64,000 nt of DNA. Origin: Phaeosaccion multiseriatum (taxonomy: Eukaryota; Protista; Ochrophyta, other classes). Numbering within the stretch: the stretch's first letter is position 1; the number at the start of each line of letters is the position of its first letter. The notes below the pieces were generated by a model that saw only the letters and a list, made by a program, of their open reading frames with translations, made no database searches and was not told the DNA's origin. This document shows positions 1-64,000 of this stretch, piece after piece. Where the stretch lies: positions 3,596,001 through 3,660,000 of the forward strand of contig OZ218956.1 in the NCBI GenBank assembly GCA_965112735.1, read 5' to 3'. The position numbers and the translations under genes were made by a program.

Positions 1-64
1 TCCTCACTCCAAATCAACGCTCGGTCGTGCCAGACCTTAACCTACCTACCCAATTATCCCTTAC

Positions 65-633
65 CTCTCGATGATCTGTTTGGTATTGGCGGAGGAGGCA
101 GCCGGGTCCTTGAGCAGGTACAGCCAGCCGCCGTGCTCAATGGCCAGCTCCGCGAGCGTCTGCGAGGTGTCCACGACCGTCTCCAGCTTATCGTCCACAG
201 CTACCCCGTTGTTCTCCCCGCATCCCGCCTTGCCGCACACCTCACTCACAGTCTCAGACGGAGCCGAGTTTACGCGCTTCACAGAGCCGTCTGCTAGGCG
301 CACTCGCACCGTCAGCTGAGGAGAGAGAAGAGAAGGTAGGCGGCGGCGGCGAAGGAAGAGGAGGAGGAGGAGGAGGAGGAGGGGGGGGGGGGGGGGATGG
401 GGGGGGGGAGGAGGAGGAGAAGGGGGACATAAGCGGCAGACGGTGGCGAAGCGTCAAGAGGCTTGCCCACTGCTCTCTCTCTATCCATTTTCCTCCAGCT
501 CCACGTCCTCTCCCCAAATCGTCCTACTTCTCCTCTTCCTCCTCCTCTGCCTCACCTGGTTACTTGGGGTGGACCCGCTCGCTGTCCCGGCCACGAGCAA
601 GACCAGAGCCGCAGGAAGAAAGGTGAGCTTCAT
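65..633 (-). CDS. Npl4-like protein (N-terminal ubiquitin-like domain) with signal peptide; 5' exons only, gene runs off window start
   Basis: Exon 633-556 MKLTFLPAALVLLVAGTASG (hydrophobic signal peptide). Phase-0 GT-AG intron, then exon 315-65 LTVRVRLADGSVKRV...LAELAIEHGGWLYL, resembling the Npl4 N-terminal UBL (IRxRxxDG...L.HGD.LYL). Confidence 0.6.
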
Positions 634-1137
634 GACCACCTGCTGCCGCTGCTGGCTACTCCCTGTCACTGCTGACTGCTTCTGGTGGTTCCCTGCTTCT
701 TTGATGGCGTGCCTCTCTCTTTAGCTCCTCACTTGCACTACAACTCGCTGTATTAAGTGCTGTGAACACTTGTCCCCAGACAGAGCCAGTCTCCTCCCTT
801 ACGTAATTCCTTACGTAAGGTTATGGTTGGCATCCTGGGACAAGCCCCATGTGCCTTTGCCTGTTTTGTTTGAGCCCCCCCCGCCTTTCTCCGTTCTTTT
901 CTCCCTCCCTCTCTCCACATCCTACCTCTACTTCTCCTCCTCCTTCTCTCCATCCTCCCCCCTTACTTTTCATTGTAGGCGTTTGTCTTTGAAGCGCTCT
1001 TGTCCAACGGCACAGGAGCGGGGCGGTGTCTAGCGCGGATACGGGAACGACGGATATCAACAACGCTTTCGGTCTCATTAGGGGGAGGAGGAGGAAGAGG
1101 AAGAGGCGATAGCACGGCTGCGGGGTAGCCCCTCACC

Positions 1138-4100
1138 ATGGCTCGGCTAGTTCGGACCAAAAAGGGCAGCACCGGCACCCCCACCGGAGGAGGGGATGAG
1201 AACGGAAGCGGCCCCAGCAGCCCCTCCCCGGCCAGCGGTAGCACTCCGCCGAAGAAGCGCGTGCTGCAGAAGGGCAAGCTCCCTGGAGTCTCGAGGGGCG
1301 GCTCCGGGGATCCCGGTTCCGAGGCGATTGACGCAGAAGGAGGAGGAGACGGAGGCGGAGAAGGAGGTGAAGAGGAGGAGAACGGCAGGGGTGCAGGCGG
1401 CGAGGGGGAGGGCGACGAGAACAAGGAAACAGTACCCGCACCAGGAACAGCAGCACCAGCACCAGCACCAGCACCAGCACCAGTAGCAGCAGTACCAGCA
1501 GGAGGGGGAGGATCCACTCCTCCCACAGCGGTTGCCGCAGTACCTGTTGCTCCACAGGTACACGCCGTTGGTGCTCCTGCTGCTGGTGCTCCCGCTCCTG
1601 CTGCTGCTTTGCCGTCCTCGACGACGACGACCGCGCCACTAGCCTCTTCTGTGGCGGAAAGGGAGCAGGCCGCCGCCCCTGCTCCTTCACCCCTCCCTGG
1701 GCCACCCTTAGCCTCCAGCAGTCTAGCTGCGGCGGCAGCAGCGCTGGCGGCAACACAACACGCTTCCTCTTCTCCCGCCTCGTTGGCCTCTTCCCCTGCT
1801 CCTCCCCCGCCCTCCTCCGCCGTTCGCGTGACGCACCAGCTGACGTCTTCGCTGCCCCCTCTCGCTTCCGCTGTTGCCGCTGGGGCCCCAGCGGCCGCCC
1901 ATCAGGGGGTAGGGCACGGGCAGCATATGCGTAACAGCGGTGGCGCTTCTTCTTCTACTCCTTCTGCCATTACTCCTGGTGGGACGGGTGGTTATCTGGC
2001 ATCAGCAGCTGCCGCCGCCGCCGCCGCGAACTACGGCCCGCCCGGCACCGCCAGCGGCGCTGCCGGTGGCAACGGGGGCAAGACGTGCAGCAGGGAAGGG
2101 TGCGACAAGCAGCGCATACAGGGCGGCTTGTGCATTGCCCATGGGGCGCAGCTCAAGCGCTGTCACACCGAAGGGTGCACCAACAACGTCAAGCAGGGTG
2201 GGCTGTGCATCTCGCACGGGGCCAATGTGAAGCGCTGCGTGGTGGATGGCTGCAATAAGCACGTGCAGAGGCAGGGGAAGTGCGTGCAGCACGGAGCGGC
2301 GGTGAAGCGCTGCAAGACTGAAGGCTGTGAGAAGCAAGTCATTAAGAGTGGTCTCTGCGTAGCGCACGGGGCCAAGAAGAAGCGCTGCTCCAAAGAGGAC
2401 TGTGAGAAGCAGGCGCAGAAGAAGGGCCTCTGTATTGCGCACGGAGGGCACCGCTCTCGCTGCTCGGTGGAGGGCTGCGAGAAGCAGGCAGTGCAAGGGG
2501 GCAAGTGCGTGGGGCACGGGGCGAAGGCCAAGCGAAAGAAGTGTAGCGTCGAGGGGTGCGAGACTTTCGCCCAGGGCGGGCACGGCGGGATGTGCTGCAA
2601 GCATTCGAGGATCAATAATAGTGGTGCGGGTGCAAGTGGTGGCGCCAAGGATACTTCTCCTCGCCCTCCTGGTAGCAGCAGCAGCAGCAGCAGCAGCACG
2701 AACCAGCCTCCTCTCATCAGTGGGGCAATGGGCGGGGGTCCCACCACGGCTGCTGCTGCTGCGGCTACTGCGGCTTCTGCTGCTACGGCGGCGGCTTCTG
2801 CTGCTGTGATGGCGGCGGCGAGTGCGGCGGCGGCGAGTGCTGGTGGCCCTCCTCATGCTGCCACCGCTGGCGGCGCAACCCCGGCGGGGGGGCAAGGAGG
2901 AGGCGCCTCTCAGCTTGGACAAGGGCATATGGTGCAAGGCCACGGGGGCGGTGCTCCTCAGCAGATGGGCCAGCAAGGAAGCCAAGGAGGAGGCGCTTTT
3001 CAGATGGGCCAAGGCCAAGCTAGTGGTGGGGCTTCTCAGCAGATGGGCCAACAGAGGAGTGCTGCTCAGATGATGGGTCAAGGAGGAGGAGGAGGAGGAG
3101 GAGGAGGGGCGGCTCCGGCTCACCAGACGGCTGCCTCTCCTGCCAACGCTGCTCCTGCTCCTGCTCCTGCTGCCCCTCTGGCTGCTGCGATGGGGATGAA
3201 TGCGGGTAATGGTCCTTCTGTGGGGTCGTCTGCCCCCGCACCTGCGCCCCTGGCGGCTCTTGTCCCAAACAACGCGACTGCGGCAGCCGCAGCCGCTGCC
3301 GCTGCGGCCGCCGCTGCCGCCACTGCATCTGATCAAGAGAGTAGGAAGGTGGCGGCAGTAGCAGCAGCCGAGCAGGAGAGTAGGAGGATTGCTGGAGCAG
3401 CGGCAGCAACAGCCTCGGCAGCATCGGCGGCAGCACCGGCGGCAGCGGCGTCGACCCCTTTGTCTGTGGCGACCGATGCGATGGGAGGGATGGGAGGAGC
3501 GAGCACCGCTGGCCCTATCTACGGTGCCACAGCGGCCTGGCCCGTCGTCGGGGCTCGAGTGAAGCAGATCACCAACAGAGGAACACTGGCACCGGCGGCT
3601 GCTGCTGCTACTGTGTATCCTGTGACCAACAGAGGCGGCGGCGGCGGACCGGCCACTTATGGCAGCTATGGTAATAGTAACGGCGGTACGGCATCCTCTG
3701 CGGGGGGAGGCGCTCTACTGCAGCCCCAGCAGATTGGACAGATGCAGCAGCAGATGCAGCAGCAGATGCAGCCCATGGGGCACATGGGCCAACAGGTAGG
3801 GCAAGTGCAGCAGGCGGGACAGATCATGGCCGGCGGAGGAGCAGGAGGAGGAGGAGGAGGAGCAGCAGCAGCAGCAGCAGGAGGAGGAGGAGGTGAAGGA
3901 GGAGCAGGAGGAGGAGGAGGAGGAGGAGGAGGAGGGGAATGGGCACGAGGGGAGGGCCTTGCGGGCGCGGGTCCGGCTGCGGGCGCGGGTGCAGATGGGG
4001 GAGCGGGCGCGGTTGCCGGTGGGCTCGGCAGGCTGCCGTCCTTCTCAGGCCAAGTTCGCTCAGACACCGGCTATAGTGGAAGCACCACCGCCACCACCGC

Positions 4101-4395
4101 TACCACCAGCCCCGGCACGACCAGCAGCACCACCAACGGTGGCACAGCTGTTGCCACTACCGCTGACAACGTCAACGCCTTTCCGCCGTCGGATACTGCG
4201 GGAGGGGCAGGGGCGGGGCTGGGGACGAAGAGGGCGAGGATTGCGGCACCGTCTGGGAAGGAGCGGTCTTCTCTTGAGGGAGGAGGAGCAGGTGGAGGAG
4301 GGGGCGGAGGGGCGTCACCCAACAAGAGAGCCAAAGTCGTTGCTGCTGGTGCGCAATCACTGGGCCTTGAAGGGGAAGGGGGCAACCTCCGGTAG
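1138..4395 (+). CDS. Low-complexity protein with 7 tandem C-x4-C-x9-C-x2-H repeats (WRKY19-like zinc-binding repeat family)
   Basis: Uninterrupted 1085-aa ORF. Repeats such as CSVEGCEKQAVQGGKCVGHG at ~2086-2606, flanked by A/G/Q-rich disordered sequence. Confidence 0.85.
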   Translation: MARLVRTKKGSTGTPTGGGDENGSGPSSPSPASGSTPPKKRVLQKGKLPGVSRGGSGDPGSEAIDAEGGGDGGGEGGEEEENGRGAGGEGEGDENKETVPAPGTAAPAPAPAPAPVAAVPAGGGGSTPPTAVAAVPVAPQVHAVGAPAAGAPAPAAALPSSTTTTAPLASSVAEREQAAAPAPSPLPGPPLASSSLAAAAAALAATQHASSSPASLASSPAPPPPSSAVRVTHQLTSSLPPLASAVAAGAPAAAHQGVGHGQHMRNSGGASSSTPSAITPGGTGGYLASAAAAAAAANYGPPGTASGAAGGNGGKTCSREGCDKQRIQGGLCIAHGAQLKRCHTEGCTNNVKQGGLCISHGANVKRCVVDGCNKHVQRQGKCVQHGAAVKRCKTEGCEKQVIKSGLCVAHGAKKKRCSKEDCEKQAQKKGLCIAHGGHRSRCSVEGCEKQAVQGGKCVGHGAKAKRKKCSVEGCETFAQGGHGGMCCKHSRINNSGAGASGGAKDTSPRPPGSSSSSSSSTNQPPLISGAMGGGPTTAAAAAATAASAATAAASAAVMAAASAAAASAGGPPHAATAGGATPAGGQGGGASQLGQGHMVQGHGGGAPQQMGQQGSQGGGAFQMGQGQASGGASQQMGQQRSAAQMMGQGGGGGGGGGAAPAHQTAASPANAAPAPAPAAPLAAAMGMNAGNGPSVGSSAPAPAPLAALVPNNATAAAAAAAAAAAAAATASDQESRKVAAVAAAEQESRRIAGAAAATASAASAAAPAAAASTPLSVATDAMGGMGGASTAGPIYGATAAWPVVGARVKQITNRGTLAPAAAAATVYPVTNRGGGGGPATYGSYGNSNGGTASSAGGGALLQPQQIGQMQQQMQQQMQPMGHMGQQVGQVQQAGQIMAGGGAGGGGGGAAAAAAGGGGGEGGAGGGGGGGGGGEWARGEGLAGAGPAAGAGADGGAGAVAGGLGRLPSFSGQVRSDTGYSGSTTATTATTSPGTTSSTTNGGTAVATTADNVNAFPPSDTAGGAGAGLGTKRARIAAPSGKERSSLEGGGAGGGGGGGASPNKRAKVVAAGAQSLGLEGEGGNLR

Positions 4396-6438
4396 GCGAA
4401 GCAAGCAAAGGAAACATAGGGAAAGCCGGTGGGGTTATCTTCGGAAGGCAAAGACAGCAAAGCAAAGCAAAGCAGAGCAACGCAGTGCGTGTCTACACCG
4501 TGGAAGGCCTCGTGCTGAGGGCAGAGGGAGGGAAAGGGCGTGGCGTGTATGTATATTTGCAAAGGGGGGTTGGGGGGGGGACATGAGGTGACGTCACACA
4601 GGGTATGTGCGGCCCGAGAGGGTCAAGCAGTAGAACAGTTGATGATACAGAGAGTATCGTCAACAGTTGGGTGACACCAGCAGTCTTGCCTTACCAGGCT
4701 TGGGAGTAAGAAGTTATGATAGTACGTCAGAAAGCGTTTTAGTCAGTGAGTGAGTGAGTGAGCGAGTGGGTGGGTGCGTTCTCCCTCTCCTCGGGCGCTG
4801 CTGCTCCGCTGTGGATCGCGAGTGCGGGGGGGGGCTGTCCAGCTGTGTTATTGGGTATGGGGCATGGGGTGAGGCCGGCGCGGAGGGGGATGGCAGTGGA
4901 TGCACAAGGCTGGTCGGAGGCGTGCTGACTCTGAAGGAGTGAGCCGAGTCCAGGAGTGCAAGCACCTGCCCCCGTACATACGAGTCGTTAAGAAGTTTTG
5001 AGCTAAGGAAGGAGCCAGCATCACGAGTAGCGTGGGAAGTAAGTTCACTTAATCGAAGTATCTCAAACTCCACTCTACTGGTCCACCAATTATTTCACTT
5101 CATCTCTTACTTAAACTTAGTTACGTACTATGTGTCCTCTGGTGGGCCCTGCTTGGTCGGCACCACACCACACGATACCGAGAGGTGCTAATGAGTGAGA
5201 GCGTTGACCTCCCAAGAACACTACTGCCTCCGTCCGAGGCAGACACGGGCCGACGGGAGAACCTCCGACAGCAGGAGCGGTGCCTCGCCTTCCTCCTTGG
5301 CCCCTCACACCTCACACCTCCCCCCCTCCCCCCTCCGAAATGAAGCAAGCACAGCCCCGAGTCGGCATATATCCCTGGCCTATACTGCGGGGCCCGCCTC
5401 TCCTCCTCCCCACCTTTCTCCTCCTCCTCCTCGGTCAGTCGTCCCGTTCTCCACTTCTCTGCACAGCAGGAATCAACCGATCGATGGACAGAGGGCGGGG
5501 GCCAAGCAGCCCGCCTCTGGCCGGTCACAGGCATCGCTCACGGCCACCCTCCACCCCGAGCACCTTTACTTGTACCGCCCTTCCTTCTGTGCCAATCACG
5601 TCCTTTGTGTGTGAATGATCACCGCAGCTCCCTCCCTCGCTCTCTGCCTGTCTCCCTCCCCTACATTTGCTTTGGCTTTTGATCGAAGCCGACCCAGAGC
5701 CGCGTGTGTGTGTGCGCGCCATCAAATGCTCACGCATCAGAACCCACCTTACCTTCTCTCCCCCCCCATCCCCACCCCTTCCTTCCTGCTCCTAAGCCAC
5801 TCCTCGGCCCCCCAAGAGCAGCCCCTTCACCGCCTTGCGCAGAGAGAAGACCAATCCCTCACCCCTCCATCCGCAGGACTCCTTCCTTCCTTCCTTCCTT
5901 CCAAGGGAGACTTATCGACTTTCCGACTGACTTTCATACAATGCGCGGTATGTGTTGCGCGCGGGTTTAGCAACGGGACAGATAACTGCGCGTATGCTTC
6001 CATCATGGAGGATGCCGGGGCCCCAGGCAGGCATGGGGGGGCGGCTCGAGCACCAATCTCGGCCAAAAGACGCCAAGATGCTCGCTAGGGTCCCACAATG
6101 CGGACCTTTCATCACGACCTGCTGCTCTGCTGTTGCTTCGCTGATGGCTGCTGCTACTGATGCTGATACATGATGCTGCCAAACCAGACAGCAGCACGTG
6201 GTGTAATACCCTCAGAAAGAGAGGGAGAGAAAGAGAAAGAGAAAGAGAGAGGTAGAGAAGGAGAGAGAGAAAGAGAGAGGGCGAGAGAGATAGAGAGCAA
6301 GCGCCAACGATTGACCGCCCCTGCCATATTCCATCGTCGCCAACCAATCAGACCGACCTCGAGGCCGATCCTCCCCTCCCCTCACCTCCGTGTTCCGCTC
6401 TCTCACCACCCTCCCTATCCACCCCCTTCCTCCGCCGC

Positions 6439-8857
6439 TCACGTCTGCCAAATGCGAATGGTGCCGTCCTCAGACCCCGTCGCGTACGTGTTCCCATCGG
6501 GTGCATACCGCATGGTACGGACAGGTCCGTGGTGGCCCTTGTGGCACTCTTTCTCCTCCCCCGTGTTGAAGTCGAACACACGCACCCACAGATCGCAGCC
6601 CCCGGCCACGAACTTGGTCCCCGAGGGATGCAGCGTGCATCCGCCTTCCTCCTTAAAGTAAATCTGCGGTGAGCCCTGTGCTCGATTGAGCGTGCGAGGT
6701 AGGAGAGGAAAGAAGAGGAGAGAAGAGAAGAGGAGAGGAGAGGGGGTGGATCGGAGGATGGAGGATAGACAGAGAGGAGAGAGGACAATAGCAGAACCGG
6801 GGGATGGGAGGGAGACGTGAGCGTACGCATGGAGCGTGATAAAGGAGAGGGGGCTGAGCGAAAATACAAGGAGGCAAGGCACTTAGTTGCCCTGTCCTCC
6901 TCTCTCATCCCATTGAAATCGACCCCAGCACCAGCAAGGAAGATGGGTTGAAAACACACACACAAACCAACGGGGCAGACTGACGCACTCCGCACCCTCC
7001 TTCCTTAACTTGCCCTACTTATCCTACCACTACTTGCCCCACTTTACCCTCCTTGCCCTCCTTCCACTCCTTACTCTCTACTCACCGTGACGCTCTTGCC
7101 CATGGGCATTTTGTGCTTCTGTAGCACGCCCCAGGTGTTGGCGTCCAAGAAGGTGGCGTGCTCTCCGGCGGCGGTGGAGATAATGTCGAGGTTGCGGTGC
7201 ACCTCGACATCCTGAATAGGGCCGCCCAGATCGGCCGTTTTGACCACCTTTCGGGAGGACAGTGGATGGGGGCAACAAGTTGGAGGACAGTGGATGAGGA
7301 GAGGCGAGGGTGGTGGTGGACGGGGAGAGGAGAGGAGACGAGAAAAAATAATTAGCTCCACGTAAAAAACACAGATACAAACCACTGACGCAACATCAAT
7401 GAGACGGGCCCATCCACTGCCATCCATCAATCACAGCACTACAATCGTACTACGACACCATCCATCGCCACCAAGATGGCACTTGTCACGCCTTGCACAA
7501 GCAGAGGCATACGGGCAGGCCGCAAGCAGGGCAGGCAGGATATGGGTAGCATATGGGTGCACCGTACAGTAGCGTACCGTACCTCGCTGGTACGGAGGTC
7601 CCACTCTCTTAGAATGCCATCGGCTCCTCCGGTGATGATGGAGGAGGGGTCCTTGCCCCATCTGAGGCGAATGATGGCCTTCTTGCTCGTGGTGTCGGAG
7701 GTACGGAGCATTTGGGCCTCGCTGTCTGGGGAAGCAACGTCGAAGAGACGGACAATGCCCTGTGGAGGATTGTAAGGGAGGGAAGGAGGATTGAGGGAAG
7801 GATTCCGACTTGGCGGGGATGAAGAGCATGAAGACGGTGTCGAGCGCCCCCAACACGTGCTTCTCGATGCACGCAACGGAGAAGGTTAGTCAGTCTCCCC
7901 CTCCCTCCGCCCATACAACACGTTCAACAAATCGACACACCGACCTCTTGGCCCGCCGTGGCGAGCTTGCTCCTGTCGCTGGAGAAGCCCACGCTCTTGC
8001 AAATGTGCTTGTGAGCGAACTCGTGCACCTGCTCGCCGGTGATGGCGTCCCACAAGCGGGCCGTGAAGTCCGCAGATGCCGTGGCGGCCAACAGGGCTGA
8101 TCGCGGAGGGGAGGGGAGGGGGGTGGGGGGGGTGGGAATGGGTACAGGAGAGCAGAGCACAACAGAAACACAGCAGCGTAGGGCAGGACAGGGTAGAGCA
8201 GAGCAAGAGCAGCATGACCCACCTTGATCGTCCAGACACACACCCCACACAGCCCCCTTGTGGCCCTCGAACGTTCCTATCCAGTCCCCTGTGTCGGCCC
8301 TGCGGATCATGGGCGTCTTGGCTGACCACAGGAGAAGAGAAAAGGGGGCGGGAAAGAGGTTGGGAATGAAGGTCATGATCGCAGTATTGCTAGGGTGAGC
8401 AGGGTAAAGTCTTAAGCGTGGAGGGAATGCGGCTTCTCCTTCTCATCCAAATCGATGATGCTCTTCTCCACTCCAGAATTGCGATCCTTACACACGCGTC
8501 CCCAACACTCCTCCCTGATCATCCCGCCCTTTCCCCACCACCTCCCTGCGTCCTTTGCCTCCACCGAAGCACAGCCAGGCAAAGACAGCCCACCCTGCGT
8601 CCTTTGTCTCCACCGAAGCACCGCCAGGCAAAGCCAGGCCACCCCTCGTCATCATCTCGAAAGCTCGCTTCTTCCCTGGCCTTCCTACCCACCCCTCCTT
8701 AGCTCTCACCATGGCATCCGCTGATGAGGAAGACGCCGTCGTCGGTAGGCTGGCTGAAGGCAATTTCCGCAATGGGCCTGGAGTGTCCAGGGCACACAAT
8801 GGGGATCTGCCGAGCCGGCACAGGCGCCCCTCCCCCTCCACCAGCGAATTCAGTCAT
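6439..8857 (-). CDS. STRAP: WD40 protein STRAP/UNRIP (serine-threonine kinase receptor-associated protein), multi-exon
   Basis: Exons read [49 protein letters not shown] and [30 protein letters not shown], with GT-AG boundaries. Confidence 0.92.
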
Positions 8858-9302
8858 CGCAATTCCCTTTCGGATCTTCCTGGAGCCTTCACCGACACTG
8901 CCCTCAGACCTTTGCTGTTGCTGCTGCAGTTAGCCTTGGATTGAGCAAGCCAAAGGGGGGGTGGAGGATCGGGGAGGCTGTACGCAGAGAAGGGAACAGT
9001 GAGGGAAAATAAGATCCTTACGTAAGGGAGGAGACTCCCTCCCCCCTTCCCCTTTGGTCTCCCAACTAAAAGGCCAAGCTCTCTTTACAGAGGCCCTCTG
9101 CCCTTCTATTTCTCTCGGGAATCTCTCCAAGCCCCCTTGATCTGAAGGGGTGAGGCTACTTCAAGCGGGCGTTTAAGAAGAGGGAGAAGATCGAACAGGA
9201 TCGAACAGGGCAGGGCCGGAAGGGGTTGGATAATAGAGCGGCAACTTGTCAGAGACTAGGGATCTGCTCGGGCGCCTGTGGCTCTCCAAGGGTAGAGTAT
9301 AC

Positions 9303-9345
<43 letters not shown>

Positions 9346-9349
<4 letters not shown>

Positions 9350-9988
9350 ATCTCTCCCCGGGAGGAGAGCTGCTGACACAGGCGACGAGAAGACTCGGGA
9401 GAGACGACATGGCAGGGGTGTCGGTGGGGGAGTGGTGCCTCATAATTATCGGGTTTGTGATTGTTGGCCTTTTCGTTGACCGGTTTACCCACAAGAGTTG
9501 GTTGTGCTGCCGGTGGTGCGCCCGTTGCTGCGACACGTGCTTGAACGGAAAGGTCAGTGGGGGGCATTCCATTCCCTATGCATGTGCTGCTGTCTTGCTT
9601 TGATGGGCCTGTTGGCACTCACAAGTGATGACTGACAGTGTTAGAGAGCAGCAAGCAGAGCTTGTAGTTGGGTAGCGAGATTCTTATCTGGGAGAGGGAA
9701 AGAGAGAGAGAGGGAAGAGAGCCGAGCTGACACCCCCCCCGACCCCCCCCCCCCCCCCCCTGCAAACGATACCGACCACAGCCGCTAGAACCCGAAGTGC
9801 CCCCCCCCCCCCCATCACCCAAGCGAGGCTACGTCAAGGAGTACGACGAGGACTTCCACAAGGGGGGGGGCTGGAACCTGCAGCAGCAGGGCAGAGTTCT
9901 CAAGGACGAGGAGGTCGGCTATGGAGGGGCCGTCATTGGGGACGCGGACGCATACAGATACGAAGACGCACCGAGCAGCAGGGCGTGA
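9346..9988 (+). CDS. Small predicted single-pass membrane protein, probably 2 exons
   Basis: Hydrophobic segment WCLIIIGFVIVGLFV followed by Cys-rich CCRWCARCC and a donor near 9552. A downstream ORF ends at 9988. Confidence 0.4.
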
Positions 9989-10919
9989 CGTGACGTGACA
10001 CGTGATGTGGTTGATACAGGGGGAAGAGCGGTGTGTGGGTGCGTGCGTGGGAGGAACCGCGAGGAGTTAAGCTCATCAGCGTCTTGTCTTGGCAGGCATA
10101 GGGAGAGAGAGAGAGAGAGCACGAGGGGACGGGTCGGTCTGTCTGTGGTCAAGAGAGAGAGAGCATGCGGGGCCTTTTGGCGGGTCTATACTCGGCCTCC
10201 AAGACCCTCGAAAGGAAGCACCCCAGCAGACAGAAGGCGCCGCCAAGGCGAGGGGCTTGAGTCCCTGTTCATAGAGGACGAAGCGAAGCAGCGGCGAAGG
10301 GCCAAGGTGCGGTGCATGGGAAGGAGAGGCCCCTTGTCCTCACCTCACCTACACTTGAGCTCTTGAGGGTGTGCCCCGAGCCAAGTGGAGAATGTAAAGA
10401 AGCCCGTGGGCATGTGCTGGATCAAGATTCCTTTACTGCTCTGCTGTCGATGCATTCAGGCTTCTCCTGAAGTGCTTCGGTGTGTAAGGTCCCGTACGTG
10501 GATATCCCAACAATAGAGTAGAGAGAAAATAGAGGGAGGGGGAAAGAGGCTGCGGTCGCCCTCTCTCTCCCTTTACTCTCAATAATAATCAGTGAACACT
10601 CGATTTGCGTAAGAATCGCCCAAATCTCCTGTTTTTTGGGGGTCGGGCGGCAAGGGGGAGTGCTCTTGCAGAAATGCTGTCAAGTAGGGAAGGCGATGAA
10701 AGCCGAAAGACTATGGAATGGATCGATAGGCATCTCAAAGAGCTACACGTAGAGCTCTAGCGCTTCTCCTTCTCCCAGCGTCATTTTTCTTCCCCAAAGG
10801 CCCAAAGGGGGAAACTGAGCGTTAAAATTGATACAGTACGTAGCCCACACCAAACGAGAAATGCCTCTTCGGTCTGCAAGGCTTGTGAGGTGTGGAGAAC
10901 AATCTCAATGCTCTTGCTC

Positions 10920-13219
10920 TCAGAAGATGCCTCCCGCTGCGTCCGCGTGCCCCTTGTACTTGGAGAGCTGAGAGTCAATGCGCATGATGGAGTTCTTGAC
11001 GTCCGCCAGCTGTGAGTGGATGTACTGCCGGGCAGACACCAGCGTCTGCAGCGCAGGGGGGATGTGGAGGACCAGGAGAGGACAAGCAGGGAACAAAGAG
11101 CGGAAGGGCGGACAGGGTAATGTGAATGTGAAACTCCTAGCTACGAAGAAACGAACGAGGGGGGGGGGGGGGGGGTATCAGTGTGGATAGGGTTGGGCTC
11201 ATAAGAAAGAGGGGCTCCTGGACATCACACATCACCCCACATGGAGGTTAGAAGGATGCGTGTGGAGCCGGGGCGCTTTCCCGAGGCCCTTCTACTTGCA
11301 CGGGCTCTTACTGCTCCTACTGGCTCCTACTGCTCTTCCTCCAGGCCCCCAACAACAGGAGCCTTGTTGGCGGCGTGCCATTGTAGTAGGGCGCTTCGAG
11401 GCGAAGCTCAGAAGGCTCGCCACCAAAGCCCATGAAGCAAGACACGTAACCCTACATAATATACCACGACCCCGAGCACGCACCTGCAGGTCCTTGGTGT
11501 CTGAGATTCGCTCGAAGTGCTCCGCGAACTCGTGCTCCATAGGCAGCCCATCTTGGCCCTGTCATAAGCAAACAGACACACGCAACGGAAGGAGCAGCAT
11601 CAGCAGCAGGGACGGAGGAAGCAGAGGCAGTAGCAGTGAGCGACAACGGCTCCAGGCGGAGGAAGAGGAGAGTGGTGGGGTACCCTGCTGGGCTCGCCAG
11701 GTCTCCCGAGGAGGTAGATTCTGTCCTGTCAAGCGTCTGTGGTCTTGCCTGACGTTCCCCTCCCTGCCTCCCTGCCCTCCTTGACTTGAGCACGACAAAT
11801 TCCACCGATGCCCCCCCCCCACCCACCCACCCACGGTCCAATGGGAGAATTCCCATTTAGAAAGAAGAAAATCCCCCCCCCCCCCCCCTCCCTCCCTCCC
11901 TCCCATCCACTGCCATCCCTGACCTCCATGAGTTTGTCGAAGTGTTCCTCGGTGGGGTCTGTGAAGACCACCTCGTCGTAGTGCTCACTCATGACAGGCA
12001 CGTGTGTGGTGAGCGTGGTGCTCGGGTCCGGGTACAGCTTGAGGTGGTGCACAATGTCTAGAGGAGACTCGGCAGGGTCCTGGACACACACACACACAGA
12101 GAGAGAGAGAGAGCGGAGACGATAGTCATATGGGGAGGAAAAGGGCATATGGGGAGAAGACGAGGGGGGGCGGTAATAAGCTGGTGCATAAGGGACGCCG
12201 TGGCACCGTTGGGCGGGGCCATCTGCTCGGGCTTCACTTGACCTGGTGCGTTCGTCTTCTCACGAGAACGAAGCACCTACCCCCGCCTCATCGACTGACG
12301 ACTGACGAACTGACCCGCTGGACTGGCTGACTGAACGACACACTAACCGACTAACTGTCCAACTGACCAGCTGACGGACTAGTCAACAGACTGACTGACC
12401 CGAGTCACTGACCAACCGACCGACCAAGTGACTGTCTACCTGAAGGACCAACTCACGTTAAAGTGCAGCGAGATCTTAATGTCGAACTCCCCCCAGCCCA
12501 TCTCCGTCACTTGGTAGGGGTACTTGGTCAGCACTCGAGTGGGCTCTGGGAAAGACGAGTGCAGGTGGAACACCACCTTGCTCACGAGGTAGCTGATGTC
12601 TTCGTTGTTGGGGCCGCGGACGAAGACTGTACCATACAAACGATTATCCCCATACACACGGCAACAGCAGCAACAAGAGTGTTCGTGTGTAAGTAGAGGG
12701 GGCAGGAGATTAGAAGCCCGGTTGGCCAGCGGAACAAAAGTAGCCTCCGCGGATTAGTGACAGAACTCTTAAAGCGAAAGGGTGTGGTAAATCGCCCTAC
12801 AACCACACCAAGTTGGGCTTCAGAAACACTGGCCAGAACGAAAAAGAAAAGAAAAGAGGGATTCTTGAGCTTCCGTACTCACTTGTCCACCGGTGGGTGT
12901 GGAGTTCGTCTGCCTTCTTCCCCAGCCAGAAGGCAATGCTCCCATACACGATTGGACAGCATACAGTCACTCCGCGCTTCCTAGTCCTCCCCTTACTCCC
13001 CGTTGCCACTACTGCGCCGCTGGGCGCGGCTGCTGCTGCTGCTGCTGGTGGTGGTGCTGCTGCTGGTGCTGCTGCGGGTGCTGTCGGTGGTAGTGCTTGT
13101 GGCGGTGCTCCGGCCGCTACCCCCTGCCCCCAGGCAGCGTCTCCCCCAGGTTGGGGCTGGGGTACAGCAGCAGCTGGAGCGGCTGCAGCAGGGGGGAAGG
13201 GTGGAGGTAGTGGATTCAT
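10920..13219 (-). CDS. YAF9: YEATS-domain protein Yaf9/GAS41 (NuA4/SWR1 subunit), 5 exons
   Basis: PIVYGSIAFWLG..HTHRWT|VFVRG..VSKVVFHLHSSF..PYQVTEMGWGEFDI..HHLKLYP..EHYDEVVF, then a C-terminal coiled coil ending at TGA 10922-10920. Confidence 0.93.
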
Positions 13220-14338
13220 CCTAAGGGGGGGGTTGGGGGGGCTTCGCCCTCCTCCTCCTGATGCTGCTGGTGCTACGACTGCAGCGCAGGACTTGCTACC
13301 AAGCTACTATCGGATAAAACACGAATTCTCCAAAGTGGTTATCTCCCTCTATAAGCTGTTTGGTTTGTTGATATCGTTTGTTCGACACATCCGAGCCTCG
13401 CTCGCCGTCGTTGTGGGCCTGTGAGTCGTAAACGCCCAACGCGTGAAGTTAGACAGCCATCATTTTTATTTTCTTGCGGCTCACCCCCCCATTTTCCATT
13501 TTTCCCTACTCTACCTGGGGAGACGTCGCTGGTCTAAATTAAGTATTATCTATTACTAGGGAAGAAAATACAAAGTCGACTGCCTCCTCGCTCAAGGGGG
13601 ACAAGGCGCCCCAGCCAGCAAGACCAAGACCTGGTCGCGAGTCGCGAGCGGTGCCATTGGAGCACTTCAATGACTTGTCGGTGGCGTCGTGAGGCAAGTA
13701 AGTCCCTCCTCGCCTGCCTGGGGGGGTCCCACCCTGCTTCGCTGGCTTGAGACCGACGGGCAATGTCTTCGCTGGCTTGAGACGAAGCACTCAATCATTC
13801 ACTTCCCAACCCCCCCTGGGTGCAGGCTCGCGCATCCGCAATGCTCGGCACGACTCCCCCCACTGCGATGCGCTGACTGCCCACTCCTTGAAGAAATTGA
13901 AAGGAAGGGCTGGTCATGTCTTCTCATCTCAGTCGACGACGATGGGCAGCAGCGGCAGCAGCGGCAGCAGTAGCAGCACGCGATTCAGCGGCTGCGGCTT
14001 TGACTTTGGCTCGACGGGACATGGTTCTGCTGATCACGGTGGCAGCGGGGGTGGCGATCGCTGCAGCAGCAGGCGGGGCAAAAAGTTAGCGAAACACTTG
14101 TCCAGTTCGTGTTCAAAACAGTAGTCTCCGAAAATGCCATCCATGTAACAGGCCATGCCCTCGATCGTGTGCGTGGGCGGATATCGTTCAGTTCGGAGCA
14201 GATCACTCTACAATGCTTCGATGCATCCCACCATGTCGGAGCAAGTGTCGCCCTCCGACCCGTTCACAAGCTTTCCCGCATACCGTGTCGCTTCGGACAC
14301 TATAGATGCGGTGTTCTCGCTCAGCTGGCCTGCCCGGG

Positions 14339-14679
14339 CCCACTGCACATCAACATCTTCAAGCTTTAAACTCGCTTGTATGACAGAGTGAAAGTCCAGG
14401 CCTCCAGCTGTCCGAAAACGTCGCCCGTCTTCGCGCTCATCCAGCCACCCCCCCCCCCGCCCCTCTCAATTTTTCCATACTGCTCTTTTTTCAATCCACG
14501 AATGAGCCCCCACTGCACATCAACATCTTCAAGCTTTAAACTCGCTTGTATGACAGAGTGAAAGTCCAGGCCTCCAGCTGTCCGAAAACGTCGCCCGGCT
14601 TCGCGCTCATCCAGCCACCCCCCCCCCCGCCCCTCTCAATTTTTCCATACTGCTCTTTTTTCAATCCACGAATGAGCCC
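14339..14679. repeat. Near-perfect tandem duplication of ~170 bp
   Basis: cccactgcacatcaacatcttcaagc...cacgaatgagcccc occurs twice head-to-tail (~14339 and ~14509). Confidence 0.9.
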
Positions 14680-15413
14680 CAACACGCGCTCCACACCACA
14701 ACCCTCCAACTTTTGACGCGTCACTGTTGGAGACATGTCTGCCGTTTCGCTCCTAGCCGCAGCTGAAGCAGCCTCCTCCGCCTTGGCTAAACAGGTAGCG
14801 AAACGATTGTCCAGGTCGCTGTTATAGGAGTAGTCTCCAAAGATGCCCTTCATATCTCGGGCCACACTCTGATCGTATCCTTGGGCGAATATCGTTCCGT
14901 TCGGAGCATATCCGTCCACATCAGGTCGGCCTCTTCCACGATGTCGGGGCATGCCTCACCCAGTGACCCATTCACACGCTTTCCCGCATTTTCTGTTGCC
15001 GCTAGATGCGGTTCTTATGCTCAGCTCCAGAGCCAAGACCCACTGGGCCTCCACATCCTCGACTTACAGAATCGTGTCTATGACAGAGCCGAAGTCCAGA
15101 GCCTCGAGCTTTGTGACAGCGCGTCCAGTCTTCTCGCTCCTCCAATCGCGCTTCCACTCATTGTCATATTGTGCACTCAGCAGGACGGCGCTCCAGCTTA
15201 TTTTCATTTCCCCCCCTCCCCCTACACACACACACACACACACCCACACACACTTTCACACTTTCAGTTTCTTAGGTGATTCCTATTAAGTCAATAAAGT
15301 TTCCCCCGTCACCTAAGAAACTGAAAGTGTGTGTGTGTGTGTGTGTGTGGGTGTGTGTGTGTGTGTGTGTGTGTGTAGGTGTCGCTGTGTCTCCGGGGCC
15401 CTCGAGGGGCCGG

Positions 15414-16148
15414 TTACTCCCCCTCTAGGGCGGGGAGGGGGAGTGCGGGACCGGCTCCGCGGTTGAGCCGACCCAGGAAGGCGCGCTCCCGCTCCGAGAG
15501 CCACATCTGGTGGCTGCAGCTGACGAGGCGGCGAAGTCTTGTCAGGACGTGGCCCTTGGTGGTGGAGGAGCCAGTGCGGCCTGTGCGGGAGACCACGTGC
15601 TCGGCGAGTGCGTGCAGGAGCGATTGCGCCTGTGCGCCGAGTCGGCCGTGGGTCTCGATGGCGAAGGTGGAGAGGCGAACACGCTCTCGGTCGTAGGTGC
15701 CCCTGTAGTGTCGCTCCTTGCGGGTCTCGCTGTTGGCGGCTGCCGCTCCCGGTCTAAGGTCCGTGCGGAGCACATTCAAGGCCGTCCTGCAGAGGTTGTT
15801 ACTCAGGGTTAGGTCAAGCATATGCGCCGGGTGGGCAAAGGTTGGGTCGCGGGCTCCGGAGAGGGCGCCTCGGGGGAGGGTGGCGTCCATGCGGAAGGTC
15901 CGGGCGATGTTGTGCGGGGGGTTGAAGAACTCCGAGCTCTCGTGGCCGACGCGGGAAACGTAGTTCTGCGTGAACATGTCCTCGACGGAGGAGAGCATCC
16001 CGGTGTGGTAGAGGGTGCTCTGGTTGGGGCACTGGATGGCGTGAGAGGAGTCGGCGCGTGTGTTGCAGCGGGTGCAGACTAGTGCGTCGGGTTCTCCAGG
16101 GCTGTAGAGGCAGTTGATGCCGAGGGAGCGGCGTAGGGCCCCTACCAT
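15414..16148 (-). mobile_element. 3' fragment of an RLE-type non-LTR retrotransposon (CCHC finger plus restriction-like endonuclease), 5'-truncated
   Basis: CTRC...HAIQC zinc knuckle, RMD...LDLT, AAA..E.RKERHY and FAIETHGRLG motifs typical of CRE/R2-like RLE C-termini. No RT domain is present. Confidence 0.8.
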
Positions 16149-16317
16149 GTCCTACGCCGCTCCCTCGGCATCAACTGCCTCTACAGCCCTGGAGAACCCG
16201 GCGCACTAGTCTGCACCCGCTGCAACACACGCGCCGACTCCTCTCACGCCATCCAGTGCCCCAACCAGAGCACCCTCTACCACACCGGGATGCTCTCCTC
16301 CGTCGAGGACATGTTCA
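15971..16317. repeat. Fold-back inverted duplication, arms ~167 bp
   Basis: 16151-16317 is the near-exact reverse complement of 15971-16138. Confidence 0.92.
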
Positions 16318-16609
16318 TGGTCACGTGGCAGGAGAATCTACAATCACAGCATCAGCAGTTGGTGATCCAAAACAAAAAAAACACCAACTGTCGGCTAATC
16401 GCTGTTCTCTCAGCAGTAAAGGCCTTGCCGTGCAAGAGAGCAGCAAGGAACAGGAGCAGAGGACCAGGAGACGCAAGACGTGTATAATAATTAGGTGCTG
16501 CAGCAGCAGCAGAAGCAGCAGAGGCAGAAGCAGCTGCTATCCCTCTGCCCGAAGTGGCGTGCACAGAGCTAGAATTTAGATAATTTAGAAGGGGAGGGCG
16601 GACTCCGCG

Positions 16610-17917
16610 ATGGCGGCGCGGGGTCGGGCGAGGACTCCTCCCTTGTCCGACGAATCGACCCCAACGCGAGGCTTGAGCAGGAGTCCCCCATCTAGAGGGC
16701 TCGGCAGGAGCCCGGGTGGCCGGGCGTTCCCGGTGAACAACGAGTCACCATCGCCGAGCAGGGCGGCAGCAGGGCCATCGATACGAGCAGTAGGAGGGGG
16801 TGGGGGGGGGAGACTAAGAGGAGGGCGTGGAACTTCTGCTTTGGCAGCTGAAGGAGCGGGGAAGAGGGGAGCGCCGGGGCTGAAGCGAAGTCGCCCAGGA
16901 TCGGTCAGAGTCCAGGGTGCGCCACGGCTCAGCCGGGGGGGGCGAGGGCAAGGCTTCGAAGGCGCAAGGCATAGGAGCAATCAAAATGGGTCGCAGCAGG
17001 GGGCTAGACGGAAGCTGAGACCAGCAGAGCAAGAGGCAAGGAGGCAGCGGGAGCTGAGAGACGTCGAGCAGCGATATCAGGCCTTGCTCTCCCATGCGAT
17101 GGAAATGGAAGACGGGCTTCAATTCAATGAAGACCTCACGCCTCTCGACTGGGCAGCGGCATACGACGCCGCCGCCGAAGCAATGGAGATGAAGGTGGAG
17201 CTGGTGCAGGCTGCGCAGGAAAAGAAAGACGTCGCGGCGGAGGCACAGGGCATCCGTGTGTATGCTGAAGAGCTGCGAGCCGACTACCGGGCCAAACAGC
17301 TCCGGCCTCCGCGGAGGTCCGCGCTCGCTCAGGTGGGAGATATGCTGCGTGGTCGGCGGGACAAGAGAAAGGCGGGGGAGGACACGAGAAGGGGGCAAAC
17401 GGCTCCGTCCGGAGGCTTCATGTCTCCGGATCAGAGCAGCAGCGAAGGGGAGGAGGAGGAGGAGGAGGAGGAGGAGGAGGAGGAGGTGGAGGAGGACTCC
17501 TACGGCGAGGAAGAGGAGGAGGACGATGAAGACCCTGTCACTCGTACGGATGATTACGCAGATGTAGACGACAGCAGCCATGTTGGAGCCCACCGCCGCG
17601 CCGGAGCCAGAGAGGAACCGCCTTCCCGTCGGGCGTGGAGCGAGCGCAACAAGAGGGCGGCACGGGCAGGGGCAGCAGTTGGTGATACAAGGGCAAGGGC
17701 AGGGGCAGGAGTTGGTGATACAGGGGCAAAGGCAGGGGCAGGGGCTAGCAGCAAGTCGCCGGGGCAGAGGGAGAGGCGCTACCAGCCCGTTACGACGTCC
17801 TCTCCACCCACTAGCCCGGCCGTCGCCGGAGAGCCTTCTCCTCCCCCTTCCTACAGGGCCGCCGTGGAATCAACCCCGCACAAGGCGACGTGGGAGGCCT
17901 TGGTTGAGGAGCGCAGG

Positions 17918-17953
<36 letters not shown>

Positions 17954-18919
17954 GAGCAGCAGCAACAGCAGGAGCAGCAGCAGCAGCTTGGCTCAGTGGC
18001 AGCAGGAGCAGCACTGGATGCGCGCAGCCCCCCACCTCTCCCGCCCGCCCGCCACCGCGGCCCGGCTGCCTCCTCCCACTCGCTGTCGCCCCCTCCCCGA
18101 GCCCTGCTCTCGGACCACGGGAGGGGCAGACCCACTCCGATGGACACTCCCTTCAGGCGCGAGTCGTCGCTGCTGTCCCCTCCCGCCCGTCCCGGGATCA
18201 ACAGCAGTCCCAACAGCAGCAGTACCGCCGGCGCCGCTGCTGCTGCTGCTCCCTGTTCGTCCTCCGCTACGAAGCGGAACGTTGTGGTGCAACAGAGGAC
18301 CCCCCCAAGTTCCCATCGGAGGATGGTATCGGAACCGCCTCCCGTCGCATCATACTCCACGCCTCGACGGGGCTCTACGCAGTACACACCCACGCACAAC
18401 CGAGCGGTTTCCGTGTCGGCCTTCCGACAAGGCAGCGGCGGCTCACCCCCGCCCCTCCCACCGTCACGAGCAGCGACAGCCTCACCCCCTGGGGGCGGTT
18501 CCCGGGGGGCGAGGAGGTCAAGGCCAAGCCCGTATGACTTGGATGATGAAGATGACGACTTCCATCAGGAGCAGCGGGAGCGAGTAGCAAGGGCAAGGAG
18601 GTTTCGCGACGGCCTCCCCACAGTTCCCCGAGGGGGTGCGTTGACCAACGGCCCTGCGGGTAAGAGCGTGTGCGGGGGCTGCGGGGCGGTGAACGATCGC
18701 AAGATCGGCTCCATCTATGACTTGTGCATCTCCCCGCCCAACACGGGTTACCCCGCCTACCTGCGCTGGCTCGGCTGGACCCTGCTCCTCACTCAGGTAC
18801 GAACAGTCAAGTGTCGAGCGGGGAATTTGTTTTTGGGTGTTTGTTTACGCCGGGTAGGGCGGCCTTGAGCTGCCGTCCCGACTTGTTCTATTCGTGTGTG
18901 TGTGTGTGTGTGTGGGTGT

Positions 18920-18954
<35 letters not shown>

Positions 18955-21033
18955 TCTGTGTGCGTGTGTGTGTGTGTGTGTGAGTGTGTATGTGTGAGAG
19001 TGTGTCTGTCTGTGTGTGTGCCTGCACCTCCCGCTAAGTGTGGACGGAAGGTCATACGTGCACTCTTTCGCTGCTTCGGGGGGCGTGTCAATCGGCGGGG
19101 GCCTCCCCCCCCTCCCTTCCCTTCCCTTCGCGTGCAGCGCCTCCGATGTGGTTCCCTCTCTGGCCTACCCGCTATCCTATCCTCTTTCTCGTCTTGCTCG
19201 TTTCGGCTGGAGATCTGACCAGCAGCTACCCTCTCTCTCTCCTTGCTCGTCCTCCTCTCTGACCCCGTAGCTGCCCCGTGATCGACCCCTCACAAGCCTC
19301 CACCTGCCTACCCCTTCGATCCATTGGCCTCCCCCCTCGGACGCTCTTTCCCCCTCCCCCTCTCCCTCTCTGTCTGGCTCCCTCTCTCTCTCTCTCTCTC
19401 TCTGTCTCCCTCCCTCCCCCCCTCCTTCTCTGCCCCCCCCCCCCCTTTTCAACTCTCCCTGCAGGTGCTTGTGCTGTCGGCCTACCTCGTGGAGGTGTCC
19501 CACACGTGTGTGCCTACCTCGGAAACCTTCTCTCCGACGGTGCATTGGGGCATCCCCCTCTGCTGGTACGTACGTGATGGGCATGGGAGGGACGCTTCGT
19601 TTGAAGCTTGCAGATGTGGACGCGAGAGAGGGAGAGAAGTGGGGTATGGGGGTGGGGACGGCGAAAGAGGCCGAAGAGAGAGAGAGAGAGAGAGAGAGAA
19701 GGCTCAGAACGTGTTGGCGCTGCCTCTTTCTTCCTTTGCGACGAGAAGGGAGAGTGGGGAGGGGGCGGGCGGGCGGGAGGGAGGGAGGGAGGGAGGGAGG
19801 GAGGGAGGGAGGGAATGCCTTCGACAAGGTGGGCATAGCCGGGTGCCCCGCTCCTCTTCCTCGCTGCTCTTCACCTGCTCCTCTTCCTCGCTGCTCTTCA
19901 CCTGCTCCTCTTCCTCGCTGCTCTTCACCTGCTCCTCTTCCTCGCTGCTGTTCTCCTGCTCCTCTTCGTCTTGCTTGCCGCTTCCCCCCCTCAATTACGG
20001 CATGCTCACCCCGTGATGGATGCATCGTGATGAGTGTGCCTGTTCCGTGTGCCCGCCTCGTTCATTCCCTGTCTCACCTCTCACCACACTCTCCCCTCTC
20101 CCTTCTCCCGTCCTGCCCGTGTTGCGCATCTTGCCCTGTACTTGTACTTGTACTTGCATCACCACCACCATCACCACCACCATTCATCTTGCCCTGTACT
20201 TGCATCACCACCACCATCACCACCACCATTTTTCACCGTCCCAACCCCCCTTCTTCGCCCGTCTCTCTCTGTGTGTCTCTATCTTGTCGATCTCTCTTCA
20301 CAACCATCAACCACACCAGCGTGTACGCAGCTGCGGACAGTCTGAAGGAGATCTTCCGATACCTTCCCATCATTGTCTACTACCGCGAGGATCGCCGCGT
20401 CACCAACCAGGCATGCGTCATGGCGTCCCTGGTCATCATCCTTGCCGTGTATCAGATGCTTGCCATCGGCCTCATCATGAGTCAAACCAAGGAGATTATC
20501 ACCCTCATCTCTGACTTTGTCGGCGTGACCATTGTCACCAAGTCAGACGAACTCATAGCGGAGATCTTGGACATGCCAGATCGAAACTTTGGCTTCCTCA
20601 AGAGCCTCCGGTATGCCTCTAAGATTAAGGAGAGTCGGGCCACGGGGCAGGCCAGGCTGGAGCAGGAGGAGGCGAGGAAGCTCGCGGAGATGGAGGGGCG
20701 GCGGGCGAGTCACATCGGAGTTGTCGGGTTAGGGTTAGGGTTAGGAGGACCTGCAGGAGGAGGGGGAGGAGGGGGGGTAGCGGGTCTCGCTTTCAGCCCA
20801 GGCAAGTGCACTGGGACGCAGAGCGAAACAGAGGGTCCGCGTCACACACCCCCCACGAGGTGAAGCACCAACTGCAGAGGGCCGGAAACAACCTGGCCAT
20901 GCGCATCATCAAGAGCCACACTGACCCCCAGTTCCGCATCTACTGGATCGGGGTCAGCGCCTTCTTCATCTGGCTGGTCACGTGGACGGGCCGAGAGACG
21001 CGCTACTTTTGCACTCACTACGTCGAGGAATGA
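16610..21033 (+). CDS. Uncharacterised multi-exon membrane protein with long disordered N-terminus
   Basis: 752-aa ORF with donor after WTLLLTQ (~18796). Further exons at ~19465-19565, ~20290-20800 and ~20860-21033 contain several hydrophobic helices. Confidence 0.6.
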
Positions 21034-21740
21034 AGAGAAGCCAAGTCAAGTCAAGTCAAGTGACTGAAGGGTGGCTGTGTGGTTGTGCGTGCGTCTTGCG
21101 GAGTGGAGGACAGGCTGCGCTCTCGTATGTCTCACGCCCTCTCTCTGTCACGGCGCTCCTATCTTGGTGCGTGCGTGCGTGCGTGCGCGCGTGCCGAAGA
21201 GAGCGGCGTTGGCCTCATCGTGGGCAAGCAGGAGTGCCACACAGAAACCTTGGTTTCTTTTGTCAAACACCACATGTGTATCCATCGTCTGTCATTACTC
21301 AATTCCTGCTTGGTTTGGTGTCTAGTTCTCTCATTCATTCAGTCATTCCGTCAGACGGATGTCTTCCAGGCAGGGGGAAAAAACAGCAGGGCGGCGGGGC
21401 AGCCCATCCTCCAAACCTAACCCGGCCACGCATCCAGCCACTATGCGAAAAGTAAATGGCAGTCATGTTTGCCTCCTCCTGTGGTGGGGATGGGACCTTC
21501 CCCTCCCCTTCACGGAGCGCGCCTCCCGCCCAGTTTCCTCTGCAGTACTATGGAGTTACCTCCGCCTCTCCTTCCCTCCCGGTTGGACCCTTGGGAAGGA
21601 AAGACACCCCCCCCCCTCCAATTCAACCCCACTAATGGCATGCCTTGGGCTGCCATCTCCTAATATCCTACTCCTGCCTTGTGATATTGCCTTGCCTAAG
21701 GCTGCTTATCTCTCTCTGTGCCCATAATCCTACTCCTGCC

Positions 21741-22988
21741 TTATGAGATTTGTCCGCAGTCGGTGATGACGACGGGCTTGGAGGTGCTGCCAGACTGCGA
21801 CCCGACCTTCTCAATGGCCTGCACCACGTCCAGGCCCGCAGTCACGGAGCCGAACACGACGTGCTTGCCGTCCAGCCAAGCGGTCTCAGCCGTGCACAGG
21901 AAGAACTGCGAGCCGTTGGTGTTGGGGCCGGCGTTGGCCATGGAAAGAATGCCTGCTCCGGTGTGCTTGAGCTCGAAGTTCTCGTCCTGGAACTTCTCTC
22001 CATAGATGGACTCTCCGCCGGTACCGTTGCCGCGGGTGAAGTCGCCGCCCTGGCACATGAAGCCGGGGATGACTCGGTGGAAAGAGGAGCCTGGGGGAGG
22101 GGCGAGAGGGATGTAGCGGGACGTACGTAACTGTATGTAAGTATTGGCGGAGACTTGAGAGATTCAGACATCGCCAGCAAGTAACAGGGCAGGTCAAGCA
22201 TGCGCCAGCGGACAGACAAAACGCTCTAGCACGAGTCACACGCGGCAGGTAAAGCCCTGGAGGAACGATCTCTTCCGGTCAAATCCTCCGCTTGTTCCGT
22301 GGACTTACCCTTGAAGTGGAGGGGCTTGCCGGACTTTCCATTGCCCCTCTCGCCGGTGCAAAGTGCGCGGAAGTTCTCGGCAGTGCGGGGAACCTTGTCG
22401 GCGCGGAGCTGCGGCGGCGGAGCGGGGGCAGCCAGAAGAGCAAGGGAGCGAAGTCGGGGGTCAGATAACGAGCGAAGACGGGTGCAGATGGAAGCACTGC
22501 AACGGCCCGTCAAAGGCAAGCAGCACCACCAGCGATGAAAGACATGGACGCAATGCGGAGAAAAAGTCAAAGGAGCGAGGAGAAGAAGAGGAGGGAACGA
22601 CACGCTGTCATTCCACCCGAGCCATGTGGATGCGGATCCGGATCTTTCCACTCACCGTCATCTCCACACGCCCAGCGGGAGAACCGCCGATGGACTGCGT
22701 GAATGAGTGAGTGGAAAAGGGAAGGAGGCAGTGAGTGAGTGAGTGAGTGAGTGAGAGAGTGAGATCGGACCCCCTAAAGACCTTTACGCTCACAGAGCAA
22801 CCATCTTCGCCAAAAGATAGAATCGGGTGCAACCCTGACCTGAGGTGGAAAGAGCAAAAAAGCGGAGGCACTCTTACCATATCGAAGAACACAACAGGGT
22901 TGGTCATGGTTGAGAGGGAGGAGAGAAGGATACGCTGGGGGGAGGCAGTCCGCAAGGTGGTAGATAAACGGGAGGCGACACTGAACAT
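21741..22988 (-). CDS. Cyclophilin-type peptidyl-prolyl isomerase with N-terminal presequence, 4 exons
   Basis: [10 protein letters not shown]|[12 protein letters not shown]|[20 protein letters not shown]|..[53 protein letters not shown]. Confidence 0.97.
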
Positions 22989-23170
22989 TGGCGTGGTTGA
23001 GCCAACGGTGAGAGTGAAGGCAACTCCCCCCCTGGGTTTTCCCTCCTATCCACCCACCCCAGCCAGGAAGCCCTCAAAATCGAGGCCGGCTTTCCTTGCC
23101 TTAGGAAATTGCGCCAAATCGATTCAAATCAAATTCCTGCCCAACCCGCCCCTGCCTGCTCGAGCACAGC

Positions 23171-25515
23171 ATGCGGCTGCTTCTTCAGGCTAGAGCCACG
23201 GCAGCGGCGACCGGCGCCTTCTGCCCGGGAGCTTCACCCCCGACGATGAGCCTGGTGGGCGGCCTTGCCCGCCGAATAGGAGGAGGAGCTGCAGCAAAAG
23301 GAGGTGCTGCTACTGCGCTTGCCTCCCTTCCCGCGTCTTCGCTGGCTGTAGGTGCCACCCTCGCTGGTGTAGTTCTCCTCTCTCAGCGGGCAGAGGAGGA
23401 CACGAAAATTGGTGAGGAGTCCGCATAGTAGAGTGGGCGCTCCTGGGGGAGAAGAAGAAAATTTAACTTTCTCTTTCTTTCGTATGCTTTCCCGTAGGGT
23501 CGGCGGTAGGCTCGCCGCTGCTTTCCTTCTCGGCGCTCTGTGCCCTGAGCAACGCGCGGCTTGTTCCCGCCAGACACGGTGAGATGGAGAGCACGAGCCT
23601 GACTGAGTATTTTGTGTGACTGGGTGGGCTGGCTGGCTGTAGTACAAATGAAAGGAAGGATCTCGCTCTGTCGAGCCACAAACGAGCAAGAGAAGATGAA
23701 GGACAATCGGTGAAGTGCGACGGCTGCTGCGGACGTCTGGCTGCTTTATGCATCTATCTACCCTTCCCCTTCCACACACAGAGGACAGAGGAAGAAGCTG
23801 GCCTTACATCTTGGCGACGATTCGGTGGTGCACAGATCGTGGAACTAACCTCTCTATCCCTGCACACAACATTTATTTGCACTCATTTGCACTCACCCCC
23901 CCCTCCCCCCAGCCCTGTATGACTTGTGCTGGACGGTGGTGCTGCCCCTGTCCCTCGCTGTCATCGTATTGGGCAGCCCCGTCATCAAGGCGCTGCAGCA
24001 GACCATGGAGCAGGCCAACAGGGGGGGGGTGGGGGCAGAGGGGGGGCAAGGAGGTGTGTCGGCCGTGGACGACATGAAGGTAAGAAGGACTTTCGTAAGG
24101 CCATGGAAGCTTACTTGACGGTGCTGATGCCTTGCTTGTGGAGGTTGGAGTAGCCCCTAGTGGATACGGGGCGTATGAGGCGGGCGGAGCGGGCGGGGGG
24201 GAAACGGCATCATGTACAGTATGTGTGTACTAGCCCTGCTGCGAAACAAATGCCCCTGGCGGAGGCTCAAACGGCCACACGGCCACACCGCCTGCCTGCT
24301 ACTCGGTTGCCCGCCTCTCACGCATCCAACCGATCCAACCAAGCAACCGGTCGGTCGGTCGGTCGTGTGTGTATGTGTGCGAGAGCGAGAGAGAGAGGGG
24401 GGGCAGAGAGAGAGAAAAGAGAGAGAGAGAGAAGAGAGAGAAAAGAGAGAGAAGGAGAGAGAAAGAGAGAGGGACACACACACAGAGAGAGAGAGAGCTA
24501 AGCTGCCTATCCGTGCCCCCCCCCCCTCCCCCCTGCACACACGCAGAGGGCCTGCAGGGCCGTGGGGCTGACCTTCGGGGTGGGGGCCTTGGGGTCTCTC
24601 CTCGGCGTCGCGCTTGCCTTCTACCTGGCCACTTCATGTGCGCCAAGGGGCCGTGGAGGAGCGCTATCCTGGCTATCCATGAGCAGGGGGCGCGGAGGAC
24701 GACAGGCGCTTTCCTGGCTAGCCATTAGCCCTCCCCTGGCTGCCAAGGTGCGTGGTGTGGGGTTGTTGTAAGAGAGCGAGAAAGAGGGAGACGAACATGC
24801 GGGCTCCTCGCAGTAAGTCATCTTATCGCTCTGCCCTCCCCCCTCAGGTCGCCGGTTGCCTGGCGGCGACTTACGTGGGAGGCGCTGTGAACTTCTTCAC
24901 CGTAGCGGCTGCCGTGGGCCTTGATCAGGGCGGGGTGGGGGTGCTCGGAGCGATGGCAGCCGCTGATATACTCCTCACGGCGGTGTATCTGGCGGGAGTG
25001 ACCGCAGCCATCCGGATACCCGCCCTGCAGCGCTTTGTTGGAGGAGGAAGAGGAGCAGGAAGAGAAAGAGTGGTGGGAGTTGAAGTGAACCGGAATACAA
25101 TCATAAATACGGCAAGTGGCACGACTGGTGGTGGTGGTGGTGGTGGTGGTGGTGGTGGTGGTGGTGGAGGAGGAGGAGGAGGATGGGGAGGAGGAGGAAG
25201 AGTGGTGACAGCGCATGCGAACCCAAATACAATCGTAAGGCAGGCAAGTGGAAGCGCGAACCCAAATTCAATCGTAAGCCAGGCAAGTGGAAGCGCGAAC
25301 CCAAATACAATCATAAGGCAGGCAAGTGGAAGCGGGAGTGGCACGAGTAGGGGAGCAGCAAGAGCAGCCAGAGGAAGAGAAATTGTATTACAGAGAGGAA
25401 TTGTGGTGGGAGTGGAGGTGAACCCAAATACACTCGTAGGGACTGGCCCGAGTGGTAGCAGCGTCAGTGGCTTTGGCAAAGGCGGCAGTAGCAGCATCAT
25501 CAGGGCCAGAGGCAG

Positions 25516-25551
<36 letters not shown>

Positions 25552-26629
25552 TGGCAGCAGCAGTGGCAACATCCTCCCTCCGCACATCAGAGCTACACAG
25601 GGGTCTGCAGTGGGGCTTCCTTCACGACGCTCCAGTAGCAGCAACAACATCATTCCGCCGAACATCAGGGCTACACAGGGGCCTCCAGTGGGGCTTCCTT
25701 CACGAGAGCGTCCCCCGCGGTGGGCACTTCGGCAGTTACGTCGCTGGGGGCTTTGGTTACGTCATCGCGGACGGGGGGTGCTGTATTGCTCAGGGCTGGG
25801 GCTGTGTACGGTGATGTTCGGACGGGCTGTGGAGAGGGCCCTCCCTTTCATCCCGGGGCTGTCCTCCCTCGCCATCACGGCCGCAGCTGCTGTAGCAGGG
25901 ATGGCGCTGTGTCGCTTCACGCCCGGGGTGCATCAGCAGGCCATGGACACGGCTCCGGCCTTGGCAGGTAAGGGGAGGGTTGGGGCTACAGACAGCCCTG
26001 CCAGGTGCACCCACTCACCCACCACACACACACACACACGCACACACACACACACGCGCGCACACACACACAACACAAACACAAACACACAACACACAAA
26101 CCACTTCTGTTTGTTTCGTAATCCGTCCCCAACCAACCATTCCCCAATTCAACTGTCAAATCGTCCTCTCCCCCAACTCAACTCCAACACATGTGCAATG
26201 CAATGCATACATACATACATACATACATACATACATGCATACATGCATACATACATACATACATACATGCATACATACATACATACATACATACATACAT
26301 ACATACATACATACATACATACATACATACATACATACATACATACATACATACAAACATACAGGCTTCCTGCTCAACTTCTTCTTCGCCGCCGTCGGAG
26401 CCACCGGGCGTTTCTCAGAGGTGATGGCGGCAGGACCTGCGCTCTTCGCCTTCATGGCCATCGCCCTCGCTGTGCACATGCTCACTCTTCTGGGAGGGGT
26501 CCGCCTGCTCAATCGCCTTGGTGGCGTGGGTTGGCTCGGTGGGCGTGGCGGTGAGAAGGGGGGAGGGGAGACACTATCGCTGGCGGAGACCCTCGTGGGG
26601 AGTAACGCCAACATCGGTGGGGCCAGCAC

Positions 26630-26675
<46 letters not shown>

Positions 26676-27080
26676 GAAGAGAGGGGAAGGAAAGGGAGAC
26701 AGAGAGGGAGGGAGGGAGGGAGGGCGAGATATACCTCCGCACGTACAGAGATGGAGAGAGAGGGGACGAGGGAGAGAAGGGCTGCTCTACGAACGCTTAT
26801 CTCTCCTCGAGCTGCGCTTCGAGTCTGTGTGGTCATTTCGTCTCTTCTCGTCCCTCCCGCCAAATAAACAGGCCTTCTCGCCCCTCACTCCCCCTCCCCC
26901 CTCCCCTTCCCCTGCCATCCACTTCCATCCTCCTGTCCTACAGCGGCCAACTACGCCGGCCTCATCGGCGAGCAGCGCCTTGTGGTTCCTGGGGCCCTGT
27001 GGGGCACAGTGGGGTACGCGGGGGCGAGTATGCTGGGGGTGGCGGTTACGGCGGTGCTCAAGGCCTCTATCCGTCGATGA
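23171..27080 (+). CDS. DUF819-family membrane protein, multi-exon
   Basis: Motifs ATYVGGAVNF, FFAAVGA, LVGSNANIGGAST|AA and VPGALWGTVGYA. GT-AG introns contain CA/CATA repeats. Confidence 0.82.
26205..26360. repeat. (CATA)n microsatellite inside a DUF819 intron
   Basis: Directly visible tetranucleotide array. Confidence 0.95.
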
Positions 27081-27352
27081 GGAGCATGGGGAGGAAGGAG
27101 GAGGAGGAGGAGGAGGAGGAGGAGGAGGAGGAGGAGGAGAAGGAGGAGGAGGTGGGGAAGGAGGAGGGGAAGGAGGGAGGATGGGGTACCGAAACGCATC
27201 CAACAATATCGTGTGTCAGTGTGCGTATTCTCCATCCGAGAGATGCCTCTTACAGGCAATCGCAACAAAGATATGTCCACGCCCCTGTGAAGTCACTACC
27301 TACGATTCGTGTTATCCTCCTCTACAATGCCAATAAGGAAGCCATACTGTTA

Positions 27353-30211
27353 CTACTCTGTGTGGAAAATCACGCGGCCCTCATTGGTCTCATGCCCCAC
27401 GGCGTGGAGTCCGAGCTCTTCGTTGAGGTACGCCAGCACCGCAGGCTTGAGCACGCTGATACCGTCCACGCTGCCGCGGCCTCGCCCCGTGATGACCGTC
27501 ATCCGGCCCTTCACATTCTCCACCTGGAGAGCGTAGCGAAGGGCGGCCTTGCCGGTCCACTCCGAGTGCTGGTGCAAGTCCATAATCTTCCCTTCGCTGC
27601 CCCTCTTCCAATGTGACATTATGCCCTTTGTGATGGCCTCTGCGTACAAGCCGTCAGCCAAGCGCCATTGCTCGTGCACGGACAGGACGTCGATAGCGGC
27701 AGCGTAGGTTACTACATTGGGTTTGACGCGCTCTGTGCGCATCTCCTTAAACAAGGCAAGCGCCTTGCTGAGCTGCCCTGCCTTGGCACAAGCAGAAATC
27801 GCGGAGCTGTATGAGAATTCATTGGGCTGCAGTCCTTCCCTCCGCATCTCCTCTAGCAAGTCCAGCGCCTTCTCGTGGTCTCCTGCATTGCCACACGCAG
27901 TAATCGCAGAGCTGTACGTGATGACATCGGGTTGAACCCCCTTCGTCCCCATCTCCTCCAGCAAGTCCAGCGCCTTCTCGTGCTTTCCTGCCTTGGCACA
28001 AGCAGCAATTGCAGAGCTGTACGTGATTTCATTGGGCTGAAGACCCTCCCTCCGCATCTCCTCCAGCAAGGCTAGTGCCTTCTCGTGCTCTCCTGCATTG
28101 CCACACGCATCAATCGCAGAGCTGTACGTGATTTCATTGGGCTGAAGACCCTCCCTCCGCATCTCCTCCAGCAAGTCAAGCGCCTTCTCGTGCTCTCCTG
28201 CGTTGCCACACGCATCAATCGCACAAGTGTACGTCGTGACATCGGGTTTAAGCCCTTCCTCTCGCATCTCCTCCAGCAAGTCCAGCGCCCTCTCGTGCTC
28301 TCCTCCATTGCCACAAGCGCTTATCGCAGAGTTGTACGAGATTTCACTGGGCTGAAGACCTGTCTCTCGCAGCTCCTCCAGCAAGGCAAGCGCCTTCTCG
28401 TGCTCTCCCGCCTTGCCACACGCGGTAATCGCAGAGTTGTACGTGATTTCATTGGGCTGAAGCCCATCCTCTCGCATCTCCTCCAGCAAGGCTAGTGCCT
28501 TCTCGTGCTCTCCTACATAGGCACACGCATCAATCGCAGAGTTGTACGTAATGACATTGGGCTGAAGGCCTTCCCTCTGCATCTCCTCCAGCAAGGCAAG
28601 CGCCTTCTCGTGCTCTCCTGCATTGCCACAAGCGTAAATCGCAGAGTTGTAGGTAATTTCATTGGGGTCAAGCCCTTCCCTCCGCATTTCCTCCAGCAGG
28701 TCCAGCGCCTTCTCGTGCTCTCCTGCCTTCCCACAAGCATCAATCGCAGAGGAGTATGTGATGACATCTGGTGGAACCCCTTCCCTCCGCATCTCCTTCA
28801 CCCAATCCAGTGCCTTCTCGTGCTCTCCTGCCTTGGCACAAGCCGAAATCGCAGAGCTGTACGTTCTTCTCTGCGGTTGAAGCCCTCTCCTTCGCATCTC
28901 CTCCAGCAAGTCAATCACCTTCACGTACTCTCCTGCCTTCCCACAAGCATCCATCGCAGAGCAGTACGTGATGGCATCGGGTTGAGGTCCTTCCCTCTGC
29001 ATCTGCTTCAGAAATTCAAGCGCCCTCTCGTGCTCTCCTGCATTGCCACAAGCACTAATCACAGAGCTGTACGTGATGACATTAGGCTGAAGCCTTTCCC
29101 TCCGCATCTCCTCCAGCAAGGCCAGCGCCTTCTCGTATTGTCCTGCCTTGCCACAAGCATCAATCGCAGAGCCGTACGAGATTGCATTGGGTTGAAGCCC
29201 TTCCCCTCGCATCTCCTCCAGCAAGTCCAGCGCCCTCTCGTGCTCTCCTCCATTGCCACAAGCGCTTATCGCAGAGTTGTACGAGATTTCATTGGGCTGA
29301 AGACCTTTCTCGCGCATCTCCCTCAGCAAGTCCAGCGCCTCCTCGTACTTTCCTGCCTTGCCACACGCGTTAATCGCAGAGTTGTACGAGATTTCATTGG
29401 GCTGAAAATTTCCCTCTCGCATCTCCTCCAGCAAGTCAAGCGCCTTCTCGTACTGCCCTACGTTGCCACAAGCAGAAATTGCAGAAGTGTACGATCTTTC
29501 ATTCGGCGGAATGCCTTCCCTCCGCATCTCCTCCAGCAAGTCAAGCGCCTTCCCGGGCTCTCCTGCCTTCCCACAAGCATCAATCGCAGAGCTGTACGTG
29601 ATGACATCGGGTTGAATGCCTCCCCTCTGCATATCCCTCAGCAAGTCCAGTGCCTTCTCGTGCTCTCCTGCCTTGGCACAAGCAGTAATCGCAGAGTTAT
29701 ACGTGAACGTATTTGGCTGAATCCCTGCCCCTCGCATCTCCTCCAGTAGAGCAAGAGCCCCCCTCCATCGCCCAGCTTTACCCACCGCGGTTATGGAAGA
29801 GGTATACAAAATTACGTTCATCAGCCCCGCTGCTTTTGCCTCCTCAATCACTCTCGCGACCCCCCTCCAGTCGCGTGTTGTTCCAAGCCTCTGGATCTCT
29901 TTGTTCAACGATATCTGCAGTCCTCGTTCGTTTTGCGGTCCTCCCATACTAAGATTTCCCCTGCTTACAAGGAGGCGGACCGAGTGAGTGGCTGATCGTC
30001 GCTCAACAGGCACAGTTGTGGGGAAGGAGCTGCGTTTTCCGACAGGAGTGTGCATGGGAGCAGAGAGCCATCTTCCCAACGAGCATGTGAAAGCAGCAGC
30101 GCCACCATCACCTCCCACCCATCCCCCCCCTCTTTCTCCTCCTACTGCTGCTGAAATTCCCGCTATCCCCTTCATTACACAGCCAAAAAAAGGTGCTTCA
30201 GGCTTCACCAC
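27353..30211 (-). CDS. P-type pentatricopeptide repeat protein (~21 repeats) with C-terminal SMR domain; true start uncertain
   Basis: 35-aa repeats (VITYSSAIDACGKAGEHEKALDLLEEMRREGLQPN). C-terminal MDLH...VITGRG SMR motif. Confidence 0.95.
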   Translation of the reverse strand: MVKPEAPFFGCVMKGIAGISAAVGGERGGGWVGGDGGAAAFTCSLGRWLSAPMHTPVGKRSSFPTTVPVERRSATHSVRLLVSRGNLSMGGPQNERGLQISLNKEIQRLGTTRDWRGVARVIEEAKAAGLMNVILYTSSITAVGKAGRWRGALALLEEMRGAGIQPNTFTYNSAITACAKAGEHEKALDLLRDMQRGGIQPDVITYSSAIDACGKAGEPGKALDLLEEMRREGIPPNERSYTSAISACGNVGQYEKALDLLEEMREGNFQPNEISYNSAINACGKAGKYEEALDLLREMREKGLQPNEISYNSAISACGNGGEHERALDLLEEMRGEGLQPNAISYGSAIDACGKAGQYEKALALLEEMRRERLQPNVITYSSVISACGNAGEHERALEFLKQMQREGPQPDAITYCSAMDACGKAGEYVKVIDLLEEMRRRGLQPQRRTYSSAISACAKAGEHEKALDWVKEMRREGVPPDVITYSSAIDACGKAGEHEKALDLLEEMRREGLDPNEITYNSAIYACGNAGEHEKALALLEEMQREGLQPNVITYNSAIDACAYVGEHEKALALLEEMREDGLQPNEITYNSAITACGKAGEHEKALALLEELRETGLQPSEISYNSAISACGNGGEHERALDLLEEMREEGLKPDVTTYTCAIDACGNAGEHEKALDLLEEMRREGLQPNEITYSSAIDACGNAGEHEKALALLEEMRREGLQPNEITYSSAIAACAKAGKHEKALDLLEEMGTKGVQPDVITYSSAITACGNAGDHEKALDLLEEMRREGLQPNEFSYSSAISACAKAGQLSKALALFKEMRTERVKPNVVTYAAAIDVLSVHEQWRLADGLYAEAITKGIMSHWKRGSEGKIMDLHQHSEWTGKAALRYALQVENVKGRMTVITGRGRGSVDGISVLKPAVLAYLNEELGLHAVGHETNEGRVIFHTE

Positions 30212-30493
30212 GTAGTGGGTGCTTCTCCCGTTGGTCCTCCACGTCGTCGCCAGAACGGGACCCCCATGCCCCCTCCGATGAACGGCAGACGCAATTTATT
30301 TCTGGCACTCAACAAAAAGAGAAAATGCCTCGCAATCAGGAGGAGGAAGGCAAGTCTGCATCCACACACCCGCCTCGCTACGTGCGGCTCTCGGGGAAAG
30401 CGCGCCAATCAGTGCTGCCGCAAACTCAGGTAGAACTGAAAAGCGGAGTAAGGAGGGGAGAGAGAGGAGGAGGAGAAGGGAAAGAGAGAGAGA

Positions 30494-30535
<42 letters not shown>

Positions 30536-31194
30536 ATCAGCTGGTTATGTCCTCGGGAGCATCTACAGAACTGCTGCTGCATGGCTAGACTTACATCCCT
30601 CCCTCACCCTTCTCCCTTCCTTTCCATTCTCAATTTTCCAGGTCCGACTAGCAAAGAACCACACCCCGGAGGACGGCTTTCTATTACAGTGGAGCTCATC
30701 CTCCTGGTATGCTGCTGCTCTTTACGCAGAGGATGGAGTCGTGTCGAAGGCCAAAGACAAGGTGAGGAAGGGGACCTCTGTGTTGCCAGGCTTTCACGAC
30801 CCCCACCCCCCCCACATCAGCTTCAGACGAAGCTTCTACGGATGTTTCCCTGTATTTTAAGCCTGTTCTCCATGTTCCATCTTCTTTCCCCTCCTTCTCA
30901 ATGTATTTCCTTCTGGAGCAGCATTCACCCCCCCCCCCCTCTCCCTGATTGGCTTAAGCTCGACCTGCCGTTTCCCTCCTCCTCCTCCTCCTCCTCCTCC
31001 TCCTCCTCCTCCTCCTCCTCCTCCTCCTCCTCCTCCTCCTCCTCCTCCTCCTCCCTCCTCCTTCCTCCTCCTCCTCCTTCCTCCTCCTTCCTCCTCCTCC
31101 TCCTCCTCCTCCTCCCCCTCCTCCTCCTCCTCCTCCTCCTCCTCCTCCTCCCCCTCCTCTTCTTGCTTCCTTCCTCTCTTACCCCCCCCAACAG

Positions 31195-32442
31195 GAGGTA
31201 CTTCTCCGCATGGAAGTGTTTGACGTGACCGAGTCCGAAGCTTCTCCCGTCCTCATCAGCCTCAACGAGCAGAAGAAGATCATGACTGTGCAGGTACGAC
31301 CCAGCGAACTCTGCTGTCTTTTCTCTACTGCCTTTTCTACTTCTCTGCTGCTGTACTCTTCTCTGCTCTGGCCTCCGTTCTGTTAGTCTCCTCTCCTCTG
31401 CTCTGCTCCCTGCCGCTATATGCTCCTCTCCTTTGCCCCTTCTGCCCCGCTCTCCTCTGTCCCACATTACTCTGCTCTGCTTTACCCATGTTCCTCTCCT
31501 CTGCCATGCCCGTATTCCTCTTCTCTGCTCTGCGGCTAGCATGTGAGGGCCTAAGCGAAGGTCTTCGCAGGCCTCCCTCCCTCCTCTATAAGGCCTCTCC
31601 ATATGCCTCTAATCTCCCCCTCCTTCCCCCCCCCCCCCGCCCCCTCCCTACCCGGACCATACGCCACTTGATATCTCCTCCTCTTCTTCCTCCCCCTCCT
31701 CCTCCTCGTCCTCCTCCTCCTCCTCTTCTTCTTCTTCTTCTTCTTCTTCTTCTTCTTCTTCTTCTTCTTCTTCTTCTTCTTCTTCTTCTCTTCTTCTTCT
31801 TCTTCTTCTTCTTCTTCTTCTTCTTCTTCTTCTTCTTCTTCTTCTTCTTCTTCTTCTTCTTCTTCTTCTTCTTCCTCTTCCTCCTCCTCCACCACCACCA
31901 TCTCCTCCACCACCTTCTCCTCCTCCTCCCGGCCTTTGGTTGCCTTCTTTACGTCTCAGTACTACTTCTTCGCTGAGCCTATCTTCACCCACCCCGGCAA
32001 GTACCTTCTTCGCTTCTCTGCAGAAAGCAAAAAGTACCCCGACATCGCGGAGTATCGAGTCAGCGTCACTGTCTCGGACCACAAGGGGAATGTGCCCACC
32101 AGCAGGACACAGCAAGGGGTGGCAGCAGACGTTGGTGGGCGCCAGGCAAAGACGGAGGGGAAGAAGAAGGGGGCCTCCTCTGCCTCCTCCGACGAAACGC
32201 ATGTAACGCCTGGAACGTCGGCAGCAGCGCCCACCACGACGAGCAAGAAGCGGAAGCGGGACCGGGGTGGCGAGGAGGAGAGAAGGAAGCAAAAGGAAGG
32301 TGGTGACGTGGCGGGGACAGGAGATGCCAGCGAGGAGGCCGAGGCTGCGACACACGACGCGCCTATGGTAGCAGGAGCAGCAGGAGCAGAGGCAGGGCCG
32401 TCGACAGGGAAGAAGAGGAGAGGTCGTCCGCCCACTGCGAAG

Positions 32443-32474
<32 letters not shown>

Positions 32475-34134
32475 GGACCAGGAGGAGGAGGAGGAGGAGA
32501 AGGAGAAGGAGGAGGAGGGCCACACTCCGACACCGACACAACCGAAGACGCCCAAAACGCCTTATGTGAAGAACAGCCACAAGAAGGGGATGAGTCACAA
32601 GAAGAAAGTTCCCGGCCCTAGTCACAAGAAGAAAGTTCCTGCCCCTGTCGTGGAGGGCGCGATGGACAAATTCGTCCTCAAGAGGTCAGGGGCACGCAGC
32701 GAAGCGGAGGAGCAAGGGGTAGGGACTGCTGCGGCGGCGGCGGCGGCTGCTGCTGCTGCTGGTGGTGGTGGTGCTGGTGGATCTGAGGGTATGTCTACTC
32801 CGGCGGGTGGGAGAGGAGGCGCCGGCGGGAGGAAGGCAAAGCGGGGAAGCAGCGCTTTGGCTTCGGACATGGTTGAGGGCTCTGCAGTCGTGCCTCCGAG
32901 TCCGGCTAAGAGGAGCCACAAGAAGAAGCAGCCGGAGCAGTTGGTCGTACAGCCGAAGAGGAGCCACAAGAAGAAGCAGCCGGAGCAGTTGGTCGTACAG
33001 CCGAAGAAGAGCCACAAGAAGAAGCAGCCGGAGCAGTTGGTCGTACAGCCGAAGAAGAGCCACAAGAAGAAGGTCCGCCCCGCGGAGGAGGAGGTGTACG
33101 TGGACGTGAACGAGAAGAAGGAAGAAGAAGAAGGAGGAGGGGGAAGGAGGAAGCGCAAGAGGGGGGGAGACGACGAGGAGAAGGCAAACTCAAACTTAGT
33201 AGCGGGTGCAGGGAACGGGGGCGGAAGCGCCAGTGCTGCTGATGCTTCTGCATCTGCTGCCGTTGTCACCGGCGGGCGAGGGCGGGATAGCGGGAGGCGT
33301 GGTCGAGCCGCAGCTGCAGCAGCAGCAGTAATAGTAGAGACGGAGGGGGTGGGCGGAGCAGGTGCAAGCCCATTAAAGACGCCCAAGGCAAGATCCCACA
33401 AAGCGGGTGCCGGTCGGAGCGCCGCTCGGAGTCGGAGCAACGTGAAGGAGGAGTCGGTGGTGGTGCCGGTGTACGAACCTCCCTCCACTACGGTTATCCT
33501 TTCCTCGGCGGGCGAGTACCGGGTGACTCTCTCCCCCTCTCTCATGAGCACTCTGCTGCGGGACTGGGAGGCAGTGACCAAGGAGGGGTTGCTTGTGAAC
33601 CTGCCTCGTACGGAGAACCACACGGTGCGGGACATTCTCGTGGCGTTTCAGAAAACGCTGCAGTCCAAGGACTCCACAGGGAGAAGGGCCATCGACCTCC
33701 TCCTCGCCTCCTTCGATGGGCTGCTGGGACACGCACTTCTCTACCAGGAGGAGAAGGCGCAATTCAAGCAACTTGTGACCAGGCACCCTCACTCTTTGCC
33801 CAGCGACCTGTACGGCCCCGAACACTTGGTCCGACTGCTTATGGCCCTCCCTCGTCTGCTGCTGCCCATTCAGCAAGTCAAGGCCTCATTGAAGGCAGCA
33901 TCCGTGCAGGCCGCTTTACAGGAGGGGCGGAGCGGTGTCTCCTCGGCCTCGGGGGGTGGGGGCAAGCTTCCGGCCACTTGCACGGGTACGTATGGAGCCA
34001 AATTGGCGGCCGTGGTGGACAAGTTGGTGCTCTATCTGACCAACAGACCGGAGCTGCTGGAGCACCACTTCAGCAAGGGAGGTGCAGCCCCTGTTGCGGG
34101 GGGGGGGGGCACAAGCAGCAGGCGCGCGAGGTAG
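31195..34134 (+). CDS. MRG-domain chromatin protein (Eaf3/MRG15-like C-terminus); 5' exons uncertain (possibly from ~30640)
   Basis: LLRDWEAVT..LVNLP..TVRDIL..F..LLG.ALLY.EE..Q..PSDLYGPEHLVRL matches the MRG domain. Lys-rich repeats lie upstream. Confidence 0.85.
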
Positions 34135-34430
34135 AGCGGAGAGGGAGAGGAGCAGCAGTTGGTGATACAGCAGTTGGTGATACAGCAGACAGGGAAGAGC
34201 AGGGTATTTCTTGGTGCAGGCGAGGAGGGGGAGAGCCCAGAGAGAAGAGGTATGGGCACAGAAGGACAGCGGAGAGCAGAGAGCAGAGAGGGGATGAGAA
34301 CGAAAGGCTTGGGTGTGCGCGTGGGTGCGTCTTGTGTGTGTCGGGAGGGGGGTGGGGCTGCCTTTGTCGCTGTTTTGGGCCCGCTCCTCACTCCTCACGA
34401 TATGCACGATAAGGGGTGACGCGGCTTTCC

Positions 34431-34462
<32 letters not shown>

Positions 34463-34956
34463 TTGCTGTCTCGATTTTAATTAAAACTGATAAAACTACA
34501 TCCCCCCTCGCCTGTTTCTGTCACTGAACTCCTGGTCTTGAAATCGTACAGTACGAAGCGACATCAAGGTCAATAAACTGGAGCCCAAACTGGAGCCCAC
34601 ACGCCCATCTCCGCCCCCCCACCCTCCCCTCCCTCCCTCCCAGCCACCAGTTTCTAATTTCTCACGCAGAATCTTTCGTTGGTCTCTATATTCTATATCG
34701 GTATCTTACGTCAGCCTCTAATTTGTGAATCAAGATCTAGTCGTCTTCGGTCTCCCCCAGCCCCCTCCCCCCCCCAACACACACACACACACACACACAC
34801 ACTGTACATGTACTAGCTGGTCGTAGCGGGCAGCAAGCAAGAGATTGCCGCACCACCGCACCACCAACCAACCAACCCAGCCCCAGCTTCCTTCCAACAG
34901 GTAGGTCCTGAATCACCACCTCTGTGACCACCTCTTTGTATGACGAACTGCTCTCC

Positions 34957-37655
34957 TTAGACGGGCGTGAGCTCTGGCCACCTCTGATTGAGCTCCTCCT
35001 TCTCCAGGCTGTCGTTGGGGCTCGCCGGAGTCCACAGCACCTAACGATCAGTCAGTCGGTCAGTCGGTCAGTCAGTCAGTCAGTAGGTTTAGTGAGCAGA
35101 ATGCCATATCTTCTCAGGGCGAGTGAAGGAGAAGAAAAACCGTACCCCGACCGCCTGGTCTTGACCTCCTTACCTACGGCCTCAAAACACACCGTCACCC
35201 ACACGCACACGCACACACACACACACACGCACACACATGCACACACCCCTACTTACCTCGACAGCCTGCAGATTGACGCCCTTCCCCACGCTTGCCTCTC
35301 CGCTGAGCCAAGATAGGAATTCCTTCACGTCCTCGCTGCTCTGAATGGCGGGAGGGGGGAGCTTTCTGATCTTCCTCTTGCTCTTGAGGGAGGCAGGGAC
35401 GGCCCCCCAGCGGGACCACAGCACGTACAGGGAGAGCACCGCGATGGTCGGCATCGTGTTGGATCCGCGCTTGCCTGAGGAGGAAGAGGAGAAGGAGGAG
35501 GAGGAGGAGGAGGAGAAGAGCCATATGATGAAGAGATCCGGTGTGTAAGCCAGCAAGAAAAAGGAAGGGCAGAAGGGCTGTATCACCAAGTGCTCTGCCT
35601 CGCGCCACACACACACTTACACATACCTTTGATGGGCAGCCTGGTGACATTTCCGTCTGCGTCAGCGGTGACGGTCTCTTCCTGCCACTTACTCCTCTCG
35701 GAAACCACCTGCCGTGCAGCAGCAAGGGGACGGAGCAAACCAGCCATCAGTCAGTCAGTAAGTCAGTCAGTCAGACAGTTAGTCAGAAAGACGTCTCAGC
35801 CAGTCAGACAGCCATTCAGCTAGTCAGCCTCTTCACCTCCATCCACTGCCATCCCCCCCTCCCCTAACCAACCTTCTGTGCAAAGCGTGCATCTCCCTTC
35901 ATCATGGCGCCCTGCTTGCCCTTGCCGTGGACCACGTCGAAGCTTCCCCTGGAGGACACCCAATCCGACTCGAACCTTTGGTATAGGGACCCAAGCAGGG
36001 GTAGGCACCCAAGGCAGGGTGAGTACGCACGGGAGGGTGTGGGACAGTTAAAGTCGTACGGCCGTACAGAAGAGGGAAGGAGAAAGGAGGGTGGAAGGAG
36101 GGAGAGAGGGGAGAAAAGGGGGGAGTGCGGGAGTGAGTGGAGTGCGTTGGCTTGTTCCTTCATTCGTTCGTTCGATTGATCGCTCATTCGTCGTTCGTTC
36201 CTGAATAAGTGCACGAGCCGATGAGGTACCTCTTGTACCTAAACCTATACCTTATACCTAAACCTCCTGCCGTACCGTACCCACCTCAGTCCAACGAGAC
36301 ACGCCGCCTCCAGTAACTTGGCCAGTCCCTTCGGACTGCTCACGTCGGCGGTGCCTGCCAGCTCGTCCAGCTGGGTCAGCACGTTGGGCCCCCTGGGGAA
36401 TGGGGAATGGGTAGGTAAGGGGGTACGTAAGGCAATGACTCTGATTGAATGAGCAAGGACGAAGGATGGAGGGACTGGTGGTGTACATTCGCATTCGCCA
36501 CTCACTCACTCACTCACTCACTCACTCACTCACTCACCCCGATTCTCTGTCGCAGTAGAATGCGATTTGCAGCTCCGAAACGGCGGCCTTCCTGTTTCCC
36601 TTGGCCAAGTTGGTGAGCGTCTCCCGCATGGGCAGCAGGAACACCCCCATCACGGCCAGCTGCACGCCTATCTGAATCAAGGCCCCCAGCGGCGACTTCT
36701 GGATCTCTGCCTGCCTTACAGCGTGTTCCCCTCCCGAGATGTCCTCGAAGAGTCCTCTGTGCCTGGAGCTTCCCGAGGCCGCTCCTATACGATGGCTGCT
36801 TCCCCTCCGGCGGTCGCTGGAGCGGGCGGAGCTCCTTCTATTGCTATGGCTGCCGAACAGCCCCCCCCCGCTGTTGTACTCTGCCGTCTGCCGGCTGCTG
36901 ATACTCCTCTCCACGGTGGTGGTGGTGGGTTCAGTGCGGTTGATGCCACTGATGCGCCCCCCCGATCCCACCGCCCACACAGACAGCGGGGACGAGACGA
37001 GCACCAGAGTAGCAGCAGCGATTGCAGTGGCGACGTTGGAGTTGAGCATTCGGTACCACACTCGAGGAGAATGCAGCAGCCTGCTCAGCATTGGGTGTCT
37101 GCCTCCCATGCTCGCGTGGTGGTCGCTCGGCGTCTCCTCCTCCTCATTGCTGTGTTGGACCTGATTCTCCCCAAACACAGAGGCAAAGGCCGCGTCAATA
37201 CCAGCAGCCCCGTCTCCTCCCTCCATCGCCGCTGCCGTGGTGGCGTGGGCCGCGTTGACTGATGCCACAGCGTCTGCAGGGGGAGTCGTCTTACCCCGCC
37301 TGCTGCGCCTGCGTCCCCAGCTCCGCACCCAAGGCGACAGAGTTGGGCCTTCTGTCGACCCATGCTCATGCCCCAGCCATATCCGCGCTGCTCTGCTGCC
37401 CCTCGCATTGCCCTTGCTGCTGCTGCTGCTGCTGCTGCTCCCCAAGCGACTCGTAGCAAGAGATGGTGGGCCCTTCAACCCCCTCCCATTCGCAGGAACA
37501 GTTCTCGTGGACACACCCGCATTCGTTGCTACCCTTGAGGACAAGGGATTGATCAGCAGCCCTTGCGCCTCCGGCAAGAGCAGATGCAGCGGAAGCAAGA
37601 TCAGCAGCGCCCTGCGACTACGCGCTCCACCGGAAGCCCCCGCGTGTGTCCCCAT
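34957..37655 (-). CDS. DUF1517/FLAP1-like protein, paralog 1, multi-exon
   Basis: GSGGRISG, VSELQIAF, LDELAGTADVSSPKGLAKLLE, ERSKW and AVE|VLWTP...D.LEKEEL...WPEL* match DUF1517. Signal-like N-terminus. Confidence 0.82.
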
Positions 37656-37970
37656 GCGGGTCCGCCCCGTTCCTTCTATCTTCTCCTCCCTCTTCTTTCT
37701 CGTGTTCTCTCCTGCCTTTGCTGCTAGCACGATTGCACTTTCCGCGTCCCCCCCTAGCGTATGGCGAGCTCAATGGCAAAGATTTGCTGCACTCTGCTCT
37801 TTTTCGTTTGGCTCTGCAAAGAGCTACACGTTGTGTCATGTCGTCGCGCTCGAGCAACGTTCCACAGATTCGTATGCCCAACACGGGAAGCAGCTCCCAC
37901 CTCATGATCGATCACATCAATCTCGCTCTCCCCTGTTGCTGCTAACTTGCGCGGTGTGTACGCCGAGAAG

Positions 37971-39476
37971 ATGGCGGCTTTAGATATGGTGGGCGTCCCA
38001 ATCATCTCTCGGGTCATCTCTCAGAGCCTCATGCTGGACATGGACGGCGTGCTGGCCGAGGTTGCTGGCTCCTACCGCATGTCCATCATCCAGACGGCCG
38101 CCCACTGGGGAGTGACCGTCACGGAGGAGGATATCTCCAAGGCCAAGATGGCGGGGAACTCCAACAACGACTGGGTCCTTACGCAGAGACTGCTGCAAGA
38201 GGCCGGGCAACAAGTGAGTCTGGACAAGGTGACGGCCAAGTTCGAGGAGATTTATCAGGGCACTGCGGGCACCCCGGGGTTGTGCGAGCTGGAGACGCTC
38301 ATCCCCGCCAAGGGCGTGCTGGAGGAGCTGCTGCGGCGCCTCCCTAAGGGCATGGCCATCGTGACGGGGCGGCCACGCAAGGACTGCCACAAGTTCCTGG
38401 AGACGCACGGCATCTCCCACCTCTTTGCGGCATGCGTGTGCATGGAAGACGGACCGCCCAAGCCCGACCCCTTTGCGGTGGTCCGGGCGGCGGAGCTGCT
38501 GGGAGTGGACCCCGAGGACGCCGTCTTGGTGGGGGACACGCCCGACGATATTGTTGCAGCCGTGGCGGCAGGGGGGAGGGGGGTTGGCGTGCTGACGGTT
38601 CCCGATCAAGCCAAGGCCTGGCTCGACCCCAATCGAAAGAACGGCTTGGTGGAGGCGATGGTCCAGGCGGGGGCGATGGCAATTTACCCTCCGGGCTTGG
38701 CGCAGCTGCTGGACCTTGTGCCCCCCGTTAGCGTGTCTGAGCTTCCGAATGGCAAGGCCAAGGCCAAGGCCAGTTCAGGCCCTCCTGGCGTTGCTGCTGC
38801 TATCGTAGGGGGGGTTGGAAATGGAGGTGGAAGCGGAAATCCACCCCCCCCCCCCGGATCGTCATCATCATCATCATCGAGCTTCTTGGGCAAGAGGACT
38901 GCCCACATAGAGCGTGTCACCAAAGAGACGTCCATTGCCGTTGACATTGACCTGGACGGGGGAGGAGACGCCGACATCTCCACAGGGCTGGGTTTCCTCG
39001 ACCACATGTTTCACGCCCTGGCCAAACACAGTCGCATGAACATCTCCCTCAAGTGCAAAGGAGACCTCCACATCGACGACCACCACACCTCCGAAGACTG
39101 TGCTTTGGCGCTGGGTGAGGCCTTCGACAAGGCACTGGGGGATCGCAAAGGCATCCGACGCTTCGGCACGGCACTCGTTCCTTTGGACGAAGCCCTCAGC
39201 AGGGCCGTTGTGGACATCTCCTCGCGGCCGCACTCGGAGGTGGACCTGTGTCTCAAGAGGGACATGGTGGGCACCATCAGCAGCGAGATGCTCGTGCACG
39301 TGTTGGAATCGTTTGCTCAGGCGGCAAGGCTCACCCTGCATGTCGATGTGCTTCGAGGCTCCAACGACCACCACAAGTCGGAGAGCGCCTTCAAGGCAAC
39401 GGCAGTGGCCATTCGCACTGCCATTTCGGCCGATGAAACGGCGGGTGTGCCCTCCACCAAGGGAGTTCTCGCCTAG
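37971..39476 (+). CDS. hisB: Bifunctional HAD phosphatase / imidazoleglycerol-phosphate dehydratase (HisB-like), intronless
   Basis: HAD motifs [27 protein letters not shown] motifs [43 protein letters not shown]. Confidence 0.95.
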
Positions 39477-39794
39477 GTGGGGCACAGGGTGTGTGGTTTT
39501 GGACTGCAATAGCTCCCGCCTGAGTGAGGTGAATGATGAGTAGACTGGCTTGACTTGACTCCCTCCCACATGGATCGGAGCGGCAGCAGGCGGGAGAGAC
39601 TGGCGGCAGCGCGCTCAGTCAGTCAGTCAGTCGCCGAGGAGAGAGGAGAGAGGAGAGGGGTTGTGAATAGTATCGTGGTATTTGGTAATTTGCTCAGCCT
39701 TGAGTTGCTCTCGACGTCTGCGCAGATGCCCCCACGCTCGCCACTAGAGACCAACCCCCCGGGAGACGGGTGAGGCTCTGTCCCCCACCCAAGG

Positions 39795-40100
39795 CGGATG
39801 GTGGCTGATGGTTGTGGATGGTGGCTGATGACTGATGGCTGATGGATGGTGGCTGATAGCTGATGGATGGTGGCTGATGGCTGATGGATGGTGGCGGATG
39901 GCTGATGGATGGTGGCTGATGGCTGATGGATGGTGGCTGATAGCTGATGGATGGTGGCTGATAGCTGATGGATGGTGGCTGATAGCTGATGGATGGTGGC
40001 TGATGGCTGATGGATGGTGGCTGATAGCTGATGGATGGTGGCGGATGGCTGATGGATGGTGGCTGATAGCTGATGGATGGTGGCGGATGGCGGATGGCTG
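39795..40100. repeat. 21-bp minisatellite (gatggatggtggctgatagct)n
   Basis: Directly visible, about 14 units. Confidence 0.95.
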
Positions 40101-40130
40101 ATTGCTGGAGGACGGCCACGTGTACCCTGG

Positions 40131-40280
40131 CACTCCTCAGCACTCCTCAGCACTCCTCAGCACTCCTCAGCACTCCTCAGCACTCCTCAGCACTCCTCAG
40201 CACTCCTCAGCACTCCTCAGCACTCCTCAGCACTCCTCAGCACTCCTCAGCACTCCTCAGCTCTCCTCAGCACTCCTCAG
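40131..40280. repeat. 10-bp tandem repeat (cactcctcag)n
   Basis: 15 near-perfect units. Confidence 0.95.
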
Positions 40281-41278
40281 CTCTGCGGTGCAGTCTGTAA
40301 TGTACATTCGGGACTGCGATGAGGCAATCGCAGTGGGCAATCGCAGTGGGCAATCGTAGCGGCTCCCTGAACAGGAGAGGGTGTGTCCACACGCAACGCT
40401 CGCACATGCATAGCAGCTGCGGTTGCGCTGCGGTTGGCTCGACAAAGGTTGTACGGTACGATTGAAATCACTATTACTGCTTTGAATGCTTCCTTTGCAA
40501 AGCACGTGCGATATGTAAGTGGTAACTTTCGTAGCATCACTTGGATGAGTGGAGTTGACTGTGATAAACTCAAATTTTAAAATTAATTCAGTCTAAGTCT
40601 TCCCCTCCACTTTGTGATCGTCTTTGCGTTCGACTACACTCACGCAACAATCTACCCACGCCCACCACAGTTCTTTCAATCGTACTGTACTGCTCATATC
40701 AGAGCCGCTTCTGATTCACCCCCCCCTTTTTCTTATTGCTGCAATATTCACTGCAGTCTCGCTACTGTCTCCACTCACACAAGACAGCCACAGAGACAAG
40801 GGGGGCTTACAACTGTACAGTTATACAGTTACCAGCCCCTCTTGACACAGACGGCCCCCGGCGCCCAGTCAGGCAGCACAGGAATCGCTGCAAGTGATCA
40901 TGCACCCACCCTTCCACTCACCCCTCCACCCACCCACCCATCTACTGCCATCCACCCATCTACTGCCACCCGCCCACCATCCACCCACCCCTCTACTCTA
41001 TGGCGCCCGTCTCAAGTGCTCACTCATTCACCCCTCTTGCCCCGCCCCCCCCCCTCTCCGAGCTGTACAGCCTTGCACGGCCTTGCTCGGCCTTGTCATG
41101 TTCCACATTCAGCCAGAGCGGAGGGTGGACACCGCTCCACTCAGACAGGGACACGGTTCCATTTATCGTGTTCGACATCGATGACATCACAGATATCGAT
41201 CCCAAGGAAAGGGCACACCAACCAGACCAACTGAAAACTGAAAACTGAAAAGGCGAGGACAGGCGTTATTGCTTGGCT

Positions 41279-44200
41279 TCAGAGAGAGGTGAGGGAGGGC
41301 CATTTGAGTTGGAACTCCTCCCGCTCCAGCCTATCTGCGTCGCTTGCCGGAGTCCACAGCACCTGTGTGTGGAAGTGCATGAAGGTGAGGGAGGGGGGGG
41401 GTGGGGGTCGAGCGTTGAGTTGCGCAAGCATGCGCACACGCACGCACACACACACACACACACACACCAGCCCCCCACTCACCCACCCACCCACCCATTC
41501 ATCCTCTCACCCATCCATTGACAGATTACCCACCTCCACGGCCTGCAGGTTCTTCCCCTTGCCGGCCTTTGCCTCGTCCGTCAGCCACGCCAAGTAGGCC
41601 TTGAGGTCGGCCTTACTCTGCACGGACGAGGGAGGTAAGGCTTTGGTCTTTCGCCCCAGAGAGCGCGACCCCCAGCGGGACCACAGCACGTACAGTGACA
41701 TTACCGCCACCGTCGGTGCATCCTTCTTGCCTCCTGTGTGTGTGTGTGTGTGTGGGTGGGCGGGTGGGTGTGTTGGCATACGAAAGTGTGAGAGCGGGAG
41801 GGAGGGGGGGGGGGAAGGGGTCCACTTTTTCGTTCTGTCCCTTTCACTGTCTGTGCGTGTGTGTGTGTCCTATACTACGTCGCGACCCTCCCCTGTGGTC
41901 TCGTCTGGCACCCCACCACCACCATGCAGCAGGCCAATGCAGCAGGCCATACCTACCCCCCCCGCTCTCTCTCTCCTGAGCATGCCCGCTCTCCTTACCG
42001 TTTCCACCGCCCGAGGTGACCTTCCCCTGGGCCTCGGACCCTTCGGCAGACAGAGACGTCACGCTCGGCTCCCTCGCCCACTTGCTGCGCTCCTTCTCCA
42101 GCTGAGAGAGAGATGCGAGAGGGAGAGAGGAAGAGAGAGGGAGGGAGAGAGCGAGGGGGGCAGAGATGGAGTGCGAGTGAGAGGAGGCAGAGACCTGTGG
42201 AAAGAGAGAGAGAGAGAAAGGGAGAGAGAGGGAGAGAGAGAGAAAGGGAGAGAGAGGGAGAGAGAGAGAAAGAGAGGGAGAGAAGAGAGAGAGAGAGAAG
42301 AGAGAGAGAGAGGGAGAGAAAAGAGAGAAGAGATAGAGAGGGAGAGGGAGAGAGAGAGAGGAAAAGATTGGGAGCGAGAGAGAGAGAGCCGAGCAAGGAG
42401 GGGGGATAGGGGGGGTGGGGGTGAAGCGTCAAGCCTGCAAGACACAACAACACACACCCACCTTTCGGGTGAAGATCTTGTCCGCCTTCTCCAGCGCTGC
42501 GTCAGAGCCCTTTGCGCTCTGCACGTTGAAGCTCCCCTTGGCCGCGACCCACTCGCCCTCGCGTCTACAGCAGTTGGTGATATATACACGGCGATGGCAC
42601 GGCAGTCGAGCAGTGGTGGGTGGATGAGGCTGGGCATGACACTACAACTCACTCCATCAATAGAGAAAGGGAGGGAAGGGGAGGCGCCGTTCGAAACAAA
42701 ACCCCATACGTAAAGTAAAAGTAGACAGGATTCTCTCTTGCGTCGACCCGTCCCGCTCGTAAGCACCATCCACTGCCATCACCACTCGTAAACACCATCC
42801 ATGACCAAGCATCACCACTCATATCATATGCACCATCCACTGCCATCCATTCACCCCCCTACTCACCCCGTGCCGATTGCGCAGGCGTCTTCGAGAAGCT
42901 TAGAGAGGCCGAGAGGAGAGCTCACATCAGCGCTACCCGCCAGGTCATCCAGCTGCGTCAGGACGGTGGAGGCCTTGTTGCTGGGGGGGAGGGGCAAGGG
43001 GAGGGGAGGAGAGGGAGGCATATGGGTCAAGGTAAGATGGGAGTAAGTGAGGAGGGTGGAGGAGGGCAGAGTGGGAGGAAGGGCGGAGGGAGGCTGGACG
43101 TGAGATCAGCTCGGTATATGGAGTAGAGCGAGCGAGGGAGCGGGAAGAGACGGAGGAAGGAGAGCACAAGCTAAGCTACAGTAGGAGAGAGAGCCTCTGT
43201 CACCTCAACAGCGACGAGTTATCTCTATCACCAATGGCCTTTCCCTAATGGTTTTTCTCTTGTGTCTTATGTGTCTCACCCTTGGCTTGGGTTGCAGGAG
43301 AAGGCGATTTGGACCTCAGACACCGATGCCTTCGCTCCCGCAGCGGAGGAGCCCTGCCCTTTGCCACGAAGCTTTTGGCGCAGCAGCAAGAGTGCCACGC
43401 CCGCCACACCCGCCTAAAGGAGGGGGAGAGGGGGAGGAGACACGAGATACACAGACGAGTAGAGGGGAGAGCAAGTGCACGCACATCCCAAGCCGAGAGA
43501 GAGAGACACAGACACACACAGAGAGCGAAAGAGCGAGAGCGAGAGAGCTAAGGGGAGGAAGTACATGCACACTGCATCCCAATGGGTGGTCGCTATACGC
43601 GTCTCCCTCTGGGCAAGTCCATTCGACCTCGCATCAGCAGAGCACGCCATCCGTCTCGGTTCGTAGGACCTTCCGAAAATCAATCTTACCTCGGCGATCT
43701 TCCCTTCTTTGGTCAGCAGCGGAGAGTCTGGCGACAGCCAGCCCGTAGCCCTGGCCGACAGCCAGGCCTCCTCCATGCTCCACAGCGCATCGTCCACGAG
43801 GGCGGCCGCCTTTCCCTTGGTGCTGGCCGCGACGCTGCTCTTGCTCACCACCACCACCGCCCCGTCGCTCCTTCTGCTGGACCTTCTACTTCTGCTCGCC
43901 ACGTTGCGGACCATCATTTTGGCGGGTTGGTACTGCTGCTGGCCGAGTCCCTCGCTCGGTGGTGTGGACCCCTCCGCCACCGCCGTAAGGGGAGCGGAGG
44001 CCATGGTGACAGTCCACAAAGTGCAAAGGGCCAGCATCACCTTCTGTCCCCTCCGCATCGCCCCCCTCCTCGCCCTCTGGACGCTATTATCAAAAGCGCC
44101 GTCTCCGCTGCCTTTCCCCTCTGTGCGCTGCTGCTGCTGCTCCAAAATGCCCCCACTTCTCCAACCCCTCGACCACCGCAGGGCCTTCGAGGAGCCCTGC

Positions 44201-44520
44201 TGGAGCCTCTTTCCAAGGCGATTACCTCTCCTTTTGGCCGCTGCATCGGCGGAACTATCTGTCACACACCCCCTTTGCTCCCTCGCGCCCAGACTACAAC
44301 TGCCTCTGCTCCTGCTGCTCCAGGCAGCTTGGACGGCCTGTTGGCTGCCGCGCACCCCTGCTGGGCCCGCCCTAGCCGCACTAGACCATCCACTACTCTG
44401 ATGCCGGACGAGACCCTGGTTTGCAACAAGACCGTGCGTGCCAACGAAAAGCAGGAGCAGGCAAGCTCCTGAGGTGCCCAAGCTCCGTCTTGGCACCCCT
44501 CGAAGCGGCCCCATCTTCAT
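41279..44520 (-). CDS. DUF1517/FLAP1-like protein, paralog 2, multi-exon
   Basis: VSEVQIAF, LTQLDDLAGSADVSSPLGLSKLLE, AVMSLYVLWSRWG and NLQAVE|VLWTP...WPSL*. Several intron positions match paralog 1. Confidence 0.8.
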
Positions 44521-45005
44521 GCTCAGCACGGCCCTCCTCCGCGACTCGCTCACTCGGTGCAGCCCTCAGAGCGTGCAATGGGAAGGCTTGGCACAGATCT
44601 CGGAGCAGAGAAGCAGCTAGAGCTACAGGGAAATCGGAAGGGAGCGTGGCTTTCAAAAGGAGCCCGTAAGTCAAGGATTCCTATACTTCGCCATGCCCTT
44701 TTCTCGGCCTTTCTCAGCCCCTTCTCCCTTTCCAATACGGGCCTCAATACGACCTACCATAGCCGTCATCCATGTGAAGAGGAGACGTACCGAGCCTGGT
44801 AGGAGCAGGTGTCCTTGCCTCTTCGCGTGAGAGCTTGAGAACAGCCTTGAACTAAATACAACCCCCGGAGTGGGCCGCGGCGTGAAGGCCTTTGTCTTCT
44901 GCTCCTGCCCCGTTCTCATCGAGTGGGAAAGGGGTACGTAGAGAGAAAGAGCTCCTCGACAGCGCCTCGGCGACCTCGGTGCGATAAGGAAAGAAACAGA
45001 CTGGC

Positions 45006-47342
45006 ATGAACTTGAAGGAGCATGTTTTGGAGGAGCTGGTGAGTCCTCTTTTTCCGCATTGAGGGCGGCTTTCTCTGCCCCTCTGTAGGCTACGTGTGCT
45101 GCTGCTCCCCCTCCCCCCTGCATGTCCAAAGGAGTCTCTGCTGCCCTGCTCACTCGCTAGCCCACTGTTCTTCCGACGGCGTCGCTGGATCGAGTTGGAA
45201 GAACCCACTCTTGACCCCCCTCCCCATCTGCCTACTCTCACCCATTCCAACGTACTTCTCTTCACCCCTGGCCTTCCTTCCCACGCGAACAGGAGCTGCA
45301 AGAGTTTCAAGTGAGGGAGGTGCTCCAGTGCCTGCTGCACACCATTCTCTTCGTCAGGGCGCCAGGACCTGTGCAACCAAGAGAGGTAAGGGGAGAGAGG
45401 GTAGAGAGAAGAGAGGGATGGAGAAAGAGAGAGAAGGAAAGAGGATGTGGAGGCTCCGACGTGCCACTGAGGACTTCAAACCCCTTGCAATAAATCCCCG
45501 CACTCCGTCCTATGGCATGCTCCTCCTCCACCACTCACTCCCCCCCTCCTCCGGACACCACCGCCCCTACAGATGCACTGCACGCACCTCAACATGACGT
45601 ACGCATGCTGCGGGGTGCTGGATGTGGAGGGCACGGTGGACTCGGCCATAGAGGGTTTCTGGAACAGTCTAACTCCGGCGGGTACGACAGGGAGAGAGTG
45701 CGGGGAGGGGAGGGAGGGAGGGGAGGAAGGAAGGAGGGAGGGGGGAAAGGGAGGGAGGGTACTTCCATTCGGGCATCTCCGGCAGCTCGAACGCCTTGGG
45801 GCGGGGGGGGGCGGGAGGGGAGGGGGCAGAAGGCTCAGAGAGAGCGAAGAGTCTGACACTGACACTGATATTGACACTCGCTGGTCCTGTGCGCTCCCTC
45901 CCTCTCTCCTTCCCTCCCTCCCTCCCTCCCTCCCTCCTGCCCTGGTGTGCTGTTTGTGGACAGGGCCAGACCTGTCGAAGGGGCAACTCACGCTGAGCTT
46001 CTTCGAGAGGAGAGTCAAGAAGAGCCTCTTCGGCATGATGAGCAACGAAGAGAAGGTGTGTGCGTGTGTGTGTGTGCGTGCGTGTGTGTGCGTATGTGCC
46101 GATGGATGCGTGTGGCCTCGTCCGAATGTCTGTCTGCCGTGGCATTGGTAGATGGTTGTCTATGGCTTTGATGGATGAGTGCAAGTCCCCAATTGCACCG
46201 TGGTACCAAGCACACCCGCTCCTCACGCATCCCTCCCTCCCTCCCGTATGTGTGTATCATGTGTGTGTTTGTGTGTCTGTGTCGCATTTGCGCATGTTGG
46301 TTGTTCACTGTCCACTCGCGCGCCTCCGGTCACAGGTGGCGTGGGAGCAGTGGGTCATACCTGTGCTCGTGAACAACGCCCCTCGCTCCACAGACGACGA
46401 CCAAGCTTCAGGTGCGGATGCATAGGGCATGTGTAGGCATACTGGGAGTAGGCAACACGACGGAGACGGGGGGGAGCAAGGCAGGCAGACACGAGGAACG
46501 AGGGAGTCAGTTGGCTCTTGCTCCAAGGGAGTCAGTCAGTCAGCTCTTTTTCCACCGCTGTGGGCAATGTGGGCGAGGTCAAGCAAAGCTGAGTCAAGCA
46601 AAGCTGAGTCAAGCAAAGCTGAGTCAAGCAAAGCTGAGTCAAGCGCCTTCACAGGCCTCACAGGACCCTCCCCGCTCCTCCCCTCCCACCCTCTCTCCCC
46701 TCCCCTCCCACCCCGCCTCTCCTCTGCTCCCCTCCCTTCCCCCCTCCCCCATCGCAGTCATCGCCCAGCAGCGCATGCAGCAGCACGCCGAGGCGGTTCT
46801 GAAGTCAAGGATGATAACGGTCTTCAACTTCGCCAACGGCCCCAGCGAACACATTCCGCCCGTTATGTACGAGTATGAGGTGCGTGTGTGGGTGTGTGCG
46901 TGCGTGCGTGCGTGTGTGTGTGTGTGTGTGGGTGCATGTGTGTGTACTGTGAGTGTGTGCGTGTGTGCGTGCGTGCATGGCCCACGTGAAAGAATGACGC
47001 ACACCGCACTTCGGGCCATCGGAAGTTGAGGCACTGTACTGCCTCCTTACACGAACAAGTAGAGTGTAGAGCGCAGGTGCCCTGCTCCTCTTGTACCCAC
47101 CCCCCCTCATAGGTTCTGCATGCCTGTCCATCTGCATTCCTCGCTCGCTCGTGTGTGTGTATCTCCCTCCCTCCCTCTCTCTCTCTTTGTGTTTTGTGTA
47201 TCTCTTTCTTTCTCTGTGTATGTATATGTGTGTGTCCCCCCCCCCCCCCCCCCTTCAGATTTTGTGTGCGCACCACGGCGAGCGGCGAGAGTCCTTCTCT
47301 CGAAGGATGATGCAGACCACCCCGGCGCCGCTCACACTATAG
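45006..47342 (+). CDS. ATG101: Autophagy-related protein 101, ~7 exons
   Basis: MNLKEHVLEEL|ELQEFQVREVLQCLLHTILFVRA..LSFFERR..|VAWEQWVI..HIPP motifs with GT-AG introns. Confidence 0.88.
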
Positions 47343-48031
47343 ACTGACTGACTGACCGACCGACCGACCGACCGACTGACCCACCGACGGGGGCAGGATG
47401 GCTCAGCGCCTTCAAAGGGCTTGTACTTTCGAGGCAGAGCAGGGCAGACTGGGGAGGGGTCAGAGGAGGGGAGGAGGGAGGGAGAGCAAGGCAGCATTGG
47501 AGAAGGGGAAGGTGAGGTCCCCGCGTCGGGATGTGTCGGGATGTGTCGAATTGTGACACGCGAGCGGGGCGCGAAGGGCTTACGTTACTCTCCGAGAGGC
47601 AGGGGCAGGCAGGGGAGGAGGGGCATGCCTTGCGCCATAGCGCCATAGCTACAGTTAGCGCGCTACTAGGGTGATAGGGTGTGTCGCAATGTACATAAAG
47701 GACGTGTCAGTGTACATAAAACATGAAATATCTATAATCTTACCAGATCCCAGCCAAGGTAGGAGCGTTACTTGATGCCATGGTACCCTCATCGGCCCCC
47801 TGGAGGCGGTCGAATAAGTCAAGGAAAAAGTCGAGCAATGCGAAAAATTGATAAATCCCTCTCCTCTCTCATCCTTTCTCTCTCTCCTCTATACCCTCTT
47901 TCATTCTAAGCTCACCTTGCTCGGTACCATACTCATCTTGATCAGAGCTACTGTTCAGGAGTTCAGGCGGTGGCGAAGGAGCAGCATGAGCTCCACGGGA
48001 GAGGAAAAATGAGAGACCGTGTGGGGTAGGG

Positions 48032-48679
48032 ATGGCACAAACACAGGATGCAGCAGCGTCAGCCCCCGCGGTAGAGCAGCAGGGCCAGAAGCCGGACGAG
48101 CAGCCGGACTCGCAGCGTGGGAAGCAGCAGCAGGAGAAGGTCGCCGACAAGGAGGGCAATAAGAAGGAGATACTCGAGAAAGAGAAGGAGGAGCGAGCAG
48201 AGCGCAAGCGCCTGGAAGCAGAGCTGCGGCGCCTGGCGGAGAAGCGCAAGGCCGCGCACAACGATCTGGTGGAGACTGAGACGAAGATCTACAAGCTGGA
48301 GACCAGCTACCTGGACGAGACGCGGCTGTACGGCAATGTCATTCGCGGGTGGGATGAGTACTTGTCCAACAGAGGCATGCAGGCCCTGGCAGCAAGCGCG
48401 GAGGGGAGCAGGCGACGCGCCGCCACCAGGGTTGACGGCGGAGAGCGCTTGTTTAGCCTGAGCAGTTCCACGAGCCCGGCTACCAAGGCGCTGGAGCAGC
48501 ACAGCGGGGGGCGCAAGAGGGACAGCACGGGGGTCGTGAAGGGGGAGGCCGGGTCAGCCCAGCAGGAGGGCGGCGGCAAGTTGAAGGAGGACAAGCCTTC
48601 CTCCACCACCACCCCCAGTGGCAGCGGCGGTAGCAGTAGCAGGGCGGTCAGCAGCGAGAGCAAGAGGCGGCGGCGCTGA
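48032..48679 (+). CDS. EAF6: Chromatin modification protein Eaf6/MEAF6 (NuA4 subunit)
   Basis: L.ETETKIYKLETSYLDET..YGNVIRGWDEYL...ERLFSLSS.TS is the Eaf6 signature. Confidence 0.92.
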   Translation: MAQTQDAAASAPAVEQQGQKPDEQPDSQRGKQQQEKVADKEGNKKEILEKEKEERAERKRLEAELRRLAEKRKAAHNDLVETETKIYKLETSYLDETRLYGNVIRGWDEYLSNRGMQALAASAEGSRRRAATRVDGGERLFSLSSSTSPATKALEQHSGGRKRDSTGVVKGEAGSAQQEGGGKLKEDKPSSTTTPSGSGGSSSRAVSSESKRRRR

Positions 48680-48983
48680 TGGGACTCTGACAGCAGCAGC
48701 AGTTGGTGGTACAGCACGGCGAGCGAGGGCTGTCACTGCACGCACCCTCGGAGGTCGGAGTAGGAAGTGGTGACGTGAGCGGCACACTCGCAATGGCTGC
48801 ACAGAGATGGCCGCTGCTTCGCTCTTGTCTTGATTGTCTGTCCTTTGCCTTCACTTTTGCAGTAAATGGTACCCTCCCATGGAAGAAATAATACACCCTT
48901 TAGAGCATTTCCTTCCTTCAGTCTGCGCGCGTCCTAGTGATAGTAGGAGCGGGAAGGAAGGATCAAAGGAGCCTCCCCCTTCT

Positions 48984-49019
48984 TCTCAAAGCCTTTCTTT
49001 GAGTCAGTGGTGCTGTGGG
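48984..49019 (+). repeat. 36-bp direct repeat copy 1 (copy 2 at 56528-56563), with internal CTCAAA/TTTGAG hairpin
   Basis: tctcaaagccttt[c/a]tttgagtcagtggtgctgtggg, 35/36 identical between copies. Confidence 0.9.
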
Positions 49020-49581
49020 AGGGGGGGTTGATCGGGTTGGTGCACCAACTCTTTTTTTTTTGTTTTTTTTTTTTTCCAACTTTTCTTCAATCACCTCTCA
49101 GCACCCCCTCCGCAGTCAATACCACGGTCCCCAAGCCGGAAGGGATAAAGAAAAGGAAGGGAAAGACTCATCCCCGACACGGGGACAATTGTTCTTGGCT
49201 GGGGAAGGCCTTTATATTATTTTGTTCAGCGGAGCGGAGGGGCCGGCCGGAGAACTGCCTACGCCGCCTCCCAGCAGTGCGGAAGGCACCACTAGAGCTT
49301 GAGTCGCCAGTATGAGCAGCACTACAAGTCAAGCGGAACGAGGAGGCAGGCGCGCAGCAGGAGGAATGGCTCGCCCCCTTTCCTAGGCCTAGTAGGAGGT
49401 GTTGGCTGGGAGGGGAGCGCTGCCCCCAGCATCTCCAGCACCGCCGGCGGAGCCGCAGCAGCAGCTAGACCAACAGCAGGAGCAGCAGCAAGGCCAACAG
49501 GAGGAGGAGGAGGGGGGGGGGGGGGGAGGGTTACGACGACGTGCGGCTGCCGTGTAATGCTCAAGGGCGGCTCCTCTTCAA

Positions 49582-50217
49582 GTCAAGAACGTGGATAACA
49601 CATGCAGGGACGAGCCGCCTTTGAGCATCACGCCTCAGCCGCACGTCGTCGTAACCCCATGATGAGCGCGGAGACGACCACGGATGGCCCACACGAGGAG
49701 CGGAAGGGACCATGTTGCACGAGATGGCTGAGGTCATGGCCTCGGCGGTTAAGAAGCTTCGTTCCGCCCCCCCTGCGATGAGCGTTGTTGTTGGTGAAGC
49801 GGACGACGAGGCGGCGAAGCTGGGGACGTTCCTGGACCTGCTGAGGGGCGGAAAGTTCCAACTGGGACATCATGAAGACGCCTATGAAATGCTCAATTTC
49901 ATCCTGGAGCACCTCGAACATCATCACCCTGACCTGAAATCGCTGCTCCGGTGGAACTTCGGGTGCAGCATGCAAGTGAAATTCTCCCAAAAGTGCAGTT
50001 CTCCTTCCTGCTGGCCTGGTGGTGGCTCCTCGAGCCACACAGCAGCCGCTGAGGACCTCACGGGGCCTCTGGCACTCCCGACTTGTGAGGTGAGTGTTTA
50101 GCTACATGTCAACCAGCCCACTCCCAACTCCCTCACACGCACACGCAAATACTAGATCCGCCTCGCTTATGCATGCCGTCAAGCATGGCTGTAGCTAATT
50201 GCCTGTTCCACCCTCAC

Positions 50218-50274
<57 letters not shown>

Positions 50275-51678
50275 GGCGAAGAGCATTGATGGGCATGTTC
50301 CTACGCGGAGAGGCGTCGCGAGAGGGCGTGGAGTGCGACGAGTGCCGTGGAAGGGGTCCCGAGACTGAGACGGAAGCAAGGATTCATTTCGTCGGTCCCC
50401 CCGTTCATTTGCTCATTAGTGGTATCTGTACCGTCGTCGAACCAAGGCTTGAAGCCTCCGACGAGGTCGCCACTGCTGGCCAGGAGGGGGAGCGATTGAC
50501 TCGCAGCATCTCTCACAGTCATCAGCAGAACGGAAGAGCAGCGGTGGAAGGACGCGGGCAAGCGAGCCTCCATCCGTCTTTTCCCTTTGGGGCGAAGGAC
50601 TTAGCCGGCGCGCAGCGGACTCTCAACGGAGCTCATGACATGGGGAAGAGGATGACGGGGGGTCCTGCTTCACATGATGCGGAGGAGGAGGAGGAGGAGG
50701 AGGAGGAGAAGGAGGAGAAGGAGGAGGAGGAGGAGGAGGAGGAGGAGGAGGAGGAGGAGGAGGAGGAGGAGGAGGAGGAGGAGGAGAAGGAGGAGGAGGA
50801 GAAGAAGAAGAAGAAGAAAAAGAAGAAGAAGAAGAAGAAGGCCATAGAAAGGAAAGCACGGGCTGAGGGCACCGCACGAATGCTGATGGGCAATATAAAG
50901 CCACATGCGCAGGTCCAGAAGGAGCGGGTGGTCAAGAATGAGAAGCTTGGCCGCCCAGCGTGGGAGAGCAGAGTGCGTGTGTAGGACGACGACGCCTTCT
51001 TTAGGAGGATGCTGGCCCCGCTCTTCGCCCACGACAAGGAGTTTATGGGCCGAGAGGACAAAGCGGTGGGGGAGTTGAAGGAGCTTCTCGAGTCCGCATC
51101 CGAGGAGGACATCCCATGGGTAACACTTTTCGGATCAGCGTCGGCGAAGGGGCCAGGGAAGAAGGAGGAGAAGTTCCACCGCGACTTTGCCGGGAAGTTG
51201 TACGCCCCCGCTCATCTCGGGACGGTACCAGCGCTGCAAGCTGGTAAGTCTCCAGTACAGAAGGGGTCAAAACCACAACTTGCAGCGCCTTGCAGCTGAG
51301 CTACAGCTGTGTGTGTGTGTGTGAGTGAGTGAGTGAGAGTGAGTGAGTGAGAGTGAGTGAGTGCGTGCGTGCGTAAGTGAGTGAGCGCGTGCGTGCGTGA
51401 GTGAGCGAGGGAGTGAGTTTGTGTGTGAGTGTTGGCGTGCGTGAGTGAGTGCGTGCGTGCGTGAGGGAGTGAGGTAGTGAGTTTCTGTGTGAGTCAGTGG
51501 ATGAGTGAGTGAGAGTGCGTGCGTGAGTGCGTGAGTGCGTTAGTGCGTGCGTGAGTGAGCGAGGGAGTGAGTTTGTGTGTGAGTGCGTGCGTGAGTGAGT
51601 GAGGGGTTCTTTCCTTGCTCCTCCAAAAGCTCATTGTCTGTCTTCCCTTCTTGTCTCCATCCCGACCCATCTGTCCCG

Positions 51679-51711
<33 letters not shown>

Positions 51712-54700
51712 GAGGGGCTCAGAGAGTTGGTGGCGCTGCACCTTGCGCAAAAACGCGCCACATTGCGCAAAGCGAAAGCCGCCTGCAACGCCACATCCGC
51801 TGCCATCTCCTCGTCACTCCTTTCGGAGTCTGCATCATACTCAGTGGTAGGCACTATGAGCTGCACAAGATCTCGGCCGAGTTTCTCTGCGTCACCCTTC
51901 ACCCTTTGTCCTGCTTTCCAGTCCTCCATCTTCTTGACCTGGGCGGCAACATCGGCGAGCAAGGTCCTTGTATCGGGCAGCTTTGCTCCTCCCTGCTTGT
52001 CGCGACGCTCAACACGCCCGACTGCGCCACGCGTGCTCGTATAGTGCTCTGTCAAGGACACAACAATCTCGGCTTGCGCAAGGTGCAGCGCCACCAACTC
52101 ACTGAGCCCCCCTTGCACCTGTGCGTGCGTGTGTGAGTGAGTGTATGAGTGAGAGTGCGTGCGTGAGTGAGTGAGGGGTTCTTTCCTTGCTTCTCCAAAA
52201 GCTCATTGTCTGTCTTCCCTTCTTGTCTCCATCCCGACCCATCTGTCCCGCACACACACACACAGGTGCAACAGGGGCTCAGTGAGTTGGGCACCTTGCG
52301 CAAGCCGAGATTGTTGTGTCCTTGACGGAGCACTATACGCGCACGCGTGGCGCAGTCGGGCCTGTTGAGCGTCGCGGGAAGCAGGGAGGAGCAAAGCTGC
52401 CCGCTACAAGGACCTTGCTCGCCGATGTTGCCGCCCAGGTGAAGAAGATGGAGGACTGGAAAGCAGGGCAAAGGATGAGGGGTGACGCAGAGAAACTTGG
52501 CCAAGATCTTGTGCAGCTCAGAGTGCCTACCGCTGAGTATGGTGCAGACTCCGGAAGGAGTGACAACAAGGAGATTGCAGCTGCGGAGGTGGCGTTGCAG
52601 GCGGCTTTCGCTGCGGGTGCCTACGTTGAGGCTTCCAGCAGAAGGATGGACAGGTCCACCTGGGTCGCAGCGGTGGCCTCTGAGGCAGCTGCCTATCGTC
52701 TAAACCGCCACCACCCCAGCGCCGAGGATAGGAAACTGGCCATGGGCATGGGGCGGTTGCTGGCAAAAAAGCTCGCGAGAGCTGATTCCAATCTTTTCAG
52801 CCCCTTCTCGAACGTGGAGACGACGACACGACGGAGGGCGAGATCGAGAGGCGGGGGGCGAGGGACCAGTGGCTCAGAGTAGCAGAAGCTGTGATGCAAC
52901 TAGTAGAACCCCAGCAGCACGTGGACAAGGCGGTGTATCTCGTGACACTCTACCAGGTGCAGGACAGGAGAGCTCAAGGCTGACGATGAGAAGCTTTCTC
53001 GCCTGGTGCTTGAGACCCTTGCACACACAGATCCGAGCGGGCCGAGCGGACCATCCCCCGAGCGGACAGCGTTTCGTTGGGCTGCCCTTTATCAGCACTT
53101 GTGGCAGACGTACGGCCTTCCAAGGATCACGAAGCGGAGGCTGCGCGGCGTGTCCGAGCCAGCCGACCTTGTCAAGGCGGCGAAGGAGATGGTGGACAAG
53201 GAGGGAGAGGAGAGGGGCGAGAAGGCAGCAGAGAAAGCAGCCGTAGCAGCGGCAACAGCGGCCTTGAGGCACGGACCCAAGTCTTTGGCGTACGAGGTGG
53301 GTGCTCAGCAGACGAACAGCGGACTGGTGCGCTGCACCTGTGCAGGAGGTGCAGGTGCAGCGCACCAGTCCGCTGTTCGTCTGCTGAGCACCCACCTCGT
53401 ACGCCAAAGACTTGGGTCCGTGCCTCAAGGCCGCTCTTGCCGCTCCTGCCGCTGCTTTCTCTGCCTCCTTCTTCTCCTTCTCACTCCTCTCCTCTCCCTC
53501 CTTGTCCACCATCTTCCTCGCATCCTCGACAAGGTCGGCGGGCTTCGGCATGCGTTTCAGCTTCCACTTCGTGATCCTTGGAAGGCCGTACTTCTGCCGC
53601 AAGTGCTGATAAAGGGCAGCCCAAAGAAACGCTGTCCGCTCGGGGGATTGTCCGCTCGGCCCGCTCGGTTCTGTGTGTGCAAGGGTCTCAAGCACCAGGC
53701 GAGAAAGATACTCATCGTCAGCCTTGAGCTTTCCCGTCCTGTACCACACCTGGTAGAGTGTCACAAGAAACAACGCCTTGAACACGGGCTGCTGGGGCCG
53801 ACTCTCGTGTTGTCGCATCGCATCTTCTGCTTTTCTGAGCCACCCCGCCCGCTCCTTCATGTCGCCCTCCGTCGTCTCCACGTTCGAGAAGGGGCTGAAA
53901 AGATGGGAATCAGCTCTCGCGAGCTTTTGTGCCAGCAACCGCCCCATGCCCATGGCCAGTTTCCTATCCTCGGCGCTGGCTGGGCTGGTGGCGGTTTAGA
54001 CGATAGGCAGCTGCCCCAGAGGCCACCGCTGCGACCCAGGTTGACCTGTCCATGCTTCTGCTGGAAGCTTCAACGTAGGCACCCGCAGCGAAAGCCGCCT
54101 GCAACGCCACCTCCGCAGCTGCAGCTGCAATCTCCTTGTCACTCTTGTCGGAGTCTGCACCATACTCAGTTGTAGGCACCATGTTGTCCTAGAGAATTTG
54201 CGACGCCGACCGGACGAGAGCGAAGGCGTATAGTGGTGGGCACTCCAAGTGGCGCGCTCTACGAAAAGACGAGCTTCCTCGCAAGGCCGGGTTGGGGCCG
54301 AATACAAAGTACGTGGAGGTGCTTGATACCATAGAGGGCTTGGACGATGATGCCAATCTACTACGACGCGACTACTTGGGAAAACTCACTCCCGGTCAGT
54401 GCTGGGGCGGTACGGATCCGGGGGTACGCTCATTCCTCCACATCTAGCTACCATATGGGCAACAATTGTGTGTATCGGGTTGGGCACAAGTTCTCTGCGA
54501 AAGTGCGGAAGGTGCAGAAGAGAATCGCCCACCTGGACGGGGCGATACACGTGGCGAGAGAGGTAAGCAAGCAGCTAGTAGCGGGAAGTTGACTAGCTAC
54601 CAAAGGCAAGGCAGGGGAAAACTGGCAGCTCACTCGCTCCGCTCAGCCATGGAAGGATGCATCCCCTCCGCCCCTCCTCTCTTGCCCCTACCCTTGACTT

Positions 54701-55455
54701 GTTCCCTGGCTGCTGACTGACTCGGGCGCTCCCGCCCTCCTCTCTCTCTCCCTTCTTCGCTTCCCTTCTCGCCTTTGCTAGAACGGAGACACTGACACCG
54801 CCAAGATGCGCGAGCGTTTGAAGCACGAAACTTTTGTGCTGCACACAATCGCAATCAGGCTCATTACAGCGACATTTACCCCCCGGGGGGGGGGGGGGGC
54901 AAGCGTGGGCGAGCCGGAAAGGCTGCTTGAGAGCGGGTCTGCCCAGGGACATGGGAAAGGTCATGGCGGCTCTCTCCTTCGGACTACTTCGACAGCGGCT
55001 TCGATTGGTGAGTGCTGGGCAGCCAGGGGAGGAGCAGTAGCCGGATGCTTCATCGGGGAGCCCAAAACAAGCAAGAAGGAGGCGACTGCCCTCCGCCTTG
55101 CCTCTTACTACTTGCTTCTCCTTTGCCTCTGCCTCCTCTCGCTCGTCCTCCTCCCTCACCAGGCGGGATCGTCTCCATCGTGCCCTCTGACCACCCTCTG
55201 CGAGCCCAGCCAGCGAAGCCTACACCACCAAAACGTGTGGCGCTTGCGGGGCGTACAACGGGGCTGTCGGGGGCAAGAAGCAGTGGGTTTGCCCCACTTG
55301 TCACCAGATGCTACTCCGCGACCCCTCAGCCGCCCGGACCATCACCCTGTTGGGGTTGCAGGAGTTCGCAACAAGGGGGCGCCTCCCATCCTCGTCCGTG
55401 CGTGCTCAAGCCACAAGTGAAGAAGGCACGGACACAGCAAACCTTCCCAGTAAGT
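49582..55455 (+). pseudogene. Rearranged pseudogene: USP (peptidase C19)-like remnants, shared central region and Fanzor2-like RuvC/zinc ribbon
   Basis: USP-like VKNVDNTC (49582-49605), HEDAYEMLNFILEHL and CDEC..PVHLLI. Central IPWVTLFGS and VQEGLRELVAL match the minus paralog. RuvC motifs GTDPGVR (D at 54415), EAYTTKTC..C..C..C and LLRDPSAARTI. Lesions include stops at 50982 and 54445, frameshifts at ~51205, ~54448, ~54890 and 55207-55214, and internal inversions. Confidence 0.85.
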
Positions 55456-56008
55456 CGCTCGCATGCCTACCTGCCTGCCTGCTCGCTCGGCCGTGCCTCG
55501 CTCCGCTTGTTCTTGTTTACGTCTGCAACCAAGCAAGTGCCGACATTCACATTCGCTTAGCTAAGCTTTTCTTCACTTGTTCTTGCCTCTGCCGCTTTTT
55601 TTGATTTGCTTTCTTGACTTGCCCTGCCTCGCTGCCTCGCCCCCCCCCCCGGCCCCTGGCTGCCTGCCTGCCTGGCCTCCGCCCTCTCGCTCGTCCTGCT
55701 GTTGCTTTGCTAGTCGGGGCCACTGGCCGGGGGAGCAGCGGGCGAGGCTGCGCCGAGTCTCCTAGGAGACAAGGAGCAGTCGCCAGAGGCTGTACAGACT
55801 ACGGTCCGACTGCTCCTTGTGGAGCACACAAGGAGCAGTCGGATCGTAGGCTGTACAGCCTCTTGCAACTGCTCCTTGTCTCGGGGAGCAGTCGGACCGT
55901 AGTATATAGGTGAGTCATAGCTAAAATGCGTTTGCGTTGCTTGCTGCTGCCTGCTGCTCCCCTCCGTCCCCAGCCACGCCAAAGTCAGAAAATTTTACCC
56001 CCAACTTT

Positions 56009-56158
56009 TCCTCTTTCCTAACCTGCCCCTGTCCCCGCCCGCCCCCCCCCCGCCCCTCCGCCCCTCCGCCCCTGCCCTCCGTCTTTTTGGCTTTTTGGCG
56101 ATTGCTTCCCTCCTCCCGCTCCCGCCTTTGCCAAAAAATTCAAATTTTTTTTTCTCCT
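56009..56158 (+). other. Conserved non-coding 3' element downstream of plus-strand Fanzor (candidate omegaRNA scaffold or element end)
   Basis: Colinear with the reverse complement of 56853-56988: tcctctttcct(a/g)acct.cccct.tccccgcccgcccc...ccctccgcccctgccctccg...ggcgatt...cccgcctttgccaaaaaatt. Confidence 0.55.
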
Positions 56159-56527
56159 TCAGCGTTGACATGCAAAACAAAAAGCACACAAAGCAGGCAG
56201 CAGCAGCAGCAACCAGGAGGCGGCTTGCGATCATTGCATCATGGGATCGATACTGGTTATGATCTAATGAACTGAACTACCGCCGCGTCAGCCGGCCTTG
56301 ACCTGCACCGGCCGACCGGCCGGCCGGCCAACCGTCAGCTGCCACCTGTTAGCTTCCAGGCCAAGGGCAGTGACGACCCTTCCCGGAACAGCTCTCAGCA
56401 GCCACCTAGTGGCCTACCGCTCACTCCAAGTTCTCTAAGATGAAAGAGGAAAGGAAGCTGGATCTGACTGAAATAGACCTCCTCGATATCCAATGTCGAT
56501 GTCCTGCCCATACACTTACACACCTCA

Positions 56528-56563
56528 TCTCAAAGCCTTTATTTGAGTCAGTGGTGCTGTGGG
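56528..56563 (+). repeat. 36-bp direct repeat copy 2
   Basis: Matches 48984-49019 with one mismatch. Confidence 0.9.
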
Positions 56564-56852
56564 CTGGTGCTGGGACTCTGTCGTCTCCTTGCCTTGTCCT
56601 CCCCCACCGTCTTCTCCTCCTCCCCCTCCCCTTTTTTCTTTACGACACTGTTATTGAGAAATTCGTCTGACAGTCTCAACCCCTGATGCACTATCCGCTA
56701 TCCGCTATCGCCGGGGCCAGCCGATCCGCTATCCGCTATCGGATAGCGGGGGGGGGCGATAGCGCACATATAAGTTTTTGATGGCACTTAAGGGTGTAAT
56801 CAAAGCTCTATAAAGCGGCGCATTTTTATACCGTCGACCGCCGGCCCGGAAA

Positions 56853-56988
56853 AGGGAGAAGAAAAAGAAATTTGGAATTTTTTGGCAAAGGCGGGAAGAG
56901 CAAAATCGCCGACGAGGCAGGCAATCGGAGGGCAGGGGCGGAGGGCAGAGGGGCGGGCGGGGAGAGGGGAAGGTCAGGAAAGAGGAGA
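56853..56988 (-). other. Conserved non-coding 3' element downstream of minus-strand Fanzor (candidate omegaRNA scaffold or element end)
   Basis: Homologous to 56009-56158 and in the same orientation relative to its own Fanzor gene. Confidence 0.55.
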
Positions 56989-57365
56989 AGACAAAGGCAT
57001 AGATGGCGATGGCGGGAACAAGGAGGCGAGCAGAGGTTAGGACAGGAAGGCGCGCGAGTGCAAGCAACCGCAACGAAGTTATCTCCGCCCACTCACCTAC
57101 AACGATTGTTGTACAGTCTCAGCCCGGCAGGGCTGAGCCCGGGAGGGCTGAGCCCTGCAGGGCTGACTGCTTCCCCGGCTTGACGCCCCAGCTGTTGTTG
57201 ATTCGTTGCCCGCCCGAGCACATGATGATGAGTGAGGACAAGTAAGCAAGCCAGGGAAACTCAGGGGCTGTTTCTTGTTCAGGCAGCAAGCAAGCAAGTA
57301 GGCAACACCAATGGCTGGACAGGCAGATGAGCGAGACGCAGGCAGGGGCGCAATCAGCAACTTAC

Positions 57366-58541
57366 TGGGAAGATGTTGTGGGTGGCGTGGCCTTGGAGTT
57401 GGCCATGCCTTTGAGAAGTCGTACAGCCCGAACAGAGTGATTGTTCGGGCCGCACAAGGGTCGCGCAACAGCGTGGCCTTGCAGGTGGGGCAAGTCCACA
57501 CCTTCTTGGCCCCCACGCACTCGTTGAATGCACCACAGGCGGTGCATGTCTTGGTGGTGAAGGCCTCGCTGGGCTCACGCAGCACTAGTGAGCAGGAGGG
57601 AGAGGCGATGGCCTGAGCGAGAGGAGTTCGGGCAGCCAAAGAAGGAAGTCAATGAGAGGAATTGTTAGCTCAGCCACACGAGGGTTGCTGATGGGGACGG
57701 AGGTGTCTCAGTCTCAGCGACACCAGCCAGCCAGCCAGCCCAACACCAAGCCAACAACAAGCAACAGACGCACACACGCACCGTCTTGAGCCGTTGGCGG
57801 AATAGACCCATGGAGAGGGCGTCCATGTCCCTCCCCATATCCCTCGGCAGCCCCGAGATCTGGCGGCCCCGCCGGCTGGACCATGCCTGGGCTCGGACAG
57901 GAGGCAACACAAAGTGCGTGAAGTTCGCCACGATGAGCCGTATGGCTATCGTGTGGAGGACGAGCGTCTTGTGGTGCAAGAGCGCCCGCATCTTGGCCGC
58001 CTCCAGGCGAAGAGCCCGCGTGTCCTGTCCACTCTGTGCGCGGGCGGAGGGAGGGAGGGAGGGATTAGAAAGTGACATCAGCCACGACAAGAGACTTGGG
58101 CGAGGCACGCATCCTCCTCACCTGCGCTGCCTGCCACACCTGGCTCTCCAGCTTCGCTATCCTCCTCTGCAGCGGCCGCATGGAGGCGGAGAAGCCGTGA
58201 CCCACCCTGAAGAAGCGCCCAGTGTGGGCACACCAGATGGACAGGAACGTCCGCACTCCGGGGTCGGCCCCTCCCCATCTTTGCTCGGGGGTTAGGCCCG
58301 CAAGACACTCCCTGACCTCGCGCCGGAACTCCAGCGTCTGCCCCTCCAGGGGATTCAGCACATCCACGTACTTGGTGTTGGCGTGGAGGCCAGAGCGCGG
58401 ACGAAGGTCCTCCACACGGAGACCGCGCCACTTTCTGTCCTGGCCATGCTCTCCTGCCATGGCTCGGTCCAGCTTCCTGATCTTGGCGTCCACGCCCGAC
58501 AGCTCCTTCTTCTTCTTGCGGCGGCTCCGCCATTCCTTGAC
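57366..58541 (-). CDS. Fanzor2/TnpB-like RuvC-zinc ribbon module (exons 58541-58122, 58033-57782, 57612-~57366)
   Basis: RuvC-I WGGADPGVRTF (D 58265), FVLPP at the canonical-Glu position, LSMGLFRQRL, relocated Glu EAFTTKTC (E 57567), CTACG..WTCPTC zinc ribbon and RuvC-III LRDPCAARTI (D 57462). Both internal introns are phase-0 GT-AG. Confidence 0.93.
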
Positions 58542-58683
58542 CTGATGTCGGCCAAGAGGGGAAACAAGCCACAAGCCAAAGGAGTTCTTTGAGATGACAA
58601 GGTGTCAAGGTACTACTGCTGCTGCTGCTCCTGCTGCTGCTACTACTGCTGCTACTACTGTTGCTGCTCTGCAGCTATTCCTG

Positions 58684-58734
<51 letters not shown>

Positions 58735-61700
58735 TTAAGAGTACTTACCCCGAGTTGCTGCAGGTCTCGACGAAGTAGCTTGGCTCTATAACGCAACTCT
58801 ACCAACTCCTCCATCCGGCCCGCGTCGTCAGCCCCTTCCTCCCTCCCTCCCTCGCTCCCTCGCCCCCTCCCTCCCTCGCTCCCTCCCTCCCTCCCTCCCT
58901 CGCTCCCTCGCCCCCTCCCTCCCTCGCTCCCTCGCTCCCTCCCTCCCTCGCTCCCTCGCTCCCTCCCTCTCTTCCTCCCTCTCTCCCTCCCTCCCTCCCT
59001 CCCTCCCTCCCTCCCTCTCTTCCTCCCTCTCTCCCTCCCTCCCTTCCTCCCTCCCTCCCTCTCTCCCTCTCTCTCTCCCTCCCTCGCTCCCTCGCTCCCT
59101 CCCTCGCTCCCTCCCTCGCTCCCCCCCTCCCCCACCCCTCCCTCCCCCCCTCTCCCACCCCCACCCGCTCCCCCAGGCCTCTCACGGCGGAGCTTGCAGT
59201 AATGCTCCAACTCCTCCTTCTCCCCCCTCTCCCCCCCATGCACTTCCATGTGCGGAACAGCTCGTTGGGGTTCCTCAAACTGGAGATGGAGCGATGTACC
59301 ATGGGCGCAGTCGCCAAGCACGGGGCCCGTCACGCAAAGCCACGCTGGCTGCACCGACGTCGTCCCATCCGCCCGGTGGGCTGGCTCCCGCCAAAGGCGC
59401 CGCGAGGGCTTCCCTGTCTGGTCGAACAGGGTCAGAGTGTGCCCCGCCGTGACGCACACGGTCACCCTCTCGATCCATCGGGCTCCGTTATTGACGAGGA
59501 TGGCTTCACCCCCTCCCACCCCATCTTTCCGGTACTCCAGCCCAAACTCGCCCGGGTTGAGGTGCCCACAACACCCTGCCTTGAAGTATTCGGTGCTCTG
59601 CACCTGCCTCTCCCCACGCTCCGCTGCGCGGCGCTCCCCACGGAATCGCCCAACCCCAACGTGTGTCTGCATCGCGTCGATCTGCCTGTCAACGGATGGG
59701 GTGAGAAAGCGCCTCGACGGAGGCCGGAGACAACGCTGTGTGATGGACTTGTGGTCAAGGTCCACACCCGCCACAGCCACGGTAAAGATCGCCACCGCGG
59801 CCTCTCCCATGGACGTGTCTCTGCCGTACACGCGGTTGCTCAGTCTCCTCATCGCCTTGACGGAGCCAGGTTGGGTGAGGACAAGAGCGGCAAGGCGGGC
59901 ATCAAACACCGGGCCGGTTGTAAGCCCCTGCCAACTGTCCTGCCTGGCAAGGGCGGCGCGTGCGCCCTCAACCTTATCCTGCTCCTGAGCCTCCTGCTGC
60001 TGAGCCTCCTGCTCCTGAGCCTCCTGCTGCTGAGCCTCCTGCTGCTGAGCCTCCTGCTGCTGAGCCTCCTGCTGCTGAGCCTCCTGCCCTTCATCGGACT
60101 CTACCGTGCCGAAGCACTTGTTCACGTGCTCGTCGGCAGTGGTGCGCACCTCCTCCACCTCCTTCCCCTTCCTCGCTGCTATGAAACCAGCGGTTACTGC
60201 AGCGTCCAGCAGAAGGTTCTTCAGCTCATCCCCCTGGTATCCCGCTGATCTGGCATACTCTGCGGCCCCACAGACCGCAAGCAACTGCTGGCAACCCACA
60301 CGTTGATCTGAGTCCCGCGTGCCGCACACTGCCTCGAAAGCCTCCACAGCGAGAATGGCAATCTCTTCCGCGACAGGTCGTCGTCGGACGACGCTGAGCT
60401 TCTTGACCTGTGCCTTGACATCCCCGAGAAGAGTCAAAGGACTTGGGAGCTGCCGTCCAGCCTGCCGTCCTCGGAACTCCTCTGCCGTGGTGGGCCCTTC
60501 CTTGGAGCCGGCGTATTTGTACGTGAGGGACGGCACAAACTCGGCTCTCGACATGTAGAGGGCCAACTCATCTAGAAAGCCCTTTTGCATCTGAGAAGAG
60601 GGGCAGGCAAAGGCGTGTGAGTTGGCAGCGTCAGATGCAGCAGGTACAAGAAGAGCGTGGCACACATGTTGGAATTCGGACCATCGTCGACATTTGGAGG
60701 GGGGTATTCCATTGTAGGCCTCATCCGTCCCTGGTGATATACAAGAGCGTGGGCTCCCTCTCTCCTCCCTTTCCCCTCCCCTCCCACTCAGCCACTCACC
60801 AGCACGCAGCGTCCTCGTCTCCCTTGCGTGATGAAGGAGTAAAGATTGGCCGCAAAAGCTACATGAGCCTGCTCGCGGATAGGGGGCGGTCGTCCCCTTG
60901 TCTCCGACCCCCCGCTCCCGTAGACGGTCATCCAGGGAATCTTCTCCGCCTTTGCAGACTGCAGCAGCAACTTGGCCTCCTCCACCGCCGCCTCCTCATG
61001 CCCTCGATACCTCTCCTGTAACAGGAGCGGCGCCATGAGGCTCCTCAGCTGCGTGTCAAGGCTATCGTCGGTATGCCACGAAAGAGAGGCCGTCCACCCA
61101 CCCCCCCCCCTTCCCCCTAGCTGCTTCGCCACCCGCGCCCTCTTGGCACTGACATCAGCGCTTGTTTGCGAGCTTCCCCCGCGCATCCTCGCCGTGTCCT
61201 CCTTCCTCTCCTGCCACCCCTCTTCCTCCTCCCGCTTCTTCTTGGCCTGGCGGTTTTTCTTCTTCTCAGCCTTGGAGGGAGGCCTGGGCAAGCGCTCCTT
61301 CTCATGGCCCTTCACCCCCTGCGCCGCCCAAAGCTTGAGCTCGCCTTGGCATGCCTCACTTGTCGCGCCAAGCTTCACCAACAGCCCCAAGCACGCGTCA
61401 AACCTGTCCTTCGCGTCCCCGTAGGTCTGTGGTGACTCCAGGCTACACTTGCGGGGCAGACCCTCCAACTCGTCATTGCGCCAGAGCCCCAAGAGTGCTT
61501 CAAGTCTCTTAGCCCCGGCCAGAAAGGAGGCGCGGTTGGAGCTGCCCCCCGATTTGACCATTGACACAATGAGGTAGGGATCCATCCGCATCAACTGCTT
61601 GATCAACGTGAAGACTTGCTGCGCCTCCTCAGCCGAGTCCTCAGCCGTGAATGAGATTTCATTCCCCACGCCCCACCACGGCTCGAGCTTAGCACTAAAG

Positions 61701-61741
61701 TGCCCCCAGAGTTTGCACAGCTCCGACCAGCAGCTGCCGCC

Positions 61742-61790
<49 letters not shown>

Positions 61791-63992
61791 GGCTCCTTGG
61801 CCCTCCCTTGAGCATCAAAAACCTCCCCCTGGATGGTGGTGTCCTCTCGGTGTTGTAGCATCCCCTTGTCCAGGAGGAAGCGAGGAACGCACGCGACCAG
61901 ATCCTTCAGCAAAGCCATGTCGTTGAAGGCACTCTGTGCCACCCCTCGACTCGCAGCTCCTCCCCTCAGCACACTCAACAGCGCTGGCTGCTGCTGGACA
62001 ATCACAGATATTGTACTTCTGCTCTTCTTCTCCTTCGCCTTTCCACCTGTCTTCCTCTTTGCTGCCGCTTCCTTCTTCCTCTTTGCTGCTGCAGCAGCTG
62101 CCGCTTCCTCCTTCCTCTTGTTCTCCTCGGCCATCCGCATAGGGGCAAGCCGAGCGTTTCGCAACACTGTGGCGCCGGCCTCACCATCATCATCCCCTGT
62201 CGGGAGGAAACTATACATGTTGGAGCGGAATTGCTGCATCACCCGCCGATTCTGCTGCGCCGCCCTCTCGCGCCTTCGTAGCTTGTTCTTCTGCCTGTCC
62301 TCCCTCACTTGCGTTGATGCCATAATGGCATCATTCCGCTCCACACCAGCCCCCGAGACACGGTCGCTAGGGAAGGGCACATTCAACTTGAGGCGCTGGC
62401 CGTAGTGCTTCCATTTCTCGGGCTTCTCCGCCGTCAGGACGACCGGCTTGAAGCCCGAGACTTCGGCACCATCGCGACACAGGGGCATCGACTCCTTCGC
62501 CCAGGCACTGGCACACACTTCTGGAAACTGCATCCCCTCCCGAAGAGTCAACACGTCTTTCCCAACAGCCAACATCGACACCTTCCCTTTGCCCCCCTTG
62601 CAGTCCTCGCGAGCCGCGCAAGCCCGGCGATGCGCCGCGAGCTGCATAGGTCTCCTAGTCTGGCGCAAATAACGCCATGGGTCGGCGGCAAGCTTGAGGA
62701 GGAGGCACCGAAGCAGCAGGTCTTGCTTGTCTCCCTCCGCCGTCGGCTCCACCAGGACAATAAGAGTGGTGTTATGCCACGTTCGCCAGTGACCTTGACC
62801 CCCCGCGAAAGTGGCTAACACGTGCTTGTTCTCGAGCACCTTGACCCTCCTCAAGCGCGGAAGCAGGTTGGAGCAGAAGAGGCTATCCTCTTTGACCTGA
62901 CCATGCCAAGCGAGAAGAAGGTTGAAGAAAAGGTAAGGGGTGGATTCTGCATCGGCTCCGTCGTGTCTGCCTGCCTGCCCATATGCCTGCCTGCCTGCCC
63001 ATATGCCTGCCTGCCTGCCTCCCTCTCTGCCTGCCCATATGCCTCTCTGCCTGCCTGCCCATATGCCTGCCCATATGCCTGCCTGCCTGCCTGCCTGCCT
63101 GCCTGCCCATATGCCCCTGTTCCAGCCGTGCCCTTCGCTCAAATCAAATGCTCACCTCAAGGCCAGCGTTCGTGAGGATGCTCCTCCCCCCCCCCCTGAC
63201 AGGCCTGGAGTCGCCAATGTAGATGATGTTGCAGTTGAGTTTTCCTTCACTCTTCCACGTTGCCAGTTCTTGGGCACACCCGATGCAGGGGAGCGTCGAA
63301 ACGACCAGTACCACCTCATCAGTAGGAGTCCAGCCGGACCGCTTCCCGATGCACTCCAGCAGCTCCGTCTCTGCATGAGCGCCCACTGTAACTCCATGGA
63401 GACAGCTGGACACATCAGCTCTGGCCGGTCCACTCCGTCTTGCCACAAGCCACTCCTCTCTGGTGACGTTGTAGGCCCCCGCTGCTATGGCACTGTGGTT
63501 CTGCCCCGGTTCCTTCGCCTTCACAGCCTCAGAATACACACGCCTGGACAGATCCACCACACCGTCCTTCCACGGAACCTTCTCATCCAGCACCGTCGGA
63601 CGCAGTTCCCGCCCCCCGCCCTCCTCCTGCTGCTGCTCCTGCTGCTGCTGCTGCTGCTGCTCCTGCTGCTGCTGCTGCTGCTGCTCCTGCTGCTGCTCAG
63701 GCGCGGACACGTCAGGCCTCGAAAGCAGCGTCGGCCCCCCGCGCTTCTTGCTCTTGTTCTTCTCTCTCTGCTGCTGCTGCTGCTGCTGCGGCTGCTGCTC
63801 CTGAGGCGGGGGTAGGTCGGCCGCACACCAGGCATCCACAGCGCTGTTGGGCACCACGAGCACCTCGAACAGCAGATTGTTGTGCCTGCCTCTCATAAGG
63901 GCAATGCACTTGCGCTTGTCTGTATCCACCCCCCCGCCCAGGCCCTCCCAGAGGGCGTCGGCCATCTCCTTGCCCTCCTCCTCACCGAGCAT
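57366..63992 (-). CDS. Proposed giant deaminase-Fanzor fusion gene (about 1,900 aa or more, at least 6 exons, may extend past window end)
   Basis: Exons 63992-63156, 62896-60800, 60590-58749, 58541-58122, 58033-57782 and 57612-~57366 join through phase-0 GT-AG introns with no stop. Exon 1 holds HAE-x26-PCIGC. Confidence 0.7.
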
Positions 63993-64000
63993 GGTGAACG

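Follow-up and report, generated by a model that had tools for sequence, protein, structure and literature searches.

Can a single Fanzor core carry different enzymes at its N-terminus? An earlier note on this DNA had described two paralogous Fanzor genes, one preceded by a deaminase and the other by motifs of a ubiquitin peptidase of the USP type, and had proposed either a family of modular proteins with exchangeable cargo or a mobile element that captures host enzyme domains. We analysed the whole 64,000-nucleotide stretch of Phaeosaccion multiseriatum DNA (the window), in which two diverged TnpB/Fanzor-type copies are arranged tail to tail: copy 1 on the plus strand (49560-55390) and copy 2 on the minus strand, from the window edge down to about 57390.

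The two copies share an ordered core

Copy 2 reading frames were used as tblastn queries against the window. The blocks shared in the same order, which the earlier note had claimed, were confirmed: five protein blocks (A to E) are common to both copies, with 34-70% identity:

Block A (IPW motif; MLAPLF...IPWVTLFGS in copy 1): copy 2 61195-60836(-), copy 1 50871-51206(+), 34% identity, E 4e-8
Block B (LP..TLL.DV.AQVKK): copy 2 60596-60396(-), copy 1 52292-52450(+), 46%
Block C (KWR.LR..NTKYV.VL..WGG.DPGVR): copy 2 58466-58236(-), copy 1 54223-54444(+), 48-50%
Block C, continuation: copy 2 58211-58113, copy 1 54473-54571
Block D: copy 2 58003-57779(-), copy 1 54794-55010(+), 60-69%
Block E (zinc ribbon and LLRD): copy 2 57570-57412(-), copy 1 55212-55370(+), 70%

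The shared intron positions were also confirmed, since at least three introns (A|B, C|D and D|E) occupy the identical alignment column in the identical phase in both copies. One of the strings that had been quoted as shared, LPDTRTLLADVAAQVKK, has to be corrected: it is a minus-strand reading of an inverted duplicate (52124-51927), and the forward copy reads LPATRTLL... at 52292-52450. The copies are old, because a DNA-level comparison of their coding parts showed no similarity.

The shared core starts at a K/E-rich linker. The sequence upstream of this linker is unrelated between the copies and consists of a deaminase and an orphan region in copy 2 and of a USP-like piece in copy 1. Two further repeated features were detected outside the coding parts:

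56005-56158(+), behind copy 1, and 56990-56857(-), behind copy 2: conserved 3' non-coding element, 73.5% identical over 155 nt, E 3e-19
48981-49019(+) and 56525-56563: 39-nt direct repeat with a 7-bp stem, 37/39 identical

The two 39-nt repeats, which gave 0 matches in 100 shuffles, flank a segment that comprises copy 1 with its 3' element and the USP-like piece. An Rfam search of the whole window returned no family match.

Assignment of the core to the TnpB/Fanzor type

The OrfB zinc ribbon profile (PF07282, TNB) matched copy 2 at 57097-57639(-) with 30.3 bits against a cut-off of 26.3, and both copies gave local NCBIfam matches to IS607_TnpB (E 2.7e-6 and 5.8e-5) and to guided_TnpB. When the block E region was compared to the PDB, the matches were to Cas12m, mimivirus Fanzor2 L79, LaTranC and TnpB. 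The Fanzor/TnpB motif D-X(125,275)-[TS][TS]-X-X-C4 zinc finger-X(5,50)-RD (Bao and Jurka 2013, PMC3627910) was found in the spliced model of copy 2, with D at about 1687, TTKTC at 1836, CxxC...CxxC and LLRD at 1866-1869; the motif residues of copy 1 are identical, in broken frames.

In Fanzors RuvC-II is rearranged, the canonical glutamate being absent and an alternative glutamate preceding the zinc ribbon (PMC10530073). In copy 2 the canonical site reads VLPPV, and in the relatives described below VLPGV. The glutamate of SEAFTTKTC corresponds to residue E467 of mimivirus Fanzor2 (chain 9b0l) and is invariant across an alignment of four family members. RuvC-I is assigned by its GGxDPGxR motif and its position only, and the RuvC-I exon had no match in the PDB, either as a single sequence or as a four-sequence profile. 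Both copies are accordingly assigned to the TnpB/Fanzor type, in its IS607/Fanzor2-like form with a rearranged RuvC-II glutamate.

Gene model and predicted deaminase of copy 2

The spliced model of copy 2 comprises 1,989 codons with 0 internal stops and five GT-AG introns, whose donors are GT[GA]AG or GTGCG and whose acceptors are polypyrimidine-CAG. Its parts are the following:

63156-64000(-): first exon in the window, with the zinc deaminase HAE...PCIGC and the donor GAG|GTGAGC; extends past the window edge
62897-63155(-): intron 1, 259 nt, GTGAGC...polypyrimidine-CAG, phase 0, mostly (CAGG)n repeats
60800-62896(-): large exon, 699 codons, with the orphan part, the lysine-rich linker and block A
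58749-60590(-): exon in which block B reads LPSPLTLLGDVKAQVKK; it also has a WED-like stretch rich in beta structure and a low-complexity repeat of G, R and E
58122-58541(-): exon with block C and the RuvC-I aspartate in WGGADPGVR
57782-58033(-): exon with block D; VLPPV at the canonical RuvC-II site, glutamate absent, as in the relatives
57388-57612(-): exon with block E; SEAFTTKTC (alternative glutamate), C4 zinc ribbon, LLRD (RuvC-III)

A further 3' exon is possible because a conserved GTAAGT follows the block E exon. In the large exon the linker KKKNRQAKKKR is NLS-like and block A reads IPWMTVYGS. The orphan part of this exon (about 545 residues) had no match in Pfam, in homologue searches or, with a 533-residue query, in the Atlas. 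A homologue search with the 784-residue exon, which was swamped by low-complexity words, also returned nothing.

The motifs of the deaminase that had been claimed for this copy are present: HAETELL and PCIGC, separated by 24 residues, which is a normal spacing, lie at 63377-63280. The Pfam profile dCMP_cyt_deam_1 scored 22.2 bits, under its 25-bit cut-off, and the matches of the exon to SNAD4, APOBEC_N, APOBEC2 and NAD1/2 were all sub-threshold. A phmmer search of the PDB with the deaminase retrieved APOBEC3G catalytic domains (E 2e-4). No homologues of the domain were found by word search, and the AlphaFold model, computed with no alignment supplied, was unusable (pLDDT 35).

Because the deaminase frame reaches its own TGA (63146-63144) three codons beyond the proposed donor, the deaminase might be a separate gene that neighbours the Fanzor core within one element or locus. 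The next exon contains internal methionines and the metagenomic relative L001 has a giant chain of upstream ORFs with no deaminase motif, two observations that would suit such an arrangement. However, the donor AG|GTGAGC and the acceptor, a polypyrimidine-CAG of about 40 nt, are in phase and in the style of the four downstream introns, and the (CAGG)n between them resembles the microsatellite-filled introns found elsewhere in copy 2. We regard separate genes as rather unlikely. Since consensus splice sites join them in phase, the deaminase, the orphan region and the Fanzor core of copy 2 are most likely parts of one giant predicted protein of at least 1,989 residues. Its nuclease core, in which D, the rearranged E, D and the C4 zinc ribbon are all present, is apparently catalytically competent.

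Copy 1 is a broken relic

Copy 1, which the earlier note had counted as one of two genes, is not an intact gene. Its reading is interrupted by one stop codon and by at least three frameshifts, it has undergone three inverted duplications of the fold-back kind, and part of its core is lost:

49528-49657: first fold-back, 49-nt arms, 88% complementary, with the Cys-box motif in its 32-nt loop
50199-50984(+): single open frame that connects the CDEC...HLLI piece (USP-like) through a poly-E/poly-K linker with the start of block A
51680-52612: second fold-back, arms of 301-350 nt, 90%
52523-54179: third fold-back, a 1.66-kb palindrome with arms of about 830 nt, 86% identity, centre 53346
54195-55390(+): nuclease module (blocks C, D and E)

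The in-frame TAG that closes this open frame (50982-50984) aligns within copy 2 coding sequence. In the second fold-back the start of block B in forward orientation (51691-51765) is followed by an inverted block B (52133-51771) and then by a forward block B (52251-52612) that carries a 7-bp deletion after 52290. In the third, the right arm substitutes for the distal WED-like part of the core. The nuclease module is interrupted by a frameshift at 54445-54472, changes frame at a G15 tract (54870-54884) and carries a 4-nt CAGC duplication near 55203.

The only public runs that contain the locus are four, all of DNA, whose contigs are genomic and contain no splice joints; the frameshift at 54445-54472 and both palindrome arms are present in contigs of these four runs. 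The possibility that the palindrome is an assembly artefact was rejected, as its arms are 14% different and each was recovered exactly in independent short-read contigs. Copy 1 is dead and can make neither a nuclease nor a deubiquitinase.

A USP-like piece precedes the copy 1 core

All three USP-like motifs that had been reported for copy 1 were recovered. They belong to the following features:

49558-50660(+): USP-like front half, decayed, with Cys box, QQDA box, (CA)n intron and CDEC...PPVHLLI
49588-49608(+): Cys-box motif KNVDNTC, followed by stops, in the loop of the 49-nt fold-back
49712-50089(+): QQDA-box exon, GHHEDAYEMLNFILEHLE
50333-50420(+): CDEC...PPVHLLI piece

In the six-frame translation of the window the three motifs (49587, 49870 and 50333) occur once each, on one strand and in canonical order; 0.02, 0.00 and 0.02 occurrences are expected per shuffle, with regular expressions that were written after seeing the sequence. 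A His box is absent from the window: none was seen in any of the six frames past the USP pieces, nor in the 85 residues that follow HLLISG. The UCH profile (PF00443), with which the earlier note had suggested checking this region, did not match the piece. The best profile match was Peptidase_C98, with matching profile positions (E 0.036, 14.2 bits against a cut-off of 27), and phmmer searches of the PDB with both USP pieces were empty. In an ESM Atlas feature search the USP-like exon fell into UCH clusters (score 0.94, 174/256 shared features, recognition 2859), its best ten matches all being of one family; the second piece gave low recognition and no family. These data lend moderate support to the view that the piece upstream of the copy 1 linker is probably the front half of a USP (C19).

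A different origin has to be considered, in which the remnant comes from a host USP pseudogene, or a fragment of one, that has no relation to the Fanzor copy; the fold-backs, or insertion of the element into a USP gene, would have placed the two side by side, and the remnant would never have belonged to a Fanzor protein. Three fold-backs show how much the locus has been rearranged, and the two parts meet in a (GAG)n/(AAG)n microsatellite that could promote illegitimate recombination. Moreover, only half of a USP domain is present, and no intact USP-core copy was found in any of the collections searched (by HMMER, and in viral and JGI metagenome contigs). On the other hand, a single 261-codon open frame spans from the CDEC...HLLI piece into block A, and both the USP piece and copy 1 lie between the two 39-nt direct repeats. 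This origin is the alternative that survives best, and we still consider it unlikely. That the USP resemblance of 49560-50660 is due to chance, in a non-coding leader or in decayed sequence of no particular origin, would agree with the missing UCH match, the Peptidase_C98 value, the empty PDB searches and the second piece without a family, but is improbable in view of the consistent UCH result of the Atlas search and of three canonical motifs that post hoc expressions found once each in the right order on one strand.

If the piece is indeed of USP origin, capture of a host gene fragment, one of the two readings offered in the earlier note, fits it better than a working deubiquitinase or one that acts on chromatin, the other cargo proposed there. 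The latter is not supported, given the presence of the USP front half only, the missing His box, the sub-threshold profiles and the pseudogene state of copy 1. What stands of the exchangeable cargo is the unrelated sequence upstream of a common linker and the USP piece joined to the start of the core by one open frame; the working deubiquitinase finds no support.

Relatives and closest known systems

An exhaustive HMMER search with the RuvC-I exon of copy 2 yielded three weak relatives only, all in Chrysoparadoxa and one metagenome, and the family is rare:

Metagenomic contig L001 (ENA ERZ28593328)
Chrysoparadoxa australica CAM9771463.1
Chrysoparadoxa australica CAM9952658.1

Blocks C and E, used as locus queries, found nothing in viral contigs or JGI metagenome contigs. 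L001 and the Chrysoparadoxa proteins resemble the window copies in having GGxDPG in RuvC-I, VLP where the canonical glutamate would stand, and SEAFTT or LLRD. L001 is also like copy 2 in that about 6 kb of ORFs lie upstream on the same strand. In contrast to the window copies, the upstream regions of these relatives have no detectable similarity to either copy and contain no deaminase or USP motif, and the Chrysoparadoxa copies look ordinary-sized. When the middle exon of copy 2 was compared with P0001 and P0003 by BLASTP, no similarity was seen upstream of RuvC-I. As blocks A and B are undetectable in the distant relatives, the word core denotes, for these two blocks, a similarity between the two window copies only.

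The assignment of the host to the ochrophytes is supported by the HAD-IGPD gene, which showed 65% identity to Chrysoparadoxa and 60-61% to brown algae.

Like Fanzor2/IS607-type TnpB (mimivirus ApmFz2, L79, PDB 9b0l), the window copies have a C-terminal TNB zinc ribbon, [TS][TS]xxC4 followed by RD, a RuvC-I aspartate, and a RuvC-II glutamate replaced by one just before the zinc ribbon. Unlike that type, no TnpA and no inverted repeats were identified for them. Copy 2 further differs from Fanzor2 by its size (at least 1,989 codons, compared with about 400-1,000), by about 825 extra N-terminal residues that include the deaminase, and by a RuvC-I exon too divergent for detection with PDB or Pfam. 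Eukaryotic Fanzors contain introns and a basic NLS-like stretch (PMC10530073), and copy 2 has both. With laboratory cytosine base editors (APOBEC-Cas9/Cas12 nickase) it would share the order of domains, a predicted AID/APOBEC-like deaminase N-terminal to a putative RNA-guided DNA-binding module, but copy 2 is natural, its predicted nuclease triad looks intact rather than that of a nickase or a dead enzyme, and the deaminase lies over 1,400 residues away from RuvC-I.

Transposons are known to capture fragments of host genes and protease domains, as in Pack-MULEs, Helitron gene capture and the ULP1/OTU domains of MULEs and Helitrons. Copy 1 resembles these elements in that part of an enzyme domain of host type, which has an intron of its own, lies inside a repeat-bounded mobile unit and is in frame with the element protein. 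It differs in that the carrier is Fanzor-type and the captured piece is USP-like and devoid of the catalytic His box.

A modular N-terminus as the favoured explanation

We favour, with reasonable but limited confidence, the explanation that the two copies, old insertions or else paralogues, belong to a family of giant, lineage-specific Fanzors whose N-terminus is modular at the linker, the deaminase version being the only candidate for a function. In this ochrophyte the shared core extends from the lysine-rich NLS-like linker over blocks A to E as far as the zinc ribbon, and behind each copy lies the same 3' element of about 150 nt. Copy 1 would formerly have carried, at the same linker, the front half of a cysteine peptidase of the USP type, most likely as a captured host fragment, and is now broken by the stop codon, the frameshifts and the three fold-back inverted duplications. 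Enzyme swapping at the Fanzor front thus appears plausible from the comparison of the two copies. It is doubtful, in our opinion, that a stramenopile Fanzor lineage has repeatedly put different enzymes (deaminase, USP and possibly others) at one linker and that the deaminase version works as one guide-directed protein; if true, this would provide a natural counterpart of base editors and a general layout for effector delivery.

The Fanzors described so far are stand-alone nucleases with disordered, NLS-bearing N-termini. A literature search found no paper in which a deaminase or a ubiquitin peptidase is joined to a Fanzor or TnpB in nature, and Fanzors have been stated to "often contain various domains" (PMC10530073). 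A pair of paralogues that combine one core with unrelated pieces of enzyme type at the N-terminus would offer the first hint, from comparison, of a swap site, and the intact deaminase version of copy 2 is a concrete candidate for RNA-guided deamination. The value of copy 1 lies mainly in the evolutionary evidence that it offers, and in being an example of fold-back decay, possibly with hairpin-RNA formation, in Fanzor elements.

The maize Mu killer locus silences MuDR. By analogy, and compatibly with the favoured explanation, copy 1 might have been kept because its fold-backs yield hairpin RNA for RNA interference against an active family. The arms of 301-350 nt (90%) and of about 830 nt (86%) are indeed Fanzor coding sequence, and the 49-nt pair lies at a USP motif. 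However, the arms have diverged by 10-14%, suggesting that perfect pairing is not under selection, and errors of replication or repair often leave fold-backs behind as well. Such a role is hardly probable.

Copy 1 and copy 2 share a collinear core

Two TnpB/Fanzor-like units are arranged tail to tail in the window: a plus-strand relic preceded by a USP-like piece (copy 1) and a minus-strand gene preceded by a zinc deaminase exon (copy 2). When all minus-strand reading frames of copy 2 were searched against the window by tblastn, five collinear matches to copy 1 (blocks A to E, 34-70% identity) were detected. Three intron positions coincide between the copies in alignment column as well as in phase, with a GT donor and a CAG acceptor in every case. 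Hence the shared core that the earlier note had described, with blocks in the same order and common intron positions, is confirmed, while the interpretation given there is only partly right. The blocks from which it quoted strings are real, but LPDTRTLLADVAAQVKK belongs to an inverted duplicate read from the opposite strand (52124-51927); the forward copy reads LPATRTLL. Details of the blocks are shown in alignments A1 and A2.

Units, shared blocks (copy 2, minus strand, versus copy 1, plus strand) and shared introns.
about 49560-55390, plus: copy 1
window edge 64000 down to about 57390, minus: copy 2
61195-60836 versus 50871-51206: block A, 34% identity
60596-60396 versus 52292-52450: block B, 46% identity
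58466-58113 versus 54223-54571: block C, 45-50% identity
58003-57779 versus 54794-55010: block D, 60-69% identity
57570-57412 versus 55212-55370: block E, 70% identity
shared intron, copies 1 and 2: before [M/V]Q[K/Q]G of block B
shared intron, copies 1 and 2: after ...AAQ / ...ARE of block C
shared intron, copies 1 and 2: after RL[KR][TL] of block D

No DNA-level similarity between the coding parts was found by blastn, which marks the two, as judged from sequence, as old copies. Their similarity starts at TARM, directly past a K/E-rich stretch present in both, and N-terminal NLSs are known in Fanzors (PMC10530073). We infer that the shared core would be an ordinary but large Fanzor of about 1,000-1,150 residues including its NLS, in front of which unrelated pieces were probably added in each copy. 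At 51064-51068, three clustered base differences were seen in contigs at ~2x single-copy depth, and these suggest that the genome has at least one further block A copy at another locus, with 95% identity or more.

The core is of Fanzor type

In copy 2, the final coding exon matched Pfam Cas12f1-like_TNB with 30.3 bits (cut-off 26.3) and, among PDB chains, UnCas12m4a, the mimivirus TnpB-like L79 (Fanzor2), LaTranC and ISDra2 TnpB. The best local NCBIfam matches of both copies are IS607_TnpB and guided_TnpB, and the motif that Bao and Jurka (PMC3627910) described for the family is present. At the canonical RuvC-II site copy 2 has VLPPV and a Chrysoparadoxa relative has VLPGV, with no glutamate. 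The glutamate of SEAFTTKTC does not vary across four family members and aligns with L79 residue 467, the alternative catalytic glutamate established by experiment (PMC10530073). The RuvC-I exon, too divergent, gave no PDB match even as a profile.

An exhaustive HMMER search with this exon returned three proteins only, two from Chrysoparadoxa australica and one on L001, an 8.8-kb metagenome scaffold (ENA ERZ28593328 scaffold_7986) with ~6 kb of same-strand ORFs ahead of the nuclease module. The chain (3-8359; 466, 623, 480, 180 and 521 residues) terminates in a Fanzor module belonging to the same subfamily and is a second "giant Fanzor", whose N-terminal region is wholly different and unannotatable. 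Upstream of the three relatives no Pfam domain, deaminase motif or USP motif was detected, blocks A and B were not detectable in distant relatives, and scans of viral and JGI metagenome contigs gave no match. Among the papers searched, none described a natural Fanzor or TnpB fused to a deaminase or a ubiquitin peptidase.

Copy 2 is predicted to encode a deaminase-Fanzor fusion

The copy 2 model comprises six exons and five introns, with 1,989 codons and no internal stop, and its frame is open up to the window edge. The donor of every intron is GT[GA]AG or GTGCG, and the acceptor is polypyrimidine-CAG.

Introns of copy 2, followed by the features of its product in order.
63155-62897, minus: intron 1, 259 nt
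60799-60591, minus: intron 2, 209 nt
58748-58542, minus: intron 3, 207 nt
58121-58034, minus: intron 4, 88 nt
57781-57613, minus: intron 5, 169 nt
1: deaminase, HAE at residue 208 and PCIGC at 237
2: ~545-residue region without known relatives
3: KKKNRQAKKKR, residue 826
4 and 5: block A, then block B
6: beta-rich WED-like stretch and G/R/E repeat
7 and 8: RuvC-I, then block D
9: zinc ribbon and LLRD

By motif, the deaminase is a predicted CDA-fold zinc enzyme. Its nearest matches are of AID/APOBEC type (APOBEC3G at E 2e-4); the SNAD4, APOBEC_N and dCMP_cyt_deam_1 profiles each scored under their cut-offs, and AlphaFold without an alignment gave an unusable model. The ~545-residue region matched nothing in Pfam, Atlas or homologue searches. 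The deaminase exon is probably spliced to the rest of copy 2, because the consensus sites are phase-compatible; its frame has its own stop three codons past the donor. For the deaminase version, one giant gene whose nuclease triad is intact is a credible reading.

Copy 1 is a broken relic

Copy 1 carries the following lesions and rearrangements.

Lesions of copy 1 (plus strand).
50982-50984: in-frame TAG within block A
51691-51765, then 52133-51771: fold-back, from the start of forward block B into inverted block B and back to forward block B
forward block B: 7-bp deletion relative to both sister copies
52523-54179: 1.66-kb palindrome, 86% identity, centre 53346
54445-54472: frameshift within the 28 nt separating FLHI and YRVGH
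54870-54884: G15 tract with frame change
directly before SEAYTTKTC: CAGC duplication

The right arm of the palindrome occupies the expected place of the distal WED-like part. Four public DNA runs, all from one sample, gave contigs that match both palindrome arms and the frameshift at 54445-54472 exactly. The contigs differed, also among themselves, in homopolymer lengths alone, C7 versus C6 (49761-49767) and G15 versus G16/G17 (54870-54884), where assembly errors may mimic or hide frameshifts; G17 would restore the frame at that single site.

The piece in front of copy 1 resembles half a USP domain

As the earlier note had seen, the copies differ upstream of the core, with a deaminase in copy 2 and USP-like motifs in copy 1. 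The three USP-type motifs stand in canonical order ahead of the poly-E/poly-K linker of copy 1.

USP-type motifs of copy 1 (plus strand).
49588: KNVDNTC
49862: GHHEDAYEMLNFILEHLE
50333: CDEC...PPVHLLI

Over all six reading frames of the window each pattern has a single match, against 0.02, 0.00 and 0.02 expected from 300 composition-preserving shuffles, the patterns having been written post hoc with the sequence already seen. The 49712-50089 exon (126 residues) matched UCH clusters in an ESM Atlas feature search (score 0.94, 174/256 shared features, recognition 2859). For this exon the proposed comparison with peptidase profiles returned only a sub-threshold Peptidase_C98 match, at corresponding profile positions, and no His box was found in the window. 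The USP pieces had no PDB match by phmmer, no family was assigned to the second piece, and KNVDNTC, followed by stops, is placed in the loop (32 nt) of a 49-nt fold-back. The USP-like sequence probably derives from a USP.

Its linkage to the core is argued as follows: the CDEC...HLLI piece, the linker and the start of block A lie in one open frame (50199-50984), and a 39-nt direct repeat with sharp boundaries (48981-49019 and 56525-56563, 37/39 identical, none in shuffles) flanks the unit formed by the USP piece, copy 1 and the 3' element of copy 1. The proposal of modular fusions with exchangeable cargo holds insofar as the copies differ ahead of a common linker and the deaminase version is credible. 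It finds no support for a deubiquitinase cargo, the USP version being a broken relic with half a USP domain; a host fragment that was captured or juxtaposed is the better fit. Both the deaminase-Fanzor and the USP-Fanzor fusions are predictions, and the expression and cooperation of their parts are putative.

3' regions and neighbouring sequence

Both copies keep CTTCCCAGTAAGT ~50 nt past the zinc-ribbon exon (55420-55435 and 57375-57360) and share a second string, TAGGTGAGT, farther on. Both resemble splice donors, so additional exons may follow at the 3' end of each gene, and part of the conserved 3' element may be intronic. In copy 1, a 56-nt inverted repeat (55766-55882, 93% complementary, 5-nt loop) follows the final coding block at a distance of ~380 nt, and no counterpart was seen at the corresponding place behind copy 2.

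The window has a GC content of ~60% and is eukaryotic DNA with introns filled with microsatellites. In a protein collection lacking the host's own proteins, the single-exon HAD-IGPD gene showed 65% identity to Chrysoparadoxa australica and 60-61% to brown algae, which identifies the host, on protein similarity, as an ochrophyte stramenopile alga.

Ordinary host genes.
31936-34134: MRG-domain protein
37947-39476: HAD-IGPD histidine-pathway fusion
48032-48679: NuA4/EAF6 subunit, ending ~300 nt before the left 39-nt repeat

Elsewhere in the window, a 1,085-codon ORF (1138-4395) encodes three WRKY19-type zinc fingers (PF24906, E 9e-38), and a long tandem array (27704-29760, period 105 nt, units ~80% identical) lies within a 952-codon minus-strand ORF (27353-30211). 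A 347-nt palindrome (15971-16317) is 96% identical to its own reverse complement, with a 175-nt tandem duplication nearby (14339-14683).

Follow-up and report, generated by a model that had tools for sequence, protein, structure and literature searches.

To our knowledge, no RNA-guided nucleases other than Fanzors are known from eukaryotes; what Fanzors do in nature has yet to be established, and all described ones are compact, stand-alone proteins. We likewise know of no CDA-superfamily deaminase that is fused to an RNA-guided nuclease, the known members being either stand-alone or joined to toxin-delivery or RNA-binding modules. Among the described systems, the Fanzor2 protein ApmFz2 of Acanthamoeba polyphaga mimivirus (L79, PDB 9b0l; PMC11832414, PMC10530073) has 520 aa and is encoded without introns. 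The metagenomic relatives compared here (n = 79, L001–L079) are single ORFs of 450–780 aa with HTH_OrfB_IS605 and TNB domains; 45 of them, all intronless, make up the profile used below, and a fused deaminase was found in none of the 79. In engineered base editors, which fuse a deaminase to Cas9, Cas12, TnpB or IscB (PMC10787141), the nuclease is either dead or a nickase, and the linker is short (16–32 aa). The literature searched contains no description of a deaminase fusion to a Fanzor or TnpB in nature, which agrees with a first, sequence-only reading of this locus that had been aware of no such description.

The window analyzed is a 64,000-nt stretch of the genome of the ochrophyte Phaeosaccion multiseriatum. 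Six minus-strand pieces within it (63992–63156, 62896–60800, 60590–58749, 58541–58122, 58033–57782 and 57612–57367), read directly, join into a stop-free frame of 1,898 aa (279+699+614+140+84+82), close to the roughly 1,900 aa of the sequence-only reading, which had also remarked that the protein is far longer than usual Fanzors; the comparison with the 450–780 aa of the relatives bears this out. Exon lengths are multiples of three in all six cases, with no internal stops. The five donors (GAG/GTGAGC at 63155, CTG/GTGAGT at 60799, GGG/GTAAGT at 58748, CAG/GTGAGG at 58121 and ACG/GTGCGT at 57781) and the five CAG acceptors behind pyrimidine-rich tracts (ending at 62897, 60591, 58542, 58034 and 57613) are all present and in phase 0, as had been claimed. 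The exon-1 frame stays open as far as position 64000, the edge of the window; the true 5′ end therefore lies out of view, and translation may start elsewhere than at the ATG at 63992. Downstream of exon 6 the first stop occurs only at 57099, and a GTAAGT donor at 57365, found in the paralogue as well, suggests a further 3′ intron. The host genome is GC-rich and contains introns.

For exons 2 to 6, sequence homology supports the proposed intron structure. Intron 2 (60591–60799, 209 nt, GTGAGT...CAG) shares its position with an intron of a paralogue elsewhere in the window, where RCKL/GTAAGT...CAG/VQEG corresponds to RCVL/GTGAGT...CAG/MQKG in the gene; the support that had been drawn from the paralogue for the 60799–60591 junction is thus upheld by an intron at the matching site. 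Intron 3 (58542–58748, 207 nt, GTAAGT...CAG) consists in part of (AGT)n and (GCA)n repeats and is in frame, with a stop at 58607; its junction, QQLG/VKEWRSRRKKKK, was placed by hhalign, at low confidence, in the g-n-i..F..kfKsKK-type motif of the relatives. Across intron 4 (58034–58121, 88 nt, GTGAGG...CAG) and intron 5 (57613–57781, 169 nt, GTGCGT...CAG) the profile alignment is gap-free at the 1732/1733 and 1816/1817 junctions, respectively.

Judged by profile and motif matches, exons 4–6 are a bona fide Fanzor2/IS607-TnpB-type RuvC nuclease with an intact rearranged triad (D1685, E1832 and D1867) and a C4 zinc ribbon, the assignment that had been made from the letters. The profile of the 45 relatives matches the spliced model with 125 bits (E 1.8e-40), continuously across exons 4-5-6, and hhalign gives a probability of 99.65. 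Exon 4 (58122–58541, 140 aa) carries the RuvC-I motif GADPGVRTF, to which the profile aligns alDPGvrtflT; catalytic D1685 is encoded at 58265–58263, and the paralogue keeps the motif as GTDPGVRSF. Exon 5 (57782–58033, 84 aa) covers the RuvC helical and RuvC-II region by both profile and hhalign, and its dN/dS against the paralogue is 0.07. The canonical RuvC-II Glu position reads FVLPPV, with no Glu, and aligns to the IllPkf of the relatives, which likewise has none. The rearranged catalytic E1832 is found instead in SEAFTTKTC (57567–57565) of exon 6 (57367–57612, 82 aa), about 50 residues C-terminal of the canonical position, and is followed by a CxxC...CxxC zinc ribbon and by RuvC-III D1867 in LLRD (57462–57460; profile alignment dRDvnaArNI). 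Exon 6 matches Pfam Cas12f1-like_TNB (PF07282) above its cut-off (E 4.8e-7; 30.3 bits against 26.3), its best NCBIfam match is IS607_TnpB (E 2.6e-6), of the family labelled 'TnpB2, pro-Fanzor', and PDB 9b0l matches with E 6.4e-5, in an alignment that pairs E1832 and D1867 with E467 and D501 of ApmFz2. A search of viral contigs with exon 4 gave no match. Both the gene and ApmFz2 (where the segment reads NEYLTTKTC) thus have the relocated Glu immediately ahead of the zinc ribbon; they also share the RuvC-III motif RD..AA..I, the ribbon itself with its CxxC...CxxC pattern and a basic N-terminal NLS-like stretch. They differ in that the gene here encodes at least 1,898 aa, has five or more introns and large low-complexity inserts, lacks a recognizable WED/REC half and carries about 1,300 extra N-terminal residues, including the deaminase-like domain.

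Much of the middle of the protein is low-complexity or orphan sequence. Exon 3 (58749–60590, 614 aa), presumably the Fanzor WED/REC part, contains QQEA and GGRE low-complexity inserts, and its residues 12–65 match the paralogue; Pfam, PDB, database, profile and Atlas searches with it gave no match. The WED/REC half (HTH_OrfB_IS605-type) is placed there by the hhalign register only, at low confidence, and is not recognizable by sequence. An HTH_OrfB-like motif, RRFLTPSVDRQIDAMQTHVGVGRFRGE, that had been read by eye in exon 3 was dropped, as our own profile gave it no support. The 3′ part of exon 2 (60800–61264) begins with the K-rich, NLS-like stretch KKKNRQAKKKR (61264–61232) and enters the region shared with the paralogue, aligning to 50859–51206 on the plus strand with a dN/dS of 0.33. 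Upstream of the K-rich stretch, an N-terminal extension of about 544 aa (61265–62896) prolongs the Fanzor in its own uninterrupted frame and is coding-like (GC3 0.70–0.79 versus GC2 0.43–0.45), with no known domain or relatives: the sole match among 1.84 billion representatives was a spurious repeat protein, an Atlas feature search with exon 2 returned nothing informative, and AF2 run without an alignment gave a pLDDT of 42 for the exon-2 N-terminus.

Exon 1 (63156–63992, 279 aa as seen) begins with a Q-rich stretch, which is followed by a divergent zinc-deaminase-like domain at about residues 150–279 (63156–63545). The proposed catalytic signature, HAE-x26-PCIGC preceded by AIAAGAY, was located as claimed: H206-A-E208 at 63377–63369, P235-C236-I-G-C239 at 63290–63276 and AIAAGAY at 63491–63471. 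A scan of all six frames of the window for H[AVC]E-x20-35-PCxxC gave a single occurrence, compared with 0.01 expected per shuffled window. Pfam dCMP_cyt_deam_1 (PF00383) matches exon 1 with E 1.3e-4 (22.2 bits, below the cut-off of 25), SNAD4 (8.7e-4) and APOBEC_N (0.008) match more weakly, and the C-terminal domain of APOBEC3G, from the PDB, aligns at both motifs with E 0.0026. All of these matches are below curated thresholds, but they converge on one clan and align the HAE and PCxxC motifs; the Atlas feature matches are also mostly deaminase families, which we treat as a lead only. No deaminase match was obtained for exon 1 in NCBIfam, no homologues of the deaminase region were found in the database search even at E 10, and viral contigs searched with the domain gave no match. 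A single-sequence AF2 model has a pLDDT of 35, with a secondary-structure order compatible with a deaminase. The domain thus resembles the AID/APOBEC-like branch of the CDA superfamily (PF00383, PF18750, PF08210) in its H-A-E...P-C-x-x-C motifs at 26-residue spacing, in the predicted strand-helix-strand order around them and in the helix between the last two strands, but differs in that it falls below all family cut-offs, gave no homologues and is a predicted domain only. These matches weakly identify exon 1 as a zinc deaminase, the assignment made in the earlier reading, and lean to the nucleic-acid (AID/APOBEC) type over nucleotide deaminases.

Whether exons 1 and 2 form one product turns on proposed intron 1 (62897–63155, 259 nt, GTGAGC...CAG), the one junction of the five that homology does not back; it is defined by splice signals, phase and a change in coding potential. 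A (GGCA)n/CATATGGGCAGG microsatellite fills this intron, and at its 3′ end a pyrimidine tract of about 30 nt plus CAG resembles the corresponding parts of introns 2–5; donor and acceptor are both in phase 0. No consensus donor other than GAG/GTGAGC lies close to where exon 1 ends, and the intron has no usable internal donor, its only internal GT lying at 62901. Codon log-odds in the exon-1 frame peak exactly at the donor (63155), those in the exon-2 frame reach their minimum at 62938, shortly ahead of the acceptor, and the intron itself scores −18.5 in the exon-2 frame. The first 83 codons of exon 2 score +27 bits in frame versus −33 and −35 out of frame, and the first in-frame ATG is codon 84 (62647). 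The sequence-only reading had rested this junction on splice signals and phase only; that description holds as regards homology and transcripts, but the coding-potential change points now add support. No splice joints were found at 57401–63400 in four read runs, which behave like DNA, with contigs that cross the introns, and are therefore uninformative on splicing. Two apparent joints, 58064/62963 and 57791/58041, were dismissed; their sides measure only 20–21 nt and lie in low-complexity repeats. We infer that exon 2 is an internal exon whose natural upstream partner is exon 1, joined at 63156/62896. The combined features suggest that splicing joins the deaminase-like exon and the Fanzor in a single protein of 1,898 aa or more, and hence a deaminase-like domain and a Fanzor2 on one natural polypeptide, an architecture that the literature searched does not describe in nature.

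The alternative that survives best, although we regard it as fairly unlikely, is that the locus makes two products. The deaminase exon would be the last coding exon of an upstream gene, and the Fanzor would be separate, starting at an internal ATG of exon 2 (the first at 62647) or spliced to a different 5′ exon that bypasses the deaminase. Three codons past the proposed donor, the frame of exon 1 runs into a stop (TGA at 63146–63144), so exon 1 could equally be a terminal exon. The APOBEC3G alignment puts the last core strand, AGLE(V), at the end of exon 1, so that nothing from exon 2 is needed to complete the domain. Word depth, which is not copy number, is also 2–4 times lower over exon 1 than over exons 2–6 in four of four runs, and could mean that some element copies are without the deaminase exon. 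Separate products would, however, leave the 83 coding-like codons of exon 2 ahead of any ATG, with a coding signal that begins at the acceptor; the gap from the stop to the coding restart is a mere 250 nt of microsatellite, too short to hold a 3′ UTR and a promoter; and the consensus donor and acceptor are in compatible phase.

The gene probably lies in a mobile element. A decayed Fanzor paralogue, identified by alignment to the gene, lies in convergent orientation at 50199–55450 on the plus strand. It has a USP-like N-terminal piece, an acidic and K-rich linker and the start of the core in one frame, which a stop at 50982 breaks, and its middle part is rearranged into fold-backs. Comparison of the two cores gave dN/dS values of 0.07–0.40 with dS saturated, and the catalytic motifs are kept in both, a pattern that supports strong purifying selection on the Fanzor core, and thus its long-term function, while the two lineages diverged. 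The USP-like piece, linker and core sharing one frame in the paralogue speak for N-terminal extension as a trait of the lineage, and the different module there points to a variable accessory region at the N-terminus, not a dedicated editing module. Downstream of the gene, a conserved C/T-rich block of about 130–150 nt (56863–56990, minus strand) recurs behind the paralogue (56005–56153, plus strand) and terminates in GCCAAAAAATTC(C)AAATTT. This block may mark the end of the element or serve as a scaffold for the guide RNA; an Rfam search with it returned no family match. No serine recombinase was seen beside the gene within the window, the 5′ end of the element lying outside it. DNA contigs from the four runs are fragmented and variant-rich, which indicates a multi-copy element. 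Differences among the genomic copies look neutral (10 synonymous versus 26 non-synonymous; codon positions 11/10/15), and thus the intact state of the window copy may reflect youth alone and supports the fusion neither way.

These copy differences also bear on a second alternative, in which the family is a dead relic that is no longer expressed or functional, the window copy is a young, unbroken duplicate and the fusion is a by-product of element structure. The neutral pattern fits this reading, as do the decay and fold-back rearrangement of the neighboring paralogue and the appearance of the sequence in no RNA run. We nevertheless find it distinctly unlikely: an intact coding sequence of 5.7 kb retains every catalytic residue and all five pairs of splice sites, past purifying selection on the core was strong, and the low divergence among copies implies recent transposition, for which at least one functional source is needed.

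The account that we favor, with slightly better than even confidence, is that the window holds one copy of a multi-copy mobile element whose giant, intron-split gene has a deaminase-like exon spliced to a Fanzor2 as an accessory N-terminus. The protein would enter the nucleus by way of its K-rich stretches, and its Fanzor module would bind a guide RNA encoded in the element's conserved 3′ end and cut guide-matched DNA, as other Fanzor2/TnpB nucleases do, which would favor maintenance or spread of the element. The N-terminal region would be a variable array of accessory enzymes, a deaminase here and a USP-like module in the paralogue, that travel with the nuclease. With the deaminase exon spliced to the Fanzor, the deaminase would be tethered to an RNA-guided DNA binder; that the guide actually directs its activity is, in our analysis, a less likely sub-case of this account.

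Least probable of the readings weighed here, and improbable in our estimate, is the one put forward from the sequence alone, in which the polypeptide would be an RNA-guided base editor or mutator of natural origin: the Fanzor would open guide-matched DNA as an R-loop, and the AID/APOBEC-like domain tethered to it would convert C (or A) on the displaced strand, for example destroying target sites or silencing rival copies. An intact deaminase motif, an intact Fanzor with a probable fusion, the lean of the weak matches to the AID/APOBEC type and a candidate guide-RNA region behind the gene are all consistent with it, and as in engineered editors the deaminase is N-terminal to the RNA-guided DNA binder. 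Here, however, the RuvC triad is intact, neither dead nor nickase, so that cutting and not editing is the default outcome. The domains are more than 1,000 residues apart, with much low-complexity or orphan sequence in the roughly 1,400 residues from E208 to D1685; the paralogue has a different enzyme at the same place, which fits a variable accessory array better than a dedicated editing module; and what speaks for guide-directed deamination is adjacency of the domains alone.

Even on the modest reading, the locus holds an intact six-exon gene that encodes 1,898 aa with a defined catalytic triad, and it supplies candidates for the splice junctions and for the guide region. If our favored account is true, a Fanzor2 lineage with large, variable N-terminal modules, the deaminase-like domain in the gene and the USP-like piece in its paralogue, would mean that eukaryotic mobile elements assemble multi-enzyme effectors around an RNA-guided DNA binder. 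Should the deaminase prove to be guide-directed, engineered base editors would have their first counterpart in nature, in a eukaryote; genome engineering would gain a new scaffold, and the role of Fanzors in their elements would become accessible to concrete study.

The minus strand of the window holds six open pieces between 63992 and 57367, and all of their junctions were checked base by base. The donors are GAG/GTGAGC at 63155 (intron 1), CTG/GTGAGT at 60799 (intron 2), GGG/GTAAGT at 58748 (intron 3), CAG/GTGAGG at 58121 (intron 4) and ACG/GTGCGT at 57781 (intron 5); the acceptors, each a CAG preceded by a pyrimidine-rich tract, end at 62897, 60591, 58542, 58034 and 57613. Every exon length is divisible by three, and the joined frame is free of stops over 1,898 aa (279+699+614+140+84+82 residues). 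The splice signals and the phase described in the sequence-only reading are all present. The frame of exon 1 meets its own TGA three codons past the donor and in the other direction runs without a stop as far as the window edge; translation therefore need not begin at the ATG at 63992. Past exon 6 the first stop comes only at 57099. A further intron at the 3' end is suggested by a GTAAGT donor at 57365 that is shared with the paralogue, a decayed and convergent Fanzor gene on the plus strand (50199..55450). The window as a whole is GC-rich (∼60%) eukaryotic DNA, with ordinary host genes encoding a 20-repeat PPR protein, an IGPD-HAD fusion, MRG and NuA4/EAF6.

By homology, the 3' part of the spliced model is a real Fanzor, and its closest known proteins are Fanzor2 of Acanthamoeba polyphaga mimivirus (ApmFz2) and IS607 TnpB. 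Exon 6 scores above the Pfam cut-off for the Cas12f1-like TNB domain, has IS607_TnpB as its top NCBIfam match, and aligns with the mimivirus Fanzor2 of known structure (PDB 9b0l, E 6.4e-5), with the Glu of SEAFTTKTC on E467 and the Asp of LLRD on D501. The catalytic triad of that enzyme is D324, E467 and D501, with E467 moved 50 residues off the canonical position (PMC11832414). An alignment of exon 6 and its paralogue was used as query to retrieve 79 metagenomic loci, most of which carry an ORF that extends without interruption over 450-780 aa and encodes HTH_OrfB_IS605 and TNB domains. A profile built from 45 full-length proteins among these relatives gives one continuous alignment with the spliced model (residues 1677-1880, 125 bits, E 1.8e-40; hhalign probability 99.65), which is gapless across the exon 4/5 and exon 5/6 junctions and places GADPGVRTF on the RuvC-I motif; the canonical RuvC-II Glu is absent in the relatives too. 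The TnpB/Fanzor RuvC and zinc ribbon claimed for the C-terminus are thus borne out, and the predicted Fanzor2-type catalytic centre is intact. For the WED/REC half, exon 3 has no match in the PDB, the protein database, the 45-relative profile or the Atlas. The exon 2/3 intron lies at the identical place in the paralogue (RCKL/GTAAGT...CAG/VQEG there, RCVL/GTGAGT...CAG/MQKG here). Between gene and paralogue, also in the C-terminal stretch of exon 2 that they share, synonymous sites are saturated and dN/dS is 0.07-0.40, which indicates long purifying selection on the core.

The deaminase assigned to exon 1 stands in its motifs and clan likeness and falls short in family membership. HAE-x26-PCIGC is present at 63377-63276 and is the sole such motif in the six frames of the window, compared with 0.01 expected in shuffles. 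Residues 151-244 of exon 1 align over almost the whole length of the dCMP_cyt_deam_1 profile (E 1.3e-4; 22.2 bits, below the 25-bit cut-off), and seven more families from that clan (SNAD4, APOBEC_N, APOBEC2, NAD1, NAD2, APOBEC4-like and OTT_1508) match the same stretch. In the PDB, catalytic domains of APOBEC3G come closest (E 0.0026), with HAE and PCxxC aligned and the alignment extending to the final residues of the exon. AID/APOBEC-like deaminases of the CDA superfamily are the closest known proteins. Language-model features fall mostly in deaminase clusters, with scores that serve as a lead only. The search for homologues of the exon-1 deaminase returned none at any threshold, so no alignment could be built, and single-sequence structure prediction gave a pLDDT of 35, too low to use. 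Exon 1 is therefore plausibly, if weakly, read as a divergent deaminase-like domain whose family membership is below proof; its predicted deaminase-type zinc-binding and catalytic motifs are intact.

Whether exons 1 and 2 belong to one gene was judged from their junction. Exon 2 is a single open frame of 699 codons. Over its last ∼170 residues it shows homology to the paralogue's K-rich linker and the beginning of the core, and its first ∼530 residues are orphan but clearly coding-like (GC3 0.70-0.79 against GC2 0.43-0.45), so a long coding N-terminal extension shares an exon with the start of the Fanzor. A codon model trained on the remainder of the gene gives the first 83 codons of exon 2, which all precede the earliest in-frame ATG (62647), +27 bits in their own frame, against -33 and -35 in the other two. 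For the proposed intron 1, the score in the exon-2 frame is -18.5. The cumulative score in that frame turns up at 62938, at most ∼40 nt upstream of the acceptor, and in the exon-1 frame it peaks exactly at the donor. Intron 1 lacks an in-frame ATG, and its only GT dinucleotides are that of the donor and a second, four bases ahead of the acceptor. No consensus donor other than GAG/GTGAGC occurs near where exon 1 ends, and both splice sites are in phase 0. The coding signal before the ATG, the turning points of the score, the splice sites and the phase together make exon 2 behave as an internal exon with exon 1 as its natural partner. The paralogue offers an independent parallel: a USP-like piece, an acidic/K-rich linker and the beginning of the core share one reading frame, which a single stop now interrupts. 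Long enzyme-bearing N-terminal extensions thus seem characteristic of this lineage of Fanzors. Alternatively, exon 1 could be the terminal exon of an upstream gene. The four sequencing runs containing the gene's sequence behave like DNA: contigs assembled over 57401-63400 pass through introns (e.g., 57401-58295 and 63114-63400), with no matching splice joints. Weighing both, we consider it fairly probable from these sequence features that the deaminase exon is fused to the Fanzor in one gene.

The gene probably belongs to a mobile, multi-copy element. Contigs from the runs are fragmented and deep, with many alternative letters; mapped on the model, copy differences comprise 10 synonymous and 26 non-synonymous changes, even over codon positions, as would be expected if recently transposed copies were diverging neutrally. 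The contigs also show one in-frame CAC insertion in the part of exon 2 that precedes the ATG. The copy in the window is intact. At 59232-60147, contigs of three runs carry 35 other letters in place of 914 nt of exon 3, a net in-frame change of 879 nt with sides of only 21 nt, which hints, weakly, at a form of the family whose middle region is shorter. Word depth summed over 63201-63400 (deaminase exon) is 2-4x lower than over 57401-62800 (exons 2-6) in all four runs; some genomic copies may lack the deaminase exon, though depth is no measure of copy number.

Each of the two convergent Fanzor genes is followed, after ∼400-500 nt, by a conserved C/T-rich block of ∼130-150 nt, at 56863-56990 on the minus strand for the gene and 56005-56153 on the plus strand for the paralogue. 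It is preceded by a conserved TAGGTGAGT and ends in GCCAAAAAATTC(C)AAATTT, directly after which similarity stops. The block, for which Rfam has no matching family, may mark the end of the element, act as a guide-RNA scaffold or carry a last exon/intron signal. A near-perfect hairpin (55766-55882; 56 nt, 93% complementary, 5-nt loop) follows the last exon of the paralogue. The paralogue's middle (51300-54400, plus strand) is rearranged into large fold-backs, with one arm pair at 51786-52086/52291-52591 (301 nt, 90%) and several arm pairs of 86-98% around an 11-nt centre at ∼52576-53340/53352-54123. If transcribed, these would give long hairpin RNAs built from the coding sequence of a Fanzor, which might trigger silencing of the family. 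The paralogue's N-terminal module (49712-50400, plus strand) matches Pfam Peptidase_C98 at E 0.038, a weak USP-like assignment; GHHEDAYEMLNFILEHL and VECDECRG...PPVHLLISG were found in it by eye, and it is divided by an intron that contains a (CA)n repeat.

No natural deaminase fusion was found in the major Fanzor/TnpB surveys or the full-text literature searched, and none of the 79 metagenomic relatives carries one. One giant-virus-like relative (L036, metagenome contig Ga0114962_10000023, GC 0.21) has a Fanzor2-like ORF at 8261-10153 and, ∼2.5 kb upstream at 5772, an HAE...PC..C deaminase motif in an ORF of its own, adjacent and unfused. A base editor, in which the deaminase acts under the guide of the tethered Fanzor, is not favoured, since the nuclease is not inactivated, the active sites lie ∼1,400 residues apart with low-complexity and orphan sequence between them, a different enzyme occupies the same position in the paralogue, and putative USP-type cysteine protease modules may cleave the polyprotein. 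We favour instead a single protein of at least 1,898 aa, which would be imported through its K-rich stretches and whose Fanzor module, with RNA from the element's 3' end, would cut matching DNA to the benefit of the element, as TnpB-family nucleases do; the N-terminal region would then represent a variable set of accessory enzymes.
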